The notes under the pieces: model-generated | The model's input: the letters and a program-made list of their open reading frames with translations, nothing else | What the model was told of the DNA's origin: nothing | Database searches by the model: none | IMG/VR virus record: IMGVR_UViG_2541047835_000006 | Source of the DNA: a virus | Taxonomy: Duplodnaviria > Heunggongvirae > Uroviricota > Caudoviricetes | Length of the DNA: 32,535 nucleotides | Reading direction: 5' to 3' (one strand) | Program-made: the position numbers and the translations under genes | Part shown: positions 1 to 32,535 of the stretch, in pieces | Position numbering within the stretch: the first letter of the stretch is position 1 | How the letters are laid out: every line of letters starts with the position of its first letter

Positions 1-501
1 TTCTCCCAAACCAAGGTTTTTGACAAAGAGCGCCGGGTCAGGAATATCAGCGCCGTTCTGGTCTTTGGCCAGCTTTTCCGCCAGCTTGTTCAACACAGTG
101 GTCGCAAAATTCGGATCGTTGCCGAGGGCATCAGCCAGCTCTTTGAGCGTATCCAGCGTCTCAGGGGCGCTGCCTGCAAGCGCCGCAAGTGCTTTGGCCA
201 CAAACTCCGTCGTCGCCAGCTTCTTGCTGTTATCGCTATTTGCAGGCGTAGGCGCTGTTGGTGTGCCGGTGAATGTCGGGCTGGCTTTCGGTGCGTACTG
301 GGTATGCGGGTCTGCTGCCGCGATATGTTTCGCAAGGTCAGAACCGCCTTTTTCAACCTGTTGCTTCAGGTACAGCGTGCGGCTGGCCAGTTGTTTACCC
401 TGACGGTTAGAAATTCCGTCAGGCCCGCCCAGAACGGGGTCAGAGACCTCAATCTGGTAGATGCCTTCTTCCCACTGCGGGGTTTCAGGTAGGTTTGCCA
501 T
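1..501 (-). CDS. Tail fibre protein, N-terminal 167 codons (gene continues beyond window start)
   Basis: Minus-strand frame open from ATG 501..499 to position 1; translation MANLPETPQWEEGIYQIEVSDPV...DPHTQYAPKASPTFTGTPTAPTP...LKELADALGNDPNFATT matches conserved tail-fibre N-terminal motifs; start 2 nt after the upstream stop. Not in ORF track because no stop in window. Confidence 0.7.
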   Translation of the reverse strand, partial: MANLPETPQWEEGIYQIEVSDPVLGGPDGISNRQGKQLASRTLYLKQQVEKGGSDLAKHIAAADPHTQYAPKASPTFTGTPTAPTPANSDNSKKLATTEFVAKALAALAGSAPETLDTLKELADALGNDPNFATTVLNKLAEKLAKDQNGADIPDPALFVKNLGLGE

Positions 502-503
502 AA

Positions 504-1082
504 TTAACTGCTCCCGTGGTTATAGCTACCGTCATAGTTGACGGTGTTGTTGTAGCGAATGGCGACAGACTGATACTCAAGGCTCGCTAGATGGCAGCGG
601 GCCGGAGCAAAGGCAGCGAGCGTCTGGCGTAACAGCGCCGCCTGATCGTTAGTAATGGGCTGCTGAAGGATGACGCGATAGACCGCCCAGGCTTCTGCAT
701 CGCCATGGACGAAAAGCCCGTTGTACGTGTGTTTGCCGTCGTAGCCAATCTGGCCAGTGCCTTCAATCAGATCCACTTCGCCGAAGCCGAAACGGCGGAT
801 AATTTCCCGGATTGACCACGGCGTCCCTTTATAGCGGTGCAGCTCGATAGCAGATTTGATAAGCATGCGGCGTACATCGTCCGATTCCGCCAGCTCCCAG
901 CCATCGCCAAACAGCGAGAACTGCTCGCCCAGCCATGGCAGCTCGGAACTGTCGACGATATCGACGAGATAGACCATCAGTACGCTCAGGTCGATGTTAT
1001 CCAGCCGCCCGGCCAGTTTTCCCAGCGTTCTGAGGCTGATATCACCCTCAAGCGGCGGCGGGAGTTGTAGCGGCTCAGCCAT
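504..1082 (-). CDS. Baseplate/tail protein, P2 gpI-like
   Basis: 192 aa; position between baseplate J and tail fibre; overlaps J stop by 8 nt (translational coupling). Confidence 0.65.
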   Translation of the reverse strand: MAEPLQLPPPLEGDISLRTLGKLAGRLDNIDLSVLMVYLVDIVDSSELPWLGEQFSLFGDGWELAESDDVRRMLIKSAIELHRYKGTPWSIREIIRRFGFGEVDLIEGTGQIGYDGKHTYNGLFVHGDAEAWAVYRVILQQPITNDQAALLRQTLAAFAPARCHLASLEYQSVAIRYNNTVNYDGSYNHGSS

Positions 1083-2178
1083 CGGACACCCCGGTCATGT
1101 TAAGAGTGATCGCCGTGCAGTTTGCCCATTCGTTTTCTGCCACCACCCGCAGTGGCGGTGTCACCAGTTCAACCTGGTACACCCCGGAGACGGACAACAC
1201 ACTGATAATCTGGCTGGGAACAATATCGCGCCCCAGCGTGGCGGTACGTGATGCCACCCAGTTCTGTATGGCGCTGTTGGCGTTGTCCTTTACCGAGTTG
1301 GCATCCTGGTCACGGTAGATCGTGATATTGGCTTCAATGGTGTAATCCACCTGCAGAGGTGTTTTAGCCCGCACGGTATCAGTAAGTGGCCTGACTTTTT
1401 CGTCAGAACAGAAACTCTCTACCAGCGTGAGGATGCTGTCGTCCGGCAGGCCGGTACTGAGCAGCGGATACAGCTCTACGGTACCGGGGACCGGGGAAAG
1501 CACGGCAACATCGACAATGTTGGGATGGGCCTGCATGGCATGAAAGCGGTATGCCATACGGCTTCCGGCGTTGGTGAATGACTCCGGGGCCAGTTTGATA
1601 CGCTCGCGGAGCCTGTCATTGTCTTCCTGCTCAGAACCGCCAGAACTGGCCGCCAGATTGGTCACCTGCAGGTCGACGTTATCAATCTCATCGAGCAACT
1701 GACTGACCTGCGCAGGCTGCCAGCCGTTGCCTGCGGCTCCCGGCTCGGTACAGGTGGCCGTGGCATTGACAAGCAGCAATCCGGCTTTCAGCACTACGTC
1801 CGTATCGGTTGCAAAAATAATGCTGTCGGAAGCGCTGACGCGGGTACCTGCAGGAATCAGCACATCAATGGCCAGTTCCTCATCCACGGAGAACTGGAGC
1901 GTGGTGGTGGCAGGCTGCGCGGCCAGTCGGTATACACCAACCAGTTCACCGAGGTAATCAATCATCGGCTCACGGGCAAAGGCGACCAGATTCTGTTTGG
2001 CCGCTTCCTGCGCCGCCACCCTGACCAGCATTTCGCGGTATGCCCACAGGTCAATCAACAGGCGCTCAGCCTGAGCGGGGTATAGCGTCTTGCCAGTTGC
2101 GGCTTCGTACTGTGCAATCATTTCAGCCGTGATTTTGTCAGCATCACGTTCAATAAAATCGGGTTCTGTCAGCGCCAT
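1075..2178 (-). CDS. Baseplate protein J-like (P2 gpJ / Mu gp47 family)
   Basis: 367 aa; size and position downstream of gpW-like gene; overlaps neighbours. Confidence 0.75.
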   Translation of the reverse strand: MALTEPDFIERDADKITAEMIAQYEAATGKTLYPAQAERLLIDLWAYREMLVRVAAQEAAKQNLVAFAREPMIDYLGELVGVYRLAAQPATTTLQFSVDEELAIDVLIPAGTRVSASDSIIFATDTDVVLKAGLLLVNATATCTEPGAAGNGWQPAQVSQLLDEIDNVDLQVTNLAASSGGSEQEDNDRLRERIKLAPESFTNAGSRMAYRFHAMQAHPNIVDVAVLSPVPGTVELYPLLSTGLPDDSILTLVESFCSDEKVRPLTDTVRAKTPLQVDYTIEANITIYRDQDANSVKDNANSAIQNWVASRTATLGRDIVPSQIISVLSVSGVYQVELVTPPLRVVAENEWANCTAITLNMTGVSDG

Positions 2179-2516
2179 AGCAACTCCTGAGTCCGGGGTT
2201 GTCCGTCAGAGCCTTTCCAGCTCACCCGGAGCGTAAGATGTTCGCCGTCGACGGCGGGTTTAACCGACATAAGCTGGCAGCGAGGCTCCCAGCGGCGAAT
2301 GGCATCGACGGATTCGCGCACCACATGCGGAATAGCCCGGTCAATAGGCCAGTCGATATAAAGGTGCAGATTGCTGCCGAACTCCGGGCGATGCGGGTCG
2401 CTGCCGCGAGGAGTACGCAGGATGATTTGAATGGCCTGCCAGATATCATCCAGCCCCCGGACGATTTCGCCAGGGGCCTGCAGAGCCGGTTGCCAGAATA
2501 CTGAGGTTGTTTTCAT
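2169..2516 (-). CDS. Baseplate protein W (GPW/gp25 family)
   Basis: 115 aa, typical gpW size, located between V-like spike and J-like genes. Confidence 0.7.
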   Translation of the reverse strand: MKTTSVFWQPALQAPGEIVRGLDDIWQAIQIILRTPRGSDPHRPEFGSNLHLYIDWPIDRAIPHVVRESVDAIRRWEPRCQLMSVKPAVDGEHLTLRVSWKGSDGQPRTQELLWR

Positions 2517-2570
2517 GGGGGCAGTATTGCCCCTGTGCGGGAACGCCGATATTAAAGGCGTTTAAGAAGG

Positions 2571-3083
2571 TCAGTGGGAATGGTGATTAGAGTTCGGGCC
2601 GTCAGAGAGCATGCTGCCTGTCGAGTGGGCATTGCCGTTGATTTCAAGGTTGCCGTTCACCGTGGTGGTGTCAGCGGTCAAATCAATGGTTTTCCCCTTC
2701 AGGCTGATACCCACTGCAACCTCGATCACCACATGCTCGATACCACCTTTGACTGTCAGCGTATGGGTCGCACGGTTATAGCTGAACTCTGCGCCATCCG
2801 CGTATTTCGTGCCCCGGACATTTTTGTCGCTGAACGGCGGTTTATCGACTTCTGAGTACACCGCGCCCAGAATGACACCATCCTCGCCGTTGGCATCGAG
2901 CAGCACTTCAACCTGCTCCCCCACGTCAGGGAGCCAGTAATCCTTGTTATCCTGGGTATTGCGCTGCAGCACGTTAAGCCAGTTAGTGCGCAGGTTATCG
3001 CATTCCGGCAGACGAACGCGGGCCTGAACCTTGTCGGCATCGACGGCGCTGACCGTACCGACCTGACGAGTGACGCCTGTCAT
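2571..3083 (-). CDS. Baseplate spike/assembly protein V-like
   Basis: 170 aa with C-terminal His-rich tip (NSNHHSH); start ATG overlaps gpD stop (TAATG). Confidence 0.7.
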   Translation of the reverse strand: MTGVTRQVGTVSAVDADKVQARVRLPECDNLRTNWLNVLQRNTQDNKDYWLPDVGEQVEVLLDANGEDGVILGAVYSEVDKPPFSDKNVRGTKYADGAEFSYNRATHTLTVKGGIEHVVIEVAVGISLKGKTIDLTADTTTVNGNLEINGNAHSTGSMLSDGPNSNHHSH

Positions 3084-4252
3084 TATTTTTTCTCCTTTAT
3101 TACCGTGGACGTACTGCCGTCCGGTTTATAGACGGTCAGCGTCTGGGTTTTTCCGGTCTTTTTACCTTTCTTCGCTTTGCCCTGCGTAACCGGCCCTCGT
3201 GCCACTTCCAGTTCGGTGATGTAGCCGCTGTTACGGTCAAACGCATGGCGGGCAGTAGTTATCAGCCATGGCCCGGATAACTGACCAAAACCCACCAGTT
3301 CAATTTTGTTGCCTGCAGTCAACTGAGGCGTCCCCATCAGCGTCAGCGAGCCGTTCTGCTGGTATTCGTTATGCCTGGCCAGCGCCGAATCTGCTTTAAT
3401 CCGGGCGCTGTCCGGATCACTGACGCGGCTGTTGACCTTCAGTGAGTCGGCACTGGTGACCTTACCGCCTTTGGTTTGTTTGTCGCTTTCGCTGGTACCG
3501 CCATCAGCTTCATAAACGATCAGCTTTTTATCGCTGCTCTTCTGGTGTTTTACCTTCGCGGATTTGTAGACGCGGTTGATGGTGTCACGCAGGGAAAAGC
3601 TGGCCACATCCTGCGGCTTTAACTGCCTGATCGGCTCCTGACCGCGTAACGTGGCAAGATGAGAAAAAACCAGCTGGTCGCTGACCACTTTCACGGCATA
3701 ACCATACTCGCTGGCCAGTCGGCGCAGGAAGCCCACGTCCGTTTCAGCATACTGGGTCACCCGGTCAATTTTGATGGACTCAATACTGCCAACCAGCTTC
3801 AGCTGATGCTTTTTGGCAATCCGTCCGGCGATGGCCGCCAGCGTGGTGCTCTCGAAACCACGACTGGATTTTGTCCGCAGGGCGTTGTTGACCGACGTGG
3901 CCACGCCCCGGATAGCGACAACGGACGCGGGCGAACTCACCTCGATCTCGTCTATAGAGAACGTACCGCAGGACAGCAGCTTCTCGCCCTGATAACCCAT
4001 TTTCAGCGTCAGCGTGTCACCCTTGCCCGGATACCACTTATCCAGCCAGCGGCCATCGGTGTCGTCCAGTTCCACCTCAATGGTATCGGACTCGCTTTTG
4101 ATGTTATCGCTGTAGGTTACGCGGGTGACATAGGGGGCGATATCGGTGGTGATGTTCTTCTGCAGATACCATAGCGTGAACACCGGACTCAGAACATCGC
4201 TGACGCCGGTTAACGCTGATGCGGCTTGTGCAGGGCTGTTTATCTCAGCCAT
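3083..4252 (-). CDS. Tail protein D-like (P2 late control gene D / baseplate hub family)
   Basis: 389 aa; position after tape measure/U/X; lysine-rich C-terminus; family-level recollection. Confidence 0.7.
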   Translation of the reverse strand: MAEINSPAQAASALTGVSDVLSPVFTLWYLQKNITTDIAPYVTRVTYSDNIKSESDTIEVELDDTDGRWLDKWYPGKGDTLTLKMGYQGEKLLSCGTFSIDEIEVSSPASVVAIRGVATSVNNALRTKSSRGFESTTLAAIAGRIAKKHQLKLVGSIESIKIDRVTQYAETDVGFLRRLASEYGYAVKVVSDQLVFSHLATLRGQEPIRQLKPQDVASFSLRDTINRVYKSAKVKHQKSSDKKLIVYEADGGTSESDKQTKGGKVTSADSLKVNSRVSDPDSARIKADSALARHNEYQQNGSLTLMGTPQLTAGNKIELVGFGQLSGPWLITTARHAFDRNSGYITELEVARGPVTQGKAKKGKKTGKTQTLTVYKPDGSTSTVIKEKK

Positions 4253-4452
4253 GGGGCAATATCCTCTTCTGTACTGGCTTCTTCAGCCTCGATAACCGGA
4301 ATCAGTAACAACAGCCCGGAGGGCAGCACCGGCGTGATGGCCACGTGTGGATTGGCGGCAATTATCCGGGGATAGCCCAGCGGGTCGCCGTAGTACTGCC
4401 ATGCGAGAGAGTCCCAGCGCTCTCCGTCACGGGTGACATGTTCAAGAAACAT
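4240..4452 (-). CDS. Tail protein X-like (small LysM-like tail protein)
   Basis: about 70 aa; ATG at 4452 overlaps upstream stop (ATGA); positioned between U-like and D-like genes. Confidence 0.55.
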   Translation of the reverse strand: MFLEHVTRDGERWDSLAWQYYGDPLGYPRIIAANPHVAITPVLPSGLLLLIPVIEAEEASTEEDIAPWLR

Positions 4453-5336
4453 CACACACTCCTCGCCAGAATTTTGGCTGCCATGGTGCTTAACCCCGGC
4501 GACATACGGGTGAAGGTGGTGCTGGCGGAGTTAAGCTGCCCGGAAACGGCATCCAGCGCCGCTGCGATATTGCTGCCGTCCACGCCGCTCAGTGAAGACT
4601 GTGCCTGTTGTACATACGTGGCCGCATCACTGGTGGCTCTGGCCAGACTGATGGCATCAGGCATGGATTCAGAAAGCGCATTAAATGCCGGAACGCTTTG
4701 ACCCAACGCCCCGGACACGTTGCCCAGCCCGCTCATCAACCCCGGTACGCGGGTCAGTGCAACGGCGGGGTTATCCTTCATTTTCTGCGCCACCCGAACG
4801 GCACTGATGGTGGTCTGGAGAACAGACTGCGCCTGTTTGGCGTAGTTGACGCCGTCGCGGACGTACTGCGCTACCCCGGAAGGTGAAGGAACGGCACCGG
4901 AGACCGCCCCGACGCCGGGAACCTGCGTGCGTATTGCGGGTGGCTGTAGCGGGTTTTTCGGGTCGCCGATGTACTCCCGGAGAGACGCGGTGGCATTGAC
5001 GGCCAGCACGTTGCCGGTGCTGTCGGTCTGCTCGCTGGTCGCAGTAACATCGGTAATCACGAACCAGCCGCGATAGTCACCGTTGCCGAAGACCAGCGCC
5101 AGCGCTTGATGGGCCTTCATGGCCGTTCGCAGTCTCGCCAGCTCCACGTCGGGCACACAATAGTGCTGATGGAAGACCAGGCTTATCTGGATTTCGTCCA
5201 GCTTATCGCCAACGAACTGCAGGCCGGGCTTACCCTCGATACGGGGATGCTCCGCATAATCGACGCCGAACGTGACCTCGAAGCCGTCCCAGTAGGTAAT
5301 CAGTTCAAACTCAATATCACCCAATACTGCAAACAT
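4452..5336 (-). CDS. Tail protein, P2 gpU-like N-terminal domain with C-terminal extension
   Basis: 294 aa; N-terminus MFAVLGDIEFELITYWDGFEV... resembles gpU; ATG overlaps tape-measure stop (ATGA). Confidence 0.6.
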   Translation of the reverse strand: MFAVLGDIEFELITYWDGFEVTFGVDYAEHPRIEGKPGLQFVGDKLDEIQISLVFHQHYCVPDVELARLRTAMKAHQALALVFGNGDYRGWFVITDVTATSEQTDSTGNVLAVNATASLREYIGDPKNPLQPPAIRTQVPGVGAVSGAVPSPSGVAQYVRDGVNYAKQAQSVLQTTISAVRVAQKMKDNPAVALTRVPGLMSGLGNVSGALGQSVPAFNALSESMPDAISLARATSDAATYVQQAQSSLSGVDGSNIAAALDAVSGQLNSASTTFTRMSPGLSTMAAKILARSV

Positions 5337-7801
5337 CAGCTGTACCTCCTGCGTTGTTGCTGAGCCAGCAGACGCTCCAGCATTTTCTCCAGCTCATGCA
5401 GGCTCATATTCAGTGCGCCGGTCAACCCGTCAGGCGCTGCGGTTTCTTTGCCATTGAGGAAAAACTGAGGATTAAAGCTGACCTGGATACCGCCAGATGT
5501 TCCGCTGCCAGTTGCAGCTGCGCCACGACCTGAATATCCCGCCGCCATGATTTCCGGCGACGGGATACGGGGAACATCCGGTGTCATTTCAGTGGCCAGA
5601 CGCTGCCCGGCCAGTGCAGCAAGTGGTGTGGTGCGCTGCAGGCCGATAGCGGCCCCCTGCGCAATGTTGTCACCAAAGCCAATAAACACACGGCTCGGCG
5701 AATGAATGCCCAGCTTTTCCTTAAACCAGCCGCCAACACTGTCGCCCATGTCTGTGACGGTAGTTTTGAGCGACTCCCATTTGTTTTTGATGCCGTTTAT
5801 TAACCCGTCGATAAGATGGCCACCGAAGTCGGTGAACTTCGCTGGCAGATCAACACCGAGGTATTTCAGCGCAGCCGCAAAGGCTTTATAGAGCAGACCA
5901 ACCGGCGACCAGTTAATCAGCAGCTTACCAATCCCCACGACACCGCCATTAAACGCCTCTTTAATGTCAGCCCAGCGCTGTTTAAACCAGCTACTGACTG
6001 CGCCCCAGTTGCGATAAATAAGGTAAGCTGCTGCCGCGACGGCGGTGATGGCGAGACCAATGGGATTCATCAGCAGCGCCCGGCCAATCCAGAGAACGGC
6101 CCGCCCGGCGATCATAATGCCGCGAACCAGCCCACCTGACAGTACACCACCCAGTGTTCTGGCTCCTCTGGCGACGGCGCTGAAGCCGGTCACCAGCCAG
6201 CGGAGCTTACCGCCTTCACCGAGTGCAAGCGACAGTCGAAGCCAGTTGGCCCGCAGTAAAACGGCATTTTTCCAGACGTTAACAAAGGGGGAAATAAGGA
6301 GATTCAGCCCCAGCTTGAGACCGATAGTGGCCATCTTGAAAGCGAGTAATGCTCCTACAACCTTTATGGTGCCGCTGACGATTTGCGGGTTTGCCGCTAT
6401 CCATTTGCCGACACTGTCCATTAAAGGAATAAAAGTCTCACCCAGTTGGATCAAGGCCGGGCGTAGTGACTCACCAATGCTGATGGCTGCCTCGTTAAAA
6501 CCAATCTGAGTTCTGCGCCAACGACCTTCGAGCGTATTATTTTGTTTTGCAGCATCCTTATCCAGCGTAGACATTGCTGACGGGGTATTCATTTCCTGCT
6601 TGCTGGAAAGGTATTTATCCCAGCCCTGACGCATTGACAGTAAATGGTTAACGGTCTGAATATCAGTGAAGACTTCTGCCAGACCAAATGACTCCATTAG
6701 CTTCTGCTGGCCTTCCTGATCGCCTCTTGAGCCTGCTGCTTTCCATTGCTGTAAAAACGCCTTACCTTTACCGTCGATAAAACGGTTGGCAATCATCAGT
6801 GAGGCTTCATACTGTGAGAAGCCCTGAGCGACGTAATTCTGCATTGACCCCTGGTAATCCACCCCGGCTTTAGCATATTTCTGGATGGTATCTCCGCGCC
6901 CCATCGCCGCCAGCCAGTTTGACATATTGGTGACGGCCTCTTCCGCTGAGCCGCTGCCTTTACCAACTTCCAGACTGGCGACGATCTGGGTTATGGCATC
7001 TTTGCCGTAAATACCACGTGCAGCGAAGGCTTTGGCCATACCAGGTAACGCTTTCGCCATATCCTTCAGTTCAAACGAGCCTAGCTTAGCCCCGGTTGCC
7101 GCAATCCCAAACGCCTGCTCCAGCTCTTTCGCATCGGTAATTTTCAGCGCATCGCTAAAGGCGTAGGTCATTTTTGCGAGGTCAGTCATATCCGCTTTGG
7201 TGGCCGTGGCCGCTTTACCGAGCATCCCGGCAAATTTAGCTGCCTGCTCCGGGTTCATACCATCGGCAACTAACTGACCAACACCCCCTAGCAGCGACTC
7301 CTGGAGCTGATTGACCTGAAGGGATGCCCGACGAATGGCAGTACCGATGGCCTGTTCCTGCCTTGAATCCAGATCACCAGTGACACTGATATCCCGCAAC
7401 TGCGATTCAAACGAGGCATATTGTTTGACTGAGGCCATGACCGGTGCACCCAGTGTTCTGACGATGGCATAGGTTTCTGCTCCCTGGCCATAGAGCGCCA
7501 TGCGGTTAGCTTTCAGCGCGTCACTGGTGGTTGATACTGCTGACAAACGGCGCTGCTGGCGCTCAATTTGCTCCATTGTGCGGCTTACCCGCAGCAGGTC
7601 GCTGTTGAGGCGCTGCATCCGGGAAGAACCCAACTGACCATAGCGTTCTGTTGCACGGGTTAAGGCGTTTTGGCGTTCCTGCAGGCGGCGCGATGTATCG
7701 CCCAGGGAATCAAGGGCGCGTCGGGTACCGCTGACGGCTGAGCGGAAGCTGCTCCCGACAATGCCGCCAATAATGACGCCGACTGAAAATTTACTGGCCA
7801 C
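5336..7801 (-). CDS. Tail tape measure protein
   Basis: 821 aa, largest tail gene, Ala/Gly-rich with hydrophobic C-terminal segments; GTG start at 7801 preceded by AGAGGA SD. Confidence 0.85.
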   Translation of the reverse strand: MASKFSVGVIIGGIVGSSFRSAVSGTRRALDSLGDTSRRLQERQNALTRATERYGQLGSSRMQRLNSDLLRVSRTMEQIERQQRRLSAVSTTSDALKANRMALYGQGAETYAIVRTLGAPVMASVKQYASFESQLRDISVTGDLDSRQEQAIGTAIRRASLQVNQLQESLLGGVGQLVADGMNPEQAAKFAGMLGKAATATKADMTDLAKMTYAFSDALKITDAKELEQAFGIAATGAKLGSFELKDMAKALPGMAKAFAARGIYGKDAITQIVASLEVGKGSGSAEEAVTNMSNWLAAMGRGDTIQKYAKAGVDYQGSMQNYVAQGFSQYEASLMIANRFIDGKGKAFLQQWKAAGSRGDQEGQQKLMESFGLAEVFTDIQTVNHLLSMRQGWDKYLSSKQEMNTPSAMSTLDKDAAKQNNTLEGRWRRTQIGFNEAAISIGESLRPALIQLGETFIPLMDSVGKWIAANPQIVSGTIKVVGALLAFKMATIGLKLGLNLLISPFVNVWKNAVLLRANWLRLSLALGEGGKLRWLVTGFSAVARGARTLGGVLSGGLVRGIMIAGRAVLWIGRALLMNPIGLAITAVAAAAYLIYRNWGAVSSWFKQRWADIKEAFNGGVVGIGKLLINWSPVGLLYKAFAAALKYLGVDLPAKFTDFGGHLIDGLINGIKNKWESLKTTVTDMGDSVGGWFKEKLGIHSPSRVFIGFGDNIAQGAAIGLQRTTPLAALAGQRLATEMTPDVPRIPSPEIMAAGYSGRGAAATGSGTSGGIQVSFNPQFFLNGKETAAPDGLTGALNMSLHELEKMLERLLAQQQRRRYS

Positions 7802-7893
7802 GGTGGTTATCCTCTGAAAGCGGAAAAACGGAAGGAAAATGTCTGAGAGCCATGCAGAACAGCCGCGAGTAGCGGCTGTTAAGTGATGAGGTG

Positions 7894-8151
7894 TTAATGA
7901 TTATCGCCGAACTCGCTTCTGATTTGCTCTTCAGCCTGCTCCAGCCACATCTCCAGATCGTCAGTATCGAGGGCATCAATCTCCCCCGGCTGAAATCTAA
8001 ACCACCTCGCCAGCAGCCCCTGCGCCTGCATCAGCGTTTTCGTCGCTCTTGCCCAGCCCAGTGACTTGCTGAAATCGTTTCTGCAGCTCCATGTAGTCGG
8101 CAAGATCCATATTATCGAGGTCTTCCGGAAGAATACCGGTGCTACGGGCAA
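7894..8151 (-). CDS. Overlapping ORF in +1/-2 frame; candidate frameshift extension (E'-like) of the tail chaperone
   Basis: Part overlapping E looks like out-of-frame junk (R/W/C-rich) but the ~35 codons past the E stop are protein-like and acidic (PGEIDALDTDDLEMWLEQAEEQIRSEFGDNH); slippery site not identified. Confidence 0.4.
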   Translation of the reverse strand: MPVAPVFFRKTSIIWILPTTWSCRNDFSKSLGWARATKTLMQAQGLLARWFRFQPGEIDALDTDDLEMWLEQAEEQIRSEFGDNH

Positions 8152-8311
8152 TCAGCGGCTCGTCCCAGTCAGCCGGGTCTTTACTGATTTTGCGCACCTG
8201 CTTCAGGTCTTTGACCGTCAGGCGTTTCAGTTCAACCTGCTCAACTCTGGTGCCAGCAGCGGTGGTGAAGGGGTAAGACAGCTTAAAAGTATCGGATTGG
8301 GTTTGTGACAT
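7997..8311 (-). CDS. Tail assembly chaperone (P2 gpE-like)
   Basis: 104 aa, between tube and tape measure; LKRLTVKDLKQV and DNMDLADYMELQKRF segments resemble gpE. Confidence 0.6.
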   Translation of the reverse strand: MSQTQSDTFKLSYPFTTAAGTRVEQVELKRLTVKDLKQVRKISKDPADWDEPLIARSTGILPEDLDNMDLADYMELQKRFQQVTGLGKSDENADAGAGAAGEVV

Positions 8312-8378
8312 GATCGTGCTCCTGTGTAAGTTCAGAGCAGTATGTCTGGTGGTGGGACTGGCAGATATTAAAGGGGAT

Positions 8379-8403
8379 TAAGAAGAAAGGGGCCGAAGCC
8401 CCT
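8379..8403 (-). terminator. Intrinsic terminator-like hairpin with U-tract on minus strand
   Basis: Minus-strand AGGGGC-TTCG-GCCCCT followed by TTTCTTCTT, starting 6 nt after the stop of the 8410..8694 ORF. Confidence 0.5.
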
Positions 8404-8409
8404 GTGATA

Positions 8410-8694
8410 TCAGTGAGTGCGAAAGCCTTTGCAGTTACGCAGGAAGGCGATAAGAAGTACCTTTCCTTCAGATTTGCCGATGCCGGTGAACCAGTGGTCA
8501 GGTGGCTCCCATGCCTCAATCAGGTCAGCGAGCTTTCGTGCTTTGGAGCGTGTGCAGTCAATCGGGTCATTGGTTTTCTGGGTATTAAAAAGGTTTTCCA
8601 CCCCTGAAATATCAAGGATGGTAAACCACGTACCATTCCCCATCATGCCAATCGAACCACAGTTCCCGCCTTTATCTTCAATCTCGACGGTCAC
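8410..8694 (-). CDS. Hypothetical protein (moron inserted between tail tube and tail chaperone genes)
   Basis: 94-codon ORF with GTG start; visibly lower GC than flanking tail genes; own downstream terminator; no recognised motif. Confidence 0.4.
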   Translation of the reverse strand: MTVEIEDKGGNCGSIGMMGNGTWFTILDISGVENLFNTQKTNDPIDCTRSKARKLADLIEAWEPPDHWFTGIGKSEGKVLLIAFLRNCKGFRTH

Positions 8695-8696
8695 CG

Positions 8697-9218
8697 TCAG
8701 CCCCCGATGTTGATGCGGTAGTCGGTCAACTGGTCAATGCCGCCGACGCGGAAGATGTTGGCCAGATAGTCCAGCTCCAGCAACTCTTCACCATCCAGTA
8801 CCTGCTTGATGTACGTGCAGGTGAAGCTACTGGAGAACTCGGCGTTCTCATGCTGTTTGAACGTCCCCAGCGGGTTCTTCTTAAACATGATCGTCAGGAA
8901 AGTGACCAGCGGAATTTCGTCAATCAGCCCCTGCGAGCTGTAGCGCTGAACGCTGGAACGGCACTGCAGCGCCAGCGACTTATACGGGTTCGCGGCAGAC
9001 AGCATCGCGTCGCGGTAAAAGCTGTTCCACTTGATCTCGCCCTCAAGCTTGTCGAAGCCAGCAGGGAGTTCCACCTTGCCCACCATCCCCAACGCCTTAT
9101 GCTCCTGCATGGTCATGGAGACGTCAGGCAGTTTGACCTCCTCGGCCCGGCCCAGCAGGTTAGCGCCATCCAAGTAGATGTTGGCATTCGTGATGCGGTT
9201 GATCTCAATCTTTGCCAT
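8697..9218 (-). CDS. Tail tube protein (FII / Mu M-like)
   Basis: 173 aa; C-terminus ...ANIFRVGGIDQLTDYRINIGG resembles P2 FII C-terminus; ATG overlaps sheath stop (ATGA). Confidence 0.8.
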   Translation of the reverse strand: MAKIEINRITNANIYLDGANLLGRAEEVKLPDVSMTMQEHKALGMVGKVELPAGFDKLEGEIKWNSFYRDAMLSAANPYKSLALQCRSSVQRYSSQGLIDEIPLVTFLTIMFKKNPLGTFKQHENAEFSSSFTCTYIKQVLDGEELLELDYLANIFRVGGIDQLTDYRINIGG

Positions 9219-10645
9219 CAGCTATTCCCCTTCAGGGTTAACAGGTATTCCGAGGTGATCTCGGTCTCAAACGTCAGTCGCTCCAGCGGCGGTGGCGGCG
9301 TGTATTTGTAGCTCAGCAACAGATGACCGGCGGCCAGCTCCGTCTCTTCATTACGGGCCGGATCAAACCAGCAACTGAAGCCCAGCAGTGCACCGTCGCC
9401 AATTAGCTTGCGACCGTAGGCGTTGACCGACTCCGTCAGCGCATCAATCAGTGCCTGGGTAATCGGCATGTCGATGTACTGCTGGCTGAAATAACGCAGG
9501 GACTCGTTGATAACATCACCGGTGCGGCGAACGTTCTCAAAGTTGCGCATATGGGTGACCGTTGGCCATGCTGCCGTCCGGTTGCCCCACAGACGCAGGC
9601 CGCTGCCGTAGCTGCTGAAGACCGTAGTGATGCCCTGTTCGTTGAGCAGGTTCACCTCGCTCTGCGGGTCATCAATCATTGCCGACAGCTGGCGCTCCAC
9701 GCCGGTGATACCCAGAATCTCCTGGTTGGAGGACGACCACCAGTAGCCCTTGTCCAGGTCGACCTTGGCACGCAGACCTGCAGCACGTTGGCTCAGCGGC
9801 TCCAGCCGTTCGCTGTTGGTGGCCGCGTCGTACACCTTGACGTGCGGATAGCACAGACGGACGCGGTCGGAGCTGGTATTGAAGTTAATGGTGCCTTCCG
9901 GGCCACGCCCCGCCAGAGCCTGCGCAAAAGTGGTACCAATCGGCGCGTCGATGTAGGTCACCGCGCCCAGCTTCTCAGCCATGGCGATAAGCTCAACCGA
10001 GACGCTGTTCTGGGTGCAGAATACCGGGGCAATCAGAATTTTGGCGAAGTAGCCAAACAGGTTGAAGCTGTCGTTAAGCAGCTTCATGCCGGTACGGTTG
10101 CCTGCCGCGTTAACGGTACCGATGATATCAGCCGGGGTGACTTTGGTCGGATCGGCATAGTTATAGCTGGCCTTCACCGTTGCATCTGCAGCAATGCTTT
10201 TACCAAGGTTAGTAATCACCCCGGTCTGCGCATCAAGCGAGTAGTCCTGACCTTCCACATAAGGCTGACCGTCGCTGTCCGGTTTCAGTACCAGCTGCGC
10301 GATCACCGGATTAGCCAGCTGTGCCTTGCCCGTCGCCTTGTCGAATGTTACGTCTTCATCGGCCACAGCGGTTTTATGCACAGCCGGATCAAGCACGTTA
10401 ATGACCAGAACGGTGCCTGCCCCATGGTCGTAGATCGCATCCAGTGCCTGCGGAATGGTAAAGCCAGTGAGCTGGCTGCCAAACGCCGCTGCATCTTTCT
10501 CAGACAGGCACTGCACCAGCGTATTGACGTCTCCCATTGGGGCGGTACCAATCAGGCCAATGACGGCGGATTTCACCGTTTTAACCGGGCGGGCACCGTT
10601 TTCCACCTCAATGGTTTCGACGCCATGCAGATAGTTAGCTGACAT
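9218..10645 (-). CDS. Contractile tail sheath protein
   Basis: 475 aa, immediately upstream of tube gene; GGAGG SD before ATG 10645. Confidence 0.85.
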   Translation of the reverse strand: MSANYLHGVETIEVENGARPVKTVKSAVIGLIGTAPMGDVNTLVQCLSEKDAAAFGSQLTGFTIPQALDAIYDHGAGTVLVINVLDPAVHKTAVADEDVTFDKATGKAQLANPVIAQLVLKPDSDGQPYVEGQDYSLDAQTGVITNLGKSIAADATVKASYNYADPTKVTPADIIGTVNAAGNRTGMKLLNDSFNLFGYFAKILIAPVFCTQNSVSVELIAMAEKLGAVTYIDAPIGTTFAQALAGRGPEGTINFNTSSDRVRLCYPHVKVYDAATNSERLEPLSQRAAGLRAKVDLDKGYWWSSSNQEILGITGVERQLSAMIDDPQSEVNLLNEQGITTVFSSYGSGLRLWGNRTAAWPTVTHMRNFENVRRTGDVINESLRYFSQQYIDMPITQALIDALTESVNAYGRKLIGDGALLGFSCWFDPARNEETELAAGHLLLSYKYTPPPPLERLTFETEITSEYLLTLKGNS

Positions 10646-10889
10646 GGGAGTCCTCCGTTTTCACATCGCTGTCGCCGCCGTTCCTGCGCTTTGGTGACTG
10701 CACAGCCGGTATGCTGGCGGGTTTAGTCTCTTCAGATACCGGCGTCAGATGCTTCAGCGCCACCAGTACCTTCACATAGTCATGCTCCTCCGGCAGGGAA
10801 ACATTCTTCCCCGGCCAGAGCAGGATTTCGGTTCCGTCCGACAGCGTGACGCCGCTGGCCGGGCCGGAATAGCGGTATTCTTTCATCAC
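10635..10889 (-). CDS. Small hypothetical protein (Mu gp38 position)
   Basis: 84 aa, translationally coupled between head-completion genes and sheath. Confidence 0.45.
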   Translation of the reverse strand: MMKEYRYSGPASGVTLSDGTEILLWPGKNVSLPEEHDYVKVLVALKHLTPVSEETKPASIPAVQSPKRRNGGDSDVKTEDSHVS

Positions 10890-11350
10890 TCGCTTTCCTC
10901 ATAGTTCACTTCGGTTAACAGCGGGCCGGACGGTAAATCGCTGTCTTCGATAAAGACGCTTTCGGTTGCGAAGTCGAGAGCGTACTGCCACAGCCCCTTG
11001 GCCTCACCGATAAACACCTCACGGGTCAGCCAGATACGGCGGCGGCAGTTCGGCGGGGTGTAGCCGCCGAGTATGCGGCGGACTGCATCCAGAACGTCAA
11101 TCGCACCTCTTTTACCGTTGAGCTGGCGGAAGACCACCGTGACGCAGAGCTGGATAGTCTGAGGCTGGATCACCGCACCAATATCATCGGGTTTGTCGAA
11201 GCGTGAACCGGCATAGCTCAGCAGCAACGCCCCGACAGGATGATTCAGACGGTATTCGGACGGCTTTTCCGGGAAGTACTCCACCTGCAGCTGGGGCAGC
11301 TTCTCGCGCAACCGGGCCAGCACAGCATCGAGGACGGGCAGAACGTTCAT
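10886..11350 (-). CDS. Hypothetical head-tail joining protein (Mu gp37 position)
   Basis: 154 aa; position and coupling in operon. Confidence 0.5.
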   Translation of the reverse strand: MNVLPVLDAVLARLREKLPQLQVEYFPEKPSEYRLNHPVGALLLSYAGSRFDKPDDIGAVIQPQTIQLCVTVVFRQLNGKRGAIDVLDAVRRILGGYTPPNCRRRIWLTREVFIGEAKGLWQYALDFATESVFIEDSDLPSGPLLTEVNYEESE

Positions 11351-11796
11351 CAGTATTTCTCCAGTAAGCCGTCGCGCCCGCCAAAGGTGGGGCGACGTGC
11401 CCGCGCCCGGATTTCACCGGACTCAGGTACGTCTTTTTGAGTGGACTGCAGCCCCAGCGTCAGCTTCCCGTCGCGGATAGCCTCAAGCTGACGCCGGGCC
11501 TCTTTGTTGTCGTCTTTGACGGTGTCAGGCAGATCACCTTCAGGACGACGGACATACAGGCGGTAACGCACCAGCGTGATGGCAATATCCCGCAGAACGG
11601 TAGGCACTTCTGCCAGCGGCAGGGTATAGCGGCCACGAAGGTGCGCATCAATCAACTCCCCGGCGTAGCGAACACAGCTGTCCACAACCGTCACATTCAC
11701 CGTGGCAGGGGTGTCGAAATCCACGACCTCGTTAGTGAGCTGAATCAGCGTTGACTCAGGCACTTGTTCCTGTAAATCCGCCAGGGTGCAGTACAT
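11350..11796 (-). CDS. Hypothetical head-completion protein (Mu gp36 position)
   Basis: Start chosen at ATG 11796 (MYCTLADL...), 2 nt after upstream stop; the longer ORF to 11925 would overlap the upstream gene. Confidence 0.5.
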   Translation of the reverse strand: MYCTLADLQEQVPESTLIQLTNEVVDFDTPATVNVTVVDSCVRYAGELIDAHLRGRYTLPLAEVPTVLRDIAITLVRYRLYVRRPEGDLPDTVKDDNKEARRQLEAIRDGKLTLGLQSTQKDVPESGEIRARARRPTFGGRDGLLEKY

Positions 11797-11797
11797 G

Positions 11798-12154
11798 TCA
11801 CACCCCGCGCAGGATGCGGATAACATCGCCTTCGGCCAGTGCTTCATCCAGCGCAATCCCGGCTGAAATACCTGCCGGGGTGTCGCCTGATGCTGCTGTC
11901 TGGGGAACGGCGCAGGCATTTGCATCCGACTGAACGTTCAGCCCCCTGGCAATCGCGGCACCGGCCTCGACGGCAACGATACCCAGTACGTTGACCGGCG
12001 TTACATCACCGGCAGCGGCATCCACCTCCGCCACGCCGAGCGCGACGGCTCCGGCCTGACAGGGGCCATTATCGGCACCGACAAAGCGCTGTTGCGTCAG
12101 CGCCGCGCTGGCCGTCACGGTAGTGGTCAGAATGACCTGCTGTGTTGTACCCAT
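11798..12154 (-). CDS. Small Ala/Gly-rich capsid-associated protein (possibly DUF2190-like)
   Basis: 118 aa directly downstream of major head gene; AAGGAGA SD. Confidence 0.5.
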   Translation of the reverse strand: MGTTQQVILTTTVTASAALTQQRFVGADNGPCQAGAVALGVAEVDAAAGDVTPVNVLGIVAVEAGAAIARGLNVQSDANACAVPQTAASGDTPAGISAGIALDEALAEGDVIRILRGV

Positions 12155-12164
12155 GACCGTCTCC

Positions 12165-13118
12165 TTATTTCACGATGTTGGTGACGAGATACCCGGCATC
12201 GCCACCGACCACGGCGACTTTGTAGATATCGGTATAACGGCAGTACTTCACCTTGCCGCCGACGCCGTCGTATTTATCCGCCACCGGCATCCCTTTACGG
12301 CGCAGGGTGTAGCCGAAGGACGGCTCGTTTTCGTCGGCGCTGTCGGTGCCCGGCTGGGGTTTGCCGACGTAATGCAGCATCAGGTTGTCGCCCCAGATAT
12401 CAGCCGGGACTTTGTCCTTGTTCTGCGCGTCTTTCATGGAGGCCATAGAGACCGGCTCGCCGATCACCACATCTTCCAACTGGAAAAGGTCTTTCAGAAT
12501 TTCGATGGTGATACGCTTGCGCTCGTTGGCTCCAATCGCGGCCTGAATCGCCGGGTGGAACTTCAGCAGCGACATGACGCTGGCCCCCATGGTCATCAGG
12601 TTTGGGCGCAGGCCGGTTTTGTTACGTACCGCCTCAATGCCACCTTCAATAATGCCAATTGGATCACCTTTACCACCGACCCAGCGTTCAGCAGCTGCCA
12701 GTGCTTTAACGGACGATGCCGGGTAAACGTTTTTGTCCTGCGCCAGACGGGCCGCATACAGTTCGCGCTTCAGGTTGACGCCACTGGTCACGCGACGAAT
12801 GGCCTTGGCCTCTTCGTTGAACATCGACTCCGCCTGCTCGCGGTAGTCCACCGGCGCGGCCAGATCGTGCTCGTTAAGAACCAGATCCAGTTTGCCGGTC
12901 TTCTCACGTACCAGGACGTTACTGTCAGCCCCCACGGCACGCTCGGTGTCGTACTCAACAAAGGCGGATTTACCGAAGGTCGGGACGGTCACACCTTCCT
13001 TATCGGTCTGGACAATGGGGAAGATGCGTTCGCCGATAAATGCGGCATTTTTATAACCGCGAGCGATGCTGGTCAGCACCGGGTCAACAACGCGCTTACC
13101 CTTTAAATAGTCAGACAT
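12165..13118 (-). CDS. Major head (capsid) protein, Mu T-like
   Basis: 317 aa, strong AAGGAGA SD, follows protease/scaffold gene as in Mu. Confidence 0.8.
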   Translation of the reverse strand: MSDYLKGKRVVDPVLTSIARGYKNAAFIGERIFPIVQTDKEGVTVPTFGKSAFVEYDTERAVGADSNVLVREKTGKLDLVLNEHDLAAPVDYREQAESMFNEEAKAIRRVTSGVNLKRELYAARLAQDKNVYPASSVKALAAAERWVGGKGDPIGIIEGGIEAVRNKTGLRPNLMTMGASVMSLLKFHPAIQAAIGANERKRITIEILKDLFQLEDVVIGEPVSMASMKDAQNKDKVPADIWGDNLMLHYVGKPQPGTDSADENEPSFGYTLRRKGMPVADKYDGVGGKVKYCRYTDIYKVAVVGGDAGYLVTNIVK

Positions 13119-13131
13119 GTTCTCTCCTTAA

Positions 13132-14229
13132 TTACAGGCAGCGGGAGACAGCAGCGTCGTAGCTGATGCCTTCTTTTTTCGACAGTTCCAGCGCTTTCTG
13201 ATGCAGCGCCAGACGTTCCGGGTCGGCTTCAGCGAACTCTGCTGACGTCGTTTTGATCTCCGTGTTCACGCGGTCTTTGGTCGCGTGCTCACTGAAATTC
13301 AGTACCGGCTCAGTGCTGTCCAGCAGCGTCTTAAACGCCGTGGCCAGAGGGGTGCGGATATCGCCTTCGGCAAACTCAACCGGCTTGTCGCCTGCAGAGA
13401 CCGCGTCCAGAATGGCCACGACAACCGACTTCGCTTTAGGAGCCAGTCGGCCATCGCCAACCAGCTTCTCGGCAAAGGAGACGTTGTCCGCGTGCAGTTT
13501 GTCCTGCTTAGCCTTCGCTTCCTGTTCCGCCCGCTGGGTGGCTTCCGCTTTCAGACGCGTGTTTTCCGCCTGAAGCGCTTTGATTTCTTCTTCAGTCATG
13601 GTGCTGTTCTCTTTTTGAGGGGTGGGATTGTGTTCACTGAAGTCCGGTTCAGACTTCCCGGTGTCGCGGTAAGCCTCTTCACGCAGGGAGTCCACCTGCC
13701 ATGAAGGAAGCACCTTGTCGGTCTCGTCCAGCCCGAACTGGGCGATCAGAAAATCGCGCAGACGGCCCCATAAAGAGGCATTGGTGATATCACTCCAGTC
13801 GGCAAACTCCACGACGCCTTCTTCTTTCTCACCAAACGAAACCTGCTTAAGCCCCTTAATGGACGGTGGCTGCGCCCCCAGAAAGCCGACATGACGCAGG
13901 TAAAGCGTGCCGGGCTTCGGGTTGTTCGGTGAGTCCGGGAGATAGAACGAGGCTGAGACCTTCTTGAAGCGCCCGTTGCCCACCAGTTCGGCAAACTGCG
14001 GGTCGAGCTGGTCAGGCTCAGCCAGCAGATCGCCGCCGTTAAGCGACAGGGATTTCACCCAGCCCCACGCCGGGTCTTCCGTTTTGGGGTGGCCAATAAC
14101 GAGTGGTGCTTCATGGACGGACGGGTCATAGGCTTTCACGCAGGCGGCAAGATCGCTTTGCGTGAACGGCAGTTTCGTGCCGTGCATATCGGTATGAGTA
14201 CCGGCTTTAAAAATGTGAATGGCTGGCAT
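13132..14229 (-). CDS. Head maturation protease/scaffold, Mu I-like
   Basis: 365 aa with coiled-coil, Glu/Lys/Ala-rich C-terminal half (scaffold-like); position between G and T. Confidence 0.7.
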   Translation of the reverse strand: MPAIHIFKAGTHTDMHGTKLPFTQSDLAACVKAYDPSVHEAPLVIGHPKTEDPAWGWVKSLSLNGGDLLAEPDQLDPQFAELVGNGRFKKVSASFYLPDSPNNPKPGTLYLRHVGFLGAQPPSIKGLKQVSFGEKEEGVVEFADWSDITNASLWGRLRDFLIAQFGLDETDKVLPSWQVDSLREEAYRDTGKSEPDFSEHNPTPQKENSTMTEEEIKALQAENTRLKAEATQRAEQEAKAKQDKLHADNVSFAEKLVGDGRLAPKAKSVVVAILDAVSAGDKPVEFAEGDIRTPLATAFKTLLDSTEPVLNFSEHATKDRVNTEIKTTSAEFAEADPERLALHQKALELSKKEGISYDAAVSRCL

Positions 14230-14443
14230 TTTGCTGTCCCGCGTTACGTTGTCGGGGACAGTCTGTGGAAAAAGTGTCAGCAGCGCTTTTAATCTGCTTT
14301 AGAAAAAATCGGGGGTATCAGTACGGGGAATGTCACGCTGCGGGCGAATAGTGGTGCAAAGCGGGGGCTGTAAAGCCTTTATAAAGGTAATACAGCCCCT
14401 CAGCGGCTGGCAATGATAAATCACCCGCCTGCAGAGACAAAAC

Positions 14444-14902
14444 TCAGCGACGGGCCGCTGCTTCAAGATGGCGGACAATCGTATCGAGGATAGGGACAAC
14501 CACTTCAGGCTGCAGCTCACCGTCCCCCGTCAGCGGCAGGAACGGACGGGCAGGAAGTTCAACGGACTCATTACGCCCCGTTTTACCCCCAAACTGGTGA
14601 ATCGGCCCATAAACGACATTAGTGCCAACCGCTGCCTGCCGGTCGTCATGGTCGGTTGATACCGACCCCATCAGACGCCCGGTATCCTGCAGCGTTTGCC
14701 CGTCGCGCTCCTGCGCTGCCAGCGAGGGAGTCCACCCCGGACGCCCCTCATCGAGAAAGTTAAACTGCGTTTCCGCCAGCAGGGTTCCGGCGATTTTGCG
14801 CATCGCGGGTTCCAGGTCTGTGGCAGCAAGATCCAGCGCACGGAGGCTCCGGCGCAGGGATTCATCGTTAATGGTGACATTGACCAGGTTATCGGAAGCC
14901 AT
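14444..14902 (-). CDS. Virion morphogenesis protein, Mu G-like
   Basis: 152 aa; position after F-like gene. Confidence 0.65.
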   Translation of the reverse strand: MASDNLVNVTINDESLRRSLRALDLAATDLEPAMRKIAGTLLAETQFNFLDEGRPGWTPSLAAQERDGQTLQDTGRLMGSVSTDHDDRQAAVGTNVVYGPIHQFGGKTGRNESVELPARPFLPLTGDGELQPEVVVPILDTIVRHLEAAARR

Positions 14903-14904
14903 CG

Positions 14905-15459
14905 TTATCCTCTCAGTTCCTGCTGTGCCAGCGGTTGAAGCGTCCCCTGATAGCGGGCAAGGTCGGGACGGTATGCTGCCCCCGGCGCATAAGACCAGCC
15001 GACGTCGGTAGCCACCTTCGTGGTGCCGGTATTGAAGGTGGCGACGTTCTGCATCTGCTCAGCCCAGCGACCGGCGCTGTAGAGTACGGACATATTTGTG
15101 CGAAAGATGGTGTCGAGACGCCATGGGCTGCCCTGCTGGATGGTGACCGGCTCGCCCGTTACCGGGTCGGTGGTGTCACGTGACCCCCACCATCCCTTGC
15201 GCTGCAGCTCCGGCTCCAGCTCCTGCCGGAACCAGCGGCCTGTTTTTCCTTCATCGACAGCCTGCTGCAGTGCCCCGCGAATATCTTCCAGGATATCAAG
15301 GCGGGTCACTTTGGCGACGGTAAAGGCGCGGGCATGGGCATCCTGCCACATCTCCTCCCAGTCCCACGTGAAGCTATACCCTTTGGACTTCAGGTAACTG
15401 ATAGCCCGTTTGGGGGGCAACGTCATGCAGTACGCCAGTTCAGCCGTTGTCACGCTCAT
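14905..15459 (-). CDS. Head morphogenesis protein, Mu F-like domain (short form)
   Basis: Start at ATG 15459 (MSVTTAELAY...) overlapping portal 3' end; about 184 aa, shorter than Mu F. Confidence 0.65.
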   Translation of the reverse strand: MSVTTAELAYCMTLPPKRAISYLKSKGYSFTWDWEEMWQDAHARAFTVAKVTRLDILEDIRGALQQAVDEGKTGRWFRQELEPELQRKGWWGSRDTTDPVTGEPVTIQQGSPWRLDTIFRTNMSVLYSAGRWAEQMQNVATFNTGTTKVATDVGWSYAPGAAYRPDLARYQGTLQPLAQQELRG

Positions 15460-16936
15460 GCAGACGCCCCCAGACAGTTGCAACAAACATAATCCGTGCC
15501 AGCCGTTCCTGCAGGTCTTCAGCGTTCATCTGCGGGTACAGCTCGGCCAGTTCGCCCAGCAGCTCAGACGGATTGACGCCATCTTCAACCCGCTTAAACA
15601 AAGGAGCCAGTACGGGTTCCAGCGTGCCATTTAACGCGCCTCCGTTCATCAGAATATCCAGCGCGTCGTCCAGGGCCTGCTGTGCCTGAATATCGGCATC
15701 AATAGCTTCGGCAAATGACAGCGGCAGCATGTTCTTCTGGCGTTCTGACGGTGGTGTCTCGTCAATATCACCGTCCTGCAGCTGGTACTCACGCTTGAAG
15801 TATTGCGGGGTGAAGACCACACCGGCGCGGCTGAGTTTCTCGTCGCGGGTTGCCTGGGTATCGTCGACCGTTCCCTGTTCCCACATCTTCCAGACGGGGC
15901 TGGCCACGTCGCCAAAGTTCATTGATACCGCCATCCTGATGGCCTGATTCACCGCGCTTTCCACGATATCAGCGTCAGCGTCACGGATATCATCAGTAAC
16001 CTCCAGTCCGGCCTGCGCGGAGGCGCGGTTACTGTTGGCCTCGGTGGTCTGGTTCTGCCCCAGCAGGGCGATGGAGATTTCACTGCGGGCAAGCGTTATC
16101 AGGTTCTGATAAATATCGCTGCTGTCGGCCTTGCCTGCGGCCTCCTTAATTTCAATGGAGGAATCGTCGGGGATAGCGGCCACCGCGTCTTCCACCATTG
16201 CCTCCATGGAATCCAGCAGCAGGTCAATCTCACCCTGAGCGGTACCGCGCGGATGCTTGCCGATAACCCACGGTGAGCCATATTTCTCGGCAAAGCGCAC
16301 CCAGAACTTCATGCCGCCTTTTTTGAAGGTCACGGGCCAGAAGCACATCGACAGGTCAGGGAAGCCATACGGGTTATCGTAGGTCGCGTCCTGACGCGGT
16401 ACCACAAACTTGTTCAGCGGTACTGGCTCGCCTTCCAGCCCGGCGTCCTTGGCGCGAAAGCGCAGCAGGTTGTCGTTGTCGAACTGGAACCACTCAGGGG
16501 GTTTACCTACGATATCGGCAATGGCCCAGGATTTAACAGAGCGTCCCCACATAATCTCACAGGGCTGATACCCGTAGAGAACGGCGTCGGTCATCTCGCC
16601 GATGATGCGGGACAGATCCAGATCGTCGAGCATATCCCGGATGAAGCTGAATACCCGCGCCGGGGCATGACCACGTTCAAGACCGCGCTCCAGCGATTTG
16701 ACCGCCGCCTTACGCCTGCGGATGCAGCCACCGACCAGCGGGTCGGTACGCAGCTCGCGATAGATGCGGATATCCCGGCCCTGAGATTTCAGAATGGGGT
16801 CAGGGTTAGGCAGGTACATCCCCAGCCCGAAGAAGTCGATGGAGCGGCTGCGCGAGGCGATCTGCTCCGTCAGTGTTTTATTAGGTTCGGCAAATTTGAC
16901 GAACTCACTGGGTGAAACCCAGAGTCCACGGGCCAT
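15440..16936 (-). CDS. Portal protein (Mu H-like)
   Basis: 498 aa directly downstream of terminase large subunit, ATGA overlap. Confidence 0.85.
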   Translation of the reverse strand: MARGLWVSPSEFVKFAEPNKTLTEQIASRSRSIDFFGLGMYLPNPDPILKSQGRDIRIYRELRTDPLVGGCIRRRKAAVKSLERGLERGHAPARVFSFIRDMLDDLDLSRIIGEMTDAVLYGYQPCEIMWGRSVKSWAIADIVGKPPEWFQFDNDNLLRFRAKDAGLEGEPVPLNKFVVPRQDATYDNPYGFPDLSMCFWPVTFKKGGMKFWVRFAEKYGSPWVIGKHPRGTAQGEIDLLLDSMEAMVEDAVAAIPDDSSIEIKEAAGKADSSDIYQNLITLARSEISIALLGQNQTTEANSNRASAQAGLEVTDDIRDADADIVESAVNQAIRMAVSMNFGDVASPVWKMWEQGTVDDTQATRDEKLSRAGVVFTPQYFKREYQLQDGDIDETPPSERQKNMLPLSFAEAIDADIQAQQALDDALDILMNGGALNGTLEPVLAPLFKRVEDGVNPSELLGELAELYPQMNAEDLQERLARIMFVATVWGRLHERDNG

Positions 16937-18459
16937 CAGTAATCCTCCAGCATACGGGCCGCCTGACGACGACGGCGTGAGCTTGCCTTCACCGGCCCTT
17001 TGTTAATTTCACGACTGGCGAAGTACGCCAGCGCCAGTGCGATGGCTGAATCCCCGTGACGCTTGCCACTGTCAGACTTCGCTTTTGAGCGCTGTTCCGG
17101 CACGCGGGGAACGCCGTTTACCACCTGAACGGCCCGCAGGTCATCCAGCGTATCTTCATCCTTCGGTAAATCCACCAGGTTGCCATCTTCCAGCGCAGCC
17201 TTGACCGGCGGCATATGCTCGCGATACCAGTTTTCAGTTGGCATCACCTGCTTAACCCGGCTGGAGCCGTAGCGCTGCATGGCGTATTCGGCGAGGTAAG
17301 AGCCGTTACCACGGGCATCAAGCGCCGCGCCCATCAGGTTTGGCAGGCAATCCATCAGGTACCAGGCGATTTGCTCCTGCTGTTTGAACGGCACGTTGCG
17401 CAGCTCCAGCACGAACGGCACGCGGCGAACCAGGTTCTTCTCCTGCAGCAGGGGATAGTCCACCGACAGGTCACCGCTGCGGCCAAAGTCGCGACCCAGG
17501 AAAGAACGTGCGTCAGCGGGGAGCGCCTCCAGCAACGGTTTCAGATGTGTATCAAGCCACTCCTGCGTCTCGCTCCAGCGGACATCATCGGGCTTCAGCT
17601 CGTAACCCTCCGGGCAGGTCAGACGCAACACCGGCGTGCCAGCCGACATACGGGACTCAATCAGGGCGCGGGACAGCCAGGCTCCGCCACCGTTGGCCGG
17701 AACACAGTCAAGCTCCTCCGATGCACCGGCACCGTAGAATTTGTACACCGATGCCATCCACGCCTGCTCGGATGCTTCCGACCATTCTTTCCCGGTACGC
17801 AGGCAGACGCGGTGGAACAGCCCTTGGGACACAGCCTCCTGAAAAGTAATGCGATGTACGCTGCCCCCCTGACGCCCGGCCCGGATATCACCGATAAGCG
17901 TATTGAACGGGTTATCGTCACCGTCATGGGTGGAGATAACGCGCACTTTACCGCCCCAGATAAGCATCGCCAGCGCCGCCTTCAGCAGTTCGTCCAGTTG
18001 CTCATGGAACGCCGCTTCGTCGATAACGATGATGCCCTGACGGCCACGCAGGTTAGACGGACGGCTGGAGAGCGCGACAACGCGGAAGCCGGAGTCAGGG
18101 AATTTGATGGTGTAGGTCTTGATATGCTTGTCGTCTTCGTCCTCTTCCCAGAAACCCTCTTCGATTTCACTGGCAGCATAGTTGAATGCCCGCGCCCACA
18201 TCGCACACGCCTGGATATATTCGACGGTCATGTCCTGGTTATAGGCGATGTAATACACGTTCATCCCACCCGCAGGGGCTGAAGAGGCTGCGGTCAGCAC
18301 GTCATCGGACGCCTCAGCCCAGGTGATACCGGTTCGGCGGCTCTTCTCAATCACCTTGAGCGGAGACGTGTCAGCCACCCAGCGCTGCTGGTAGGGCATC
18401 AGAACGGCGGGGATATCCAGCGCCGAGGTGTCAGGCAAAACAGGAGCAAGCTGGCTCAT
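16936..18459 (-). CDS. Terminase large subunit
   Basis: 507 aa; nuclease-domain-like acidic segments; position upstream of portal. Confidence 0.85.
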   Translation of the reverse strand: MSQLAPVLPDTSALDIPAVLMPYQQRWVADTSPLKVIEKSRRTGITWAEASDDVLTAASSAPAGGMNVYYIAYNQDMTVEYIQACAMWARAFNYAASEIEEGFWEEDEDDKHIKTYTIKFPDSGFRVVALSSRPSNLRGRQGIIVIDEAAFHEQLDELLKAALAMLIWGGKVRVISTHDGDDNPFNTLIGDIRAGRQGGSVHRITFQEAVSQGLFHRVCLRTGKEWSEASEQAWMASVYKFYGAGASEELDCVPANGGGAWLSRALIESRMSAGTPVLRLTCPEGYELKPDDVRWSETQEWLDTHLKPLLEALPADARSFLGRDFGRSGDLSVDYPLLQEKNLVRRVPFVLELRNVPFKQQEQIAWYLMDCLPNLMGAALDARGNGSYLAEYAMQRYGSSRVKQVMPTENWYREHMPPVKAALEDGNLVDLPKDEDTLDDLRAVQVVNGVPRVPEQRSKAKSDSGKRHGDSAIALALAYFASREINKGPVKASSRRRRQAARMLEDY

Positions 18460-19004
18460 GAGGCAATCCCCAGAATTTCACGACGCAGCGCCTGTACCGC
18501 ATCGGTTGACAGTCCACCCTTACGGGCAATTTTCTCGGCGTTGCTGGCCGCCAGCTGCGCTCTGGCCCGGACTTCAGACTGGAACTTCTTGAGGTTGACG
18601 GAAGCGCGGGACAGCGTGGCCACGTTCTTTGCCACCTTCGACAACAGCGCCACGCGCTCTTTGGGGTCGACTTCGCCTTCTTCCGCTTCCTGCAGCTGGA
18701 CGATGCTCTCGAACAGCTCGGTCTGAATCAGGGCGATCACCGCCTCCGAACGTGCATCCTGATCGTCAGCCGCACCTTCGGTCAGCATCCGGGCCGCTTC
18801 AGTGGCTGCACGGATAGCGCCATAGCGGCGCTCAATCTTCTGGCCATAGCGATGGATAGCCGATTTGCTGATGACATAACCCTGCTCACGCAGCAGGGAC
18901 TCCAGCTCGTTATACCCGCTGAAGCCGGATTCAGTCAGCGCCCGCTCAAGCCAGCGACGCACGTCTTCCGGCAGCTTTTCTATCGTGCTGCGTCTGGCCA
19001 TCAT
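18456..19004 (-). CDS. Terminase small subunit-like protein (Mu gp27 family)
   Basis: 182 aa, overlaps terminase large start. Confidence 0.6.
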   Translation of the reverse strand: MMARRSTIEKLPEDVRRWLERALTESGFSGYNELESLLREQGYVISKSAIHRYGQKIERRYGAIRAATEAARMLTEGAADDQDARSEAVIALIQTELFESIVQLQEAEEGEVDPKERVALLSKVAKNVATLSRASVNLKKFQSEVRARAQLAASNAEKIARKGGLSTDAVQALRREILGIAS

Positions 19005-19312
19005 TCACTCCAGTACTTTTCCGGGCGGGCGATACCGGGGCCGCATTCCACGGTATATTCCACCAGGTCAACGCCGAGGCGGGTCAGGTCGGCAAACCAG
19101 TCGCCGGAGGGTTTTTTCTCCAGATCAACCATCTTGCGGTCGGACAGATAATCCAGCTCACGGCGCAGCTCCAGCGGAGTGGTGTCCGGGTAGATGGCGC
19201 GGGACACGTCCAGCAGCAGCGTCTCGCTGGCGGTGTACGGGCGGGTTTTGTTCAGAGCAACCAGCAGACTCCAGCGCAGGGATTCCCGGCGCACGCGGGC
19301 GATATCAACCAT
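19001..19312 (-). CDS. Hypothetical protein (Mu gp26 position)
   Basis: ATG 19312 preceded by AGGAGG SD; the longer ORF to 19399 would overlap the upstream gene. Confidence 0.45.
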   Translation of the reverse strand: MVDIARVRRESLRWSLLVALNKTRPYTASETLLLDVSRAIYPDTTPLELRRELDYLSDRKMVDLEKKPSGDWFADLTRLGVDLVEYTVECGPGIARPEKYWSE

Positions 19313-19637
19313 GGTGACCTCCTGTATGACGATACTGCTGTACCACTTCCAGTTTGTTGTAGAGTGCGTCCAGCTTGGCCTCGATGACCGTCTGCCCACG
19401 GATGTAATCCTCGCGGCGGACGTAGTTCAGCGGTAAATCCGCCTTAAACCGCATAAATTCTTTTTCCAGCTCGCCCCAGTTGGAAGCGGACTGTTGCAGC
19501 GACTGCTCAAGAGAGGCGAACCGCGCCGCCTGACGCTCCTCCGCTTTACTGAACAGCCACTTGGCCATACCGCCGACAAAGCTCATGAAGGTGATGAGAA
19601 AGCCCACCACCGTCCAGAATTCAACCTGCAACGTCAT
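19305..19637 (-). CDS. Small membrane protein (one N-terminal TM helix)
   Basis: Start ATG 19637 overlaps Rz-like stop (ATGA); TM segment FWTVVGFLITFMSFVGG. Confidence 0.5.
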   Translation of the reverse strand: MTLQVEFWTVVGFLITFMSFVGGMAKWLFSKAEERQAARFASLEQSLQQSASNWGELEKEFMRFKADLPLNYVRREDYIRGQTVIEAKLDALYNKLEVVQQYRHTGGHHG

Positions 19638-20287
19638 TTCTGTAATCCTTCCCGTTCGTCCAGCAGCCCGTTTATCTGGCTGCGCCAGATGCGGCACTGC
19701 TTCGCGTTGTCGATGATGTTGGCGAGAACATCACGCTGGGAGACGCCTGAGTTGCGTAGCCAGGCGTCAGCGGCTTCAGGTTGCCCGGACGCTGCGCCAG
19801 TGCCGGTGCCAGCGGCGGCAGTTGCGTCTGAATGACCGGTGTCGACGGATGCGTTGTCATATCCGAGCGCGGCGTTGTACTGGCGCACGAAACCGCGAGT
19901 AAACACGCACTCAATGGGATGGCTCTTACCTTTTTCATCAATCCAGCGCTGTGTGACATCGTTAATTTGCCCCTGTAGTTGTTTGTTCTGGCTCTCCAGT
20001 TGAGCAATCTGCTCAAGGTAACTGGCTTCAGCCTGCTGCCCGGCGGCTACCTGTTCCTGATACCGTTTCGCCCAAGCCCGCAACGCAGCGTTCTCAAGCG
20101 TTGCCTGCTCCGTTTTGTACGTGTCGAATGCTGACTGCAACTCACTGACCGCCTTATCGCCGTCGCGCGTGGCGTTTTCATGCCCGCTTTTGTAGCCCAG
20201 GTAATAAAGCCCAATCAGAAAAGCATTTATGACCACCGCCAGCAGCAGACTGCGCCACGGCAGATTTTTTAGCAGGTTAGTCCACAC
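19634..20287 (-). CDS. Rz-like i-spanin (N-terminal TM + coiled coil)
   Basis: GTG 20287 overlapping endolysin stop; TM SLLLAVVINAFLIGLYYLGY then coiled-coil-like segment; contains embedded lipoprotein ORF. Confidence 0.45.
   Translation of the reverse strand: MWTNLLKNLPWRSLLLAVVINAFLIGLYYLGYKSGHENATRDGDKAVSELQSAFDTYKTEQATLENAALRAWAKRYQEQVAAGQQAEASYLEQIAQLESQNKQLQGQINDVTQRWIDEKGKSHPIECVFTRGFVRQYNAALGYDNASVDTGHSDATAAAGTGTGAASGQPEAADAWLRNSGVSQRDVLANIIDNAKQCRIWRSQINGLLDEREGLQK
19672..19938 (-). CDS. Rz1-like o-spanin lipoprotein embedded in +1 frame of Rz-like gene
   Basis: MKKVRAIPLSACLLAVSC lipobox followed by Pro-rich mature region. Confidence 0.45.
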   Translation of the reverse strand: MKKVRAIPLSACLLAVSCASTTPRSDMTTHPSTPVIQTQLPPLAPALAQRPGNLKPLTPGYATQASPSVMFSPTSSTTRSSAASGAAR

Positions 20288-21014
20288 AGCTGCCGCCTCC
20301 CCAGGTGAGATAACGCGGGGCCAGTTCGTGCAGGATGCGCTGCGGATAATGACGGTTCTCCCGCCAGTTGGCAGTGCTGCGTCCGGCATTCACCGTGGCG
20401 ACATGACCAAACCAGCGGGTGCTGTCCAGCCCCTGCTGCGAGGCCAGCCGTTTGTCCCGCTGTACCCAGCCCAGACCACCGTTATAGCCTGACAGCGTCA
20501 TGGCCATACGCTCGCAGTCATTGACGGCGCTGACGCGTTGCCACAGCCAGCGGTCATAGCTGACCAGCGCCCGGATGGCCCAAGACGGATTAAACGGTTC
20601 ACGGCTGTTAAGCCCCGGCATCAGCTGACTTATCCAGTCAGCGGTGGTGGGCATAAACTGCGCCAGTCCCTGAGCGCCAACCGGCGAGACCGCATCAGGT
20701 CGCCAGCCGCTTTCCTGATGCAGCTGCGCGGCGAAGTCGGCCACCGGCGCAGACATTCCCCATTCAAGCCGGGCATTACGGATCACATCGTCGCGATACT
20801 GCAGCGCGGTCTGCGGTGGCTGGGCAGCGCGGGCCTGACTGAAGAAGCCGCCACACCAGAGCAGCCAGGCTACCGTTACTGAACCAAAGAGCTGCCACCA
20901 GAAACTGTGCTTACCCGTTCGGGCCTGCCCGTGGCGGGCCAGTTCGATGCCCAGCCCCAGCAGTACCAGCACGGCCCAGACAACCTGAGGCCAGTACATA
21001 TAGAGGGTCATCAT
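20277..21014 (-). CDS. Endolysin, lytic transglycosylase (SLT domain) with N-terminal TM/signal-anchor
   Basis: 245 aa; SLT signature ...LHQESGWRPDAVSPVGAQGLAQFMPTTA...; hydrophobic N-terminus (VVWAVLVLLGLGI). Confidence 0.8.
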   Translation of the reverse strand: MMTLYMYWPQVVWAVLVLLGLGIELARHGQARTGKHSFWWQLFGSVTVAWLLWCGGFFSQARAAQPPQTALQYRDDVIRNARLEWGMSAPVADFAAQLHQESGWRPDAVSPVGAQGLAQFMPTTADWISQLMPGLNSREPFNPSWAIRALVSYDRWLWQRVSAVNDCERMAMTLSGYNGGLGWVQRDKRLASQQGLDSTRWFGHVATVNAGRSTANWRENRHYPQRILHELAPRYLTWGGGSCVD

Positions 21015-21364
21015 TAAAGCCCCATCGCTACGGCCAGACAGACTGCAGCAACAATCAGCGCACGGCGGATTAGCGCAGCAGAAAAGACCAGGTGAAGGCC
21101 AGTCTGGACAGGGAAGCGACCATCAGCCATCAGCCTGTCATCATGCTTCAGGTACTGACCGGGACGGGCTTTGGGGAAAAGCGAACGGTCAAGCCAGTAG
21201 CCCAATACTGCCGCCAGCGTGATGAGTGATAGCTTGTAGACAACCACCGGCAGCTGCTGGGGCGATACCAGACCGATGGTGCCGAGCAGCAGCACAGCGG
21301 TCAGCAGCCAGCCGCTGAGACGTGGCTTTTTAACAGGGGGAATGAATTTTTTCAGGTTTTTCAT
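21014..21364 (-). CDS. Putative holin / membrane protein, first gene of late operon
   Basis: ATG 21364 with AAGGAGA SD; 2-3 predicted TM segments; immediately upstream of endolysin. Confidence 0.5.
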   Translation of the reverse strand: MKNLKKFIPPVKKPRLSGWLLTAVLLLGTIGLVSPQQLPVVVYKLSLITLAAVLGYWLDRSLFPKARPGQYLKHDDRLMADGRFPVQTGLHLVFSAALIRRALIVAAVCLAVAMGL

Positions 21365-21611
21365 GAGCGTCTCCTTGTGTAGTGGAGACAGCATCACAAA
21401 TGGTCGGGGAAAGGGATTTTAAACAGCGTTAATAGTGAGGATGCAGACGTGAACCGCATGATGGCTTTGAAAGAACGACCAGCCCGGTGCGGTAACACCA
21501 GGCTGGTCATCAACCCACAGGTATGCACTGTGAGCCGACCAGGGTTCAGTCAGTCTCGCGAGACCAGACTAGCCTGCCATATTTTCATTGATTGCAAAAG
21601 GCTTACGGATA
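21365..21611. promoter_or_regulatory. Divergent control region for late operon (minus) and methyltransferase (plus) with two palindromes
   Basis: Imperfect 32-bp dyad GACCAGCC-N16-GGCTGGTC at 21477..21508 and perfect 12-bp palindrome GTCTCGCGAGAC at 21553..21564; minus-strand -10-like TAAAAT at 21416..21421 lacking a good -35. Confidence 0.4.
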
Positions 21612-22382
21612 ATGAAAGAACAATCTTTACCCATCGTCCCATGGATTGGCGGTAAACGTCGTCTGGCGAAGCATATTTTACCATTGTTTCCGGCCCATAC
21701 CTGCTATGTGGAGCCATTCTGCGGGGCAGCTGCGCTCTATTTCCTAAAGACGCCCAGCAAGACCGAAGTCATTAACGATATCAACGGGGAACTGGTGAAC
21801 CTCTATCGGGTGGTCAAGCATCATCTGGAAGAATTTATTCGCCAGTTCAAATGGGCGCTGGTCAGCCGTCAGATTTACAAATGGTTGCAGGATACGCCGG
21901 AAGAAACGCTCACCGACATTCAGCGGGCGGCCCGGTTCTACTACCTGCAGAAACAGGCATTTGGCGGCAAGGTCGCCGATCACACATTCGGTACCTCTAC
22001 AACCAGTGCGCCGCGCTTCAATTTGCTGCGTATTGAGGAAGAACTGTCGATGGCACACCTGCGCCTGTCGAGAACGCTGATAGAGCATCTGGACTGGCAC
22101 CAGTGCATAGAGCGATATGATCGCCCGCATACGCTGTTCTACTGTGACCCACCGTACTGGGGAACGGAAGGCTATGGTGTGGAGTTCGGGCTGGAAAACT
22201 ATGATCACATGGCAGATTTAGCGCGAAGGATCAAAGGGAAGATGATTATATCAGTGAACGATATCCCGGAAATGCGGCAGGTATTCAACGGTCTGAACAT
22301 GCAGTCGGTTGATATCAGCTACAACCTTAAGGTAACAGGCAAACCCAGCCCGAAGAAAGAGCTGGTAATTTGTAATTTTTGA
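21612..22382 (+). CDS. DNA N6-adenine methyltransferase, Dam family (orphan; no restriction partner seen)
   Basis: Motifs PWIGGK (cf. Dam KWAGGK), EPFCGAAALYF, and catalytic YCDPPYWGT (DPPY); ATG 21612 preferred over upstream TTG 21588. Confidence 0.85.
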   Translation: MKEQSLPIVPWIGGKRRLAKHILPLFPAHTCYVEPFCGAAALYFLKTPSKTEVINDINGELVNLYRVVKHHLEEFIRQFKWALVSRQIYKWLQDTPEETLTDIQRAARFYYLQKQAFGGKVADHTFGTSTTSAPRFNLLRIEEELSMAHLRLSRTLIEHLDWHQCIERYDRPHTLFYCDPPYWGTEGYGVEFGLENYDHMADLARRIKGKMIISVNDIPEMRQVFNGLNMQSVDISYNLKVTGKPSPKKELVICNF

Positions 22383-22395
22383 AAGAGGTAGTTAA

Positions 22396-22423
22396 AGGTG
22401 GTGGTGCATCTGCAGCACCACCT
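22396..22423. terminator. Hairpin between convergent methyltransferase and lipoprotein genes (candidate bidirectional terminator)
   Basis: AGGTGGTG...CACCACCT 8-bp stem plus inner 3-bp stem, loop ATCT; flanking U-tracts imperfect. Confidence 0.4.
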
Positions 22424-22429
22424 AAACAT

Positions 22430-22957
22430 TTAATCCTGCCTTGGACAAGTCCAATAATCATTATCTGGCTCTGGTGAATAAGCTTTCAAACAACCTGCTC
22501 GCGGGGGCTTACCATCATCTGTCATAGGAACTTTTTCCTTATCAAGTTTCACGGTCAGGTCTCCACCAGGAACATCCGTTTTATCGAAAAAAACAGCCTG
22601 ACATGCTGATTTAGATATTTTCACTTCGTGGGCATTATTTGATATGAACAAATAACAATTATGACCAGAGGCTATGTAGTCACTTGGAATATTATTTTCG
22701 TCTTTAATATGAAACTGCACCGTTGTCACCGGGCGTTCTCTATCCTCGGATACTTCGACTTTTTCAAAACTGTCCGCGTACTTATCCAGGCCGGGGAGTT
22801 GTTGGCGAATAAACGGTAATTCGCGATTTACAACCGGATTATCTGTTTCAACGCTAAAAACCGCGTGCTCCTTAGCTGTGGTGGACGTATCAGCAGGATC
22901 GGTATTATCTCCACACCCAGATAAAACAAATATCAACGGTAAAAATAATTTGCGCAT
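22430..22957 (-). CDS. Lipoprotein of unknown function, low-GC, directly downstream of repressor
   Basis: MRKLFLPLIFVLSGC signal peptide with lipobox; AAGGA SD; visibly AT-richer than the prophage backbone; 41-bp gap after repressor stop. Confidence 0.6.
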   Translation of the reverse strand: MRKLFLPLIFVLSGCGDNTDPADTSTTAKEHAVFSVETDNPVVNRELPFIRQQLPGLDKYADSFEKVEVSEDRERPVTTVQFHIKDENNIPSDYIASGHNCYLFISNNAHEVKISKSACQAVFFDKTDVPGGDLTVKLDKEKVPMTDDGKPPRAGCLKAYSPEPDNDYWTCPRQD

Positions 22958-22998
22958 AGTCATGTCCTTATACCTCTAATGTTCTTAATAGGAACAGA

Positions 22999-23409
22999 TT
23001 AACCCGTATTTTTTAATCTTTCGAACGCTGCGGACAGCTCCTTAAGCTGTTTTTCCATATCAATCATTCGCTGTTTTTCCTCAGCGCCTCGCAGCAACTC
23101 TTTTCGCACCTCTGGCTCCAGTTGATTGAGCAGCTCCAATAACTTCAGATCAGACTGGTTGAAATGCTGCTCCTGATTAGCTGGCTGTGCTTTCTCTACC
23201 CCAACAGCTTCCCCTTTACCAGTAAGTAGCCAATCTATTGATATGTTCAAATGGGTGCTTAGCGCAACAAGAGCCTCTGCATTAGGTTCTCTCTCTCCAC
23301 GCAGATAGTTTTGAAGTGAGCGATATGGAATTTTTGACAAGTCTGACAATGCCTTAATTGTCAGACCCTTAGCATCCATCGCTTCGCGCAATCTCTCTTT
23401 TATACTCAT
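22999..23409 (-). CDS. Prophage repressor, XRE-family HTH with C-terminal coiled coil
   Basis: Start at ATG 23409 (MSIKERLREAMDAKGLTIKALSDLSKIPYRSLQNYLRGEREP...); divergent from early operon. Confidence 0.75.
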   Translation of the reverse strand: MSIKERLREAMDAKGLTIKALSDLSKIPYRSLQNYLRGEREPNAEALVALSTHLNISIDWLLTGKGEAVGVEKAQPANQEQHFNQSDLKLLELLNQLEPEVRKELLRGAEEKQRMIDMEKQLKELSAAFERLKNTG

Positions 23410-23425
23410 TTGAACATATCTCAAT

Positions 23426-23453
23426 TTGACATACCCGTTTGGGTGCGTACAAT
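23426..23453 (+). promoter_or_regulatory. Early promoter (sigma70-like) for ner-like/transposase operon
   Basis: TTGACA (23426..23431), 16-bp spacer, TACAAT (23448..23453); followed by repeated ACCCAA(T/C)AG motifs at ~23454 and ~23474 that may be operator sites. Confidence 0.55.
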
Positions 23454-23497
23454 AGACCCAATAGAGTACATCATAACCCAACAGGAACACGGTGCAT

Positions 23498-23722
23498 ATG
23501 AACAAACAACAAGTTCGGGCACGGCTGGTTGAAAGAGGCAGTAGCTTGCGCCAGTTCGCGCTTAACGCGGGCTATGAGCCACGAACAGTCACCCAGGCTG
23601 TCAGCCGCTGGGCAGGCAAAAGCGAACTTCCACGCGGTCGTTTGACTTATCGGATTTTGCGAGACCTTTCGGTCGCAATAGGCAAAGAAGTTACCCCCGG
23701 CATCCTCAAGGAGGCGTCATGA
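23498..23722 (+). CDS. Ner-like/Cro-like early DNA-binding regulator
   Basis: 74 aa; segment GSSLRQFALNAGYEPRTVTQAV resembles Ner/Nlp HTH; first gene of early operon, divergent from repressor. Confidence 0.6.
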   Translation: MNKQQVRARLVERGSSLRQFALNAGYEPRTVTQAVSRWAGKSELPRGRLTYRILRDLSVAIGKEVTPGILKEAS

Positions 23723-24024
23723 GTAAACCAAATACATCAAGCTCAGGTACCCGTATTTTGCGTGTCCTTAAGGCTTTACGCGGTCACGCTCTGAACGGTG
23801 TTTCTAACGGCGAGCTGGCGTCAGCTCTGGGCGAGTCCCCGGCGAATATCAATCGGGCGCTCAATACCCTTATCGAAGAAGGACTGGCCCTGAAACTGGA
23901 TAACGGGCGTTTTGCCCCAGGAGTCCAGCTCTTACAAATCGCCATGGCGCACAGTACCGAAATGGCGCGGGCGCAGGATCGTATCAATGAAATTAACCAG
24001 CGTGTTATGGCTGGTAGTCGCTAA
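23719..24024 (+). CDS. Winged-helix DNA-binding protein (IclR/MarR-like N-terminal HTH), function unknown
   Basis: 101 aa; ILRVLKAL...GVSNGELASALGESPANINRALNTLIEEGL; ATGA overlap with upstream gene; AAGGAGG SD. Confidence 0.5.
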   Translation: MSKPNTSSSGTRILRVLKALRGHALNGVSNGELASALGESPANINRALNTLIEEGLALKLDNGRFAPGVQLLQIAMAHSTEMARAQDRINEINQRVMAGSR

Positions 24025-24033
24025 GGAGTTGAA

Positions 24034-24942
24034 ATGGGACGCACAAAATCACAACCAGTTGAACTAGTGGAAGATGCACCGCTGACCGATGGTCTCAGTG
24101 TCAGTCTTAATGCTATGTCCGAACATCGCCTCGAAATCATGCAGCAGTTTGGTGATGGCTTGCCGTATGAACGTGATCGTATTGTCCATGAAACACGTTT
24201 TTATATGGCTCAGAGTGCTGAAGCCATGCTGGAGGCGGGTAAACGACTGGTAATTCTCAAAGAAAATGAACCACATGGTGACTTCATCGACATCGTTGAG
24301 TCTCAGTTGTCCCTATCCAAACGTACGGCGCAGGTGATGATGCAAGCATCCCTCAAATATTTGTCTCCCAAGCTTGAACCAAAAGCGCAAGCGCTTGCGC
24401 TTTTGGGTAAAACAAAGCTGTTTGAGTTGATGACGGAAGATGACGAAGACCTCGTCGAATTAGCCGATGGCGGCACGATTGCGGGTATGAGCCTCGATGA
24501 TATTGATCGCATGACAAGCCGCGAACTGAAAGCGGCCCTACGCGAAGCGCGTGAAACCAACGCAGCACAACAGCGCGTGCTTGCCGACAAAAACGAAAAA
24601 ATCGACTCGCTCTCCACAAAACTGGAGAAGAAATCCCGTATCCAGCCGCCCAAGCCTGACGAAGAGGTGAAGAAGCTGCGTGCGGAAGTTACAGCGTTAG
24701 CGGTTGAGGCGGAATCTGCCATCGCCGTTCGACTGTCCAGCGCCTTTGAGACCCTGTGCGCATACTGTGCTGAAAATATGATTGATACCCCCAGAGACTT
24801 TATGGCCGGTCTGGTCTGCCAGTTGGAAAGCACCGCGCGTAGCCTGCGCTCCACATTTGACCTGCCGGACGAGCCGACAGGCAACGCCGCCCCTTCATGG
24901 CTGACTGACCCGACGCCAGAGATTAACGGGCAGGAGGCATAA
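24034..24942 (+). CDS. Hypothetical protein with central coiled coil, upstream of transposase
   Basis: 302 aa; AAGGAG SD; no recognised catalytic motif. Confidence 0.5.
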   Translation: MGRTKSQPVELVEDAPLTDGLSVSLNAMSEHRLEIMQQFGDGLPYERDRIVHETRFYMAQSAEAMLEAGKRLVILKENEPHGDFIDIVESQLSLSKRTAQVMMQASLKYLSPKLEPKAQALALLGKTKLFELMTEDDEDLVELADGGTIAGMSLDDIDRMTSRELKAALREARETNAAQQRVLADKNEKIDSLSTKLEKKSRIQPPKPDEEVKKLRAEVTALAVEAESAIAVRLSSAFETLCAYCAENMIDTPRDFMAGLVCQLESTARSLRSTFDLPDEPTGNAAPSWLTDPTPEINGQEA

Positions 24943-24945
24943 CCC

Positions 24946-26715
24946 ATGAGTGCCGCCCTGACTGAACGACTGGTTTATGTTGCCCGCGCGGCACGTGACG
25001 CGGGGCATGGTAAGCGTGGTGCGATATATGATGCCGCCTGCGCCGAACTGGGCATTTCCCGCGCCACCCTGCTGCGCAAGCTGAAGGAGGTATCAGTGAC
25101 TGACAAACGCAAAAAACGCGCCGATGCCGGGCGCAGCGCCCTGACCCGCGACGAAGCCGCGCTGATATCTGCCACACTACGTGAGGCCACCCGCAAGAAC
25201 GGTAAGCGTCTCTATTCCATCGCGGATGCAGTGGAAACCCTGCGGGCTAACGGCTTTATCTCCGCAGGCAGAACAGATGAAACCACCGGTGAGTTTTTCC
25301 CGTTGTCCGAAGATGCCATCAGCCGAGCCCTGCGTAACTATGGCCTGCACCCGGAACAACTGGATGCCCCTGCACCACATACTGAAGTGGCCAGTCTGCA
25401 TCCCAATCATGTCTGGCAGATTGATGCCTCGCTCTGCACGCTTTACTACCTGAGCAATGGACATAAAGGGCTGCAGGTGATGGACAGCGCGAAGTTCTAC
25501 AAGAACAAGCCCGCTAACCTTGCCCGTATCGCCAGTGACCGCGTGTGGAGTTACGAGATTACCGACCATGCCAGCGGCTGGATTTACGTTGAGTATGTGA
25601 CGGGAGCGGAATCCGGTGAGAACCTGTGTTCTGTGCTTATCAACGCCATGCAGGAGCGTGGCGGCGCAGACGTGCTGCACGGTGTGCCGAAAATACTCTA
25701 TCTCGACCCCGGCTCGGCAAACACCGCGGGTATGACGAAAAACATGTGTCGCTCACTGGGCATCGACCTGATAGCGCACAAGCCGCATAACGCCCGCGCC
25801 ACCGGACAGGTGGAAAAGGCGCGAGACATTATCGAACGCAAGCTGGAGCCGGGTCTGAAGTTCCGGCCGGTTCACAGTCTGGAAGAACTCAACGCGCTGG
25901 CCGCGAAATGGCGCAGCCACTTTAACGCAACAGCTGTTCACAGCCGCCACGGTAAAACCCGCACGGATATCTGGCTGAAGATTACTGCTGAGCAGTTGAA
26001 AAAAGCGCCTTCCGTTGAGGTTTGCCGTGAACTGGCTGTGGCAGCACCAGAACTCCGCAAAGTCACGCCAAAACTTCGTGTCTCGTTCCGGGGCACTGAA
26101 TTTGACGTATCAACGGTACCGGGCGTACTGGTCGGTGAAAAACTGATGATTACCCGTAACCCGTGGCGCAGCGATGTGGCACAGGTGGTTCTGACCGGTG
26201 AGGACGGCCACGAGACGTTCTTCCTGGTCGAAGAGGTCAGAAAGAACGAGTTTGGCTTTGCTGAAGGCGCGGCAGTATTTGGCGAAAGTTACAAAGCCCT
26301 GCCGGAAACCCCGGCGCAGATGGCGGCAAAAGAAACCGAAGCGCTGGTCACCGGTACAGACAACGCCGCAGATGCAGCTGCCGCACGCAAGGCGAAGGCG
26401 CTGCCGTTCGGCGGGCGGCTTGACCCGTATAAACATATCGACGACACCACACTTCCGGCCTATATGCCGAAGCGTGGTCAGGCCTCTGACGTACGCGGGC
26501 CGCGCACTGAACAACGTCCCATGACTCATGTGGAGGCCGCGAAAGCCCTGCGCGATAAGTTCAGCGCCGACGGCCTTACCTGGACGCCGGAACATTACCG
26601 CCAGTTAACGGCACAGTACCCGGACGGCGTACCGGAAGCCGCACTGGATGAAGTCATGGCCACGCTGACCACACCGGCCAGCAGCAGTGTTATCAGCATT
26701 GTTAACGGCAACTGA
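24946..26715 (+). CDS. DDE transposase (Mu A-like role; rve/TnsB-like catalytic core)
   Basis: 589 aa; N-terminal HTH; candidate D160 (HVWQID), D254 (LYLDPG), E290 (GQVEKA); AGGAGG SD; followed by AAA+ ATPase gene. Confidence 0.85.
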   Translation: MSAALTERLVYVARAARDAGHGKRGAIYDAACAELGISRATLLRKLKEVSVTDKRKKRADAGRSALTRDEAALISATLREATRKNGKRLYSIADAVETLRANGFISAGRTDETTGEFFPLSEDAISRALRNYGLHPEQLDAPAPHTEVASLHPNHVWQIDASLCTLYYLSNGHKGLQVMDSAKFYKNKPANLARIASDRVWSYEITDHASGWIYVEYVTGAESGENLCSVLINAMQERGGADVLHGVPKILYLDPGSANTAGMTKNMCRSLGIDLIAHKPHNARATGQVEKARDIIERKLEPGLKFRPVHSLEELNALAAKWRSHFNATAVHSRHGKTRTDIWLKITAEQLKKAPSVEVCRELAVAAPELRKVTPKLRVSFRGTEFDVSTVPGVLVGEKLMITRNPWRSDVAQVVLTGEDGHETFFLVEEVRKNEFGFAEGAAVFGESYKALPETPAQMAAKETEALVTGTDNAADAAAARKAKALPFGGRLDPYKHIDDTTLPAYMPKRGQASDVRGPRTEQRPMTHVEAAKALRDKFSADGLTWTPEHYRQLTAQYPDGVPEAALDEVMATLTTPASSSVISIVNGN

Positions 26716-26725
26716 GGAGGGAAAC

Positions 26726-27892
26726 ATGCTGGTACTGAAGCAGCAACTGAAAGAGGCCCGTATTCCACAGGCGGTGGTGGCGAGAGCTGTCGATGTTTCT
26801 GAGGCCACGCTGGCCCAGATTGTGAATCATAACGCGTGGCCCCGCACCAGTCCCGGAGAAGTACGCCGGCGTCTTGCGTCCTGGCTGGAAAGTCAGGGGA
26901 TTGATACAACGAAGAGTTTTGATGCTGTACAGGGCGCGGCCACGCCCCGTACAGCGGGTACCACAGATAAAACGAGCCTCAGTGAGGAAGAGAATATGTT
27001 ACTCAAAAAACAGGTGTTATTTCCAGCAACCAAAAAAGCGTTTGGTCTTTTCCGTGACCCGTTCGCCGACGAAGCCATGCAGGGTTCTGATGATGTGTTC
27101 ACCACCCCGGACATCCGCTATGTGCGTGAGGCGCTGTACCAGACAGCCCGTCATGGTGGATTTATGGCCGTCATCGGTGAGTCCGGTGCGGGTAAATCCA
27201 CGCTGCGCCGCGACCTGACTGAACGTATCAACCGCGAGAATGCGCCGGTAATTGTTATCGAGCCATATGTCATCGCCATGGAAGACAACGATGTGAAAGG
27301 GAAAACCCTGAAGGCAGCAGCGATTGCCGAAGCCATTATCAGTACCATCGCACCACTGGAAAGCATCAGACGCAGTCAGGATGCCCGCTTTCGCCAGCTG
27401 CATCGCGTCCTGAAAGACAGCAGCCAGGCGGGGTTCAGCCACGTTCTGGTGATTGAGGAGGCCCACAGCCTGCCCATTCCGACACTGAAACACCTCAAAC
27501 GCTTTTTTGAGCTGGAGTCCGGTTTCAAAAAACTGCTGTCCATCGTGCTGATTGGCCAGCCGGAACTGGCGACAAAACTGTCTGAACGCAATATGGAAGT
27601 CCGTGAAGTCGTTCAGCGCTGTGAGGTGGTCGAACTTCTGCCTCTCGACAATAACCTTGAAGAGTTTCTGACGTTCAAACTGCAACGGGCCGGTAAACAA
27701 CTGACGGACATTATGGACGCCGGCGCAGTGGATGCCATACGTGCCCGCCTGAGCAATCCGGGAAGTCACCGTAAAAACAGGGTCAGCCTGCTGTATCCGC
27801 TGGCCGTCAGTAACCTGGTAATAGCCGCCATGAATCTGGCCGCTGAAATCGGGGTTCCACAGGTCAACGCTGACGTTGTCAAAGGGGTTTAA
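26726..27892 (+). CDS. Transposition ATPase (Mu B-like role; AAA+ with N-terminal HTH)
   Basis: Walker A GESGAGKST, Walker B-like VLVIEEAH; ATG 26726 with GGAGG SD, just after transposase stop. Confidence 0.8.
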   Translation: MLVLKQQLKEARIPQAVVARAVDVSEATLAQIVNHNAWPRTSPGEVRRRLASWLESQGIDTTKSFDAVQGAATPRTAGTTDKTSLSEEENMLLKKQVLFPATKKAFGLFRDPFADEAMQGSDDVFTTPDIRYVREALYQTARHGGFMAVIGESGAGKSTLRRDLTERINRENAPVIVIEPYVIAMEDNDVKGKTLKAAAIAEAIISTIAPLESIRRSQDARFRQLHRVLKDSSQAGFSHVLVIEEAHSLPIPTLKHLKRFFELESGFKKLLSIVLIGQPELATKLSERNMEVREVVQRCEVVELLPLDNNLEEFLTFKLQRAGKQLTDIMDAGAVDAIRARLSNPGSHRKNRVSLLYPLAVSNLVIAAMNLAAEIGVPQVNADVVKGV

Positions 27893-27894
27893 TA

Positions 27895-28164
27895 ATGAAA
27901 TCCATCACAGGTATCAACCAGCAAATCAGCAAAGTGCAGTCAGCCATTATGGCGCTTATGGCGACGAACACGGATGTACAAAGCATCACCATCAGGGGCA
28001 ATAAACCGGTCATCCGCGTTTCCCGGAGTGCGCATTGCATGCGCATGCTTGAACAGGGGAAAGCCAGTTATCTGTATACCGGTCATGACCACAGGGGACA
28101 TTTCCGTCAGGGCGTTTTCGAACTGCACGGCTGTCGCGTCGTGTGGCCGGAATCTTTGTGGTAA
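27895..28164 (+). CDS. Small hypothetical protein at the position of Mu kil
   Basis: 89 aa; starts 2 nt after B-like stop. Confidence 0.45.
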   Translation: MKSITGINQQISKVQSAIMALMATNTDVQSITIRGNKPVIRVSRSAHCMRMLEQGKASYLYTGHDHRGHFRQGVFELHGCRVVWPESLW

Positions 28165-28191
28165 TCAGCACAACCGGAGAAATCATAAAAT

Positions 28192-28722
28192 ATGGCAAAA
28201 AGTACAAAAGGGGCAAAACGTATCAAGTCCGCAGCGGCACTCTGGGTACCGGGGACACGCGAAGAGGTCATTGAGGGCATCAGACTGCTCGGTGACGCAC
28301 AACGTGAACTGGTCAGGGCTGAAACAGAAATGAATGACGCCATTGGCGATATCACCGCACGTTATGCCCCGCTCACCGAGAGCCTGAAAAAACGCATGTC
28401 AGAACTGCAGTCCGGTATCCAGACATGGTGTGAGGCACACCGTGATGAACTGACCGGCAACGGGAAGGTGAAGTTCGCTAACCTCACCACCGGCGAGGTG
28501 CAGTGGCGAAACCGTCCGCCATCAGTCAGTATCCGTGGAGCGGATAATGTTATTGAACTACTGAGACGTCTGGGGCTTGAGCGCTTTATTCGTGTAAAAG
28601 AGGAAATAAATAAAGATGCCATTCTGAATGAAAAAGAGGCCGTGAAAAATATTCCCGGCATTACCATAAAAAGTGATATTGAGGATTTTTCAATAATTCC
28701 TTTTGAGCAGGATGTGCAGTAA
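28192..28722 (+). CDS. gam: Host-nuclease inhibitor Gam (Mu Gam family)
   Basis: 176 aa; recalled similarity to Mu Gam including RIKSAAA..., ETEMNDAI, RPPSVSIRG and C-terminal IEDFSIIPFEQ. Confidence 0.8.
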   Translation: MAKSTKGAKRIKSAAALWVPGTREEVIEGIRLLGDAQRELVRAETEMNDAIGDITARYAPLTESLKKRMSELQSGIQTWCEAHRDELTGNGKVKFANLTTGEVQWRNRPPSVSIRGADNVIELLRRLGLERFIRVKEEINKDAILNEKEAVKNIPGITIKSDIEDFSIIPFEQDVQ

Positions 28723-28819
28723 ACACACCACGTTAATTATTTAATAAAAACATTTTCTTTTTTATTCCGGCGTCAGCGCCGTGGGCTTCTGCACGCCGGA
28801 AACAGAGGAGAATTAAATT

Positions 28820-29014
28820 ATGATATTTAAATGTATTCAGTGCGAGAGGGATATAACAGCCCTGCGTTTTCACAGCGCCATCGCCGTGATGTCCGGTAAA
28901 TACCACGTACCTGCAGTACGCGTCACCCTGGTCTGTCCGTACTGCAGTCAGCATTTTTCGGCAGATGTGCCCGTTATGGAATTCTCCCGCCCTGACAGGG
29001 AGGAAGCGCAATGA
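28820..29014 (+). CDS. Small zinc-ribbon-like protein (CxxC...CxxC)
   Basis: 64 aa; CIQCERD and CPYCSQ pairs; AGAGGAG SD; preceded by AT-rich spacer with hairpin. Confidence 0.45.
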   Translation: MIFKCIQCERDITALRFHSAIAVMSGKYHVPAVRVTLVCPYCSQHFSADVPVMEFSRPDREEAQ

Positions 29015-29283
29015 TTACCCCACAGGAAGCACATCAGCGCACCCGCGCCCTTGTTGAACGGTATCTCAACGAGTGTGAATGCCGTGACCTCACCGATATC
29101 ATGTGCGCCCTGACGGCGTTAATCAGCATGGCCACGCAGGCCATTGTAGCGACTAACGGAAAGGAGGCCGCCCTGCAGATACTAGTGAACACACTCACCC
29201 ACGCGGCAGAGCACGAGGTGCCGTACCGGATGGAAATCACTGCAGAAGGCGACCTGCACATCATTGTTGACCGGAAGCACTGA
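29011..29283 (+). CDS. Hypothetical protein
   Basis: 90 aa; GGGAGGAAG SD; ATGA overlap. Confidence 0.45.
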   Translation: MITPQEAHQRTRALVERYLNECECRDLTDIMCALTALISMATQAIVATNGKEAALQILVNTLTHAAEHEVPYRMEITAEGDLHIIVDRKH

Positions 29284-29292
29284 GGGCGCGGT

Positions 29293-29595
29293 ATGACACG
29301 GAACACCGTACACACCCGCGCCGCCCTCTACCGTCTGGCCCTGCAGCGTTTCGGTCCGGATGCACAGGCCCTGAAACTGACAGAAGAGGCCGCTGAACTG
29401 GCGGCCAGTGCTGCCCGCAACCTGAACGGACAGGGCAGCGAAAGTGACCTCGCGGCAGAGCTGGCAGACGTGGAAATCATGACAGAGCAGCTGCGCCTTC
29501 AGGGGATGGACCGGCTGATTGACTTCCACAAACAGAAAAAACTGGAACGCCTTGCCGCACGGCTGGGCGTCACATACACCGGAGAAATCATATGA
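29293..29595 (+). CDS. MazG-like nucleotide pyrophosphohydrolase (all-alpha NTP-PPase family)
   Basis: 100 aa; acidic motifs LTEEAAELAAS and ELADVEIMTEQ consistent with E-E-x-x-E ... E-x-x-D metal-binding pattern. Confidence 0.5.
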   Translation: MTRNTVHTRAALYRLALQRFGPDAQALKLTEEAAELAASAARNLNGQGSESDLAAELADVEIMTEQLRLQGMDRLIDFHKQKKLERLAARLGVTYTGEII

Positions 29596-29975
29596 ACCGC
29601 ACCGAACAGACGCCACAACTGACGCTGGAAGATGCTGCACAGCGTATTCAGGTACTGGAAGACGAAAACGAATACCTGCGCAAGAGATTTGAAGAGGTGG
29701 ACCTGTACTTCGGGCGCAATCTGGTCGTCATGAAAGCTGCAGTGATTGAGTGGCGGGCCACCGGTGATGCCAGGAACGGCATGGCGTGGATTTACAACAC
29801 CCTGTGTGGGCCGGGCGAACTGCCTCCGCAAGAGGAGAAAGAGGCACAGGAATACTTCAACAGGGAAACTGAAGTTATCGACAGAAAACTGGCTGCCCTG
29901 TACCACTGGTTCAGGAAATACCACAGGACACACGCCGCACCTGACCAGACCACCACAGGAGGTACCAGTGACTGA
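29592..29975 (+). CDS. Hypothetical protein with N-terminal coiled coil
   Basis: 127 aa; ATATGA overlap with upstream gene. Confidence 0.5.
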   Translation: MNRTEQTPQLTLEDAAQRIQVLEDENEYLRKRFEEVDLYFGRNLVVMKAAVIEWRATGDARNGMAWIYNTLCGPGELPPQEEKEAQEYFNRETEVIDRKLAALYHWFRKYHRTHAAPDQTTTGGTSD

Positions 29976-30183
29976 CACCATTATGGAAATTGTGGTATGG
30001 GCTTTCCTGCTTACTGGTATAGCCGTGTGCATCTGCGCCGGATTCGCCCTGGTTGCCCTGCTGACCCACGTGGTGACGCAGTGGTTATGGGAAAAGCTTA
30101 AAGCAGCATACAGCCTGAAAGAGCTGTCCGACGCTGTTCGGGCATGGGAACAGCAAAAAAATACCGGAGATACTGAACAATGA
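29968..30183 (+). CDS. Small membrane protein (one TM helix)
   Basis: GTG 29968 preceded by AGGAGG at ideal spacing; TM VVWAFLLTGIAVCICAGFALVALL. Confidence 0.4.
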   Translation: MTDTIMEIVVWAFLLTGIAVCICAGFALVALLTHVVTQWLWEKLKAAYSLKELSDAVRAWEQQKNTGDTEQ

Positions 30184-30863
30184 CAGACCAGGATAAGCAC
30201 ATTGAGAAACTGAAAAAGTTGCTGGCGCTGGCAGCATCCGGCAACCCGCATGAGGCTGCTCTGGCACTGCGCCGCGCCCGTAAACTGATGGATGTTCACG
30301 GCATCACACATTCCGACATCGCCATGAGTGATATTGATGAAACCATCAGTCACTACTGGCCGACAGGCAGCCTCCGTCCGCCGCGCTACATGCTGGGCCT
30401 GATGAACATCATCCGCGAGGCATTTGGTGTTAACTCCATCATTCACCCCGGCACATATCCGGGTGTGGGGTTCTACGGCAACCGGGAACGGGCCGCACTG
30501 GCCGCGTACACCTGGGAAGTGCTGGCCCGTCAGCTGAAAAAGGCGCGTCAGCAGTATATCAGTGCACAGAACAAAAGAATAAAAACCGCCACCCGCACCA
30601 GCCGTGGAGACCAGTTTGCTGAAGGCTGGGTGCTGGCCGTTATCAGTGAAATACAGTCCTTCGCCTTGACCGATGACGAACGTGAACTGATGCAGCAGTG
30701 GCTGGAACATAAATACCCGCAGACGCAAACCACCAGGGCGCGTAAACCGGGAAGAAGTCGCAATGGCGACGCCTCGCGCTATGCGGGGTTTCGAGAAGGG
30801 CAGAACGTCAGACTGCACCGACCGGTCAGTGGGCGGGAACAGCAGAAACTGGAGGCCAGATGA
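30180..30863 (+). CDS. Hypothetical protein (DUF2786-like N-terminus)
   Basis: 227 aa; N-terminal KLLALAASGNPHEAALALRRARKLM motif; ATGA overlap. Confidence 0.5.
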   Translation: MTDQDKHIEKLKKLLALAASGNPHEAALALRRARKLMDVHGITHSDIAMSDIDETISHYWPTGSLRPPRYMLGLMNIIREAFGVNSIIHPGTYPGVGFYGNRERAALAAYTWEVLARQLKKARQQYISAQNKRIKTATRTSRGDQFAEGWVLAVISEIQSFALTDDERELMQQWLEHKYPQTQTTRARKPGRSRNGDASRYAGFREGQNVRLHRPVSGREQQKLEAR

Positions 30864-31090
30864 TTACGTTATCAGGTAACAGCCGGAAATTAAAAGCCTG
30901 CCGAATATCTGCCAGATACCTTTTTGCCCGCGCCTTTTTTAAGAACGTCAGGCCGGGGATCACAATTGGTGTTATTGCCGGACGCGAACAGGTTGAAAAA
31001 TACATGTCAGGTGCATGGTGGAATAACGACCCTGTCATTGCTGCCCGTAATATTCATATCAGTTGGGGGGATATTCAGAATGACGGCTGA
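30860..31090 (+). CDS. Hypothetical protein
   Basis: 76 aa; GGAGG SD; ATGA overlap. Confidence 0.4.
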   Translation: MITLSGNSRKLKACRISARYLFARAFFKNVRPGITIGVIAGREQVEKYMSGAWWNNDPVIAARNIHISWGDIQNDG

Positions 31091-31295
31091 ATCTGTTGTA
31101 TGTGCCCTGTTCTGGTATTGTTTTGTCGGTTGGTGTACTGCTGAACTGCACCGCCGTTCAGGGTTTTATTCACGTTACAGTGGTGCCGGCTACTGGATTA
31201 GCTGGTCGGTGATGTTCCTGTGCTGGCCTGTGGCGCTTCCTTTATATGTCGATTATATCGGTGGCGCAGGTAAAAGGAGCAACGATGATGACTAA
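31080..31295 (+). CDS. Small membrane protein (two TM helices, Trp/Cys-rich)
   Basis: ATG 31080 within longer ORF; VVCALFWYCFVGWC ... WISWSVMFLCWPVALPLYV. Confidence 0.4.
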   Translation: MTAESVVCALFWYCFVGWCTAELHRRSGFYSRYSGAGYWISWSVMFLCWPVALPLYVDYIGGAGKRSNDDD

Positions 31296-31737
31296 ACAAC
31301 GTCTTATCCAGCTCATTCATATTGCCCGTAATGAACTGGGTATGGATGAAGACACCTACCGCCAGATGTTACAGGGGCTGACCGGTAAAGCCTCAACCAA
31401 AGGAATGGATACCACACAACTAAACTGCGTGCTGGAATCCATGAAAAGGAAAGGCTTTCGCGTTAAGCCTGCCAGAAAAGCCAGCTCCGGTTTACCGCTG
31501 GATAACCATCCGCAGTCCAGGAAAATCCGTGCGCTATGGCTTGAAATGGCTGCTGCCGGCATTGTTCGTGACCGTTCAGAAAATGCATTAGCGCGGTGGA
31601 TCAAGCGGGAAACGGGCATCAGCGCCCTGCGCTGGCTCAATACTGAACAGGCAAGTAGTGTTATTGAGAAACTGAAGAAGTGGCAGCGCAGAGCTGCGGG
31701 AGTAAAACATGAGCGACCTGAATCAGTTTCGAAGTAA
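31285..31737 (+). CDS. GemA/gp16-like regulatory protein (Mu GemA position)
   Basis: ATG 31285 with AAGGAG SD; about 150 aa, immediately upstream of and overlapping mor. Confidence 0.6.
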   Translation: MMTKQRLIQLIHIARNELGMDEDTYRQMLQGLTGKASTKGMDTTQLNCVLESMKRKGFRVKPARKASSGLPLDNHPQSRKIRALWLEMAAAGIVRDRSENALARWIKRETGISALRWLNTEQASSVIEKLKKWQRRAAGVKHERPESVSK

Positions 31738-32098
31738 AGGGCCGGAACTCCTGGTGGAACTGGCACAGCATACCTCTGAGACCGTTCGCGAGATTATTGA
31801 TATTGAGCCCGCAATTGCCGACCAGATTGGTCAGGCCGTCGCGAACCGCATGATGCAGGTCTGGGGCGGGCAAAACGTTTATTTCCCGATGGGCATGGTA
31901 TGGAAGGTCAGTCAGCGCGACCGGGAAATCTTCAGGGGGTTTAACGGACGTAACCACCATGAACTGGCCCGCAAATTTGGTGTTTCGCTTCAGTGGGTCT
32001 ACAGCGTGGTTAAGCGGGTAAGAAAAGAAGAACTGGATCGGATGCAGGGCAAGCTATTTGCTGATGAACCCGATGTAGATACGGAGAAAAAAGAGTAA
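31709..32098 (+). CDS. mor: Mor/C-family transcriptional activator (middle operon regulator)
   Basis: 129 aa; C-terminal HTH region FRGFNGRNHHELARKFGVSLQWVYSVVKRVRK resembles Mu Mor. Confidence 0.8.
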   Translation: MSDLNQFRSKGPELLVELAQHTSETVREIIDIEPAIADQIGQAVANRMMQVWGGQNVYFPMGMVWKVSQRDREIFRGFNGRNHHELARKFGVSLQWVYSVVKRVRKEELDRMQGKLFADEPDVDTEKKE

Positions 32099-32133
32099 TA
32101 TCTGCAATCAGGCTGGCGCGAGTTCTGTTTTTG

Positions 32134-32535
<402 letters not shown>

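Follow-up and report, generated by a model that had tools for sequence, protein, structure and literature searches.

How does a phage with a short tail assembly chaperone gene make the longer, extended form of this protein when the −1 frame after the gene is closed? Tail chaperone frameshifting is a textbook case of recoding, and descriptions and annotations nearly always treat it as a −1 event. In different phages, however, the shifts are −1, −2 or +1 (PMC5009743). The question is raised here by a stretch of 32,535 nucleotides from a virus of the Caudoviricetes (IMG/VR record IMGVR_UViG_2541047835_000006), referred to throughout as the window. An earlier note, made from its sequence alone, pointed to an extension frame in an unusual register next to an E-like chaperone gene and suggested that ribosomes might shift at the stop codon of that gene. 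Here we describe the locus and its relatives, and use the comparison between them to place the frameshift and to weigh the ways in which the extension might be expressed.

The tail module and its chaperone gene

The E-like tail assembly chaperone gene lies at 7997..8311 on the minus strand and encodes 104 amino acids, as given by the open reading frame list and its translation. Residues 8-84 of the product match the Pfam family PF10109 (Phage_TAC_7, described in Pfam as 'E, or 41 or 14') with an E-value of 6.8e-23 and a score of 80.9 bits, against a cut-off of 25. A ribosome-binding site, AGGAG, is found 8 nt upstream of the gene, and the stop codon is the UAG at 7999-7997 (minus strand), directly after GUG GUU. 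In E. coli DNA that is 99.8% identical, PGAP names the gene 'phage tail assembly protein'. The 104-aa protein E is the zero-frame product and presumably the major form.

The neighbouring genes, all on the minus strand, are in the order known from Burkholderia phage BcepMu. The upstream neighbour of the chaperone pair is the tail tube gene (8697..9218; Pfam PF04985 Phage_tube, E-value 4.8e-54) and the downstream neighbour is the tape measure gene (5336..7801; Pfam PF10145, E-value 8.3e-16), named 'phage tail tape measure protein' by PGAP; the sheath gene (9218-10645) and a gpU-like gene (4452-5336; PF06995) are also present. The placing of a chaperone pair between tube and tape measure, first proposed without any database search, is upheld by the matches to PF10109, PF04985 and PF10145, and a search against the NCBIfam profiles gave no match. 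Among phage records, the closest were those of Escherichia phages Phi06_2974 B and PhiKM, filed under Bcepmuvirus, and of Klebsiella phage KP12. The window carries the tail module of a prophage of Enterobacteriaceae that is of the BcepMu-like (Bcepmuvirus) type, and such elements are common: 637 of 5426 complete E. coli genomes have DNA at least 80% identical to this segment.

An extension in the +1 frame

Read in the +1 frame (which is also the −2 frame), the minus strand has no stop between about 8160 and a UAA at 7896-7894. This frame ends 103 nt beyond the E stop, and its distal part is acidic (EIDALDTDDLEMWLEQAEEQIRSEFGDNH). The −1 frame gives a junk-like reading and meets a stop 11 codons ahead of the E stop, and no heptamer of the form X_XXY_YYZ is present in the E/E' overlap. 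In all of these respects translation of the frames agrees with the earlier note, which had described a closed and junk-like −1 frame, an acidic tail ending past the E stop, a search by eye that identified no slippery heptamer, and an extension in the +1/−2 frame instead of the canonical −1.

The last of these features is also general among relatives. A set of 172 related loci was assembled from phage records, GTDB genomes and IMG/VR, and E and E' were located with HMMs in all forward frames of each. E' was found in the +1 frame in 168 of the 172 loci and in the −1 frame in two, Pasteurella phage AFS-2018a and the locus L081; in another two (L022 and L169) E and E' are fused in frame, via single-base indels. 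A second sample, 80 metagenome loci retrieved through the E' peptide instead of through E, placed E' in the +1 frame in 78 cases. The hosts of the clades represented are Escherichia, Salmonella, Klebsiella, Pantoea, Ralstonia, Pseudomonas and Burkholderia. Since the +1 frame is common to so wide a clade, comparison of these loci indicates that the non-canonical frame is an old, selected feature and no accident of this window.

The extension resembles that of phage P2. Its conserved core (LARWFRFQPGEIDALDTDDLEMWLEQAEEQ; 7924..8013, minus strand) is homologous to the P2 E' extension, and profile-profile alignment of E' with P2 E' by hhalign gave a probability of 96.3% and an E-value of 1.9e-9. 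The Pfam family PF06528 (Phage_P2_GpE) aligned with residues 100-129 of the predicted fusion protein at an E-value of 0.016, a match under the cut-off, with single-sequence scores of 13-17 bits against the required 23; this family touched six of nine predicted fusion proteins. Where PGAP calls E' in relatives, it uses the name 'GpE family phage tail protein'. Judged by these alignments, the +1 ORF is a true homologue of the P2 E' extension and not a chance open reading frame.

Locating the probable change of frame

Stop codons in the two frames set limits on where ribosomes can change from one to the other. The last +1-frame stop among relatives lies 8 nt before a conserved Phe codon, in Ralstonia and Komp-type phages, and in the zero frame the first stops are met 27-33 nt beyond that codon (in L032, in the Bise type and in L138). 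Together, these limits confine a shift site common to the relatives to about 40 nt around the Phe codon, reaching from 8 nt on its upstream side to 27-30 nt on its downstream side, an argument that presumes a homologous shift position in all clades. In the window this is Phe codon 80 (8074-8072, minus strand), 25 codons upstream of the E stop. In all 161 loci that were scored, no stop interrupts the +1 frame between the Phe codon and the end of E'.

The pattern of sequence variation changes at the same codon. Fifty-nine distinct E. coli-type sequences were aligned, and column entropy was averaged by zero-frame codon phase. Over codons −40 to −1 relative to Phe80, entropy in phases 1, 2 and 3 was 0.25, 0.10 and 0.70, which is ordinary zero-frame wobble. 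The values were 0.58, 0.18 and 0.41 over codons +1 to +12, then 0.46, 0.13 and 0.12 over codons +12 to +24, and finally 0.34, 0.07 and 0.02 over codons +24 to +40. Bases in zero-frame phase 1 occupy the wobble position of +1-frame codons. As the wobble signal moves to the +1 phase after Phe80, the alignment argues that the +1 frame is under purifying selection right after the Phe codon and that, in the zero frame, the tail of E is almost free of constraint.

The UUU_C site

Within the interval bounded by stop codons, the sole invariant element is TTT followed by C, which corresponds in the window to UUU_C at 8071..8074 on the minus strand (Phe codon 80 and C8071). The tetranucleotide TTTC was found in 168 of 168 +1-type loci and in 77 of 77 scored metagenome loci, 245 in total. 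The third base of the Phe codon shows no variation in any of six clades, whereas nearby two-fold degenerate codons vary. In the long ORFs of the same loci, TTT makes up a share of 0.50 of Phe codons in enteric genomes and of 0.21-0.22 where G + C content exceeds 56%. The chance of finding TTT in every cluster is approximately 1e-5 for the nine clusters formed at 70% amino acid identity and 1e-9 for the 17 clusters formed at 80%, treating clusters as independent. The Phe residue itself is conserved in the protein family, so that the signal consists of the codon choice and the following C only, and this C is partly forced by the next residue, which is Q, L or R. At the site itself the residue is Phe in both frames, read from UUU in the zero frame and from UUC in the +1 frame.

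Sequences of the type UUU_Ynn are especially prone to +1 frameshifting in bacteria (PMC5009743). The UUU_C tetranucleotide does not by itself account for a programmed level of shifting, and it is common in frame elsewhere: there are 44 such cases in the long ORFs of the window, and it makes up about 8% of Phe codons in related loci. Synonymous-site entropy over CAG, AAA, CGA, UUU and CAG was 0.12, 0.48, 0.12, 0.00 and 0.12, compared with about 0.9 for neighbouring codons, and these low values over five codons point to a constraint at the nucleotide level.

The codon directly 5' of UUU, CGA for Arg79 (8075..8077, minus strand), is rare and is a clade-specific candidate stimulator. In loci of the E. 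coli, Salmonella and Ralstonia types it stands before UUU in 135 of 136 cases, with a synonymous-site entropy of 0-0.18 against about 0.7-1.0 for neighbouring codons, and CGA makes up about 7% of Arg codons in flanking enteric genes. Other clades have GUG, UCC, GCC or GCA at this position. Decoding of CGA involves an I:A wobble pair, and in yeast this codon is reportedly linked to stalling and to +1 frameshifting (PMC6301793; bioRxiv 10.1101/755652). We infer that CGA 5' of UUU likely raises the frequency of shifting in the enteric and Ralstonia-type clades.

Across clades, no universal stimulator was found among A-site codons, Shine-Dalgarno (SD) elements and 3' structures. The zero-frame A-site codon, CAG, is not rare, and no SD-like element occurs at a spacing like that in RF2. 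The SD-like GAGGUG was rejected as a general stimulator, for it abuts UUU only in the Komp clade. The window RNA can form a long imperfect hairpin directly after UUUC, with a z-score of −1.6; structures differ between clades, and no shared downstream fold was found. For 17 E. coli-type sequences, RNAalifold gave −6.8 kcal/mol with a covariation term of −0.03, and hence no covariation support for a fold in this set. A GAAAAC motif common to the window and a Ralstonia phage lies in different phases in the two and was set aside as coincidental.

Proposed mechanism

Taken together, the comparisons make it probable that the extended chaperone arises when tRNA-Phe slips forward by one base (+1) at codon 80, leaving UUU for UUC, to give a 138-aa E+E' protein. 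Most ribosomes would translate the 104-aa E in the zero frame, and a minority would shift +1 at Phe codon 80. The E. coli tRNA-Phe, with anticodon GAA, reads UUU via a G:U wobble pair and UUC via a G:C pair; therefore a move of one base forward improves pairing. At the site CGA UUU C (8077-8071, minus strand), peptidyl-tRNA-Phe would leave UUU and re-pair on the overlapping UUC; alternatively, tRNA-Phe might bind UUC directly. After the slip, AGC would be the next codon read, and translation would continue in the +1 frame for 58 codons.

The predicted product is encoded by join(8311..8072, 8070..7894) and is 138 aa long, compared with 142 aa for P2 E+E'. The E' coding segment, at 7894..8070 on the minus strand, comprises the 58 codons from S81 to H138 and the UAA stop. 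The predicted fusion reads ...ELQKRF-SKSLGWARATKTLMQAQGLLARWFRFQPGEIDALDTDDLEMWLEQAEEQIRSEFGDNH, and its C-terminal domain would be the homologue of P2 E'. If the two forms act as lambda G and GT do, the N-terminal domain common to both would serve to bind the tape measure protein, the tube subunit would be recruited by the extension, and the two forms would be needed in a fixed ratio.

Alternative explanations

The earlier note had raised the possibility of a shift into the +1/−2 frame at the E stop codon itself, GUU UAG A (GUU UAG at 7997..8002, minus strand). Such a shift, resembling that of RF2, would be aided by the SD-like GAGGUG just upstream and would give the junction peptide ...LQKRFSKSLGWAR. 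The string GAG GUG GUU UAG A is indeed present, and GAGGUG corresponds to the 3' part of the Shine-Dalgarno consensus; nevertheless, the R-W codons of the +1 frame explain the string GAGGUGG. We reject the stop codon as the shift site because the stop moves among relatives and because the E' core starts upstream of it. Its position ranges from 27 to more than 90 nt after the Phe codon. In close relatives, E is seven codons longer (a 111-aa form ending ...GEMVPVSAGGD*), while early stops occur in L138 ('...GMGESN*'), in L032 ('...MLSMAA*') and in the Bise type ('...LWLPRAS*'), all of them upstream of the conserved E' core LLARWFRFQP, so that a shift at the window's position would be impossible in these relatives. 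A product made by shifting at GUU UAG would also lack LLARWF, the best conserved part of E', whose codons precede the stop. In addition, tRNA-Val cannot re-pair from GUU to UUU, which needs a mismatch at the first codon position, and constraint on the +1 frame already sets in about 25 codons ahead of the E stop. Shifting at the stop codon is thus very unlikely. A −2 shift within the E/E' overlap, like that of phage Mu, would enter the same frame, to which +1 is arithmetically equivalent, and would add one residue. It has in its favour that Mu gp41 belongs to the same wider family (a weak PF10109 match) and makes a verified −2 shift into this frame. However, no conserved run or repeat in the allowed interval would let a tRNA re-pair two bases back, and on CGA UUU C the tRNA-Phe would land on GAU. 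The one run of five G residues (CCGGGGGAG, approximately 7986-7978) is a poor candidate for a Mu-like site, being restricted to the E. coli-type clade and, in the window, lying beyond the E stop. Several 138-aa database proteins are fused at this run; they come from short Logan contigs in which tape measure genes are also fragmented, which points to homopolymer errors as the cause of the fusions. The −2 alternative, also raised in the earlier note, was not borne out for want of a re-pairing site, and we give it little credence.

The preferred +1 slip on UUU_C has a close competitor in position, a +1 shift one codon earlier on the slow CGA codon. In this case, similar to Ty3, tRNA-Asp would bind the overlapping GAU, and the product would read ...QK-D-F-SKS... 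as opposed to ...QK-R-F-SKS... for the UUU_C slip. CGA is both rare and almost invariant where it occurs, it is also the next codon at Mu's verified −2 site, and clades of the E. coli, Salmonella and Ralstonia types give x-D-F when read in the +1 frame. Against this, the BcepMu, Komp and Bise clades have no CGA at this position, yet they combine UUU_C with an E' in the +1 frame; what is conserved throughout is UUU_C and not CGA; the P-site codon before CGA is variable; and no evidence points to special peptidyl-tRNAs. We consider this shift unlikely, and no less so the production of E' alone, with no frameshift, from an internal AUG at 8031. The resulting ORF (7894..8031, minus strand) would encode 45 aa beginning MQAQGLLARWF... 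and is called by PGAP in NZ_CP183117 and in some other relatives, but is absent from the annotation of NZ_CP060065. In 82 of 112 distinct sequences, the +1 ORF contains an ATG ahead of the core. Still, the AUG in the window has no SD-like sequence upstream, a start codon with an SD-like motif is found in only 12 of the 112, and several clades have no start codon there (e.g. the PhiKM type, which reads ALTQAQ, and the Ralstonia type). Internal initiation would also leave the invariance of UUU_C or of CGA unexplained, and the homologous segment of P2 is made only as a fusion. Finally, the +1 ORF could be an unexpressed relic, or the arrangement a sequencing artefact, as might be suspected from database entries in which E and E' are fused by single-base indels. 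These fused entries are on short, error-ridden contigs with fragmented tape measure genes, the same arrangement recurs in hundreds of independent genomes (the 637 complete E. coli genomes and the collected loci), and the +1 frame is under strong purifying selection; of all the readings weighed, we find this the hardest to credit.

Annotation and wider significance

Current annotations do not represent the gene pair as proposed here. PGAP either leaves out E' or calls it as a separate 45-aa gene, and the reference record of BcepMu labels gp42 and gp43 as G and T analogues with a −1 shift, which gives the G and T roles to the wrong ORFs. The production of a tail chaperone in two forms by recoding, including by +1 shifts, is already known, as is the slippery motif. 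Within the searchable literature, no description of a +1 site in BcepMu-like phages was found, and linking their widespread E/E' pair to a conserved UUU_C (often CGA_UUU_C) appears to be a new assignment. UUU_C, together with CGA in many members, offers a specific landmark for correct annotation. The site is also a candidate for a natural bacterial +1 frameshift on UUU_C that operates without a stop codon.

Comparison with known systems

The nearest well-characterized counterpart is the E/E+E' pair of P2. Both parts of the protein are homologous, the N-terminal domain through PF10109 and the extension by the hhalign comparison; the genes take the same position between those for the tube (FII) and the tape measure (T), and the full-length products are of similar size. 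The P2 slip falls, and the proposed one would fall, on a Phe codon where the PF10109 domain ends on its C-terminal side, only three profile positions apart. Unlike the window, in which the −1 frame is closed and a heptamer is missing, P2 slips −1 on a two-tRNA heptamer, U_UUU_UUG (in the context G GUU UUU UG). The −1-type relative L081 has a run at a Phe codon, U_UUU_UUC, at nearly the same place as UUU_C. The comparison with the frameshift sites of related phages that the earlier note had called for therefore places the slips of the −1 relatives, P2 and L081, near the position of Phe80.

Phage Mu offers a second parallel. Xu et al. reportedly verified, in 2004, a −2 frameshift between gp41 and its extension. 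The protein has the same role and gene position as E, its extension is in the same relative frame, and a CGA codon stands beside the slip site. In contrast, the Mu slip is a step of two bases backwards and takes place on a G run, CGG GGG CGA, about 25 codons downstream of the Phe codon of Mu, which is UUC, and a homopolymer run such as the GGGGG of Mu is missing from the allowed interval here. There is no evident similarity between the extension of Mu and E' of the window. Lambda G/GT is alike in that two proteins with a common N-terminus are made in a fixed ratio by recoding, from genes just before the tape measure gene (PMC5009743). It differs in using a −1 shift at G_GGA_AAG and in having a non-contractile tail, and likeness of sequence is not expected.

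Outside tail chaperones, a shift of tRNA-Phe from UUU to UUC in the absence of a stop codon has parallels in Yersinia YopN-TyeA, in influenza A PA-X and in the UUU_CGN sites of amalgaviruses, all in genes unrelated to the tail chaperone. The influenza PA-X cassette is UCC_UUU_CGU (PMC5009743), and the site in BcepMu, UCC UUU CGC, is nearly identical to it. PA-X depends on a rare Arg codon in the A site, whereas the A-site codon in the present family is usually CAG or CUG and the distinctive flank is the 5' CGA. The RF2 gene (prfB), with CUU_UGA_C, is likewise a bacterial +1 P-site slip onto a UUY codon; unlike the proposed site, it depends on a zero-frame stop codon in the A site and on an SD sequence lying 3 nt upstream, and neither of these is conserved here.

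These comparisons invite a broader and more speculative proposal, which we regard as possible, though on balance doubtful. CGA_UUU_C might be a compact, structure-independent bacterial +1 cassette, in which the I:A wobble of tRNA-Arg(ICG) on CGA would destabilise frame keeping and tRNA-Phe would move to UUC, making it the counterpart of CGA-induced +1 shifting in yeast and of the PA-X site of influenza. In that case a single chaperone family would have changed between −1 (U_UUU_UUG), −2 (G run and CGA) and +1 (CGA_UUU_C) solutions at almost the same spot. More generally, P2, Mu and the BcepMu-like phages suggest that evolution can change the direction of a programmed frameshift and yet retain the gene pair and, approximately, the site.

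Annotation of the chaperone extension in public records

[quoted passage not shown] The BcepMu reference record (AY539836; 4603-5364 of the BcepMu locus) gives the role of lambda G to gp42, which is the +1-frame ORF, and labels gp43 a -1 extension of gp42. Homology instead identifies gp41 as the analogue of E/G, with E' corresponding to the C-terminal part of gp42, and the published assignment in this record therefore looks wrong. In E. coli RefSeq genomes annotated by PGAP, E' is in some a gene of its own, a 45-aa 'GpE family phage tail protein' (L001, 1890-2027), and is left unannotated in others that are >96% identical (locus L001 compared with L002); across the same comparison the frameshifted fusion of E and E' was never called.

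Proteins of 138 aa in which E is joined to E' do exist in databases (P0007, P0012, P0030, P0047 and P0110; loci L169 and L174-L179), each through a single-base indel, and these indels lie at differing homopolymers, among them a G5 run and GGG. P0012 is carried by short contigs in which the tape-measure genes are fragmented too, and therefore the 138-aa fusions are most likely sequencing errors. An indel at ~1700 in L022, from the complete chromosome of Apirhabdus apintestini (CP138906), lies 4 codons upstream of the conserved Phe and also places E and E' in one frame (…ADYLGCRPDFKKSQGW…). Possible explanations of this fusion are that the variant is naturally pre-fused, that the prophage is decaying or that the assembly contains an error.

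Other elements of the tail module

Between the tube gene and E lies a small ORF of 93-94 aa (8410-8694), for which a weak match to DUF7739 is the only one found, whose counterpart in relatives is annotated as 'hypothetical', and which has no counterpart in BcepMu. Within the tail operon, between this ORF and the E start, is a terminator-like hairpin (8388-8403, minus strand; AGGGGCTTCGGCCCCT then TTCTTCTT). The combination of ORF and hairpin resembles a moron-type insert that brings its own terminator. A perfect 9-bp inverted repeat (AACAGCCGC-TACTC-GCGGCTGTT; 7858-7880, minus strand), with no T-run after it, lies within the 92-nt gap from the E' stop to the tape-measure start.

Comparison with BcepMu and Mu

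The gpU-like protein (4452-5336, minus strand) is 294 aa long, equal to BcepMu gp45; its P2 GpU domain match is confined to the first ~123 residues, and the Ala/Ser-rich C-terminal half is without any match. At the verified -2 site of Mu (AF083977, 1930-1945; CGG GGG CGA), the rare codon CGA is immediately 3' of the slippery G run; in the window's clade it is immediately 5' of UUU_C, the proposed +1 shift site. CGA may be a pause element common to Mu and this clade.

Follow-up and report, generated by a model that had tools for sequence, protein, structure and literature searches.

A probable accessory-gene slot between the tail tube and tail chaperone genes of BcepMu-like prophages, and the DUF7739 gene it holds

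A small gene lodged between the tail tube and tail chaperone genes of a transposable prophage is very probably dispensable accessory cargo, and the site that it occupies a hotspot of BcepMu-like prophages. The gene is followed by a hairpin with the appearance of an intrinsic terminator. Judged by its distribution among related loci, however, this hairpin is a backbone feature of the tube-to-chaperone junction and not part of the cargo. These observations come from a stretch of 32,535 nucleotides (IMG/VR record IMGVR_UViG_2541047835_000006), hereafter called the window, and from comparison of its tail genes with those of related prophages.

The gene and its family

Over the region of interest, phage PhiKM (classed as Bcepmuvirus) shares 87% nucleotide identity with the window, which also carries an rve-type transposase gene, a holin gene and P2-type baseplate genes. 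From this combination we conclude that the window represents a BcepMu-like transposable prophage. The tail genes that concern us, and the gene inserted among them, are as follows.

9218..10645, minus strand: tail sheath gene (phrog_23, 5e-140, and Phage_sheath_1), the upstream member of a presumed sheath-tube-cargo unit
8697..9218, minus strand: tail tube gene of the P2 FII type (Phage_tube FII, PF04985, 4.8e-54), the upstream flank of the cargo slot
8701..8705, minus strand: GGGGG run resembling a Shine-Dalgarno sequence, read from the sequence within the last tube codons, 6 nt 5' of the GTG start of the accessory gene
8410..8694, minus strand: accessory gene of 94 aa with a GTG start (DUF7739 / phrog_1239), predicted to encode a soluble alpha/beta protein
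7997..8311, minus strand: tail assembly chaperone gene of the P2 E / Mu gp41 type (Phage_TAC_7, PF10109, 6.8e-23), the downstream flank
7894..8151, minus strand: likely E' frameshift extension ORF (weak Phage_P2_GpE match, phrog_8286 match), overlapping 7997..8311
5336..7801, minus strand: tape measure gene

The E' ORF likely joins the tail chaperone through the customary programmed -1 frameshift (product E+E'), and in relatives PGAP gives the name 'GpE family phage tail protein'. As a separate matter, the tube gene has a GC content at third codon positions (GC3) of 0.816, compared with 0.58-0.72 in every other late gene measured, and this may reflect the codon bias of a very highly expressed gene.

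The basic description given in the original prediction is accurate: the ORF has 94 codons, it lies between the tube and chaperone genes, and the hairpin begins 6 nt past its stop codon. That stop, a TGA, occupies 8410-8412, and the GTG at the other end lies 2 nt past the tube stop codon (8697-8699). Because homologues align from residue 1 (MTVE/MSVE...), this GTG is the correct start. The GGGGG run placed just ahead of it suggests that translation of the ORF is coupled to that of the tube gene. The lower GC content noted at the outset is likewise real, if modest: 0.498 for the ORF against 0.575 ± 0.033 in 285-nt windows of the late region, which places it at the 2nd percentile, with a GC3 of 0.558 against 0.65-0.82 for most late genes.

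This is a genuine gene under purifying selection and not a chance ORF, as both a full-length family match and a low rate of protein change attest. The match is to phrog_1239 ('unknown function'), at 2e-43 and over residues 1-94 of 96 profile positions; the median dN/dS is 0.087 for 1039 ortholog pairs, with 51 distinct intact orthologues at the locus. Although the original prediction recognized no motif in the product, it is therefore a member of a catalogued family, and it is identical to WP_021544464.1, a 'hypothetical protein'.

The direct match to Pfam DUF7739 is sub-threshold (18.2 bits versus a gathering threshold of 27 bits), and relatives at 82-84% identity carry PF24881. When a family profile was built from the ORF product and seven relatives (among them Sf6 gp22 and the homologues from EPP-1 and fHe-Yen8-01), this eight-sequence profile retrieved 182 proteins, and most of the 120 matches listed are annotated as PF24881. 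By these profile matches, we assign the ORF product to DUF7739 (PF24881) / phrog_1239 and, since it scores under Pfam's own gathering threshold, to a divergent subgroup. The family is small, with 52 clusters at 50% identity in an exhaustive phmmer search, and its named members come from Enterobacterales (which include Plesiomonas) and one Vibrio MAG. Fifteen positions are invariant or nearly so (D7, N20, T22, W23, G31, D43, W62, P65, W68, F84, L85, C88, G90, F91 and R92). Sf6 gp22 and HK75 gp27 are full-length homologues of the same size (93-102 aa), and they share with the ORF product the motifs NGTW, WxPPxxW and FLRxCxGFR. A literature search of limited scope returned no paper on DUF7739 or phrog_1239.

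The tube-to-chaperone slot and its hairpin

The original prediction had proposed that alignment of this interval across relatives would reveal whether the ORF is variably present, and it is. We fetched 154 related loci with the tube protein (numbered with the prefix L below), located the tube and chaperone genes by tblastn, and compared 123 distinct tube-to-chaperone intervals. An intact DUF7739 gene is found in about 55, a decayed one (truncated or frameshifted) in about 15, and other cargo in 16, while 36 of the 123 are empty (0-215 nt). Several of the empty slots adjoin tubes that are 97-99% identical to the one in the window (L106, L115, L117, L119, L014 and L122), and so the view of the ORF as an accessory insert holds. 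Among the decayed copies are those of five Photorhabdus species, where the C-terminal half of the gene stands alone.

Where the gene is intact, its placement is regular: of the 41 intervals classed as holding a single intact gene, 38 have its start exactly 2 nt past the tube stop. A two-gene version occurs in 10 of the ~55 intact intervals, wherein an additional 97-aa Phage_gp49_66 gene precedes the DUF7739 gene and overlaps its start by 11 nt. This extra gene belongs to the N4 gp49 / Sf6 gp66 family (PF13876, 2e-12; phrog_322). The two-gene cargo is present in L006, L007, L010, L082, L090, L095, L100 and others (first ~295 nt past the tube stop). Phage Sf6 carries both families as well, and an SSU5-like contig has a faint PF13876 match 5 kb from its DUF7739 gene.

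The other cargo is varied. Six Pectobacterium loci (L042, L044, L046, L048, L050 and L052) hold a gene for a 109-110-aa ferredoxin-like protein (phrog_844, 1e-23; weak Fer2 match), and further intervals contain a 66-aa phrog_9518 protein or, in Lonsdalea, short high-GC ORFs. In Neisseriaceae bacterium TC5R-5 (L060:3520-4980), two genes fill the slot, one for a 296-aa CdiA-CT RNase A toxin (PF18431, 1e-31) and, after it, one for a CdiI_2 immunity protein (PF18593, 1e-17), and a first terminator hairpin precedes them both. This is a toxin-immunity pair residing inside a phage tail gene cluster. The empty, decayed and other-cargo intervals, taken together, argue that the slot is a cargo hotspot and that the gene is no tail component.

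Two loci warrant separate mention. The interval of Pantoea stewartii ATCC 8199 (L013) extends to 1,966 nt, with the two-gene cargo followed by about 1.3 kb of extra DNA that may be an insertion sequence or further cargo. An 8-kb contig labelled Arthrobacter sp. GMC3 (NZ_PJIO01000028.1; L015 / L143) carries the prophage block with a 96% identical tube, and probably reflects contamination of an actinobacterial assembly. The block itself is found across Enterobacterales. Within E. coli it is common and stable: of 5,426 complete genomes, 640 carry it (ST131 included), with a coverage of at least 80% in 634 of the 640.

Three elements at or near the downstream edge of the slot, or resembling those found there, bear on how the gene would be transcribed.

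8379..8403, minus strand: intrinsic-terminator-like hairpin and T-rich tail (terminator scan, fold energy, presence in 114 of 123 intervals)
8338..8374, minus strand: candidate activator-dependent late promoter, CCTTTAATATC-N20-ATACTG, between the hairpin and the chaperone gene
2522..2558, minus strand: second copy of this motif, between the baseplate V-type and W/gp25-type genes

The hairpin, AGGGGC-UUCG-GCCCCU at 8403..8388 followed by TTCTTCTTAA, has a free energy of -11.8 kcal/mol (z = -2.97 versus shuffles). It exhibits the GC-rich stem, the directly adjoining U-run and the structural conservation among relatives by which an intrinsic terminator is recognized. We scanned each interval separately for a hairpin, as stem lengths differ from one interval to the next, and by the same criteria 114 of the 123 contain a hairpin with a T-run, including empty ones; the nine that lack it are the shortest and come from distant relatives. 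The stems take 35 different forms, such as GGGGGCC-GCAA-GGCTCCC, GGGAGC-CTTACC-GCTCCC, GCGAGGGGCC-TGGT-GGCCCCTTGC and AGGGAGAGA-CGGCGA-TCTCTCCCT. Such drift in sequence with the structure retained would be expected if the element works as a terminator or attenuator of the backbone.

The position of the hairpin is equally informative. In the Enterobacterales relatives, empty and occupied intervals alike have it 65-95 nt ahead of the chaperone start. The very stem and loop found in the window, AGGGGC-TTCG-GCCCCT, recur in empty Pectobacterium intervals, and a GGGGC-TTCG-GCCCC core lies downstream of the ferredoxin-like cargo in L042. The gene cannot be said to bring its own terminator, as the original prediction had it, when the same place in empty intervals and in those with unrelated cargo is marked by such a hairpin. 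Cargo of the DUF7739 class lies upstream of the hairpin, whereas in L042, L052, L058 and L060 cargo lies downstream of a first hairpin. The Pectobacterium ferredoxin-like gene is situated between two terminator-like hairpins. For the window, we predict that the hairpin terminates or attenuates transcription of the backbone sheath-tube unit.

Just beyond the hairpin lies the promoter-like motif. Exactly two matches to CCTTTAATATC-N15-30-ATACTG are present in the window, compared with 0.00 expected by chance. Both copies have the form CCTTTAATATC-N20/21-ATACTG and each is preceded by CTTCTTAA, such that the fuller motif at 8338-8374 reads CTTCTTAA-N3-CCTTTAATATC-N20-ATACTG. In the 2522-2558 copy, only 5 nt separate ATACTG from the start codon (ATG) of the W-type gene, and transcription from this site could yield a leaderless mRNA. 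Of the 123 intervals, 91 contain a relaxed version, TTTAAWA-N17-27-AYACTG. The motif combines a -10-like hexamer (CATACT/AATACT) with conserved sequence from about -30 to -55 and lacks a -35 element, an arrangement like that of late promoters that depend on an activator of the Mu C / Mor type. We infer that the copy at 8338..8374 is a candidate promoter of the chaperone and tape-measure unit, and that the layout may be [sheath-tube-cargo]-terminator-[promoter]-[chaperone, tape measure...]. A slot at the 3' end of a transcription unit, as the hairpin and the downstream motif together suggest, makes it doubtful that the gene lies inside the tail operon in the sense first proposed.

Ahead of the ORF itself, no promoter was apparent. 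A consensus scan detected no sigma-70-like site in 7500-9500, nor did a relaxed in silico scan (at least 8 of 12 matches) of the minus strand in 8680-9000. With no promoter found before it, the ORF most likely rides the abundant late sheath-tube mRNA. This result, and a start codon 2 nt past the tube stop, speak against the original designation of the gene as a moron in the sense of an autonomously expressed module.

Possible functions of the protein

An AlphaFold2 model of the protein built on a 66-sequence alignment (pLDDT 90.7, pTM 0.83) has the topology β-β-α-β-α-α-β, which we describe as a DMP12/CdiI/YfbM-like fold. Foldseek ranks these three proteins at the top, with E-values that are not significant, and a BFVD structure search returned uncharacterised proteins only. 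Neisseria DMP12, Burkholderia CdiI(E479) and E. coli YfbM are thus structural neighbours at 9-11% sequence identity, and the ORF product differs in not being acidic: its pI is 6.06, with 12 acidic and 11 basic residues, and the family has a median pI of 8.5. No hydrophobic segment is evident (the maximum Kyte-Doolittle value for a 19-residue window is 0.82), and the protein is predicted to be soluble, nearly neutral and free of membrane segments. The CdiI match raised the possibility of an immunity protein, which we rejected on finding no toxin gene beside DUF7739 in any context examined.

More can be gleaned from where the family resides in other phages. First, in Sf6 (gp22), HK75 (gp27), CUS-3 and a Plesiomonas prophage, the DUF7739 gene is part of the early-left operon, among genes for Abc2, Erf/RecT, SSB, RdgC, Kil, CIII and Lar-like proteins. 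Second, EPP-1 carries it between rdgC and the integrase gene, with a repressor gene upstream. Third, true Mu-like Klebsiella prophages have it in the early region, between Gam and GemA/Mor. Fourth, SSU5/pHCM2-like phage-plasmids have it between an N6/N4 methyltransferase gene and a gene for a 2,400-aa ART-PolyVal protein (L167/L168). The hairpin does not accompany the gene in these other phages, and in Sf6 the next gene begins 1 nt on. Finally, the homologue in Yersinia phage fHe-Yen8-01 (L004:4001-4309) is annotated 'particle associated protein'. A nearby DNA methyltransferase and a giant ART-PolyVal ADP-ribosyltransferase of the same phage are likewise called particle associated.

Temperate phages use the regions in which DUF7739 genes occur to house functions in host takeover, DNA-end protection and anti-restriction. 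For this reason, the protein most likely functions as a small inhibitor, binding a host or host-defence protein in the service of either host takeover or counter-defence, although our confidence in this assignment falls somewhat short of an even balance. Sequence searches link the ORF product to no characterised inhibitor: NCBIfam gave no match, the best PADLOC match (PDC-M18B, E = 0.041, 11.8 bits) is not significant, and neither the single sequence nor the family profile matched any PDB sequence. The initial guess of an anti-defence, exclusion or host-fitness role stays plausible in its general form.

We therefore favour an account whose correctness as a whole, from accessory cargo through backbone terminator to inhibitor, we judge to be evenly balanced. 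The DUF7739 gene would have been captured in the slot between the tube stop and the backbone hairpin that closes the sheath-tube unit. Having no promoter of its own, it would form the final cistron of the abundant late sheath-tube mRNA, and its translation would probably be coupled to that of the tube gene. The hairpin would then end or attenuate transcription, and the promoter-like motif would restart it for the chaperone and tape-measure genes. The product, a 10-kDa cytoplasmic alpha/beta protein, would bind and inhibit a host or host-defence protein during lytic growth. Whereas the Sf6 and HK75 copies lie in early-left operons, the copy in the window lies at the end of a late sheath-tube unit. 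Late expression here is thus the opposite of the early expression implied for most of the other contexts, and so the timing argument for an inhibitor is not uniform.

If the gene were instead expressed in the lysogen, its product might be a prophage-encoded defence or exclusion factor that protects the host, as Tab of phage JBD26 does. This is unlikely in our estimation. Tab provides a precedent, as an 83-residue protein from the late operon of a Mu-like phage (PMC10884400), the slot of one relative holds the toxin-immunity pair described above, and the gene is kept in at least 634 of the 640 E. coli genomes with the prophage block. However, the 300 nt preceding the ORF contain no sigma-70-like promoter at a threshold as low as 8 of 12 matches, and the start codon lies immediately past the tube stop. 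Furthermore, lysogens repress the pL-type and Mu early operons in which the family resides in most other phages, and many exclusion proteins have a membrane segment that this soluble protein lacks.

Slightly further down the scale of probability, and also improbable, is a protein that is made late, packaged into the virion and delivered with the DNA, to act in counter-defence from the first moments of the following infection, in the manner of P1 Dar or polyvalent proteins. Early placement of the gene in lambdoid and Mu phages does not fit packaging, and the structural model has no sign of a capsid- or tail-targeting signal. Expression with sheath and tube, as implied by gene position, would nonetheless come at the right time, and the fHe-Yen8-01 homologue does carry its annotation among other particle-associated proteins; our literature search yielded no paper giving the basis of that annotation.

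The two remaining alternatives we consider highly improbable. A minor component of this particular tail type, or an accessory factor in its assembly, would suit a gene located between, and co-expressed with, tube and chaperone genes, but the gene is absent beside 97-99% identical tubes (the first five empty loci named above), has decayed in about 15 intervals, and has relatives that, in siphoviral, podoviral and Mu-type phages, lie early and outside the structural modules. Being neither conserved with the same tail nor confined to tail modules, it was rejected as a structural or assembly protein, in agreement with the original prediction. A DNA mimic like Neisseria DMP12, titrating a nucleoid protein such as HU, was dismissed on grounds of charge: such mimics work via a DNA-like negative surface charge (PMC3384305), the ORF product is near neutrality and shares 9% sequence identity with DMP12, and no family member has a pI below 5.

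Comparison with known systems

Tab of the Pseudomonas Mu-like phage JBD26 is a tail assembly blocker that belongs to no known family and, from within the late operon, prevents tail assembly by invading phages (PMC10884400). Tab and the ORF product can be likened by description, as both have about 80-95 residues, no annotated domain, and a place in the late operon of a transposable phage. In contrast, Tab is encoded between terminase genes and acts in defence from the integrated prophage, whereas the gene in the window gives no sign of prophage expression.

That accessory genes occupy fixed phage hotspots is already known, from morons and from the P2 old/tin and Z/fun loci. P2-like phages also have a third hotspot next to the CI regulator gene (Rousset 2022; reviewed in 10.1101/2024.10.15.618418). 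Like those hotspots, the slot considered here is a fixed site in a myovirus genome with P2-type tail genes, and it exchanges diverse defence or accessory cargo. Its location between FII-type tube and E-type chaperone genes corresponds to none of the P2 hotspots described, and its cargo differs in consisting mostly of single small genes without an assigned function. The anti-CRISPR loci of Pseudomonas Mu-like phages are a further fixed hotspot of accessory genes. A literature search of limited scope found no paper on the tube-to-chaperone slot.

The DUF7739 gene is a widespread, conserved gene without an assigned function that is under strong purifying selection. It is possible, though we hold it with considerable doubt, that DUF7739 constitutes a family, so far unrecognised, of small phage proteins that inhibit a host or host-defence protein, expressed early in lambdoid and Mu phages and late in BcepMu-like and perhaps SSU5-like ones, possibly loaded into virions, and that the junction is an undescribed hotspot. 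A counter-defence or host-takeover role for DUF7739 would add a family of such inhibitors. If the slot is indeed a new hotspot, it would be one that is easily recognised by the succession of tube stop codon, cargo and backbone terminator, and usable for mining.

Finally, the gene invites comparison with classical morons, as defined in HK97 and HK022 (Juhala 2000; Cumby 2012). Shared features are variable presence in otherwise collinear relatives, a lower GC content than the surroundings, and a site in the late structural region. Morons are, however, defined as autonomously expressed modules (as quoted in 10.1101/2024.10.15.618418), whereas no promoter was found for the ORF and the terminator is apparently that of the backbone. 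A terminator after a gene, then, need not mean a self-contained moron. As we would now read it, the gene is cargo placed within a transcription unit that was already there, bounded by the tube stop codon and the unit's terminator, and it resembles the classical morons in its distribution, composition and location, while they differ from it in being autonomous.

Follow-up and report, generated by a model that had tools for sequence, protein, structure and literature searches.

The late genes of this BcepMu-type prophage are probably switched on in one step by a single Mor protein acting through a short conserved box; one copy of this box would form a promoter shared in both directions by the lysis operon and a Dam-like methylase gene, and the dyad and palindrome that lie between the two genes are probably the stems of an antisense RNA. 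The analysis covers a stretch of 32,535 nucleotides (IMG/VR record IMGVR_UViG_2541047835_000006, hereafter the window) and centers on the divergent gap between the holin gene and the methylase gene. This 247-bp gap had been singled out in the original prediction as a late control region of the activator-dependent type, a view that our results support, albeit with different elements in the controlling role. The features discussed below are collected in Table 1.

A Mu-like prophage with one Mor/C-family activator

The window holds a Mu-like transposable prophage of Escherichia coli. It shares 99.8% DNA identity with Escherichia phage Phi06_2974 B, 95% with the KP12 record, and approximately 81% with PhiKM, which is filed under Bcepmuvirus, and its gene order is that of Burkholderia phage BcepMu. 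The late genes lie on the minus strand and run from the holin gene down to approximately position 504. A helix-turn-helix repressor gene occupies 22999-23505 on the same strand, and the early operon follows on the plus strand with GemA and Mor as its final genes. The phage/host junction is located near 32260/32261, beyond which the sequence is host nudG/ynjH DNA. The tail-fibre end of the prophage (about 2-3 kb) is missing from the window. The identical phage end adjoins nudG/ynjH, speE or ycaL, depending on the genome, and insertion at such varied host sites is as expected of a transposable phage. Gene order, similarity to BcepMu and PhiKM, and varied insertion sites together place the prophage among the Bcepmuvirus-like phages.

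Table 1. Positions of the genes, predicted promoters and RNA elements in the window, with the basis of each assignment.
Feature	Position	Strand	Basis
Divergent intergenic region, holin / D12 methylase	21365..21611	.	holin ATG 21364 (-), methylase ATG 21612 (+)
Holin, first late-operon gene	21014..21364	-	Pfam Holin_2-3, 1e-41
D12-class (Dam-like) DNA adenine methyltransferase	21612..22382	+	Pfam MethyltransfD12, 1e-27
Mor/C-family activator, sole copy, last gene before prophage end (~32260)	31709..32098	+	Pfam Mor, 1e-42
Shared late-promoter box, putative Mor site	21414..21437	.	TAACGCTGTTTAAAAT on minus (21431->21416); TAAACAGCGTTAATAG on plus (21420-21435)
Lysis promoter, pattern match	21390-21431	-	pattern
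P_lys predicted -10 GATGCT, preceded by TGT, start near 21383	21390..21395	-	fixed 20-bp spacing, variable spacer
Predicted head promoter (protease/scaffold), TAAAGCAGATTAAAAG-N20-CAGACT	14260..14301	-	pattern
Predicted tail promoter, TAATCCCCTTTAATAT-N20-CATACT	8339..8380	-	pattern
Predicted baseplate promoter, TAAACGCCTTTAATAT-N20-AATACT	2523..2564	-	pattern, independent of its construction
P_mt predicted -10 CATGAT, start near 21469	21457..21462	+	box + 20-21 nt + nAnnnT
Predicted methylase mRNA 5' leader, ~143 nt	21469..21611	+	inferred; first ~107 nt complementary to small RNA
Structured small RNA (candidate), ~107 nt, three hairpins	21469..21575	-	folding, covariation, strand asymmetry
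Hairpin 1, apex = palindrome 21553-21564	21540..21576	-	6/9 pairs covary
Hairpin 2, stem conserved, loop hypervariable	21509..21539	-	alignment
Hairpin 3 = dyad 21477-21508, then GUUCUUUCA; intrinsic terminator, leftward	21468..21508	-	8/13 pairs covary
Putative RNA promoter, -10-like GAAAAT, no -35	21581..21586	-	5 nt before conserved AGGCU 5' end

The product of the mor gene matches the Pfam Mor family (PF08765) over its whole length with 144.9 bits, against a cut-off of 24.9. By BLASTP it shares 53% identity with BcepMu gp01, with a nearly identical helix-turn-helix, and across the helix-turn-helix region its identity is 31% with Mu Mor and 37% with Mu C, that is, about equally similar to both Mu activators. 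As had been proposed, no gene follows mor in the prophage, which ends 162 bp beyond it, and phmmer and tblastn searches, for which the window protein and both Mor and C of Mu served as queries, found no second Mor/C-like reading frame in the window. The window thus does not show the two-step cascade of Mu, in which a second Mor/C paralogue lies downstream of mor.

Because the tail-fibre end of the prophage lies outside the window, a C-like second activator that drives late transcription could in principle be encoded there, as the original prediction had allowed. However, tblastn with the same three queries (E<=1) returned a single Mor/C locus in each of PhiKM, BcepMu, and the fetched 32.3 kb of KP12, which makes an activator beyond the window extremely improbable. 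With one Mor/C locus apiece in the window, KP12 (32.3 kb), PhiKM and BcepMu, a single activator appears to be the norm for phages of this type. In BcepMu, gp01 is found at the corresponding genome end and is annotated as late transcriptional activator, so the single-activator layout is already implicit in the BcepMu annotation. The suggestion that Mor itself acts as the late driver gains support from its being the sole Mor/C-family protein in the window and its relatives, and late transcription is most likely driven by this one protein bound to the box described below, as far as can be judged from sequence comparison.

A box shared by the predicted late promoters

In order to define conserved promoter elements, 61 distinct holin-upstream regions were compared, 48 of which could be anchored on a common box. 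In these 48 distinct lysis promoters, two conserved blocks flank a variable 20-bp spacer: block 1, CTnnTAA(C/A)(G/C)CnnTTTAAAA(T/G)C, and block 2, (T)TGnGATGCTGTCTCC. The box is the most conserved block among the 48 sequences, and upstream of block 1 the clades are not alignable. Its general form is TAA-N6-TTAAWA(K), followed 20 bp downstream by an nAnn(C/A)T hexamer that is kept in all relatives. Within the window, the pattern TAA-N6-TTAAWA-N22-ANNCT has exactly four matches, each of them on the minus strand in a gap that separates late genes; the numbers expected in shuffled sequence are 0.00 for exact matches and 0.09 with one mismatch allowed. The baseplate site had been left out when the pattern was built and was recovered by it. 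Four corresponding sites are present in KP12 and in PhiKM, and BcepMu carries box-N20-hexamer sites before the orthologous genes 21, 32, 41 and 49. The box therefore recurs before several late units, at four late-strand sites and one methylase-side site. Our searches of the literature returned neither a description of box promoters nor mapped transcript ends or protein-DNA contacts for BcepMu-type phages.

We suggest that the late switch operates in one step: a single Mor/C protein would bind TAA-N6-TTAAWA(K) and recruit transcription to a weak -10 located 20 bp downstream, with four leftward Mor promoters serving the lysis, head, tail and baseplate genes and a fifth, rightward one serving the methylase. 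Should the hexamer be the -10, the box would extend from about -48 to -33; it is most likely a Mor site overlapping the place of the absent -35. At P_lys the -35 region is AAATCC, and a consensus promoter scan reported no sigma-70 promoter in the gap. The TAA-N6-TTA dyad of the lysis box is centered at 21425.5. The distance from the dyad center to the first base of the predicted -10 is 30.5 bp at the leftward promoters and 31.5 bp on the methylase side, which puts the center at approximately -42.5 and -43.5, respectively, relative to the predicted starts. The nAnnCT hexamers are weak -10s, and their assignment as such is indirect. Under the box model, a leaderless mRNA is implied at the baseplate site.

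The original prediction had pointed to a -10-like TAAAAT without a good -35. The hexamer is indeed present on the minus strand (21421->21416) and has no accompanying -35-like hexamer, but it lies inside block 1 and probably belongs to the activator box rather than acting as a -10. An arrangement that retains both would take the box as real and TAAAAT, or TAATAT, as the true -10, with transcription starting near 21409, nAnnCT acting as a leader element, and the activator bound at a poorly conserved site farther upstream. Both hexamers match TATAAT at five of six positions, and the baseplate mRNA would receive a normal leader instead of being leaderless. Several features nevertheless render this arrangement unlikely. 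The hexamer is TAAAAG, with the -7 T lost, in the head promoter of the window, in the lysis, head and tail promoters of BcepMu, and in several relatives, and its counterpart on the methylase side would be TAATAG. The DNA upstream of the box, where the activator would have to bind, cannot be aligned between clades despite their similar Mor proteins. The second hexamer has A as its second base and T as its sixth and keeps a fixed distance of 20 bp across a variable spacer, which fits a -10, and the conserved block on the methylase side starts at the rightward start that the box model predicts. For a promoter based on TAAAAT, we also considered dyads and direct repeats between -35 and -60 (ATGCGG, GGATG), and set them aside on account of spacing and orientation that are inconsistent between clades. 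TAAAAT or TAATAT within the box is a good -10 match at three of the four leftward sites.

The lysis box, with its dyad symmetry, is also a correct box when read on the plus strand, where CATGAT follows 21 bp further on; since it is valid on both strands, one activator could fire in both directions. We propose that one bound activator would fire two divergent promoters, the holin/late operon to the left and the methylase to the right. On the methylase-sense strand, the box (with at most one mismatch) followed by 20-21 nt and an nAnnnT hexamer is present in 57 of 64 distinct contexts, and the remaining seven have no recognisable methylase-side box. The methylase-side box is also found at all loci where the holin gene is more than 0.6 kb away, and at that distance it does not serve a lysis promoter. 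Its presence in 57 of 64 contexts makes the methylase look like a Mor-dependent late gene. The conserved block linked to the methylase begins at the predicted rightward start (~21469). A reading of the additional copy of the box beside the RNA as a decayed leftward late promoter was rejected, given the clean box on the methylase-sense strand.

A candidate structured RNA opposite the predicted methylase leader

The two remaining elements of the gap that had drawn attention, a 32-bp imperfect dyad and a perfect 12-bp palindrome, are both present. The dyad consists of two 13-nt arms (21477-21489 and 21496-21508) that are complementary at 12 of 13 positions and are separated by a 6-nt spacer; dyads of equal quality occur at three distinct places in the window (four matches listed), well above the 0.17 expected from shuffles. 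The palindrome, GTCTCGCGAGAC at 21553-21564, is one of seven perfect 12-bp palindromes in the window, against a shuffle mean of 8.1. Its count is thus not above chance, and it is the comparative data that establish the palindrome as real. A search of genome contigs with a 14-mer taken from the palindrome gave almost only chance matches and a single useful one.

A search of complete E. coli genomes revealed that the gap is a mosaic of two blocks. The first ~70 bp beside the holin gene move with holin, and the block 21468-21611, which contains both the dyad and the palindrome, moves with the methylase. The two blocks are set apart by 0.6-2.2 kb of unrelated genes in KP12, ABU 83972, ST131 strains, and many IMG/VR contigs.

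Homologues of 21460-21584 were collected, initially 43 and then 46 distinct sequences. The minus strand folds into three hairpins with a minimum free energy of -58.6 kcal/mol (z -5.8), compared with -41.8 kcal/mol (z -2.8) for the plus strand. As the RNAalifold consensus closed a multibranch through the U-tract, it was set aside in favor of the single-sequence minimum free energy structure, which was tested by counting pairs. When pairs were counted in a MAFFT alignment of the 46 sequences that had been made independently of the structure, 94.4% of the pair cells proved canonical; substitutions on both sides are seen in 15 pairs, with 94 compensatory cells as compared with 26 in shuffles. Not one of 500 shuffles was as good, and slid controls were 27-45% paired. 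The signal is also strand-specific, with 389 G·U pairs when the alignment is read as the minus strand and 48 when it is read as the plus strand. Compensatory changes together with G·U mismatches on one strand only are the signature of an RNA and not of a protein site. At the apex of hairpin 1, relatives carry other perfect palindromes (GTCATCGATGAC, GTTCTCGAGAAC), and in hairpin 2 the pairing CACAG/CUGUG is replaced by CACUG/CAGUG in Burkholderia phage vB_HM795. Hairpin 3 has a 13-14 bp stem and the makeup of an intrinsic terminator, although a simple scanner missed it; a U-rich tail follows the last hairpin on the minus strand only, in all clades, and its retention in every clade identifies hairpin 3 as an intrinsic terminator for leftward transcription. 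We propose that this terminator would keep leftward transcription out of the lysis genes.

These observations bear directly on the original view of the dyad and the palindrome as sites for Mor or another regulator that control the late operon, with TAAAAT as the late -10. In its favor, the sequence does contain both elements, the dyad clearly exceeds chance, and Mor/C proteins bind dyad-symmetric DNA. Against this, the dyad lies ~94-125 bp and the palindrome 170-181 bp upstream of the predicted late start, neither is present at the three other late promoters or in BcepMu, and both stay with the methylase when it is separated from holin by 0.6-2.2 kb. Given in addition the compensatory pairs, the G·U pairs confined to one strand, and a palindrome that is not by itself above chance, we regard a role as late-operon control sites as very unlikely. 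Rather, the dyad and palindrome are probably stems of a conserved minus-strand small RNA that is antisense to the predicted methylase leader.

In most relatives a hexamer of the nAAAAT type precedes the conserved AGGCU by 5 nt, and three unrelated phages have one in the equivalent place, which suggests a primary transcript of ~107 nt (21575->21469). The small RNA is probably transcribed from this -35-less promoter beside the methylase start codon, and no Mor box was found upstream of it. It would be exactly antisense to the start of the predicted methylase leader and could act as a cis-antisense regulator. From sequence comparison we infer that it regulates the methylase transcript in cis, which it may either repress or process. 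A search for a target in trans, in which duplex energies were calculated against every 60-nt stretch of the window, gave only the trivial antisense match. Two potential coding frames, 21449-21655 (+) and 21550-21717 (-), were ruled out by loop indels of 1-3 nt among close relatives.

Alternatively, there may be no independent small RNA, and the block would serve only as a structured leader of the methylase mRNA or as a terminator/insulator module. The block does fall within the predicted methylase leader, and the putative RNA promoter has no -35 and was missed by the consensus scan. A leader, however, would be read from the plus strand, whose fold is 17 kcal/mol weaker and on which 1388 of 1832 pair cells are canonical, as compared with 1729 on the minus strand. 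Moreover, the U-rich tail is restricted to the minus strand, and even in unrelated phages a -10-like hexamer keeps its distance of 5 nt from AGGCU (4 nt in Pseudomonas phage Bise). We therefore judge the absence of a separate transcript rather unlikely.

At roughly 85 of 90 loci, the start of the methylase gene is found on the opposite strand at a fixed distance, ~37 nt, from the predicted 5' end of the RNA. Other phages were searched with a covariance model derived from the RNA alignment; the model found the RNA antisense-upstream of a Dam methylase in Shewanella phage vB_SspS_MuM16-1 (54 bits), Burkholderia phage vB_HM795 (45 bits), and Pseudomonas phage Bise (29 bits), in addition to a weak match in Curvibacter phage TJ1 (17 bits). 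No match was obtained in BcepMu or in two Mu segments covering the mor to lys region. The RNA thus belongs to the methylase and not to the late operon, on the evidence of its distribution. The non-Mu phages that carry the RNA cannot rely on a Mor box. The loops vary while the stems are kept, a pattern expected of a cis-antisense RNA, because such an RNA would mutate together with its target. Comparison with Rfam 15 gave no match at the gathering score for the whole window and none at E<=10 for 21300-21700. Taken more broadly, the RNA may represent a family of structured cis-antisense RNAs, of which we found no description, that gates orphan Dam-like methyltransferases in many phages (BcepMu-like prophages and Shewanella, Burkholderia and Pseudomonas phages) and that is here wired to a single-activator switch via a two-way Mor box; we put this generalization forward as tentative, albeit a real possibility. 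In Shewanella phage MuM16-1, the methylase follows the late genes on the same strand.

Relation to Mu, BcepMu and known antisense RNAs

In Mu, Mor binds a dyad that extends from -51 to -36, with its center at -43.5, at the middle promoter Pm, which lacks a -35, and a related dyad is the target of C in four late promoters (PMC4287176). The predicted promoters of the window resemble Mu Pm, Plys, PI, PP and Pmom in several respects. The activators belong to the Pfam Mor family in both phages, the promoters have no -35 and weak, non-consensus -10s, and the dyad overlaps the -35 region (in the window, as judged from the predicted -10), with a distance from its center to the -10 of 30.5-31.5 bp here and of 31.5 bp at Pm if the -10 starts at -12. 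The lysis, head and tail operons each begin with a late promoter, a predicted one in the case of the window, and a further one is assigned to a DNA-modification gene. A direct comparison with Pm and Plys, whose -10 is apparently TAGACT in the latter case, shows similar geometry, but the binding-site sequences are not confidently alignable. The box amounts to no more than a short TAA/TTA dyad, with A/T-rich TAA...TTAAAA arms that are unlike the G+C-rich arms of the Mu site. Mu further differs in possessing two activators, Mor and C, in place of one, and with a single activator the window phage has no middle operon. The lysis and methylase promoters of the window are predicted to share one box back to back, and the modification gene encodes a Dam-like methylase instead of Mom.

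Control of the methylase by Mor would parallel the C-dependent mom gene of Mu. In the Pmom region (momP1/momP2), a modification gene is likewise placed under the late activator, with an opposing second promoter in the same short region; in the window the opposing transcript is a predicted conserved structured RNA, and controls of the Dam/OxyR or Com type were not seen.

BcepMu and its Bcepmuvirus relatives share with the window an early operon that ends in GemA-Mor at the genome end, a divergent late operon that starts with holin and an SLT lysin, and P2-like tail genes. BcepMu also has a single Mor/C gene, gp01, and the four box-N20-hexamer sites at orthologous genes. It differs in carrying other accessory genes upstream of holin, without the methylase and without a copy of the RNA.

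Among known cis-antisense RNAs, P22 sar, CopA and RNA I are likewise short and highly structured, possess their own terminator, and lie opposite the leader of the target gene, with stems conserved by covariation and loops that are free to vary. In contrast to these, the candidate RNA ends ~37 nt before the methylase ATG and does not overlap the ribosome-binding site, and it is tied to an orphan Dam-like methylase, an association for which we found no described precedent. The RNA is absent from Rfam 15.

The late switch of BcepMu-type prophages has apparently never been mapped, and the rule described here yields a predicted regulon of five promoters under one activator. This circuit is simpler than that of Mu and bears on how a Mu-like phage manages without a middle step, and the box-N20-hexamer rule should be useful for annotating BcepMu-type prophages. 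The RNA linked to the methylase has strong comparative support and is a candidate for a new RNA family. Were it to hold the prophage Dam methylase silent until late, it would bear on anti-restriction and on epigenetic effects in lysogens. BcepMu-like prophages occur in about 12% of complete E. coli genomes, and prophages of this type are common in clinical E. coli (such as ST131 and ABU 83972) as well as in Klebsiella and Salmonella.

Baseplate promoter and late-region units

The predicted -10 hexamer of the baseplate promoter stops 6 nt upstream of the baseplate gene ATG (position 2516, minus strand), which would place the start of transcription at the start codon, and given this hexamer the baseplate mRNA would therefore be leaderless. 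Matching geometry is seen at gene 49 of the related phage BcepMu, where the sequence reads CAACAT-GGCCGC-ATG (record L127, 30775-30825). Terminator-like hairpins lie directly upstream of two other predicted late promoters, and a hairpin of this type and a promoter are arranged likewise in front of BcepMu gene 41. Transcription of the late region may thus be divided among units that each have their own start.

Features of the late and variable regions of the window
Feature	Position	Strand	Remarks
Baseplate promoter region	2514-2564	minus	predicted -10 AATACT at 2523-2528
Additional box-core match, TAAGACAGCTTAAAAG	8274-8289	plus	antisense within tail gene 7997-8311
Terminator-like hairpin, GGGGCTTCGGCCCC, then TTTCTTC	~8385-8410	minus	directly upstream of tail promoter
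Terminator-like hairpin	~14350-14395	minus	directly upstream of head promoter
177-aa ORF	22430-22963	minus	between methylase and repressor

An additional box-core match and the KP12 record

The additional match to the core of the putative Mor site is also kept in the related phages KP12 and PhiKM. The nAnnCT hexamer is absent at 20 bp after this match, which could be a chance occurrence or an antisense promoter. The KP12 record itself (GenBank OM835952, 'Klebsiella phage KP12 clone KP12_2') is assigned to Vequintavirinae; despite this filing, its sequence is that of a BcepMu-like transposable phage with 95% identity to the window, and it is probably a co-assembled prophage.

Unusual copies of the predicted RNA

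In a single IMG/VR prophage, whose contig is L182 as well as L237, two copies of the RNA occur in tandem (L182 1735-1858 and 2371-2494); the divergent-type copy adjoins the methylase gene, and the E. coli-type copy is located 636 nt downstream. One Enterobacteriaceae contig (L113, 5552-5680) contains the RNA block without the methylase; hairpin 1 has its basal 5' segment replaced in this contig, and the arrangement looks like a deletion derivative.

Variable region, early dyads and prophage end

The region from holin to repressor is a variable cargo slot, occupied by quite different genes in other relatives; the 177-aa ORF located here has no Pfam match. The early region contains two further dyads (24377-24408 and 26924-26955) that have 13-nt arms with at most one mismatch; chance seldom yields dyads of this quality, the expectation for the window being 0.17. 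The Mor stop codon is 162 bp from the prophage end, and host DNA (nudG/ynjH) occupies 32261-32535.

Follow-up and report, generated by a model that had tools for sequence, protein, structure and literature searches.

The window, by which we mean the whole 32,535-nucleotide stretch of DNA that was analysed, contains a Mu-like (BcepMu-type, Bcepmuvirus-like) transposable prophage of E. coli. In this element a methyltransferase (MTase) gene is flanked on one side by the holin gene, with which the late operon starts, and on the other by a pair of genes for a lipoprotein and a repressor. The genes and features discussed below are the following.

21014..21364, minus strand: holin gene, the first of the leftward late (lysis, head, tail) operon (PF13272, E=1.5e-41; phrog_1528 holin).
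21438..21467, no strand: junction of the holin-side module with the MTase cassette and a slot for variable cargo, recognised from insertions in relatives.
21468..21508, minus strand: intrinsic-terminator-like element with a 13-bp GC-rich stem (21477-21508) and the tail GTTCTTTCA (21476-21468).
21468..21611, plus strand: conserved non-coding leader of 144 bp that travels with the MTase gene, delimited by homology breakpoints.
21516..21532, no strand: small hairpin CACAG-N7-CTGTG, from an alignment of 44 unique leader variants.
21543..21565, no strand: most conserved leader block (BLAST), with the perfect 12-bp palindrome GTCTCGCGAGAC (21553-21564).
21612..22382, plus strand: solitary D12-class (alpha) DNA amino-methyltransferase gene (PF02086, TIGR00571, AlphaFold (AF2), Foldseek).
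22396..22423, no strand: hairpin in the gap between the MTase and lipoprotein genes, with 13-nt arms that are 92% complementary.
22430..22963, minus strand: accessory lipoprotein gene, lipobox LSGC (phrog_10002, function unknown).
22999..23409, minus strand: immunity repressor gene of the HTH_3/CI type (PF01381 and PF07022; a 411-bp gene in RefSeq).
23426-23453, strand opposite to the repressor: early promoter TTGACA-16-TACAAT (promoter scan).
31709..32098, plus strand: gene for a Mor/C-family late transcription activator (PF08765, E=1e-42).

The MTase reading frame extends from the ATG at 21612 to the TGA at 22380-22382 and encodes 256 amino acids; the same 771 bp are annotated for this gene in RefSeq and in phage records. 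The Dam-family motifs named in a preliminary description of this DNA, PWIGGK and DPPY, are borne out at residues 10-15 and 179-182, respectively. Motif I, EPFCGAAA (FxGxG-type), occupies residues 34-41, and a predicted DNA-reading hairpin (about residues 116-138) lies between it and DPPY, so the protein has the D12 order of motif I, target-recognition hairpin domain, and motif IV, (D/N)PP(Y/F). Motif I, the hairpin region, and DPPY are invariant or nearly so across 53 alleles and 48 subfamily representatives, with the catalytic motifs fully invariant among the alleles. The match to PF02086 is strong (E=1e-27, 97.9 bits, cut-off 22), while the TIGR00571 'Dam family' model is passed narrowly (117.2 bits, cut-off 114.85). 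Searched with Foldseek, the AF2 model (pLDDT 91.7, pTM 0.90) matched E. coli Dam (E=1.9e-17, TM 0.78-0.82), followed by DpnM and 7M6B, likewise at a TM of about 0.8, and T4 Dam. The gene thus encodes a Dam-family (D12) MTase with a Dam fold and intact catalytic motifs, and dN/dS values of 0.03-0.07, obtained against alleles with saturated synonymous sites, indicate strong purifying selection at the sequence level.

Annotation of prophage genes as 'Dam-like' can hide a 16S rRNA methyltransferase, as illustrated by the Stx-prophage enzyme M.EcoPA8orf6770P, an MT-A70 family member long annotated as a DNA adenine methylase (PMC10810198). That the MTase likewise acts on rRNA or other RNA and not on DNA is exceedingly improbable, given that M.EcoPA8orf6770P is not a D12 enzyme, that the MTase has the full Dam fold including the hairpin domain with which Dam binds DNA, and that its nearest structures are all DNA methyltransferases. 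M.EcoGV, considered as a characterised homologue, was also discarded as an unrelated MT-A70 protein. The modified base is most likely N6 of adenine in a short motif. M.CbeI, however, is annotated as D12-class with DPPY and makes m4C in GGCC (Chung et al. 2012), so that D12 class and DPPY together fix neither motif nor base, and the base modified by the MTase is something we infer. M.CbeI differs further from the MTase in having a cognate endonuclease, CbeI. The structure 7M6B ('Mcbe1'), which from its entry name is probably M.CbeI, matches the subfamily profile about as well as DpnM does (E=8e-37 and 7e-37, respectively).

The gene is an ordinary one, known from thousands of genomes of enterobacteria. 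Proteins identical to its product (WP_000664222.1) carry the name 'DNA adenine methylase' on at least 1000 contigs, and roughly 10% of complete E. coli genomes, ST131 included, contain a close allele. With the identical protein annotated across Enterobacterales and a close allele published as a silent prophage orphan MTase, the discovery value of the gene is small; its modest practical interest lies in an annotation gap, in that the literature surveyed reports no recognition site for an enzyme this common in E. coli.

The holin gene, annotated likewise in KP12 and in RefSeq, is divergent from the MTase gene. On the other side the MTase gene is convergent with the lipoprotein gene, as previously described, across a 47-bp gap that holds the hairpin at 22396..22423. 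This hairpin was missed by a consensus terminator scan, but its RNA fold is stable on the plus strand (-23.6 kcal/mol, z -4.5), and it is likely a bidirectional terminator with weak T-tracts. The lipoprotein, with its signal peptide and lipobox, has no match in Pfam, NCBIfam, or PADLOC. Its gene lies downstream of the repressor gene on the same strand, and the two would be co-transcribed. Homologues are found in only about 20 of 61 related loci, and the lipoprotein is not a partner of the MTase.

The preliminary description, while finding no restriction endonuclease next to the gene, had raised the prospect that it supplies the modification in a system so far unrecognised. In a restriction or defence system of this kind, a neighbouring ORF such as 22430..22963 would be the effector. 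Prophage accessory regions do often carry defence genes, and in PADLOC the MTase is matched best by PDLC03253, a model for a 'Type II methyltransferase' (377 bits). Against this, the neighbour is an exported lipoprotein present in only about a third of related loci, in which domain searches revealed no nuclease domain. The wider searches were likewise negative: no nuclease domain was detected in the ORFs from holin to transposase, in the early operon up to Mor, or in a few late ORFs; no nuclease or defence effector appeared in the ORFs scanned with Pfam or PADLOC; and no nuclease Pfam family occurred in the scanned flanking cargo of the 61 related loci, where nine representative proteins matched only NA37 and DUF2441. 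Both flanking slots are hypervariable among these loci while the MTase is constant, and a restriction partner among the relatives' variable cargo genes, considered as a candidate, was rejected when none was found. Two more distant subfamily members are also solitary, in prophage or mobile-element contexts without an endonuclease; the contigs of three others were too short to be informative. The adjacent cognate endonuclease that characterises type II restriction-modification is absent, the neighbours being holin, lipoprotein, and repressor. The MTase is solitary and conserved in position, and we regard a role as one half of a restriction or defence system as very improbable. Apart from the MTase and the repressor helix-turn-helix, the only PADLOC match was a 'DpdH'-labelled early ORF (29592..29975) about 7 kb away.

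It had also been proposed that the MTase gene shares the control region of the late operon. The divergent orientation stands, but sharing does not fit with a spacer that is a mosaic, with the cargo inserted there in relatives, or with the gene having a leader of its own. Into the 247-bp holin-MTase spacer, relatives have up to about 3.7 kb of other cargo inserted, and across the 61 loci holin and leader are between about 460 and about 4160 bp apart. In KP12 the slot at 21438..21467 holds 967 bp with an extra gene; in JJ1887, EC958, and PhiKM it holds about 1.4 kb with three ORFs. The left edge of the leader (21468) is a homology breakpoint in every relative, and KP12, PhiKM, and JJ1887 share breakpoints at 21435/21437 and 21468. 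Downstream of this edge conservation is high: the part of the leader at 21509-21611 is 85% identical between alleles with dS of about 1.27, versus 35% for the upstream flank. A 23-mer taken from the leader occurs at 61 loci, and at 53 of these the start codon of the MTase follows at a distance of 69 nt (+1/-3). The leader is non-coding, since it contains a frame-breaking indel and its translation is not conserved. Leader and coding sequence together form an autonomous cassette carried in the accessory region of enterobacterial BcepMu-like prophages.

Two elements stand out within the leader. The stem of the hairpin at 21516..21532 is invariant among the 44 unique variants while its loop varies freely, and the block at 21543..21565 is 100% identical (BLAST) between alleles that are otherwise 81% identical, making it a candidate regulator-binding site or promoter element for the MTase gene. 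The palindrome GTCTCGCGAGAC was also considered as a repressor operator or other repeated site and was rejected, being present in a single copy in the window. There is no consensus sigma-70 promoter in the leader, and no Rfam family matches anywhere in the window, so the leader contains no known RNA family. The Mor/C-family gene is the last of the early/middle operon, and its product is a candidate activator of late promoters, conceivably including that of the MTase. Late, C/Mor-dependent expression of the MTase would be in keeping with this gene and with the missing sigma-70 consensus; however, no late-promoter motif was found in the leader that also occurs upstream of the holin and head genes, the motif CT(T/G)TCCCCGAC being common to the latter two regions only. 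Folding predicts that the leader pairs with the PWIGG codons and that the ribosome-binding site is occluded; as the alignment holds too small a number of independent changes to judge this, the model is speculation. A cis-antisense RNA initiated at the extended -10 element TGGTAAAAT (21683-21675) and ending at the minus-strand terminator was rejected because codons 21-25 show no constraint at their synonymous sites in 42 alleles; other antisense promoters were searched for by eye only.

The left edge of the cassette coincides with the terminator-like element at 21468..21508. Its tail, GTTCTTTCA, is invariant, and its RNA fold is more stable on the minus strand (-32.3 kcal/mol, z -5.6) than on the plus strand (-23.1 kcal/mol). 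Among 30 distinct variants, 98.5% of the cells pair on the minus strand (384 of 390, including 28 G-U) versus 357 of 390 on the plus strand; compensatory changes occur in 5 of the 13 pairs, and none of 500 shuffles did as well. Judged from these sequence patterns, the element would halt leftward transcripts ahead of the holin gene and the late operon. Most likely, it bars read-through of the repressor/lipoprotein transcript, which would run antisense to the MTase gene, into the lysis genes. Leader and insulating terminator together provide a small testable model of how an accessory gene and a lysis operon may be kept silent in the lysogen.

The closest named enzyme is M.EcoMIV (EC958_1101 / EC958 RS05075 / WP_000783854.1) of prophage Phi2 in ST131, which is 84% identical to the MTase at the amino acid level. 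The two have nearly identical predicted DNA-reading hairpins and the same conserved leader, and both occupy the slot between holin and immunity genes of a BcepMu-like prophage. The ST131 prophage differs in its three extra upstream ORFs, the lack of a downstream lipoprotein gene, and another repressor allele. In EC958, M.EcoMIV is transcribed significantly below dam and has no assignable motif (Forde et al. 2015, PMC4659465); the transcript result comes from one RT-PCR condition and an 84% homologue of the present allele. These data bear on an epigenetic action on host or prophage promoters, also put forward in the preliminary description, which would make the gene a lysogenic-conversion regulator. 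Orphan methyltransferases can regulate genes, and this one lies in the accessory ('moron') region beside the immunity genes. The low transcription of M.EcoMIV in the same slot and its lack of a detectable motif count against such a role, as does the leader without a sigma-70 consensus. Salmonella CFSAN001921, reported to contain a BcepMu-like prophage, has five motifs only, each attributed to a named enzyme that is not a prophage D12 MTase, an observation that bears on the question only if its prophage carries this gene. On balance, regulation from the prophage appears improbable.

The earlier statement that GATC sites are not depleted proved wrong. The prophage contains 58 sites versus 141 expected (O/E 0.41), and no other of the 16 palindromic 4-mers has so low a ratio. 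In the early operon the ratio falls to 0.13, one stretch of 6.45 kb is free of GATC, and neither the holin-to-MTase spacer nor the early-promoter region contains a site. By comparison, the ratio is 0.81-0.90 in the E. coli flanks and 1.02-1.04 in BcepMu and B3. The GATC specificity implied by the Dam label is not established either. E. coli Dam and DpnM-type GATC enzymes share the Pfam family, motif order, DPPY, and fold of the MTase (TM about 0.7-0.8) but only 16-25% identity, and with the Dam equivalog model NF008152 the MTase reaches 69.8 bits, where 441 would be needed to pass. Horton et al. in 2006 are said to have identified K9, L122, R124, and P134 as the residues of E. coli Dam that contact the GATC bases; in a HMMER alignment the corresponding residues of the MTase are P10, K120, A122, and S132. 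The DpnM/Dam hairpin signature NGLxRxN...FNVPxGRY is missing from the whole subfamily. A GATC specificity is possible, but by alignment Dam's GATC-reading residues do not appear to be conserved, and membership of the 'Dam family' should not be equated with GATC.

Phage Dam enzymes serve packaging in P1, and control of mom in Mu is Dam-dependent. The MTase could accordingly be a GATC-specific Dam isozyme with a developmental role, keeping rapidly replicating or transposing phage DNA fully GATC-methylated when host Dam is limiting. Its pass of the 'Dam family' model and the GATC enzymes E. coli Dam, DpnM, and T4 Dam as its closest solved structures speak for this, and the absence of an extra motif in lysogens of the close allele is what a GATC enzyme would produce in a Dam+ host. 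The failed equivalog model, the different residues at the positions aligned to the reported base contacts of Dam (P for K9, K for L122, A for R124, S for P134), the absent hairpin signature, the few GATC sites in the prophage, and the barely transcribed EC958 allele all speak against it, and we consider a Dam isozyme unlikely, though with a real chance of being correct.

The reading we favour, with some confidence but well short of certainty, is that of a solitary phage-borne D12 MTase, active in the lytic phase and self-protective, that marks phage DNA against restriction. Of the three roles suggested in the preliminary description, protection is the best supported. The enzyme would be essentially off in the lysogen and made during lytic development, a timing extrapolated from the RT-PCR on the 84% identical M.EcoMIV. 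It would then methylate replicating phage DNA before packaging, so that progeny may resist restriction in the next host. Such a role would parallel that of Mom for Mu and the placement of com-linked MTases in the phages B3, Bise, and TJ1. ORF48 of Pseudomonas phage B3, a transposable Mu-like phage, is 65% identical to the MTase and the homologues in Bise and TJ1 about 66-68%, in each case over the full length. [quoted passage not shown] Whereas these genes are found either within the late region or at the right-hand end, the MTase gene in the window lies between lysis and immunity genes, with its own structured leader and no Com-like ORF. Since the window has no Com-like gene, the mom analogy rests on the homologues in other phages. 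A Com-like partner had been sought in a six-frame scan for CxxC-N(8-26)-CxxC and was rejected when nothing appeared near the gene.

In Mu-like prophages, mom is found replaced by Dam-related MTases, which make DNA refractory to many restriction enzymes (Drozdz et al. 2012, PMC3299994). Mu Mom and the Hia5/Hin1523/Nme1821 enzymes provide the working analogy, namely late adenine modification of a transposable phage's own DNA. Mom itself is an unrelated enzyme with an acyltransferase fold, and the Hia5 enzymes form a separate subfamily, distantly related among the Dam-like proteins, whose recognition domain is highly divergent and which show next to no sequence specificity. Membership of the MTase in the Hia5 subfamily is argued against by its B3 homologue, ORF48, which is not among the 1000 sequences closest to Hia5 (Drozdz et al. 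2012, PMC3299994). The hosts are Dam+, which counts against a protective role, since a GATC-specific MTase would then add little protection. Also counted against it is the avoidance of GATC, which shows that the phage meets GATC-directed pressures by loss of sites, not by methylation.

A bolder version, which we hold only tentatively and think rather doubtful, is that the widespread subfamily (BcepMu/B3-type) reads a non-GATC short motif or a relaxed one and that the MTase is a Com-independent substitute for Mom, its expression confined to the lytic phase by the leader. The elements invoked for this confinement are the palindrome at 21553-21564, the two hairpins, and the possible occlusion of the ribosome-binding site. 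If true, an enzyme of roughly a tenth of E. coli genomes would represent a specificity class and a control module that are both new.

Relatives of the MTase are not confined to transposable phages. The gene product gp27 of Burkholderia phage phiE125, which reportedly produces m6A without a defined motif, gp26 of phi1026b, and the 'Dam' of Vibrio phage VP882 are about 65% identical to it at the amino acid level. All three are solitary and belong to temperate phages, which differ from the present element in being lambda-like siphoviruses and a linear-plasmid prophage.

The open reading frame at 21612..22382 (+) encodes a 256-aa product (WP_000664222.1), running from the ATG at 21612 to the TGA at 22380-22382. 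A TTG start at 21588 was rejected, as RefSeq and phage records annotate a 771-bp gene and a 1-nt indel upstream of a close allele disrupts its frame. The protein carries the following motifs.

aa 10-15: PWIGGK
aa 34-41: EPFCGAAA, the AdoMet motif
aa 179-182: DPPY

It matches Pfam PF02086 (D12-class N6-adenine methyltransferase, E=1e-27), only just clears the cut-off of NCBIfam TIGR00571 ('Dam family'; 117.2 vs. 114.85), and falls clearly below that of the E. coli Dam equivalog model (69.8 vs. 441). An AlphaFold model built with 48 representatives of its subfamily is confident (pLDDT 91.7), and the structures it resembles most are E. coli Dam (TM ~0.8), DpnM, PDB 7M6B, and T4 Dam. Catalytic motifs are unchanged across 53 alleles, and dN/dS is 0.03-0.07 in comparisons with alleles whose synonymous sites are saturated (dS up to 1.27). 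Motifs, family matches, fold, and purifying dN/dS therefore bear out the preliminary description of a functional Dam-family methyltransferase gene. The gene is already catalogued, and the observation is correct but ordinary. An identical protein occurs on at least 1000 contigs, where its name is 'MULTISPECIES: DNA adenine methylase [Enterobacterales]'. Among phages, the protein of Escherichia phage Phi06_2974 B is 100% identical and that of Klebsiella phage KP12 99%. Alleles whose nucleotide identity reaches 80% or more are present in 529 of 5426 complete E. coli genomes.

As a whole, the window represents a transposable prophage of the Bcepmuvirus-like type, in which the following features flank the methyltransferase gene.

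21014-21364, leftward: holin gene, at the head of the late genes, followed leftward by genes for SLT endolysin, spanin-like proteins, terminase, head, and tail
22430-22963, leftward: exported lipoprotein (lipobox LSGC; no domain matches)
22999-23409, leftward: CI-type repressor
23426-23453, rightward: strong promoter driving the early operon (including a Ner-like gene, a helix-turn-helix gene, DUF3102, DDE transposase, ExeA-type ATPase, Gam, GemA, and Mor)

In BcepMu, by contrast, the slot between repressor and holin is filled by other genes (gp18-20), without a methyltransferase. The gene was also correctly described as an orphan: its neighbors are the holin, lipoprotein, and repressor genes, and the flanking and early-operon ORFs that were scanned showed no nuclease domain. 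We used a 23-mer of its leader to gather 61 further loci, comprising 12 GTDB species representatives across the Enterobacterales and 49 IMG/VR contigs. Every one of these has the cassette (leader plus coding sequence) inside a BcepMu-like prophage, with the holin gene to one side and the early genes to the other. The DNA flanking it is hypervariable on both sides, the lipoprotein is carried by only about one third of the loci, and representative flanking cargo proteins contain no nuclease families. A hidden restriction partner is therefore unsupported, and the suggestion that this is the modification half of an unrecognized defense system becomes very improbable.

Two hypervariable cargo slots adjoin the cassette in these BcepMu-like prophages (21438..21467 and 22383..~23000 in the window). 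Among the proteins encoded there are one with DUF2441, a nucleoid-associated protein of the NA37 type, a 247-aa protein that is P-loop-like, unknown proteins of 297-394 aa, and several that are lipoproteins or membrane proteins. The cassette itself decays occasionally, since L018 (Pantoea stewartii) and loci L020, L023, L029, and L065 keep the leader while the methyltransferase gene is absent, truncated, or split off by a ~2-kb insertion. The insertion in L029 has ORFs that resemble a transposase and an HTH protein, as judged by eye only.

The most telling comparative clue to function is the 65% identity with ORF48 of phage B3. [quoted passage not shown] These pairs share the architecture and position of com-mom in Mu, with the methyltransferase in the place of mom. 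In other Mu-like prophages, the place of mom is taken by methyltransferases related to Dam, which shield DNA from many restriction enzymes (Drozdz et al. 2012, PMC3299994). No Com-like ORF is present in the window, where the conserved leader is found instead. The Com-like ORF of Bise (OR683401.1, 2784..2996) is unannotated and overlaps the start of the methyltransferase homologue, while that of TJ1 (2329..2484) bears no annotation beyond hypothetical protein, is seemingly 5'-truncated, and lies ~40 nt upstream of the gene.

The ST131 allele EC958 RS05075 (WP_000783854.1; 84% aa identity) occupies the same slot and corresponds to M.EcoMIV, a D12 orphan on prophage Phi2 that was transcribed significantly less than dam in mid-log LB cultures; no motif could be assigned to it, and it had no homologue above 65% identity with a known recognition site (Forde et al. 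2015, PMC4659465). Given the Com-linked homologues, the gene's own leader without Com, and an M.EcoMIV that is silent in lysogens, the methyltransferase is probably made in the lytic phase, with little or none in the lysogen, and this solitary enzyme would then protect the phage's own DNA against restriction. The anti-restriction role raised in the preliminary description thus remains probable, while an epigenetic regulator expressed in the lysogen, against which the low transcription of M.EcoMIV speaks, seems quite improbable. Methylation of RNA is the least probable reading, since its precedent, M.EcoPA8orf6770P, belongs to MT-A70 and not to D12.

The preliminary description also implied Dam-like specificity, which neither the low equivalog score nor the residues aligned with the GATC contacts of Dam support. 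Residues K9, L122, R124, and P134 of E. coli Dam, which we take to be its GATC contacts, lie opposite P, K, A, and S in the HMMER alignment. The Dam/DpnM hairpin signature NGLxRxN...FNVPxGRY is absent throughout the subfamily, which has its own conserved hairpin, FGG...FG...P..N. With these positions changed, it appears unlikely that the enzyme is a Dam isozyme acting on GATC in phage development. The subfamily profile matches DpnM and 7M6B ('Mcbe1') equally well, and from its entry name the latter appears to be M.CbeI, an enzyme annotated as D12 with a DPPY motif that produces m4C in GGCC (Chung et al. 2012). D12 membership therefore settles neither the motif nor, strictly, the modified base. 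Among proteins matching the methyltransferase domain, P0123, P0139, P0146, P0150, P0151, P0168, P0242, and P0268 are 800-2500 aa long with 2-4 separate matches each, and are presumably multi-methyltransferase fusions of mobile elements.

GATC had been described as not depleted, which is wrong. The window contains 58 sites vs. 141 expected (O/E 0.41), the lowest ratio among the 16 palindromic tetramers, and a 6.45-kb stretch of the early operon (24505-30958) has none. For the early operon the ratio drops to 0.13, the late region has 0.44, and the methyltransferase cassette stands at 0.95, compared with 0.81-0.90 in the E. coli flanks, 1.02 in BcepMu (Burkholderia), and 1.04 in B3 (Pseudomonas), whose hosts, to our knowledge, lack Dam. 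This is the classic avoidance seen in enterobacterial phages, and gives no indication of the methyltransferase's target.

Homology breakpoints at 21435/21437 and 21468 recur in KP12, PhiKM, and JJ1887, and the junction holds 1-3.7 kb of additional cargo in other phages. Contrary to what had been proposed, the methyltransferase therefore does not share the late-operon control region, and it has its own 144-bp leader (21468-21611) with the following elements.

21477-21508: GC-rich 13-bp hairpin; in minus-strand orientation the invariant tail GTTCTTTCA comes next (whole element 21468..21508)
21516-21532: CACAG-N7-CTGTG hairpin, in which the loop varies freely
21543-21565: conserved block with the perfect palindrome GTCTCGCGAGAC (21553-21564), which occurs once in the window

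Between synonymous-saturated alleles, the leader 3' of the large hairpin (21509-21611) is 85% identical vs. 35% for the adjoining upstream flank, and 53 of the 61 loci keep a spacing of 69 nt (+1/-3) from 23-mer to ATG. Both observations point to constraint on the leader. Across 30 distinct variants of the large hairpin, minus-strand pairing extends to 98.5% of cells (384/390). The plus strand reaches 357/390, as all but one of the 28 cells that are G-U on the minus strand turn into A-C or C-A mismatches there. Compensatory changes affect 5 of the 13 pairs, none of 500 shuffles was as good, and the fold energy is -32.3 kcal/mol on the minus strand vs. -23.1 on the plus strand. The hairpin thus behaves as an RNA structure maintained on the minus strand only, and is likely an intrinsic terminator for leftward transcripts that would insulate the holin/late lysis operon from repressor/lipoprotein read-through. 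No consensus sigma-70 promoter was found upstream of the methyltransferase, and no known RNA family matched the leader. A candidate late-promoter or leader element, CT(T/G)TCCCCGAC(C/A)A, lies directly upstream of the holin gene (~21400..21413, -) and the head-gene block (~14248..14261, -) and is not found in the methyltransferase leader.

Elsewhere in the prophage, a 127-aa early-operon ORF (29592..29975, +) matches the PADLOC 'DpdH' model over its full length (E=5e-90) and phrog_18739 (unknown function), with no Pfam or NCBIfam match; the defense-system label may be an artefact of model building, or the prophage and Dpd islands may truly share this small protein. The gadC gene of E. coli CFS3292 (at ~30075 of that record) is interrupted by the same prophage, which truncates this gene for an acid-resistance antiporter, as random transposition would predict.

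Follow-up and report, generated by a model that had tools for sequence, protein, structure and literature searches.

What does a small lipoprotein gene do directly behind the repressor of a transposable prophage? The window analysed here, a stretch of DNA of 32,535 nucleotides, is a Bcepmuvirus-like (BcepMu-like) transposable prophage of E. coli, and the original prediction proposed that a gene of this kind is co-transcribed with an XRE-type repressor in the lysogen and serves superinfection exclusion or lysogenic conversion. No paper on the lipoprotein gene or on the cargo of E. coli BcepMu-like prophages was found in the literature. The reading that we favour, and hold with moderate confidence, is that the gene may encode a lysogen-expressed periplasmic exclusion factor that acts after adsorption.

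The lipoprotein gene occupies positions 22430..22963 of the minus strand and encodes 177 amino acids from the first ATG or 175 amino acids from the ATG at 22957, the latter length being that of the product with the start MRKLF used by PGAP. A profile search returned 186 family clusters (50% identity) at E <= 1e-3, 37 close homologues were found, and dN/dS is 0.14-0.20 in distant comparisons, i.e., the gene is under purifying selection; it is thus a real gene. Bacterial lipoproteins, the substrates of signal peptidase II, are recognized by a positively charged n-region, a hydrophobic h-region and a lipobox [LVI][ASTVI][GAS]C, and the N-terminus of the window protein, MTMRK-LFLPLIFV-LSGC17, has all three: the n-region MTMRK, a hydrophobic core and the lipobox L-S-G-C17 (residues 1-17 in total, with the Cys17 codon at 22913-22915), so that lipidation is predicted. 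The lipobox is kept throughout 20 homologues, where G16 and C17 are invariant and L14 is nearly so. The signal peptide is followed by a disordered tether (residues 18-32) and a folded domain (residues 33-177), the core of which has pLDDT > 90 in the AF2 model. The mature part contains cysteines 103, 121, 158 and 173, the last two in the tail, and the lipobox, the length of ~175 residues and the several mature cysteines that were originally noted are therefore confirmed. Cys103 and Cys121 are near-invariant in the family and invariant among the 20 homologues aligned. Two further family positions, Cys56 and Cys125, co-occur (both in 108 of 140 sequences, neither in 20 and one only in 12), and such joint presence or absence is typical of an extracytoplasmic disulfide; disulfides are likely in the window lipoprotein as well. 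Under the E. coli Lol sorting rule, a lipoprotein goes to the outer membrane unless the residue at +2, next to the lipid-modified cysteine, is Asp. The window protein has Gly18 at +2 (Asp stands at +3), and a flexible linker of ~15 residues most probably ties it to the outer membrane. As Asp at +2 does occur in a few members of the family, and anchoring by transmembrane helices in many, this predicted location may differ within the family.

The neighbourhood of the gene suggests when it would be expressed. Directly upstream, on the same strand, is the gene of a 136-aa XRE/CI-type repressor (22999..23409, minus strand; HTH_3 E 3e-12, Phage_CI_repr E 2e-6), which also matches PHROG transcriptional repressors and is divergent from the Ner-like/early transposase operon. 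The reported distance of 41 bp is correct if counted from the ATG at 22957 and is 35 nt from the ATG at 22963. Neither terminator-like nor promoter-like sites were seen in a scan of this gap and of the repressor 3' end. The scan of the window also located no promoter for the repressor, and no internal promoter for the lipoprotein was seen at 9/12 or better; the sole minus-strand promoter-like site (22489-22460) falls within the 3'-terminal part of the lipoprotein gene, and sites of this kind are no more numerous than chance would give. On the opposite strand, a near-consensus sigma-70 promoter-like site (23426..23453, plus strand; TTGACA-16-TACAAT, 11/12) reads into a Ner/Cro-like small HTH gene (23492..23722, plus strand; phrog_8503 E 5e-35, with weak HTH_35 and phrog_769 repressor matches), which is the first gene of the early operon, and this site marks the divergent immunity switch. 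We infer from the sequence that the repressor and lipoprotein genes form one transcription unit, with the lipoprotein gene in the promoter-distal place. In phage lambda, rexAB are co-transcribed with cI. The 35 nt between the two genes (22964..22998, minus strand) form a conserved repressor-cargo junction (alignments A6 and A7), which holds the ribosome-binding region. A perfect palindrome, TGTTC-N7-GAACA (22980-22996), has its only perfect copy of the window here; it was considered as an operator and dropped, there being one perfect copy and near-matches at chance level. An explanation by a non-coding RNA was also dropped because an Rfam search gave nothing at E <= 1.

Downstream of the lipoprotein gene is the convergent gene of a Dam-type N6-adenine methyltransferase (21612..22382, plus strand; MethyltransfD12 E 1e-27). 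The 47-nt spacer between the two stop codons contains a GC-rich hairpin (~22400-22422; dG -19.6/-23.6 kcal/mol per strand, z -2.75/-3.6), so the hairpin said to be shared by these genes does exist, but it differs from a canonical intrinsic terminator: a U-run is missing from both strands, and it went uncalled in the terminator scan. Every lipoprotein allele examined has a GC-rich hairpin 3' of it, with differing sequences, and the hairpin is possibly a bidirectional 3'-end structure. The lipoprotein gene is also AT-richer than the prophage backbone, as had been stated (41.8% GC against 55.9% over the whole window); its GC3 is 34.8%, that of the Dam and transposase genes is 61-64%, and the repressor gene has 44.5% GC.

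Searches with the lipoprotein in Pfam (E <= 0.01), NCBIfam and PADLOC returned zero matches, the PADLOC-DB 2.0 defence models gave 0 families for the lipoprotein and the distant members tested, and all fold matches in PDB and BFVD searches with the lipoprotein were below significance. The statement that the protein belongs to no recognized family thus stands for these collections, but the protein is not an orphan. Its residues 27-134 match positions 215-321 of phrog_10002, a family of unknown function (E 3e-14), and by this profile evidence it is a member of a wide uncharacterized phage-borne family equivalent to the C-terminal domain of phrog_10002. The match covers that domain only: the phrog_10002 proteins are ~320 aa long and have a cytoplasmic N-terminal domain and a transmembrane helix, whereas the window protein lacks the N-terminal domain and is predicted to be the lipid-anchored periplasmic domain alone. 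The family motifs ('CPGLxKY') PGLxKY, IP..Y.A.GH.C and K..C are conserved in the window protein together with C103 and C121. Each family member is a lipoprotein or has a signal peptide or transmembrane helix as its anchor. The family is found in transposable and P2-like phages of numerous proteobacteria, in phages of Hydrogenophaga, Desulfobulbus and Tepidimonas, and in metagenomes. A tblastn search with the lipoprotein against 50,697 phage records found only two near-identical prophage-type records, and tblastn with distant family members against deposited phage genomes gave back only the two E. coli-type records. Nothing was found in viral contigs scanned with the family members P0095 and P0049, and a single scan of genome contigs with the degenerate motif WPK..CPGL[DN]KY gave two loci, one of which was too short to inform.

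In all transposable-phage copies examined, even those of 29-35% identity, the gene sits 3' of the repressor and shares its strand. This is true of enterobacterial homologues (Yersinia, Morganella, Serratia/Klebsiella; 44-52% identity), which are directly behind the repressor, of a second lineage of 12 IMG/VR contigs with transposases 55-57% identical, and of a Mu-like metagenomic contig, where the family gene follows an S24 repressor; the copy in a P2-like prophage adjoins the immunity switch. In the Desulfobulbus locus, a 180-aa upstream open reading frame looks HTH-like by eye and has no Pfam match; it was not counted as a repressor. Given that the gene trails the repressor in every transposable-phage context examined, expression in the lysogen together with the repressor is the simplest reading. 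Related and apparently intact prophages without the lipoprotein gene also exist. Of the features expected of a lysogeny-expressed accessory gene, or moron, which include a transcript in lysogens, the sequence shows the same strand, close spacing, a signal-free gap and dispensability, and the position is conserved as well; the gene resembles an old, though dispensable, resident of the immunity region more than a sporadic moron.

The slot behind the repressor is variable. In E. coli relatives it is occupied by an NA37/YejK-like gene and a 401-aa gene, and the same junction, 22964..22998, stands before this alternative cargo. The pair matches the NCBIfam models DS1_1 and DS1_2 (E 7e-18 and 6e-21, short of the curated cut-offs) and can be regarded as distant homologues of the two-gene system DS-1 (DefensePredictor; NF053868/NF053869), an experimentally validated defence system with a YejK domain (PMC13092281). 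In two prophages the repressor, the lipoprotein and the DS-1-like pair are found in tandem, and a remnant of the 3' end of a second repressor is a record of cassette exchange. The window itself has no DS-1-like cassette, and neither of the DS-1 proteins is related to the lipoprotein. Among related prophages the proteins of the flanking genes share 84-97% identity, whereas identity is 44-52% for the lipoprotein and its mature domain, with dN of 0.37-0.45 against 0.02-0.12 in the neighbours. The divergence starts within the gene: nucleotide identity is 78-95% in the signal peptide and junction and ~50% in the mature domain, and the identity profile drops to ~50% from about 22860 to 22330, so that the Dam gene forms the left border of the slot with its last ~60 nt inside the divergent, swapped block. 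The folded domain is swapped by recombination. Close alleles show dN/dS of 0.82 in the lipoprotein against 0-0.16 in the neighbours, based on few substitutions; in distant comparisons dN and dS are both elevated, and old alleles exchanged by recombination fit this equally well as positive selection does.

According to the reading that we favour, the ORF 22430-22963 would give rise to a secreted, lipid-anchored and disulfide-bonded protein of ~160 mature residues that faces the periplasm and is made whenever the repressor is made, i.e., in the lysogen. It would provide superinfection exclusion or defence in the periplasm after receptor recognition, by interfering with the incoming tail tip, the tape-measure, the ejection conduit or cell-wall penetration, an action akin to that of Ltp, P22 SieA and T4 Sp and not to receptor masking for the phage's own fibres. 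We infer both the exclusion function and the blocked step from genomic comparisons: exclusion is favoured by the slot shared with DS-1 homologues, by the hypervariable swapped domain, whose divergence we read as a mark of an arms race, and by the fusion to Ltp repeats in one family member, P0049. The predicted exclusion or conversion arrangement in the repressor region is borne out in part: the repressor-lipoprotein unit is conserved, relatives have distant DS-1 homologues in its slot, and a single family member is fused to Ltp-type domains.

A close parallel is Ltp of Streptococcus thermophilus phage TP-J34 (PF07553), likewise a prophage lipoprotein outside the cytoplasmic membrane and annotated as superinfection exclusion. 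The likeness comes through P0049, in which the family domain is followed by two PF07553 Lipoprotein_Ltp repeats (E 5.5e-28) that also match PHROG 'superinfection exclusion' families (E 1.7e-42); this fusion is 1 case among 32 long family members. The window protein differs from Ltp in that PF07553 is absent from it (Pfam, E <= 0.01), no relation of its fold to solved structures was detected, and it comes from a Gram-negative host, where it is probably tethered to the outer membrane. The HMM and structure searches against exclusion lipoproteins that had been suggested as a check thus gave no match for the window protein itself but did give one for a homologue. Another parallel is SieA of phage P22, a prophage-expressed exclusion protein that blocks DNA delivery across the envelope and whose sequence types are < 30% identical (PMC10883804). 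The allele types of the window lipoprotein are comparably divergent, but SieA is an integral inner-membrane protein, whereas the window protein is a predicted lipoprotein with a soluble periplasmic domain and has no homology to it. Rex and SieB of lambda, exclusion proteins encoded in the repressor region, have their site of action in or at the cytoplasm, in contrast to the predicted periplasmic location of the window protein, which is not homologous to them either.

Could the lipoprotein instead inactivate an outer membrane receptor from its periplasmic face and block phage adsorption, as proteins of the Cor/Llp type do? T5 Llp and Cor/mEpimmI Lpp are also small periplasm-facing phage lipoproteins that protect the cell: Llp, a periplasmic outer-membrane lipoprotein, jams FhuA (PMC9586334), and mEpimmI phage lipoproteins exclude phages by receptor type (PMC11893012). 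The Gly at +2, which predicts the outer membrane, fits this idea, and the divergent allele types could follow different receptors. However, in four prophages the lipoprotein genes are 97.6-99.6% identical, whereas the fibre tips share no more than 30-40% identity, and one fibre segment of the phage, with two tips, is invertible; lipoprotein alleles and tail-fibre tips are not coupled. This argues against blocking of the phage's own receptor, and the analogy with Cor/Llp drawn in the original prediction is disfavoured in this respect. The genes of Llp, Cor and the mEpimmI lipoproteins adjoin receptor-binding or structural genes (the mEpimmI ones are inside the structural gene cluster) and match the receptor of the phage, while the window gene is behind the repressor, ~23 kb away from the fibre genes. 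In addition, no sequence or fold similarity to Llp, Cor/mEpimmI Lpp or any solved chain was found in the searches with the lipoprotein, and many family members are anchored by transmembrane helices, i.e., in the inner membrane. A receptor of other phages could still be blocked, but on the whole we consider receptor jamming rather unlikely.

Lysogenic conversion with a benefit to the host that is independent of phages, such as serum or stress resistance or an altered envelope of the Bor/Iss kind, is also rather improbable. Lambda Bor is an envelope lipoprotein, the gene arrangement suggests expression in the lysogen, and the gene is AT-rich and dispensable, being missing from related prophages. 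Neither Lambda_Bor nor any other Pfam family matches the lipoprotein at E <= 0.01, however, and the protein family is found in phages of environmental bacteria and not just of animal-associated hosts. The slot is one that homologues of a defence system also use, and a hypervariable domain that is swapped is more in keeping with conflict than with a housekeeping benefit.

The second lineage raises the question whether the domain has a partner. Its 12 contigs have the order repressor, 196-aa protein, family lipoprotein, 137-aa membrane protein; the 196-aa protein consists of a cytoplasmic N-terminal domain and a transmembrane helix, and the C-terminus of the repressor shares the motif FHG..GQ.AGG.I.N with the N-termini of both membrane proteins. 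The family members P0055, P0095 and P0112 unite all three parts, N-terminal domain, transmembrane helix and family domain, in a single protein (E 1e-13 to 3e-22), which is the layout of phrog_10002. In BcepMu, the type phage of the genus, gp18, directly behind the repressor gp17, is a membrane protein of the same architecture, which matches weakly (E 0.006) and whose periplasmic part is short and contains Cys; unlike the window protein, gp18 has no family domain, and gp19, a 178-aa protein in the same slot, was tested as a homologue and is unrelated. This pairing of the domain with a cytoplasmic-domain membrane protein hints at something beyond a simple periplasmic blocker. The lipoprotein could be the periplasmic sensor or effector of a repressor-linked transmembrane module, reporting envelope events, for instance attack by a superinfecting phage, to a cytoplasmic partner that acts on the lysogeny switch or an abortive response; the lineage of the window would keep the periplasmic half alone. 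We regard this as decidedly unlikely, since tblastn with the 196-aa protein found no partner in the window, the window repressor does not carry the motif, and an inner-membrane exclusion protein would fit the fused architecture equally. In its general form, the proposal would be that of an unrecognized module of transposable phages that couples envelope events to the lysogeny switch or an abortive response, made of the N-terminal domain with the repressor C-terminus motif, a transmembrane helix and a periplasmic disulfide domain. Its parts would form one protein in phrog_10002 and separate proteins in the second lineage, and the window would have the lipoprotein alone; such a module, which would do more than block entry, is conceivable but of low probability.

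A role as an immunity protein or inhibitor directed against a periplasmic toxin or enzyme (a bacteriocin, a T6SS effector, or the lytic transglycosylase of the phage itself or of an incoming one) is very unlikely. Small disulfide-bonded periplasmic lipoproteins are the usual format of immunity proteins and lysozyme inhibitors, and an SLT-type endolysin gene (20277-21014) is nearby, but every fold match was below significance, no locus examined has a toxin gene next to the lipoprotein, and blocking of an incoming tail lysozyme would be a form of the exclusion that we favour and not a separate explanation. Finally, it is hardly credible that the lipoprotein is a lysis accessory (o-spanin, antiholin or timing factor) of the adjacent holin/SLT cassette: Rz1-type outer-membrane lipoproteins do participate in lysis, the holin and SLT genes are on the same strand, and in the second lineage and E. 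coli A35 the lipoprotein gene immediately precedes the lysis genes and no Dam gene intervenes, but in the window the convergent Dam gene and the hairpin separate it from the holin gene, the cassette already has its own downstream membrane and lipoprotein genes, apparently intact relatives do without it, and a folded protein of 177 aa with no spanin match (Pfam, E <= 0.01) is unlike the small proline-rich Rz1.

If exclusion proved negative, the gene would be an ordinary prophage accessory gene. If exclusion is confirmed, a function would be assigned to a family of 186 clusters (50% identity) that has no Pfam, PDB or BFVD match, and the region behind the repressor in Bcepmuvirus-like prophages would be a defence hotspot, where recombination at the conserved junction exchanges one cargo, lipoprotein or DS-1-like pair, for another. 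With alleles that are not coupled to the fibre tips, the probable target would be a step after adsorption that phages share, and, if this is true, the protein would be a handle on the poorly understood way in which contractile-tailed phages cross the periplasm.

The lipoprotein gene of the original prediction (about 175 aa, with a lipobox) is found at positions 22430-22963 of the minus strand and encodes 177 aa, or 175 aa when translation begins at the second ATG, which is the start chosen by NCBI's pipeline in identical E. coli prophages. The N-terminus of its product, MTMRK-LFLPLIFV-LSGC17 with Gly at +2, reads as a textbook lipoprotein signal. The gene lies, as had been claimed, behind an XRE-type repressor gene on the same strand (22999-23409, minus strand, 136 aa; HTH_3, E 3e-12; Phage_CI_repr, E 2e-6), and the two are separated by 35 nt, or by the predicted 41 nt if the distance is counted to the second ATG. 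A consensus scan detected neither promoter-like nor terminator-like sites in this gap or at the 3' end of the repressor gene. A near-consensus promoter at 23426-23453 is divergent from the repressor and reads into a Ner-like gene, downstream of which are genes for an IclR-type HTH protein, a DUF3102 protein, an rve transposase and an ExeA/MuB-like ATPase. The lipoprotein gene is indeed AT-richer than the prophage: its GC content is 41.8% (GC3 35%), compared to 44.5% for the repressor gene and 55.9% for the window, and the GC3 of the Dam and transposase genes is 61-64%. The proposal that the gene ends at a hairpin shared with the convergent Dam gene (21612-22382) is confirmed, as is every other detail of the observation, with one caveat. 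The 47-nt spacer between the two stop codons does contain a GC-rich hairpin (-19.6 kcal/mol on one strand and -23.6 on the other; z -2.75 and -3.6), but it lacks a U-run, was not called by the terminator scan and does not qualify as a canonical intrinsic terminator. Within the 3'-terminal part of the lipoprotein gene (22460-22489, minus strand) there is a promoter-like site, TTGAAA-18-GATAAT (10/12), directed to Dam; it is probably meaningless, because such sites occur in this region at chance level.

The window can be assigned to a Bcepmuvirus-type transposable prophage. Its transposase shares 98% identity with its counterpart in Escherichia phage PhiKM, classed by GenBank as a Bcepmuvirus, 69% with those of BcepMu/phiE255 and 57% with those of Pseudomonas B3-like phages. 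Escherichia phage Phi06_2974 B matches the region at 99.8% identity. A second record, titled Klebsiella phage KP12 clone KP12_2 (OM835952.1; loci L001 and L035), matches at 98.5% over the region compared, yet it is classed under Vequintavirinae. Rather than belonging to a Vequintavirinae genome, it probably represents a prophage that was co-assembled or induced. Of 5,426 complete E. coli genomes, 22 carry the lipoprotein gene. The prophage interrupts different genes in different E. coli genomes (gadC, the nrf cluster, the adi cluster), which is consistent with insertion by transposition.

The position of the gene is conserved far beyond these close relatives. Prophages of Yersinia intermedia, Morganella morganii and Serratia/Klebsiella encode homologues that are only 44-52% identical to the window protein and are nevertheless found on the same strand, about 36-41 nt directly behind a 136-aa repressor gene. 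In a second lineage of 12 IMG/VR contigs, with transposases 55-57% and lipoproteins 32-40% identical to those of the window, the order is a Ner-like gene on the opposite strand, the XRE repressor, a 196-aa membrane protein, the family lipoprotein, a 137-aa membrane protein (present in most of the 12 contigs) and lysis genes. A family member follows an HTH-S24 repressor and a 221-aa protein in a Mu-like metagenomic contig, and another adjoins Cro-like and repressor-like genes in a Hydrogenophaga P2-like prophage. In BcepMu, the gene directly behind repressor gp17 encodes a membrane protein, gp18. The second lineage (L021 3973-5793; L022-L032) also carries the motif FHG..GQ.AGG.I.N(Y)G in three proteins: the XRE repressor has it C-terminally, and the 196-aa and 137-aa membrane proteins on either side of the lipoprotein have it N-terminally. 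A similar N-terminal repeat occurs in gp18 of BcepMu. The common motif is a hint that the repressor may interact with the membrane proteins.

The place behind the repressor gene accepts different cargo. Sister E. coli prophages carry there, instead of the lipoprotein gene, genes for an NA37/YejK-like protein and a 401-aa protein, and this cassette is present in 19 of 5,426 E. coli genomes. Sister prophages with such a pair in this slot include L003 (1734-3949), L004 (1739-3954) and L020 (1687-3923). The two proteins match the NCBIfam antiphage models DS1_1 and DS1_2 (E 7e-18 and 6e-21), with scores well under the curated cut-offs, and are therefore distant homologues, not equivalogs, of DS-1, a validated defence system that includes a YejK domain (PMC13092281). 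The 401-aa protein also has a weak KwaA match (E 8e-4). It is possible that the pair represents a divergent form of DS-1 that travels with transposable prophages. In one E. coli prophage the slot is filled by an unrelated ORF of 88 aa, and in two prophages (Yersinia L005, with the cassette at 6732-8947, and E. coli A35) the repressor, the lipoprotein, the NA37 gene and its partner are arranged in tandem. The 35-nt junction behind the repressor gene is the same ahead of both the lipoprotein and the DS-1-like cargo and includes a perfect palindrome, TGTTC-N7-GAACA (22980-22996), which lies just past the repressor stop codon, is the sole perfect copy in the window and might form a small RNA stem, bind a protein or mark a site of recombination. 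In L005 (6600-6735), the lipoprotein cassette and the NA37 gene are separated by a remnant of about 60 nt from a second repressor allele, corresponding to its 3' end and accompanied by the conserved junction. It resembles the scar that a cassette exchange would leave if recombination took place at the end of the repressor gene. The spacing, the signal-free gap and the conservation of both junction and position make it likely that the lipoprotein gene is transcribed together with the repressor in the lysogen. The intergenic region between the holin and Dam genes, empty in the window (21398-21611, 214 nt), is a second variable slot that contains a DUF2441 gene, a pair of 247-aa and 71-aa genes or a 182-aa gene in sister prophages (L001 5335-5901, L002 2351-2917, L016 1943-2955, L017 2240-2788) and may be another accessory hotspot.

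Divergence between the loci is concentrated in the lipoprotein gene. When the window is compared with the Morganella and Serratia loci, identity is 78-95% over the final ~100 nt of the repressor gene, the junction and the start of the lipoprotein gene. It drops to about 50% from ~22860 onwards, past the hairpin and into the terminal ~60 nt of Dam, and returns to 75-90% within Dam. Flanking proteins are 84-97% identical in loci whose lipoproteins are 44-52% identical. The dN of the lipoprotein gene is 0.37-0.45 versus 0.02-0.12 for its neighbours, and its dS is also higher; its dN/dS is 0.14-0.20, and it therefore encodes a functional protein. Among close alleles, dN/dS is 0.82 versus 0-0.16 for the neighbours, a value that comes from about a dozen substitutions. 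The divergence between the distant loci is consistent with old allele types shuffled by recombination, as described for the sieA types of P22 (PMC10883804).

The original prediction recognised no family for the protein, and Pfam, NCBIfam and PADLOC indeed gave no match, but the protein does belong to a broad family, itself uncharacterised. Its single match in PHROGs is phrog_10002 (function unknown; E 3e-14, C-terminal third only). A word-indexed search returned 37 homologues, from Enterobacterales only, and an exhaustive profile search returned 186 clusters at E <= 1e-3, 73 of them at E <= 1e-10. Most members are 130-190 aa long, use a lipobox, a signal peptide or a TM helix as their anchor, and have the motifs PGLxKY, IP..Y.A.GH.C and K..C.S.C-L-D in common. 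Cys103 and Cys121 are present in 136 and 135 of 140 representatives, respectively; Cys56 and Cys125 occur together in 108, are both missing in 20, and are found one without the other in 12. Members of the close group have either Cys or hydrophobic residues at both of these positions, with no mixed cases; in the window protein the two are Leu56 and Phe125, and its tail has an additional pair, Cys158/Cys173. This pattern supports an extracytoplasmic domain with two or three putative disulfides. The tail motif KPPR.GC...W.CP (window residues ~150-177) recurs in otherwise divergent alleles and in the TM-anchored 371-aa member P0043, is missing from alleles of 143-147 aa, and behaves as a separate, optional module. 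In an AlphaFold2 model built from a 20-sequence alignment (mean pLDDT 80.7, core >90), residues 1-31, i.e., the signal peptide and tether, are disordered; after them, a helix (43-61) packs against a beta-sheet. No significant structural relative emerged: Foldseek gave no match in PDB or BFVD at E <= 1e-3, a profile search of PDB sequences gave nothing under E 0.5, and no similarity to characterised exclusion proteins was found. Among 32 long members, only P0049 combines a TM anchor and the family domain with two Lipoprotein_Ltp repeats (E 5.5e-28), which also match PHROG 'superinfection exclusion' families (E 1.7e-42). P0055, P0095 and P0112 join a homologue of the cytoplasmic domain of the 196-aa protein (E 1e-13 to 3e-22) to a TM helix and the family domain, and this fused layout is that of phrog_10002. 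Overall, we consider the gene very likely to be expressed and to encode a lipoprotein from a family borne by phages, and we give about even chances to a role in protection against phage infection.

Two mechanisms for such protection can be weighed. The first is jamming of the receptor, by analogy with Cor/Llp, as had been suggested. The Llp of T5 locks FhuA from the periplasm (PMC9586334), and known receptor-jamming lipoproteins match the receptor of their phage (PMC9586334; PMC11893012); the Lpp types of mEpimmI track receptor type and are encoded within the structural gene cluster (PMC11893012), whereas the lipoprotein gene studied here is ~23 kb from the fibre genes. The window begins inside a tail-fibre gene (1-237, minus strand), and just outside its left end (L018 9179-12307) lies an invertible region similar to the Mu G segment, which encodes a Gin-type recombinase, two assembly proteins and a pair of alternative fibre tips. 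Fibre tips are extremely variable among otherwise near-identical prophages. In four prophages with lipoprotein genes 97.6-99.6% identical, the N-terminal parts of the fibres are 88-98% identical and the last 100 residues only ~30-40% identical, and the alternative tips differ too. The lipoprotein allele is thus not co-inherited with the phage's own receptor specificity, which lowers the Cor/Llp reading and favours a target common to many phages or unrelated to fibre specificity. Alternatively, the lipoprotein may act after adsorption, in the periplasm, where the candidate target would be the passage of the tail tip or of a DNA conduit, and we favour such a block over receptor jamming.

The repressor-lipoprotein arrangement resembles the classical one of lambda cI-rexAB, but the lipoprotein itself is uncharacterised. 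What is new is therefore not the arrangement but the lipoprotein that occupies it, and its gene is a well-defined exclusion candidate.

Follow-up and report, generated by a model that had tools for sequence, protein, structure and literature searches.

The closest described systems are the transposable Beetrevirus phages B3, PM105 and JBD25 and the Bcepmuvirus phages BcepMu and phiE255. Phages of the B3/BcepMu type have TG...CA termini and generate a 6-bp target-site duplication (PMC8705779). In the three Beetrevirus phages a winged helix-turn-helix (wHTH) protein of ~100 aa, a DUF3102 protein of ~300-325 aa, a transposase and an AAA_22 ATPase are encoded in succession, the four genes being ORF14, 13, 12 and 11 in B3. 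No function was given for the first two of these products in a paper on the beetrevirus Fc02 (PMC9936078). BcepMu and phiE255 carry the same cassette, in which the first two genes are gp12 and gp10 in BcepMu and gp42 and gp41 in phiE255. In BcepMu the cassette continues with gp09 and gp08, and a 70-aa gene (gp11) separates the first two members. The early operon of Mu follows the same general plan as the one examined here, with a divergent repressor, a small DNA-binding first gene, a DDE transposase, an AAA+ ATPase, Gam, GemA and Mor, but its ner gene abuts the transposase gene A with nothing in between. Two further phages do have genes at this junction. D3112 (Casadabanvirus) places several small genes, orf3-orf5, between its ner-like gene and A, and KS10 places gp15 directly after a small HTH first early gene and directly upstream of its transposase gene.

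The window examined here is the whole 32,535-nucleotide stretch of IMG/VR record IMGVR_UViG_2541047835_000006. Its early operon contains two genes, W and D, between the first early gene and the transposase gene (Table 1). Both open reading frames agree with those given in a preliminary description of this DNA, and so do the strong ribosome-binding sites and tight coupling that it attributed to them. W is preceded by AAGGAGG at 23708-23714, and its start codon and the TGA of the ner-like gene upstream are merged in ATGA. AAGGAG at 24023-24028 lies 5 nt ahead of the D start codon, which follows the W TAA by 9 nt. AGGAGG at 24932-24937 serves the transposase gene, whose ATG is 3 nt past the D TAA, and the ATPase gene is directly downstream of the transposase gene, an arrangement shared with relatives.

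Table 1. Features of the early region and of the prophage end in the window (positions 5' to 3').
Feature	Position	Strand	Length	Description and matches
Repressor gene	22999..23409	-	136 aa	cI/Cro-type HTH, divergent from early operon; Pfam HTH_3 3e-12, Phage_CI_repr 2e-6
Early promoter-like site pE	23426..23453	+		TTGACA, 16 nt, TACAAT; consensus match only
First early gene (ner-like)	23498..23722	+	74 aa	length from ATG 23498; ORF opens at GTG 23492; phrog_8503 5.4e-35
W	23719..24024	+	101 aa	ATG start; basic winged-helix protein, IclR-like DNA-binding domain and single long C-terminal helix
D	24034..24942	+	302 aa	ATG start; acidic all-helical DUF3102 protein
Transposase gene tnpA (TnpA)	24946..26715	+	589 aa	rve core, B3/BcepMu/Tn552-related; Pfam rve, phrog_310
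Transposition ATPase gene (TnpB)	26726..27892	+	388 aa	AAA_22/ExeA-like; Pfam AAA_22 2.7e-20, phrog_296 'DNA transposition protein'
Prophage end	32187..32250	+		finishes ...TATCTCA at 32250; two bipartite repeats (TGAGATAWWT plus GGGAAKA on - strand)

The promoter-like site pE agrees with the consensus at 11 of 12 positions; no other good plus-strand promoter match occurs in 22900-28300. A scan for plus-strand terminator-like sites found none from pE to the transposase gene; within the scanned stretch there were just two, a weak site just inside the ATPase gene (26772-26792) and another after that gene (28128-28149). W, D, TnpA and TnpB are thus probably read from pE as one transcript and translationally coupled. 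In the related phage Fc02, an RNA-seq paper reports that the operon is transcribed early from pE (PMC9936078). The repressor gene occupies the same position as BcepMu gp17 and B3 ORF18. The first early gene scored below the cut-offs both of TIGR04111, the BcepMu gp16 family (29.1 bits, cut-off 34), and of the Ner family HTH_35 (17.6 bits, cut-off 25), and its place and sequence make it a counterpart of Ner by position, with weak homology. The early operon ends in a gene for a Mor homologue. This overall layout, with lysis genes, a repressor and a divergent early operon ending in Mor near the genome end, is also that of BcepMu and phiE255.

Comparison of the transposases places the window among these phages. 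The window transposase is 57-69% identical over its full length to those of B3, BcepMu and phiE255, while a BLASTP comparison with MuA gave no similarity (E = 0.47). By these alignments the window is a BcepMu/B3-type transposable prophage and not a Mu relative at the transposition module. Within this type the similarities are distributed unevenly. The Beetrevirus phages are 57-60% identical to the window in W, 31-50% in D and 50-57% in the transposase; BcepMu and phiE255 are 69% identical in the transposase but only ~35% in W and ~37-40% in D. The Beetrevirus phages also differ from the window in virion type (siphovirus) and host, and B3 and PM105 have extra genes between the first early gene and W, including one for a CII-like activator, whereas in the window W follows at once, overlapping the stop codon of that first gene.

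The order W, D, transposase, AAA_22 ATPase was found in 149 of 149 assessable related loci with this transposase type (55-99% transposase identity). In these loci W and D are typically 9-19 nt apart, and D typically ends 3 nt ahead of the transposase gene. The same order occurs in B3, BcepMu, phiE255, PM105, JBD25, Stenotrophomonas Bhz63 and Microcystis Mae-JY22, at transposase identities down to 39%, and the hosts of the cassette comprise Gamma- and Betaproteobacteria as well as the hosts of cyanophages. In a phage collection the transposase was present in 69 records and D in 68, in the same genera. Seven further D homologues were sampled whose contigs extend past D, and all seven lie directly upstream of a transposase-sized gene, three of which were confirmed by HMM or Pfam as being of the B3 type. 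The surroundings of the cassette are less constant, with zero to three genes between the first early gene and W and differing families after TnpB. The gene after the ATPase was considered as a fifth conserved member and rejected, since it belongs to phrog_2041 in the window and to phrog_2043 in B3, BcepMu and JBD25 and is a positional analogue only.

These results demonstrate that the W, D, TnpA, TnpB cassette characterises transposable phages with a B3/BcepMu (Tn552-related) transposase, and W and D are almost certainly its first two genes and not an insertion. The preliminary description was correct that ner is followed directly by A in Mu, as a check of the Mu early region verified. Its view of the two genes as inserted relative to Mu does not hold for a pair that is syntenic in all assessed loci and in the named phages, next to a transposase without MuA similarity. 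Judged by this synteny, W and D are ancestral and universally syntenic in the B3/BcepMu lineage. They are annotated genes of a family with many members, in a phage type that is already known, and are an ordinary feature of the lineage, not an anomaly of the window. W is a full-length match to phrog_1368 (1.6e-44) and D a full-length match to phrog_1748 (4.5e-133; 1-301 of 302 positions), and an identical D protein is present on at least 1000 contigs across Enterobacterales. Comparison with relatives gave dN/dS values of ~0.04 for W, ~0.13 for D and ~0.14 for the transposase, figures which are approximate with dS near saturation and which indicate that both W and D are under purifying selection.

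In three divergent loci (L181-L183) W is absent and D carries an N-terminal extension of ~230-260 aa, and in two of these (L181 and L182) the extended D still precedes a B3-type transposase. KS10 likewise has no W gene, and its gp15 is a full-length phrog_1748 member (2.6e-53; hhalign E 3e-5) located directly upstream of a transposase of the Mu/D3112 lineage with a Mu-transpos_C domain. As D accompanies two phage transposase lineages and persists where W is missing, it appears to be the more fundamental partner. The intervening genes of D3112 are a different case. D3112 orf3-orf5 are not homologous to the pair and have no Pfam families, and a search of the D3112 early region with the D profile was negative.

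The winged helix that the preliminary description assigned to the 101-aa protein was borne out by both sequence and structure comparisons, which should be read with the low to moderate confidence of the W and D structure models, as these were built on shallower alignments. W matches Pfam HTH_IclR above threshold (28.7 bits, cut-off 22, 1.2e-6), and Foldseek relates its model with a probability of ~0.99 to the wHTH domains of AsnC, IclR and MarR proteins. W superposes on PcaR and other wHTH domains at 1.3-2.3 Å over ~45-53 residues. The AF2 model (pLDDT 70) has helices at residues 8-20, 30-37, 41-53 and 66-99, and the net charge of the protein is +4. IclR-family regulators share the N-terminal HTH_IclR domain but are proteins of ~250 aa with a C-terminal effector-binding domain. 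W gave no Pfam match to that domain, and a single helix (66-99) follows its wHTH. With only 101 aa and no effector-binding domain, W is likely to consist of a DNA-binding module alone, unlike the ligand-responsive regulators of the IclR family. A PDB sequence search with W returned nothing significant, and relationships to the MuA N-terminus (hhalign probability 0.4%) and to D3112 orf3 (0.2%) were rejected.

Analysis of D gave a less uniform picture. PF11300 (DUF3102) matches residues 64-171 (6e-7; 30.2 bits, cut-off 24.4), and the AF2 model is all-alpha (pLDDT 56). The DUF3102 core appears mildly basic and HTH-like, and D probably carries an HTH-like motif. The protein as a whole has a net charge of -17, close to the family median of -16 (range -8 to -22 over 62 homologues). 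Such strong acidity speaks against a role of D in general DNA binding. A short P-x-W motif is conserved in its acidic C-terminal tail. The protein had been described as a coiled coil, and this was supported only in part. The AlphaFold model predicts, with low confidence, long helices at 162-197, 210-248 and 253-274, and D homologues show recurrent weak matches to coiled-coil Pfam families. The hydrophobic heptad periodicity of D, sought over at least 28 residues, did not exceed that of shuffled sequences; by a crude home-made score the best window (163-190) reached 0.51, with maxima of 0.52 ± 0.08 for the shuffles (p ~0.5). No NCBIfam family was found for D, a PDB sequence search with D returned nothing significant, Foldseek of the model against PDB gave nothing with E < 3, and Foldseek against viral models returned only other uncharacterised DUF3102 proteins.

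Searches of Pfam, NCBIfam, PHROGs, PADLOC, PDB and the literature assigned no function to either protein, and literature searches for DUF3102, and for IclR with Mu-like, found nothing relevant. Both genes proved to be conserved core genes of this lineage, while a known transposition function, the other half of the alternative raised in the preliminary description, was not found for them. The range of functions suggested there, an extra regulatory layer or transposition accessory factors, is a sensible one. We tentatively favour the view that W and D, expressed together with the transposition proteins, serve transposition-replication as accessory or control factors. W would be a small basic protein that probably dimerises by way of its C-terminal helix and recognises a DNA site shared by phages of different immunity types. 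D would be an acidic helical adaptor with an HTH-like DUF3102 core, acidic segments and the C-terminal P-x-W. The pair, which would not be catalytic components, may help to assemble or license a TnpA/TnpB nucleoprotein complex or couple that complex to host replication. In MuA an enhancer-binding function resides in the N-terminal domain I-alpha, and a separate wHTH protein could in principle supply the DNA-binding function that MuA carries in cis. A more speculative proposal, which we put forward with some doubt, is that transposition in the B3/BcepMu lineage is a four-component system in which D, as a dedicated adaptor, physically links the complex of a Tn552-type transposase (in KS10, a Mu-type one) and an AAA+ ATPase to DNA or to the replication-restart machinery of the host, and in which the wHTH protein W, or the N-terminal extension of D where W is absent, is the site-specific DNA anchor that MuA has within its own polypeptide.

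Several observations count against the accessory model. Tn552 transposase reportedly works in vitro without such partners. DUF3102-domain proteins are found in the early regions of non-transposing elements, namely a Geobacillus phage-plasmid and an Alicyclobacillus plasmid, in the latter beside replication genes, and a full-length D homologue is found in an IncFIB phage-plasmid without an adjacent transposase. D alleles also recombine freely with respect to the transposase. In favour of the model, among neighbouring genes the divergence of D tracks that of the transposase best (Spearman 0.60), in a pairwise analysis whose ATPase values are unreliable since missing ORFs were scored 0. The window itself is a mosaic that resembles KP12 up to and including D and PhiKM from the beginning of tnpA onwards, and in 30% of locus pairs whose TnpA proteins are at least 95% identical, D identity falls below 85%. 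Allele-specific co-adaptation of D and TnpA was accordingly set aside, as there is no sign of it and recombination at the D/tnpA boundary is free.

The main alternative is that the two proteins are transcription or developmental regulators, W activating or repressing at specific sites and D acting as a co-regulator or in the manner of an anti-repressor. They would then act on lysis-lysogeny or on early-to-middle timing without a direct role in transposition, and their adjacency to tnpA would be operon order only. In support of this, the wHTH of W is a genuine one of the IclR/MarR/AsnC type, and in B3 and PM105 the gene immediately ahead of W encodes a CII-like activator. In the mosaic of the window, W and D go together with the immunity segment rather than with tnpA and the ATPase gene. 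D-family and DUF3102 proteins are also encoded just after cro/ner-like genes in non-transposing temperate elements, and the neighbour of the DUF3102 protein on the Alicyclobacillus plasmid is an ORF6C-domain protein, a domain that occurs in phage anti-repressors. The conservation of W is difficult to reconcile with such a role, as the upstream kilobase is unrelated in 72% of the locus pairs whose W proteins are at least 95% identical, and the predicted W recognition helix is identical in PhiKM despite the unrelated operator region of that phage. This retention of W and of its predicted recognition helix across unrelated operators argues that W is not an immunity-specific regulator, and on the same grounds W is not expected to bind the operator at 23410-23497. 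In addition, the operon already ends in a homologue of Mor, the activator of the middle step in Mu, and operon order alone is insufficient to account for a strict D-tnpA adjacency that spans two transposase lineages amid variable surroundings. We consider a purely regulatory role somewhat less probable than an accessory one.

A host-directed early function of D, with or without W, is unlikely. Under this explanation D would sequester or recruit a host factor through its acidity (replication restart, nucleoid and repair proteins being candidates) or would act in superinfection exclusion, and it would be useful to many temperate elements, its link with tnpA being habitual. The acidity and the P-x-W of the tail are both conserved, and DUF3102 proteins occur in plasmids and non-transposing phages beside replication or recombination genes. 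A neighbouring early gene (gene 10) of the beetrevirus Fc02 has exclusion activity (PMC9936078). Takeover and exclusion genes are usually variable morons, whereas W and D are universal, syntenic and strongly constrained, and a PADLOC search for known defence and anti-defence components produced just weak matches of the generic wHTH kind (E at least 2e-5, low bit scores). That W and D are a recent moron cassette inserted at a Mu-like ner-A junction is scarcely credible and is refuted by the synteny described above; the comparison with Mu alone suggests it, the transposase is not of the Mu type, every relative examined has the cassette, from Gamma- and Betaproteobacteria even to cyanophages, and D3112 and KS10 also have genes between ner and A.

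The element is a common one, the region being matched in 638 of 5426 complete E. coli genomes. Its transposition module differs from the textbook module of Mu, and two strongly constrained genes, apparently co-expressed with the transposase, always accompany it. If W and D prove to be transposition or replication cofactors, the minimal machinery of the second major family of transposable phages would be redefined, which would also be relevant to mini-B3 or mini-BcepMu genetic tools.

The sequences on which a transposition complex would act were considered as well. An end-like half-site, TGAGATATGT, adjoins the -35 element of pE, and its interpretation as an enhancer-like feature of the lineage was dropped as it is confined to this immunity type. 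The half-site is absent from the operator regions of hetero-immune relatives, in which no conserved enhancer-like end motif was found. One prophage end lies inside the window, the opposite end being outside it. It aligns with the left ends of BcepMu and B3, its bipartite repeats are presumed to be TnpA-binding sites, and it finishes in ...CA at 32250, beyond which the sequence is host coding sequence.

The two genes between the first small early gene and the transposase gene, a winged-helix gene (W) and a DUF3102 gene (D), had been read in the preliminary description as inserted relative to Mu. Although ner in Mu does abut A, as was stated, Mu is the wrong reference for this element. The transposase is an rve-core protein with 57-69% identity to the transposases of B3 (Pseudomonas), BcepMu and phiE255 (Burkholderia) and no BLASTP similarity to MuA (E = 0.47), and the ATPase downstream of it is AAA_22/ExeA-like; the literature names this group of transposable phages the B3/Tn552 transposase family (PMC8705779). 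Over a 5-kb region the identity to Klebsiella phage KP12 and Escherichia phage Phi06_2974 B is 94%; from the transposase onward, identity to Escherichia phage PhiKM, a member of Bcepmuvirus, is 97.7%. Of 5426 complete E. coli genomes searched, 638 match the region. Phages of this type have been described before and are very common.

A set of 160 loci encoding this transposase type (genomes and viral contigs) was collected and their open reading frames were scanned with W, D and transposase (TnpA) profiles. In every one of the 149 loci whose upstream sequence was long enough, W and D both occur in the same order, a count that includes five apparent misses due to the overlap threshold. The order W-D-transposase-ATPase is likewise that of B3 (ORF14-13-12-11), BcepMu (gp12-(gp11)-gp10-gp09-gp08), phiE255 (gp42-41-40-39), PM105 (PM105_14-13-12-11), JBD25 (gp16-15-14-13), Stenotrophomonas Bhz63 (Bhz63_18-17-16-15) and Microcystis phage Mae-JY22, with transposase identity among annotated relatives carrying the cassette as low as 39%. 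In a tblastn search of the phage collection the transposase occurred in 69 records and D in 68, of the same genera. The gaps are mostly 9-19 nt from W to D and 3 nt from D to tnpA. The cassette (W, D, TnpA, then the ATPase TnpB) is strictly syntenic, translationally coupled and strongly constrained, and W and D are a conserved module and not an insertion. The flanks of the cassette vary: W is separated from the first early gene by 0-3 genes, and the families after the ATPase differ. The genes themselves are already known as annotated families (B3 ORF13/14, BcepMu gp10/12, PF11300, PHROGs 1368 and 1748). A small gene occasionally lies within the cassette, between D and tnpA in PhiKM (105 aa, phrog_5446; L002 3656-3973) and between W and D in BcepMu (gp11, 70 aa, phrog_29166; L005 4634-4846). 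Both variants recur, as seen from locus gaps of ~330 and 230-300 nt. The ATPase gene is always trailed by a small open reading frame, but its family differs (27895-28164 here, phrog_2041; phrog_2043 in B3, BcepMu and JBD25).

Coordinates of the principal features (positions in the window unless a related locus is named)
Feature	Coordinates	Strand	Remarks
W open reading frame	23719-24024	+	101 aa
D open reading frame	24034-24942	+	302 aa
Near-consensus promoter (pE)	23426-23453	+	TTGACA-16 nt-TACAAT; upstream of first early gene; consensus scan
Long D homologue, locus L181	2105-3718		N-terminal extension ~230-260 aa
Long D homologue, locus L182	7001-8599		N-terminal extension ~230-260 aa
Long D homologue, locus L183	1056-2693		N-terminal extension ~230-260 aa
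Prophage end	32187-32250		two bipartite repeats; finishes ...TATCTCA at 32250

Both open reading frames lie where the preliminary description had placed them, and its account of strong Shine-Dalgarno sites and tight coupling was borne out. W is preceded by AAGGAGG at 23708-14 and its ATG shares ATGA with the TGA of the preceding small gene; D has AAGGAG 5 nt upstream of an ATG located 9 nt past the W stop; tnpA has AGGAGG 8 nt upstream of its ATG (24946), 3 nt past the D stop. A scan of 22900-28300 detected no plus-strand terminator-like site upstream of the transposase gene and two only in the whole interval, a weak one just within the ATPase gene (26772-26792) and one past it (28128-28149). 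Judging from these consensus scans, the five genes look like a single operon. W and D are real genes, since both have full-length PHROG matches (phrog_1368, 1.6e-44 and phrog_1748, 4.5e-133, respectively), the identical 302-aa D protein is recorded on at least 1000 contigs, and pairwise dN/dS against relatives is low (~0.04 for W and ~0.13 for D, with 0.14 for the transposase), these values being approximate as dS is near saturation. A 214-aa antisense open reading frame (24303-24947, minus strand), wholly within the D gene, is probably a by-product of composition. The related phage Fc02 is reported to carry overlapping antisense genes with exclusion activity in its regulatory region (PMC9936078).

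The winged-helix assignment of the 101-aa protein is supported by a Pfam HTH_IclR match above threshold. In its AlphaFold model (pLDDT 70), three helices and a wing region are joined by a single long helix at the C terminus (66-99), and Foldseek placed residues ~10-60 on the winged-helix domains of AsnC, IclR (PcaR) and MarR proteins at 1.3-2.3 Å and a probability of ~0.99, the E-values being weak as the domain is short. W lacks the effector domain present in IclR regulators and so does not count functionally as a member of that regulator family. The protein, with a net charge of +4 (family range 0 to +7), is predicted to bind DNA, and the heptad periodicity of its C-terminal helix, at about the 4% level in a crude test, would fit dimerisation. 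In D the DUF3102 match spans residues 64-171, and the model, all-helical and of low confidence (pLDDT 56), has long helices at 162-197, 210-248 and 253-274; no solved relative was found by sequence or fold, and matches among viral models were to uncharacterised DUF3102 proteins only. D proteins are acidic across the family (net charge -17 here; median -16, range -22 to -8), with a mildly basic DUF3102 core and a very acidic stretch at residues 136-160. Alignments of the core display an HTH-like signature (consensus F-x3-C/V-x2-L-G-x4-A-x-R), and a few homologues weakly match HTH_28, HTH_11 and HTH_Mga. The description of D as a coiled-coil protein was not established; weak matches to coiled-coil families recur, but a heptad test performed no better than shuffles.

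D is the deeper partner of the two; W is clade-level. An exhaustive profile search yielded 1950 D-family representatives (50% identity clusters, E <= 1e-3), most of ~300 aa. D also accompanies a second transposase lineage: KS10 gp15, a full-length phrog_1748 member (2.6e-53; hhalign E 3e-5), lies directly 5' of a transposase with a Mu-transpos_C domain, and KS10 has no W gene. A few members of ~430-545 aa carry an N-terminal extension of ~150-260 aa, Cys-rich in some and with repeated Cys-rich motifs in P0411, P0425 and P0467. Genomic context was checked for three of the longest (532-545 aa). In L181 and L183 the long D comes straight after the small first early gene, which is of the Ner family (HTH_35) in L181; in L182 it is separated from a Ner-family gene by two small open reading frames. 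A B3-type transposase gene lies just downstream of the long D in L181 and L182, and the L183 contig stops just past D. Even at E <= 1, no W homologue was detectable in any of the three loci. Four further sampled homologues (five contigs) are all directly 5' of a transposase-sized gene, and in two of these contigs D is preceded by an HTH_IclR/MarR protein of ~100 aa. Elements that do not transpose can also carry the DUF3102 N-domain in an early or replication region: on an Alicyclobacillus plasmid its neighbors are a replication protein, an ATP-binding protein and an ORF6C-domain protein, and on a Geobacillus phage-plasmid with a serine recombinase it lies between cro-like and ERF/DnaD genes. 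An Enterobacter IncFIB phage-plasmid encodes a full-length D homologue (L179 4001-4957) with no adjacent transposase, near what looks like a fragmentary Mor-tape-measure cassette. The same phage-plasmid has a shorter, 243-aa DUF3102 paralogue (L179 2930-3661), followed by a hypothetical gene, Mor, two more hypothetical genes and a tape-measure gene; this cassette recurs on a Citrobacter IncFIC plasmid (L172 4899-5630).

According to a published survey that took in Leptospira, TnpA and TnpB are the only proteins universal to transposable prophages as a whole (PMC8705779). No function has been assigned to W or D in the literature or databases searched, and a transcriptome study of Fc02 states that A, B, gemA and mor are the only pE-operon open reading frames with an assignment (PMC9936078). 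The preliminary description had set universal core genes with a known transposition function against its own reading; the first half of this is borne out, W and D being universal core genes of the lineage, and the searches gave no function for them. Its functional range, a regulatory layer or transposition accessory factors, is plausible, but its insertion framing is wrong. Interest is modest and centers on the role of two universally retained transposase partners. We tentatively favor the W/D pair as accessory or control factors of transposition-replication: probably co-expressed with the transposition proteins from pE, the pair could help to assemble or license the TnpA/TnpB complex or, alternatively, couple it to host replication, with D as a putative adaptor.

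The main rival, a purely transcriptional or developmental role, is rated somewhat less likely. W is highly conserved whatever the immunity type: where two loci share at least 95% W identity, the upstream kilobase is unrelated in 72% of cases. The predicted recognition helix of W, SPANINRALNTLIEEG, recurs unchanged in hetero-immune PhiKM, and those of B3, PM105 and BcepMu are similar. Because of this conservation, any DNA target of W would be a conserved site and not an immunity-specific operator, which lowers the priority of an operator-binding assay. A host-directed function of the pair is improbable, and recent insertion is effectively excluded by the order shared across all 149 loci. Over the full range D divergence tracks TnpA best (Spearman 0.60), and among locus pairs with TnpA at least 95% identical, D falls below 85% in 30%. 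The window itself is a clean recombinant, 99-100% KP12-like from 22900 to ~25100 (repressor, first early gene, W, D and ~150 nt at the start of tnpA) and 96-100% PhiKM-like from ~25000 onward. The crossover maps to ~24950-25150, right where the transposase gene begins.

The first early gene (23492-23722), previously called ner-like, deserves that name by position. It appears from sequence to belong to the BcepMu gp16 family. As it falls below the cut-offs of both that family (TIGR04111, 29.1 bits against 34) and the Ner family (HTH_35, 17.6 bits against 25), it corresponds to Ner mainly in position and is only weakly Ner-like. True HTH_35 Ner-family genes occupy this position in the divergent relatives L181, L182 and L187. 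An end-like half-site, TGAGATATGT, at 23414-23423 (minus strand) adjoins the pE -35 hexamer and the repressor start codon, a placement resembling that of the Mu enhancer, which overlaps operators. It is absent from hetero-immune relatives with the same transposase and present only in relatives of the window's immunity type, and was dropped as a lineage feature since it is confined to that type. The repeats of the prophage end consist of TGAGATAWWT plus GGGAAKA (read on the minus strand) and align with the left ends of BcepMu and B3. Host sequence follows at 32251-32535; the gene interrupted by the phage encodes a NUDIX hydrolase and is taken to be nudG-like.

Follow-up and report, generated by a model that had tools for sequence, protein, structure and literature searches.

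Introduction

Phage Mu carries a semi-essential early region (kil, gam ... gemA, mor) in which small accessory genes follow the transposase, the B-like ATPase and gam, and precede gemA and mor. The prophage considered here has the same gene order, with the same operon logic and flanking genes; by comparison with Mu, its accessory genes are of BcepMu-like lineage. One of them, ORF3, encodes a small MazG-like protein. Described single-domain, all-alpha kin include Sulfolobus SSO3215 (1vmg), Bacillus MazG (5ie9), B. subtilis YpjD (2gta), the integron protein iMazG (2q5z), mouse DCTPP1/RS21-C6 (2a3q) and the PRA-PH domain of HisE.

Two further MazG-like proteins come from mobile DNA. Atd1 of Pectobacterium phage PcCB7V hydrolyses ppGpp (bioRxiv 10.1101/2022.06.09.495361); like ORF3 it is phage-encoded, comprises only the catalytic domain, and lies among accessory genes, although its host phage is large and lytic whereas ours is a transposable Mu-like prophage. 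The second, WP_085453089.1 of E. coli TA447/APEC O1, is by its description a small PRA-PH/MazG-like protein, encoded like ORF3 on a mobile element; it functions in E. coli as a dUTPase and can replace Dut (bioRxiv 10.1101/2020.05.25.114553). Unlike ORF3, it is plasmid-borne and adjoins nucleotide-biosynthesis genes.

The window analysed here, a stretch of 32,535 nucleotides (IMG/VR record IMGVR_UViG_2541047835_000006), contains such an early region. A first-pass annotation, made from the sequence alone, had described a spacer with a hairpin after gam, followed by four translationally coupled small genes: a zinc-ribbon protein, an unknown protein, a MazG-like pyrophosphohydrolase and a coiled-coil protein. 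All coordinates below are on the plus strand of the window.

Prophage and Operon Context

Of 5,426 complete E. coli genomes, about 630 carry this BcepMu-like transposable prophage. Its sequenced relative is Escherichia phage PhiKM (genus Bcepmuvirus), with which positions 28100-30300 share 94% identity; the same segment is found at full length in six E. coli chromosomes at 95-97% identity. The region is probably best read as part of the prophage's early operon, the accessory or "semi-essential" one, and its placement by the first-pass annotation in the semi-essential region of a Mu-like phage holds, given that the genes are flanked by gam on one side and gemA/mor on the other.

The upstream neighbor is gam (28192..28722), encoding a Mu Gam-like DNA-end-binding inhibitor of host nucleases (Pfam PF07352 Phage_Mu_Gam, 5.5e-41; phrog_491, 1.8e-73). 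After a non-coding spacer come ORF1 (64 aa, 28820..29014), ORF2 (90 aa, 29011..29283), ORF3 (100 aa, 29293..29595) and ORF4 (127 aa, 29592..29975). An ATGA overlap joins ORF1 to ORF2 and ORF3 to ORF4, ORF2 and ORF3 are 9 bp apart with a GAGGG that overlaps the stop of ORF2, and a Shine-Dalgarno-like purine run lies 5-8 nt 5' of all four starts. The chain does not end there: a GTG-started gene for a predicted 71-aa membrane protein (29968..30183; phrog_3958, 5.4e-38) overlaps ORF4 by 8 bp, a DUF2786/DUF7168 gene (30180..30863; Pfam PF23771, 5.5e-26, and PF10979, 4.4e-11) overlaps that one by ATGA at 30180, and a 76-aa ORF starting at 30860 continues the coupled series. The DUF2786/DUF7168 gene is the next conserved member of the operon, coming after the MazG-like gene in most related prophages. 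Because coupled genes run past 29975, a "cluster of four" is an arbitrary slice of a longer operon; the coordinates, genes and tight packing given in the first-pass annotation are sound, whereas the end that it set is not, as three more ORFs follow. Judging from this arrangement, an early transcript would carry these genes together with the transposase, the B-like ATPase and gam, and they would be translated as a coupled chain.

ORF1-ORF4 are real coding genes, and pairwise dN/dS is below 1 for ORF1, ORF2 and ORF3. It might be objected that some or all of them are filler or miscalled frames and that the minus strand holds the real gene at the position of ORF1, since the PhiKM record has a minus-strand ORF across this position with no ORF1 annotated, and mechanical ORF lists contain long antisense ORFs in this GC-rich region. 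We regard this objection as very improbable and already largely refuted: the four cysteines of ORF1 are invariant across genera with a dN/dS of 0.04-0.18, RefSeq annotates ORF1-ORF4 on the plus strand, all four match PHROG families at 1e-34 to 1e-61, and all four have the Shine-Dalgarno sequences and coupled stop-start junctions just described.

The Spacer Upstream of ORF1

The AT-rich spacer after gam is, as first reported, exactly 97 bp long (28723..28819). It is non-coding and conserved, with a GC content of 40% (the window as a whole has 56%); a 19%-GC tract takes up its first 43 nt, and a GC-rich hairpin and the Shine-Dalgarno sequence of ORF1 follow. The hairpin itself was correctly noticed, although its stem is one pair longer than the 8 bp reported: TTCCGGCGT (28765-28773) pairs with ACGCCGGAA (28793-28801) over 9 bp with 100% complementarity and a 19-nt loop. 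A perfect 9-bp inverted repeat is by itself not rare here, since the window holds 16 of them, with about 0.05 expected per 97 bp. RNA folding gives -29.5 kcal/mol for the spacer (z = -4.57), and none of 200 shuffles folded as well. Together with the inverted repeat, the fold predicts an extended stem-loop at 28752..28813, in which an outer 10-bp stem would pair a U-tract (28752-28761) with 28804-28813, including the GAGGAG Shine-Dalgarno of ORF1.

The spacer is under constraint: its divergence is 0.018 compared with 0.105 at four-fold degenerate sites of the flanking genes, about six times less. Among 41 related copies there were too few changes for covariation to be informative, with no compensatory pair seen, and in two natural variants a stem pair is lost. 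The sequence was found in 637 E. coli genomes, solely with this prophage, and is absent altogether from sister prophages of other genera.

Several familiar identities were considered and set aside. A dispersed repeat such as REP is rejected because the spacer is confined to this prophage. In Rfam, the one match was to a snoRNA and lay below threshold, at 22 bits where the gathering score is 44, and a site scan found no promoter or terminator. Similarly, the hairpin does not have the layout of a Rho-independent terminator on either strand, since on the plus strand the T-run precedes the hairpin, and on the minus strand AATAAAAAAG follows it. We read the spacer as a selected regulatory element 5' of ORF1; as RNA, it would most likely hide the ribosome-binding site of ORF1, serve as a processing or stability hairpin, or both.

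ORF1 and ORF2

The first-pass reading of ORF1 as a zinc-ribbon protein is borne out by its two conserved CxxC knuckles (CxxC...CPxC): C5, C8, C39 and C42 do not vary in an alignment of 10 sequences at 25-56% identity to ORF1, with homologues from nine other loci. Its family match is phrog_3401 (2.8e-40). Pfam zinc-finger matches all fell under their cut-offs, and a profile search against solved structures gave no credible match. In most BcepMu-like relatives ORF1 lies directly 5' of the MazG-like gene; several prophages (L004, L016, L019, L020 and L027-L036) keep the MazG-like gene without the zinc ribbon, and ORF1 is therefore not an obligate partner. As it usually travels with ORF3, it may be a partner or regulator of that protein.

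ORF2 (phrog_3691, 1.7e-51) evolves fast and is essentially restricted to E. coli. Its 37 homologues, where the source is named, are almost all from this species, and in most relatives it is 69-83% identical while the flanking genes are 94-100% identical; dN/dS is about 0.4-0.5. No match was found in Pfam, NCBIfam, PADLOC or the PDB, including a profile search against solved structures. On this pattern, ORF2 would be a lineage-specific accessory protein that is diversifying rapidly. Such a signature is often met in genes of phage-host conflict, and is itself a testable lead.

ORF3, a MazG-Superfamily Protein

The suggestion that ORF3 belongs to the MazG-type NTP pyrophosphohydrolases is supported by family matches, an aligned motif and fold. 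Its PHROG match (phrog_2245, 6.8e-34) is named "nucleoside triphosphate pyrophosphohydrolase", a profile search collected 10,817 family representatives at E ≤ 0.001, and the top BFVD matches are annotated NTP pyrophosphohydrolases, placing it within a large phage-borne branch that carries this annotation. RefSeq likewise lists WP_001299260.1, an allele of 98 aa, under the name "nucleoside triphosphate pyrophosphohydrolase family protein". Curated domain models respond faintly: alone, ORF3 reached E = 0.043 for PRA-PH (14.7 bits against a cut-off of 21.3) and 0.031 for TIGR03188, with no Pfam or NCBIfam curated cut-off reached, and 21 of 82 relatives scanned matched Pfam MazG PF03819 (best 2.2e-5).

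Comparison with solved structures depended on the depth of the alignment. Neither the single sequence nor a narrow 25-sequence profile gave anything meaningful, and an 82-sequence profile found the MazG-like structures 5ie9, 2q73, 2q5z, 2gta and 1vmg weakly (E 0.007-0.45). A first structural model, built from a shallow alignment (pLDDT 87), had no significant Foldseek match in the PDB (best E ~0.3) and was replaced by one from a deeper alignment; ORF3 is predicted to form an all-alpha helical bundle, the fold of the solved MazG-like enzymes. Identity to those solved members is only 13-26%, yet the EExxE...ExxD metal-binding motif occupies the same aligned positions, corresponding to EEMGE and EELGD of Bacillus MazG 5ie9. 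The motif reads E31-E32-x-x-E35 ... E56-x-x-D59, with 20 residues between E35 and E56, which fits the pattern EExxE, 12-28 residues, ExxD. The five acidic residues are invariant or at least 90% conserved among the 82 relatives (~30-50% identity); a lack of them had been named beforehand as the observation that would count against the assignment.

Unlike the solved members, ORF3 has a set place in Mu-like transposable prophages, within their early operon. Across about 30 Enterobacterales species, 31 loci (L004-L017, L019-L035) have the MazG-like gene between gam (or DUF3164) and gemA/mor.

ORF4 and the Swapped Segment

What the first-pass annotation called a coiled-coil protein can be described more precisely. 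ORF4 is a stand-alone C-terminal module of the Ead/Ea22-like proteins of Stx phages, 52-64% identical by tblastn to such proteins in 97 lambdoid phage records (E down to 1e-36). It aligns to residues ~141-257 of the 257-aa 933W protein NP_049469.1, and a four-sequence alignment (49-51% identity, 58 invariant columns) covers the end of the coiled coil and the C-terminal domain of the Stx-phage variant. ORF4 is thus about 50% identical to the last ~115 residues of these proteins, and differs from them in lacking most of the coiled coil and the N-terminal PF13935 domain; the full-length 933W and Stx2-86 proteins match PF13935 over residues 2-138 at 2.6e-35, whereas ORF4 gave no match to it even at E ≤ 1. 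It also differs in its setting, a Mu-like early operon rather than the exo-xis region of a lambdoid phage. No solved structure matched ORF4, not even the C-terminal domain of lambda Ea22, which is a different variant (PMC10834534).

ORF4 is present in six of 624 E. coli genomes that carry the region and at four of 38 IMG/VR loci. It is not a standard part of the phage but a rarely found insertion, a piece borrowed from a lambdoid Ea22 protein. The adjoining 71-aa membrane protein shows 99% identity among loci that bear ORF4; elsewhere it is missing or 72% identical, and DNA identity to ORF4-less relatives resumes at ~30075. On these comparisons, the N-terminal half of the membrane protein belongs to the same swapped mosaic segment.

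Here, a caution about database labels is in order. The PADLOC profile PDLC02890, labelled "DpdH", matches ORF4 at full length (127 of 127 positions, 5e-90). The dpdH gene belongs to a dpdA-K island and carries an ATPase domain (PMC11888242), whereas Pfam found none in ORF4; a scan of seven neighbors found no other Dpd proteins, and the same profile also matches the 933W Ea22-like protein (1.4e-36). We therefore reject ORF4 as the DpdH of a Dpd (7-deazaguanine) system. Most likely, PDLC02890 was built from a mis-assigned prophage protein, and it serves as a practical warning for those who annotate defence systems.

Possible Functions of ORF3

By analogy with its solved relatives, the helical bundle of ORF3 probably oligomerises, and the carboxylates of the motif would coordinate Mg2+ and hydrolyse the alpha-beta pyrophosphate bond in an NTP-type substrate, yielding NMP and PPi. 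Our preferred reading gives ORF3 (d)NTPs as substrates in the early phase of lytic growth, where it would clean the dNTP pool of dUTP or other non-canonical dNTPs for replicative transposition, or otherwise reshape nucleotide pools. WP_085453089.1 illustrates, by analogy, what such house-cleaning could look like. It should be remembered that E. coli already has Dut and MazG of its own, so that a house-cleaning role is not obviously needed. Taken as a whole, the account in which an early-operon slice encodes an enzyme acting on (d)NTPs (ORF3), a possible partner or regulator of it (ORF1) and a lineage-specific protein (ORF2) behind a regulatory spacer is, in our judgment, probably correct, with appreciable room for error.

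A different substrate would give the locus a different meaning. ORF3 might be an Atd1-type enzyme directed at host defence or host physiology, hydrolysing an alarmone ((p)ppGpp) or a triphosphate immune nucleotide (dITP, ddhNTPs) and so blunting abortive infection during Mu-type lytic growth, with ORF2 and perhaps ORF1 as further counter-defence factors. Atd1, a MazG catalytic domain, depletes (p)ppGpp and protects phage against TIR effectors (bioRxiv 10.1101/2022.06.09.495361), and is a plausible model, by analogy, for an alarmone-directed role; triphosphate immune signals are also known, such as dITP in Kongming (bioRxiv 10.1101/2024.12.20.629578). The hypervariability of ORF2 within an operon otherwise 94-100% identical points the same way, as does the swapping of gene content in the slot after ORF3, a pattern typical of accessory or counter-defence regions. 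ORF3 too has a raised dN/dS (0.2-0.5, above gam and DUF2786), which fits an arms-race role and relaxed constraint alike and remains well under 1.

Cyclic-nucleotide signals lack the pyrophosphate bond that the MazG class cuts, which counts against this reading. So does the reach of tblastn: at E ≤ 0.001, ORF3 found only four Mu-like phages (E. coli, Klebsiella) among 50,697 phage records, and that search detected no BLAST-level likeness to Atd1. Matches to PADLOC or other defence families gave none that was credible, and the concentration of host-takeover and anti-defence genes proposed in the first-pass annotation gained no evidence, the sole PADLOC match being to the mislabelled profile. In addition, the known anti-Kongming factor is a dNMP phosphatase and not a MazG protein, and we set aside an anti-Kongming role for MazG on that ground (bioRxiv 10.1101/2024.12.20.629578). 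On balance, we hold an Atd1-type role for ORF3 to be a possibility worth naming, though not a likely one. More doubtful still is the fuller proposal that zinc ribbon, ORF2 and MazG-like enzyme form a conserved counter-defence cassette of enterobacterial transposable phages, in which the enzyme would destroy (p)ppGpp, dITP or ddhNTPs raised by the host against replicative transposition and the spacer hairpin would gate translation.

It is also conceivable that ORF3 retains the MazG fold mainly as a non-catalytic regulator or binding protein, and that the cluster encodes small factors for protein-protein interaction which adjust the choice between lysis and lysogeny or the decision to transpose. 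In staphylococcal phages, dimeric dUTPases of the all-alpha class serve in signalling or as derepressors (PMC5608427), and phage dimeric dUTPases have been proposed to derepress pathogenicity islands. Ea22 proteins, whose C-terminal module is ORF4, favor lysogeny (PMC7093339; PMC10834534). The near-invariance of the five ORF3 carboxylates argues for retained catalysis, however, and ORF4, found in only about 1% of prophage carriers, is too rare to be central to the function of the cluster. We consider a regulatory role of this kind decidedly unlikely, and keep to the preferred reading of ORF3 as an enzyme acting on (d)NTPs.

Conclusions

The region is an ordinary part of the early operon in a Mu-like prophage that is common in E. 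coli, with genes of known kinds and none new in kind. About one in nine complete E. coli genomes carries this prophage, and its early accessory genes are mostly annotated as "hypothetical". The placement of ORF3 in the MazG superfamily and of ORF4 as an Ea22 C-terminal module improves that annotation, and the earlier statement that none of these genes could be confidently assigned no longer applies to these two.

Alongside better names, the locus offers a testable lead, namely a small nucleotide pyrophosphohydrolase that Mu-like prophages have retained in about 30 Enterobacterales species. If the substrate of ORF3 is a dNTP, as for a dUTPase or dNTPase, this would be a routine house-cleaning gene. 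If it is an alarmone or immune nucleotide, the single precedent of Atd1 would extend to temperate transposable phages.

Operon context and coding status

The plus-strand genes at ~24.9-32.1 kb of the window belong to a transposable prophage of the Mu-like type and make up its early operon. A transposase gene (24946-26715) comes first, then one for an ExeA/B-like ATPase (26687-27892) and one for a protein of 89 aa. Next is gam (28192-28722; Pfam Phage_Mu_Gam, 5.5e-41), and several small genes separate it from gemA (PF06252, 7.7e-41) and mor (PF08765, 1e-42). Region 28100-30300 aligns with Escherichia phage PhiKM (Bcepmuvirus) at 94% identity over 79% of its length, and it is matched in 624 of 5,426 complete E. 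coli genomes, chromosomal in every case; RefSeq holds the same plus-strand genes in E. coli genomes, nearly all of them named "hypothetical protein."

The first-pass annotation had described a four-gene cluster after gam, and its four ORFs are indeed present in the ORF listing of the window: ORF1 (28820-29014), ORF2 (29011-29283), ORF3 (29293-29595), and ORF4 (29592-29975). The end that it set at 29975 is arbitrary, however, as the coupled chain continues with a 71-aa membrane protein (GTG start at 29968, within the last codons of ORF4) and a DUF2786/DUF7168 protein (start at 30180, ATGA overlap), after which comes a 76-aa ORF at 30860. Downstream of mor, the end-of-window frame at 32275-32535 resembles a host rather than a phage gene, its translation carrying a motif like the Nudix-box signature (...RELNEELGIE...); this host-like frame suggests that the early operon ends near 32.1-32.2 kb.

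ORF1 overlaps ORF2, and ORF3 overlaps ORF4, by ATGA; the ORF2-ORF3 gap is 9 bp, and a Shine-Dalgarno-like sequence is found at the start of each of the four ORFs, which match phrog_3401, 3691, 2245, and 18739, respectively (1e-34 to 1e-61). Pairwise dN/dS was calculated between the window and the distinct alleles of 41 close loci, three of them annotated records and the other 38 IMG/VR contigs. It was 0.02-0.08 for gam, 0.04-0.18 for ORF1, about 0.4-0.5 for ORF2, 0.2-0.5 for ORF3, and 0.02-0.11 for the DUF2786 protein (0.31 from one near-identical allele). All these values are below 1, and the five are therefore under purifying selection as proteins. The PhiKM GenBank record instead places a minus-strand hypothetical ORF over the spacer and ORF1 (2134-2355 of that locus, window ~28733-28954) and omits the zinc-ribbon gene; four Cys residues invariant across genera, together with the low dN/dS, favor plus-strand ORF1 as the probable gene. 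That the four ORFs are not real genes strikes us as extremely improbable. On the minus strand, a 439-aa GTG-initiated antisense ORF (29499-30818) crosses ORF4, the membrane protein gene, and the Pfam-supported DUF2786 gene; codon bias in a 56%-GC region probably accounts for it.

A MazG-like enzyme conserved in Mu-like prophages

Searched alone, ORF3 has a single family match, phrog_2245 "nucleoside triphosphate pyrophosphohydrolase" (6.8e-34), with sub-threshold matches to PRA-PH (Pfam E 0.043, TIGR03188 0.031). Its close homologues are 56 proteins, from Enterobacterales only, and the profile derived from this set recovers, out of 1.84 billion proteins, 10,817 cluster representatives (E <= 0.001), most of which are 90-110 aa long. 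Individually, 21 of 82 such relatives match Pfam MazG (PF03819), 3/82 MazG-like (PF12643), and 3/82 PRA-PH. The 82-sequence profile aligns with the solved MazG-like proteins 5ie9, 2q73, 2q5z, 2gta, and 1vmg at E 0.007-0.45; EEMGEL and EELGD of 5ie9 fall under the profile segments EElaEL and aeEiAD. The earlier MazG-like reading was open to refutation by loss of the acidic metal ligands, and these are present: in both ORF3 alignments, each of the putative ligands E31, E32, E35, E56, and D59 is either invariant or conserved to at least 90%. Assignment to the MazG superfamily thus stands, and the operon context, with catalytic carboxylates conserved across a very large family, makes a working pyrophosphohydrolase most likely. 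A purely non-catalytic role is unlikely, and the motif conservation speaks against it.

When one genome per species was scanned, 49 loci with ORF3 relatives were obtained. The MazG-like gene lies within a Mu-like early region in 31 of these (L004-L017, L019-L035), with a B-like ATPase and gam upstream and gemA and mor downstream, in genera that include Pectobacterium, Serratia, Dickeya, Pantoea, Mixta, Erwinia, Xenorhabdus, Kluyvera, Klebsiella, Edwardsiella, and Raoultella; loci L036 and L041 have only the downstream gemA (L036 also mor). Among sequenced phages, a BLAST-detectable homologue is found only in PhiKM, Klebsiella phages KP12 and Kp4866-3, and Escherichia phage Phi06_2974 B. Most BcepMu-like loci have the zinc-ribbon gene immediately 5' of the MazG-like one; it is missing from L004, L016, L019, L020, and the more Mu-like group L027-L036, so that the pairing is frequent but not obligatory.

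In that more Mu-like group the MazG-like ORF is longer (146-218 aa); in L027, L029, and L032 (~3995-4507, locus coordinates) the MazG-like domain is its N-terminal part, followed by a C-terminal extension, and an acidic ~90-aa protein sits upstream where the zinc ribbon would be. Many sister prophages carry a DUF3164 protein (PF11363, 3e-80; 203 aa) in the gam slot (window 28192-28722), at ~2837-3721 in locus coordinates in L007, L009, L020, and sister loci; it seems that either gam or DUF3164 can fill this one position in the operon.

ORF3 would clean or manipulate nucleotide pools in support of replicative transposition, a role we prefer because most characterized single-domain MazG-like members act on (d)NTPs. 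Published work on small MazG-like enzymes of mobile elements offers two models. One is a mobile-element MazG-like dUTPase that can replace Dut in E. coli (bioRxiv 10.1101/2020.05.25.114553). The other is the MazG-like Atd1, which eliminates (p)ppGpp and makes TIR-based abortive infection less effective (bioRxiv 10.1101/2022.06.09.495361). Action of ORF3 on an alarmone or immune nucleotide would fit the elevated dN/dS of both ORF2 and ORF3, as well as the turnover of gene content beside them; we consider it rather unlikely, and the nucleotide-pool role remains our preferred reading.

ORF1 and ORF2

The two Cys pairs of ORF1 (64 aa), C5-x2-C8 and C39-P-x-C42, are invariant in ten sequences with 25-56% identity to it, a putative zinc-ribbon signature that bears out the original description; searches against family models and solved structures gave no match above noise. 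ORF2 (90 aa) has 37 homologues, those with a named source almost all from E. coli, and one further diverged copy in Apirhabdus; Pfam, NCBIfam, PADLOC, and PDB gave no match. In most related prophages its identity is 69-83% versus 94-100% for the genes on either side, with synonymous divergence close to that of its neighbors and non-synonymous divergence ~tenfold higher. ORF2 is a fast-evolving accessory protein, and protein diversification is locally concentrated in its interval, 29011-29283 (dN/dS ~0.4-0.5 versus 0.02-0.1 for gam and most DUF2786 alleles).

ORF4 and a mosaic slot

ORF4, initially called a coiled-coil protein, can be refined to a C-terminal Ea22-like module: it aligns with the C-terminal ~115 residues of the 933W protein NP_049469.1 (257 aa), with 58 invariant columns. 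PF13935 (Ead_Ea22) spans residues 2-138 of NP_049469.1, and a Pfam scan did not find this domain in ORF4. By tblastn, ORF4 matches 97 phage records at 52-64% identity, nearly all lambdoid or Stx-converting phages, the matched genes being "ead/Ea22-like family protein" in RefSeq records; a set of 5.8 billion proteins holds only two clusters of homologues, one with PF13935. ORF4 is a captured Ea22 module of lambdoid type, transferred to the Mu-like operon. Ea22 proteins are described as having a long coiled coil between a short N-terminal region and a C-terminal domain that varies; in lambda as in Stx phages they favor lysogeny (PMC10834534, PMC7093339). ORF4 does not match the solved lambda Ea22 C-terminal domain, which is a different variant.

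ORF4 is a rarity among carriers of this prophage: the full query including ORF4 is covered in 6 of the 624 E. coli genomes, and ORF4 is found in 4 of 38 IMG/VR loci. It was brought in on a mosaic segment some 500 bp long. The right junction is at ~30075, inside the 71-aa membrane protein; the left falls within ORF3's final codons, which explains the ORF3 length of 100 aa here in place of 98. The interval ~29575-30075, between the MazG-like and DUF2786 genes, is a hot spot of mosaicism. Near-identical prophages show it in one of three states: ORF4 with this membrane-protein allele, only a membrane-protein allele of 72% identity, or neither of these.

Annotators should be aware that the PADLOC profile PDLC02890, "DpdH," matches ORF4 at 5e-90 over 127/127 positions. 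The dpdH gene of the 7-deazaguanine system is described as having an ATPase domain (PMC11888242); ORF4 has none, no other Dpd component turned up among the seven neighbors scanned, and PDLC02890 also matches the 933W Ea22-like protein (1.4e-36). We therefore reject ORF4 as DpdH and regard the label as an error, the profile being in effect one of an Ea22-like prophage protein; applied to lambdoid and Mu-like prophages, it would wrongly flag their genes as Dpd defense components.

The spacer

The non-coding spacer between the gam stop and the ATG at 28820 (28723-28819) is exactly 97 bp, as first described, with a 43-nt tract at 19% GC and then a hairpin at 70% GC. The hairpin is real and perfect, with a stem of 9 bp rather than 8 (TTCCGGCGT, 28765-28773, and ACGCCGGAA, 28793-28801; 19-nt loop). 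The spacer RNA folds at -29.5 kcal/mol (z = -4.6), and a predicted outer 10-bp stem, stacked on the GC-rich inner hairpin, pairs a U-tract (28752-28761) with 28804-28813, which holds the ORF1 GAGGAG. The spacer is found in 637 genomes, never apart from this prophage. In sister prophages of other genera gam is joined directly to the zinc-ribbon gene.

Between distinct haplotypes, spacer divergence is 0.018 versus 0.105 at four-fold degenerate sites of gam and ORF1, ~six times lower; the haplotypes are related, making this an indication rather than a formal test, and it suggests selection on the spacer sequence. Natural changes are few, and either uninformative or unfavorable for the stem: G28770A and G28769A each break a pair, and C28797T retains a G-U pair. 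No terminator was found on either strand, and that role is rejected for the hairpin; a consensus scan gave no promoter, and no known RNA family matched. Our best guess is that the spacer may act as a translational gate on ORF1, or as an mRNA processing/stability hairpin.

Conclusions

The cluster described in the first-pass annotation is real, and its main guess, a MazG-like protein, is right. All components belong to families already catalogued in PHROGs or RefSeq, and nothing here is outside expectation for a temperate transposable phage in its accessory early region. The points of interest, which are modest, are a MazG-like gene widely conserved in Mu-like prophages, a hypervariable ORF2, a lambdoid Ea22 module that has moved into a Mu-like operon, and a constrained spacer with a predicted fold over a ribosome-binding site.

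Follow-up and report, generated by a model that had tools for sequence, protein, structure and literature searches.

Organisation of the early operon

The window (the whole stretch of DNA that was analysed, 32,535 nucleotides) represents a BcepMu-like transposable prophage that is carried by 640 of 5426 complete E. coli genomes (~12%), has ST131 among its hosts and is widespread in successful lineages. A cI-type repressor gene on the minus strand (HTH_3/CI match) is followed on the plus strand by an HTH gene, an rve transposase gene (Pfam E-value 9.9e-9), the AAA+ gene B (AAA_22, 2.7e-20), Gam (Mu Gam, 5.5e-41), the cluster under study, gemA (31288-31737, plus strand; GemA, 6.5e-41) as the penultimate gene and mor (31709-32098, plus strand; Mor, 1e-42) as the last. 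The co-orientation of rve, B, Gam, GemA and Mor, the divergent repressor and the variable insertion sites, which in other genomes lie in or adjoin emrA, ycaL, an SDR gene and yhfW, identify this as the early operon of a Mu-like transposable phage. The late genes diverge from the early genes in the window, in the fashion of BcepMu, whereas in Mu the two are collinear. Escherichia phage PhiKM, assigned to Bcepmuvirus in its record, matches a 2.3-kb probe with 95% DNA identity across 72% of the probe, and this identity together with the BcepMu-type layout places the prophage in the genus Bcepmuvirus, as judged from a comparison of the early region alone.

Between Gam and gemA, on the plus strand, lie ORF1 (29968..30183; 71 aa, GTG start), ORF2 (30180..30863; 227 aa), ORF3 (30860..31090; 76 aa) and ORF4 (31080..31295; 71 aa), preceded by a 127-aa upstream ORF (ORF0; 29592..29975, plus strand). 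An earlier note on this DNA had called the same four ORFs, and they coincide with RefSeq/PGAP CDSs of an E. coli locus that has 99.3% identity; all four match PHROG families (5e-15 to 8.5e-76). The early-operon context that the note had relied on for its strand assignment is also borne out, as the cluster sits between Gam and GemA/Mor on the same strand as the transposase and B. Each gene overlaps the next: ORF0 and ORF1 by 8 nt, ORF1 and ORF2 by an ATGA of 4 nt, ORF2 and ORF3 likewise by a 4-nt ATGA, ORF3 and ORF4 by 11 nt, and the last 8 nt of ORF4 are also the first 8 nt of gemA. Good Shine-Dalgarno sites, which had been claimed for all four, are present as strong sites for ORF1 (AGGAGG, 5 nt 5' of GTG 29968) and ORF3 (GGAGG, 4 nt spacing) and as a moderate one for ORF2 (GGAG, ~11 nt spacing); ORF4 has only a weak run of G.

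A promoter and terminator scan of 27800-32535 stayed at or below shuffle expectation, with no plus-strand promoter-like site between 27800 and 32100, and an Rfam scan of 27800-32535 gave no matches. The promoter and terminator of their own that mark lambdoid morons are thus absent from the four ORFs, which are therefore not classic morons. [quoted passage not shown] The Fc02 homologue of ORF2 sits within that ner-to-mor arm. The gene packing in the window and the behaviour of this distant relative point to a single transcription unit; once the repressor is inactivated, the four genes would be expressed from a polycistronic early transcript, following transposase, B and Gam and directly ahead of GemA and Mor.

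Coding strand of the cluster

The longest ORF of the region is an antisense frame of 439 aa (29499-30818, minus strand). The earlier note had described a long antisense ORF over the whole cluster and had regarded its translation as a finding that would overturn the strand assignment; the ORF exists and covers ORF1 and ORF2, but ORF3 and ORF4 lie outside it. Antisense translation was tested by substitution patterns and rejected, and the plus strand is correct. If the 439-aa frame were the true gene, with ORF1 and ORF2 as its shadows, its length would be accounted for, and the lack of TTA, CTA and TCA in 354 sense codons is indeed improbable by chance (~0.007, given how the remaining early genes use codons). 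However, the frame has a pN/pS of 2.46 among E. coli alleles (25.5 non-synonymous vs 3.5 synonymous changes) and of 1.2 against Salmonella, it carries 6 stops in the Salmonella homologue, in which ORF2 is intact, and it is shortened wherever ORF0 or ORF1 is missing. In the sense direction ORF2 has a pN/pS of 0.08, its variable columns fall 5/4/31 on codon positions 1/2/3, it matches two Pfam families, and its homologues reach down to 34% identity. At other places in the window, structural genes have comparable antisense ORFs of 327-363 aa on their opposite strand. The codons TTA, CTA and TCA, whose reverse complements are stops, are wholly absent from ORF0 and ORF2, and it is for want of these codons in the sense genes that the antisense frame is open. 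We therefore give virtually no credence to the 439-aa ORF as a gene.

A second antisense ORF of 70 aa (30826..31038, minus strand), opposite ORF3, is not conserved; the wobble positions of its frame coincide with those of ORF3, and over the ORF3 region this frame has 5 stops in two other loci (L015 and L021) vs 2 in the window. ORF3 itself has a pN/pS of 0.26-0.33 (against its Mixta, Intestinirhabdus, P22-like and Flyfo homologues) and ORF4 one of 0.20 (against Salmonella). An N-terminally extended ORF4, starting from TTG 30924 and 123 aa long, was considered and rejected, as that frame has a pN/pS of 1.76 across ORF3. Purifying selection is weak in ORF1 (0.46), and the antisense frame there has 0.61 and zero stops; the case for its translation is thus carried mainly by the ribosome-binding site, the coupling and the conserved hydrophobicity.

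The four proteins and their families

ORF2 encodes a soluble protein of pI 10.1. Its DUF2786-like N-terminus, as it had been described, scores 43.0 bits against DUF2786 (gathering threshold 23.9; E 4.4e-11; residues 8-44, profile 3-40 of 40), and the following part matches DUF7168 (PF23771) at 91.3 bits (gathering 25.5; E 5.5e-26; residues 46-189, profile 2-139 of 140). By these profile matches ORF2 is a full member of the DUF2786 (PF10979) and DUF7168 family, beyond a mere likeness. The family corresponds to phrog_421. Pseudomonas phages of the D3112-like and B3-like types and Mu-like phages of Ralstonia encode homologues that equal ORF2 in length and architecture, and in those D3112-like and B3-like loci that were examined the homologues stand 5' of gemA/mor. 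ORF2 cannot be told apart from the other members of the family. Among 80 DUF2786 loci from diverse Proteobacteria, all outside E. coli, GemA follows in 60 and Mor is present in 51; ORF4 occurs in 17, ORF3 in 2 and ORF1 in none. Alpha-, Beta- and Gammaproteobacteria have DUF2786/DUF7168 proteins in their Mu-like prophages, and unrelated virulent and Gram-positive phages encode them too, so that the role of ORF2 is not necessarily tied to transposition or to GemA/Mor; BcepMu and Mu lack such a protein.

The AF2 model of ORF2 is good, with no solved relative and at most a weak KH-like sub-fold. PDB searches with single sequences and profiles of ORF2, ORF3 and ORF4 returned no relative, the best matches (T4 lysozyme, E 0.23; a de novo protein, E 0.2) both being noise, and for the DUF2786/DUF7168 family we found neither a solved structure nor literature. 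A type I KH domain was rejected, as there is one helix instead of two, no GXXG loop and no Pfam KH match; the structural match spans ~30% of ORF2 and is a resemblance, not membership. The protein is predicted to have a helical hairpin at its N-terminus and a KH-like alpha/beta core. A basic loop (NKRIK-x3-T-x5-D-F-E-G-W) is conserved, as is the C-terminal tail, which is modelled with low confidence; residues K135, D144, E148 and W150 are invariant. Our best guess, a tentative one, is that ORF2 may lack enzymatic activity, bind nucleic acid or protein and help early lytic development.

ORF4 had been described as a Trp/Cys-rich protein with two transmembrane segments, and this holds: it contains 5 Trp and 4 Cys, and its two segments (residues ~5-22 and 38-57) have Wimley-White octanol values of -6 and -14 kcal/mol, with two favourable segments recurring in all five variants tested. 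Its two E. coli alleles are 41% identical, and the conserved motif reads FWY..VGW..AELHR..G..(S)RY.G ... WP.ALPL.VD. The 17 loci that carry it all belong to Enterobacterales and place it invariably immediately 5' of GemA; a profile search of 1.84 billion representative proteins retrieved 15 cluster representatives only and no distant relatives. ORF4 would form a two-TM hairpin in the inner membrane, translationally coupled to gemA, with its conserved positively charged loop predicted from charge rules to face the cytoplasm.

The single transmembrane segment ascribed to ORF1 is likewise supported (Kyte-Doolittle 19-residue mean up to 2.63, residues ~4-36), and it is followed by a charged, helical C-terminal tail; flanking charges suggest an N-out/C-in topology. 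ORF1 and ORF4 thus each have a conserved hydrophobic segment of spanning length and are predicted to insert as integral membrane proteins. The possibility that ORF1 is a lipoprotein was discarded by inspection, given the lack of a basic n-region and a poor lipobox (residues IAVC and LATC up to the Cys). Neither membrane protein is a plausible holin or lysis-cassette protein: the prophage holin (21014-21397, minus strand; PF13272 at 1.5e-41) lies in the late region, and ORF1 and ORF4 are in the early operon and match no holin family. Among phage records only PhiKM has ORF1. The upstream ORF0 shares homology with lambdoid Ea22-like proteins over their C-terminal domain and occurs in 6 of the 5426 E. 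coli genomes, where it travels together with the rare ORF1 allele of the window; it matches a PADLOC model labelled 'DpdH', which looks like a wrong label.

ORF3 (pI 10.3, soluble, phrog_3681) is predicted to consist of three helices, although its AF2 model is poor (pLDDT 63), and has a highly conserved core, YLFARAFFKNVRPGI-IGVIAGREQV-YMSGAWWNNDPV. Its homologues lie in the ea region of a Lederbergvirus (P22-like) and in a siphovirus; ORF3 would be a small basic helical protein that lambdoid ea regions also carry. None of the four ORFs matches NCBIfam, a PADLOC-DB model at E up to 0.1 or any known anti-CRISPR or defence-related model, and searches of the literature for the four families (DUF2786, DUF7168, Pfam and PHROG accessions, WP numbers) found no functional studies.

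A probable accessory region of the early operon

In our view the region is likely to form the distal, accessory end of the early operon in a BcepMu-like transposable prophage and to be composed of real plus-strand genes that are independent modules. This level of confidence applies to the anatomy and does not extend to the biochemical guesses. The region would be the functional counterpart of the semi-essential early (SEE) region of Mu between gam and gemA (kil ... gam ... gp11-gp15), with which it shares position and logic: small, packed, mostly uncharacterised genes 3' of transposase, B and Gam and 5' of GemA and Mor. The gene content is different, as Mu gp11-gp14 have other Pfam content and match neither DUF2786 and DUF7168 nor ORF1, ORF3 and ORF4; a tblastn of all window ORFs against a Mu locus (L005) recovered Gam, GemA and Mor and nothing else, and the translated Mu proteins have no obvious hydrophobic segments. 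BcepMu gp03-gp07 are not homologous to the four ORFs either. Pseudomonas Mu-like phages have regions of genomic plasticity with variably present ORFs of 34-100 codons in the early arm (Cazares et al. 2014, PMC4378225). The genes in the cluster resemble these ORFs in their horizontal exchange and mostly unknown function, and ORF3 and the Ea22-like ORF0 recur in P22-like or Stx/lambdoid phages, within their ea regions.

The earlier note had grouped the genes as one cluster in which two membrane proteins flank a DUF2786 gene. As a unit, this cluster does not stand: the genes differ in distribution, ORF1 is missing in some copies and the alleles recombine. A single functional system, for instance a membrane-anchored complex in which the small TM proteins bring the DUF2786 protein to the inner membrane, would fit the tight coupling and the order fixed in ~615 E. 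coli genomes, and in a crude scan 24 of 61 loci had small hydrophobic ORFs in the interval from DUF2786 to GemA. Against it, ORF1 and ORF3 scarcely accompany DUF2786 in the 80 loci, ORF4 is confined to Enterobacterales, Salmonella-type prophages pass from DUF2786 directly to ORF4 with neither ORF1 nor ORF3, one E. coli copy (L013) lacks ORF1, and there are phages with ORF3 that lack ORF1, ORF2 and ORF4. The alleles of ORF1 and ORF4 also assort independently, with the combinations A/A, B/B, B/A and none/A among seven loci sampled, and the window's ORF1 allele is found in 6 genomes vs 208 for its ORF4 allele. We therefore regard one system as very unlikely; a pairwise partnership of ORF2 with ORF4, or of ORF4 with GemA, may exist. 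Since genes and alleles assort independently, the region is a mosaic accessory region and not a unit, and the proteins would act as four independent modules.

Within this mosaic, ORF1 might be a non-functional open frame born of recombination at the junction between the Ea22-like module and resident sequence. The window's allele is a chimera with its GTG start inside the preceding gene, the gene is limited to E. coli copies, and its pN/pS is not clearly better than that of the antisense frame. We nevertheless find this improbable, as both alleles keep the frame, the 71-aa length and a strongly hydrophobic N-terminus in spite of 47% identity in the TM part (17/36), 33 of the 35 C-terminal residues are identical between them, each has a start of its own, with a strong Shine-Dalgarno site in the window's allele, and ORF1 has a PHROG family of its own (phrog_3958, 5.4e-38). 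Our preferred reading is that ORF1 is a dispensable single-pass membrane protein. A little less doubtful, but still unlikely, is that ORF1, ORF4 or both are lysogenic-conversion factors, expressed from the prophage for superinfection exclusion or immunity and not as early lytic genes. The success of the lineages that carry the prophage, such as ST131, would be in keeping with this, and exclusion of other phages by small membrane proteins does occur among Mu-like phages, in the case of olg1 and gene 10 of Fc02 (PMC9936078). The Fc02 exclusion genes, however, adjoin the repressor, whereas ORF1 and ORF4 are embedded by stop/start overlaps in the middle of an early operon that is under repression and whose start lies more than 6 kb away, and have no plus-strand promoter-like site nearby. 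For the small membrane proteins the earlier note had suggested host killing, exclusion or anti-defence, which is a reasonable analogy. By analogy, host targets would be the most likely point of action for all three small proteins (ORF1, ORF3 and ORF4) in the early lytic phase, in takeover, exclusion of competitor phages or counter-defence.

Hundreds of genomes already list the four genes as hypothetical proteins, existing Pfam and PHROG families include them, and they do not constitute a new system. The region is an ordinary one of low discovery value, and the outcomes are practical: the strand question is closed, and the supposed cluster is a mosaic of independently moving genes. There is a small chance that at least one of the DUF2786/DUF7168 and ORF4 families has a specific, previously undescribed activity, for instance as a new class of phage nucleic-acid-binding helper of replication or transposition, or as a new membrane factor of host takeover or exclusion that works with GemA. 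ORF2 and ORF4 are conserved, tractable targets among the dark early genes of this BcepMu-like prophage.

Position of the four genes in the prophage

The window contains a transposable prophage. Its late genes occupy positions ~1 to 21400 of the minus strand, with the holin gene at 21014-21397, and a cI-type repressor gene (22999-23505, minus strand) is divergent from an early operon on the plus strand (~23719 to 32098). The operon comprises genes for an HTH protein, a DUF3102 protein, an rve transposase, an AAA+ B protein and Gam, several small genes, and gemA and mor. Over the 2.3 kb around the four ORFs studied here, ORF1-ORF4, its sequence shares 95% identity with Escherichia phage PhiKM, which is recorded under the genus Bcepmuvirus; 640 of 5426 complete E. 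coli genomes match this region, and the chromosomal insertion site differs in every prophage copy examined. This gene layout and the identity of the prophage make ORF1-ORF4 the final stretch of the early operon ahead of gemA and mor, the positional counterpart of the semi-essential early region of Mu. Between Gam and ORF1-ORF4, the plus strand encodes a 64-aa CxxC...CxxC zinc-ribbon protein (28820-29014, phrog_3401), a 90-aa protein (29011-29283, phrog_3691) and a 100-aa fragment of a MazG-like NTP pyrophosphohydrolase (29293-29595, phrog_2245).

Outside this operon, a lone D12-class N6-adenine DNA methyltransferase gene (21588-22382, plus strand; PF02086, 1.2e-27) separates the late lysis genes from the repressor region, and is plausibly an anti-restriction or lysogenic-conversion gene. 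Directly past the prophage end lies a host ORF (32275-32535, plus strand), whose product would correspond to the C-terminal two-thirds of the Nudix CTP pyrophosphohydrolase NudG of E. coli; if this is true, this prophage copy is inserted in nudG and truncates the gene.

Gene calls and coding strand

ORF1 (29968-30183, 71 aa, GTG start), ORF2 (30180-30863, 227 aa), ORF3 (30860-31090, 76 aa) and ORF4 (31080-31295, 71 aa), all on the plus strand, are identical to PGAP coding sequences in a 99.3%-identical genome, which bears out the coordinates proposed in the earlier note, and they overlap each other and the flanking genes by 4-11 nt. The good Shine-Dalgarno sites claimed for all four are strong for ORF1 and ORF3 and moderate for ORF2, but weak for ORF4.

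The long antisense ORF covering this region had left the strand assignment dependent on operon context and ribosome-binding sites, and substitution patterns together with stops in the antisense frame now resolve it in favour of the plus strand. The 439-aa antisense frame (29499-30818, minus strand) is genuinely open and complements, codon for codon, both ORF2 and an upstream 127-aa ORF (29592-29975, plus strand); it is open because these two lack TTA, CTA and TCA codons. Antisense ORFs of 327-363 aa also lie on the plus strand opposite minus-strand structural genes (9551-10642, 12123-13106, 17215-18282), which shows that the 439-aa frame is part of a general property of this GC-rich prophage. 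Among E. coli copies of ORF2, the variable alignment columns fall 5/4/31 at codon positions 1/2/3, and pN/pS is 0.08 in the plus frame vs 2.46 in the antisense frame. In the Salmonella-type homologue (~64% protein identity) the plus ORF is intact, whereas the antisense frame carries six stops, and we therefore reject the antisense ORF as a gene. The frame of a 70-aa antisense ORF opposite ORF3 is broken in relatives. The pN/pS of ORF3 is 0.26-0.33 against four homologues, with synonymous sites saturated, and that of ORF4 is 0.20 against Salmonella. ORF1 is the weakest coding case (pN/pS 0.46 vs 0.61 in the wobble-sharing antisense frame); its two alleles nevertheless agree in length and frame, and both have a hydrophobic N-terminal segment, in which only 17/36 residues are identical.

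Features of the encoded proteins

PHROG families exist for all four ORFs; PADLOC and NCBIfam gave no match for any of them, and nor did the PDB for the three proteins searched (ORF2, ORF3 and ORF4). The membrane character attributed to the two outer proteins holds. ORF1 has one unambiguous TM segment, probably in an N-out/C-in topology with a charged helical cytoplasmic tail. ORF4 has two clearly favourable Wimley-White segments, as do four divergent homologues; the abundance of Trp, Tyr and Cys in its hydrophobic stretches keeps it under the usual Kyte-Doolittle cut-off. Conservation in ORF4 is highest where TM1 ends and in the basic loop (GW..AELHR..G..RY.G), which would be cytoplasmic by the positive-inside rule, and at WP.ALP in TM2. 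The family is narrow and comprises 26 clusters when grouped at 90% identity and, at 50% identity, 15 representatives among 1.84 billion proteins. E. coli carries two ORF4 alleles that are 41% identical (31080-31295 here; 3535-3741 in comparison locus L011); the ST131/PhiKM-type protein has 68 aa and ends in KKRR rather than NDDD, and the LHR and WPV.LP motifs and the two-TM layout are common to both. Proteins that are in conflict with a variable target often diversify in this way at a conserved locus.

The DUF2786-like N-terminus noted for ORF2 was substantiated, as the protein scores above the gathering thresholds for DUF2786 as well as DUF7168. The family is large. Homologues of this length that have both domains are encoded by D3112-like and B3-like Pseudomonas phages and by Ralstonia Mu-like phages; structure-level relatives are found in Sinorhizobium phiM12, Delftia PhiW-14, Bacillus SP-15, mycobacteriophages and Gordonia phages. 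In contrast, the family is absent from Mu and BcepMu, and BcepMu has SSB and HU genes at this position. The AF2 model is confident (pLDDT 86, pTM 0.77) and has a beta-alpha-beta-beta-alpha core, with DUF2786 forming a two-helix hairpin and the C-terminal part being helical. The C-terminal tail (residues ~205-227; 30810-30860) is conserved yet modelled with low confidence (pLDDT 42-53), and L212, G218 and Q221 are nearly invariant among 24 homologues (consensus V.LH.PV.GQEQ.KL), which suggests a short linear motif recognised by a partner protein. Literature searches returned no paper on the DUF2786/DUF7168 family; we lean, with low confidence, towards non-enzymatic binding of nucleic acid or a partner.

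The ORF3 protein is small (8.5 kDa), basic and very conserved, and its predicted model is too poor for interpretation. A P22-like Salmonella phage has a homologue in its ea region, which lies between erf/ssb and int (locus L094, 2971-3192), and an unrelated bat-gut siphovirus has another (locus L095, 3022-3219). The sharing of this family (phrog_3681) by a Mu-like early operon and these phages shows gene traffic between early accessory regions of unrelated temperate phages.

The upstream 127-aa ORF, which overlaps the ORF1 start with its stop codon, matches PADLOC model PDLC02890, labelled 'DpdH', at all 127 positions (5e-90). However, tblastn identifies it as the C-terminal domain of lambdoid 'ead/Ea22-like' proteins, with 55-59% identity to 933W L0069 and many Stx phages, and the PADLOC model looks mislabelled or like a contaminant.

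Distribution, mosaicism and proposed role

Every gene of the region was used as a query against 80 loci that encode relatives of ORF2 and were taken from species-representative genomes. GemA, downstream on the same strand, was matched in 60 and Mor in 51, ORF4 in 17, ORF3 in two, and ORF1 and the upstream 127-aa ORF in none. The ORF2-type gene sits upstream of gemA/mor in the loci examined in detail. All 17 ORF4 loci are from Enterobacterales, always with gemA next downstream, and in the loci checked the ORF4 stop overlaps the gemA start; Salmonella-type prophages have the order DUF2786, ORF4, gemA with nothing between. The zinc-ribbon and MazG-like genes are kept beside DUF2786 in 18-19 of the 80 loci.

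Within E. coli, some prophage copies lack ORF1, and two alleles exist for both ORF1 and ORF4, occurring in all sampled combinations. The ORF4 allele seen here occurs in 208 genomes, and the ORF1 allele with its upstream ORF in only 6 of 5426. This ORF1 allele is a chimera, in which the first ~36 codons (29968-30075, the TM segment) are 47% identical to the common allele and are found together with the Ea22-like ORF, whereas resident sequence makes up the last 35 codons. The C-terminal half is nearly invariant between the two alleles. This two-part structure indicates a recombination junction inside the gene, with TM segment and frame nonetheless preserved. These differing distributions and the reshuffling do not support the view of the four genes as a unit. 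The pattern matches the core-plus-accessory organisation reported for Mu-like phages of Pseudomonas (PMC4378225).

In the B3-like phage Fc02, strand-specific RNA-seq showed the entire ner-to-mor operon to be on within 10 min of repressor inactivation, and according to the authors the ORFs of this operon are for the most part unassigned accessory genes (PMC9936078). Local scans of 27800-32535 revealed no internal promoter or terminator above chance, which together with the tight coupling of the genes makes it most likely that the ORF1-ORF4 proteins would be produced jointly, early in lytic growth. By analogy, they may serve host takeover, exclusion or counter-defence. The observation made in the earlier note thus stands, and its interpretation does so for the genes, their strand and their membrane character but not for the four genes as a unit. 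ORF1-ORF4 are an ordinary accessory segment, already catalogued, of a common prophage.
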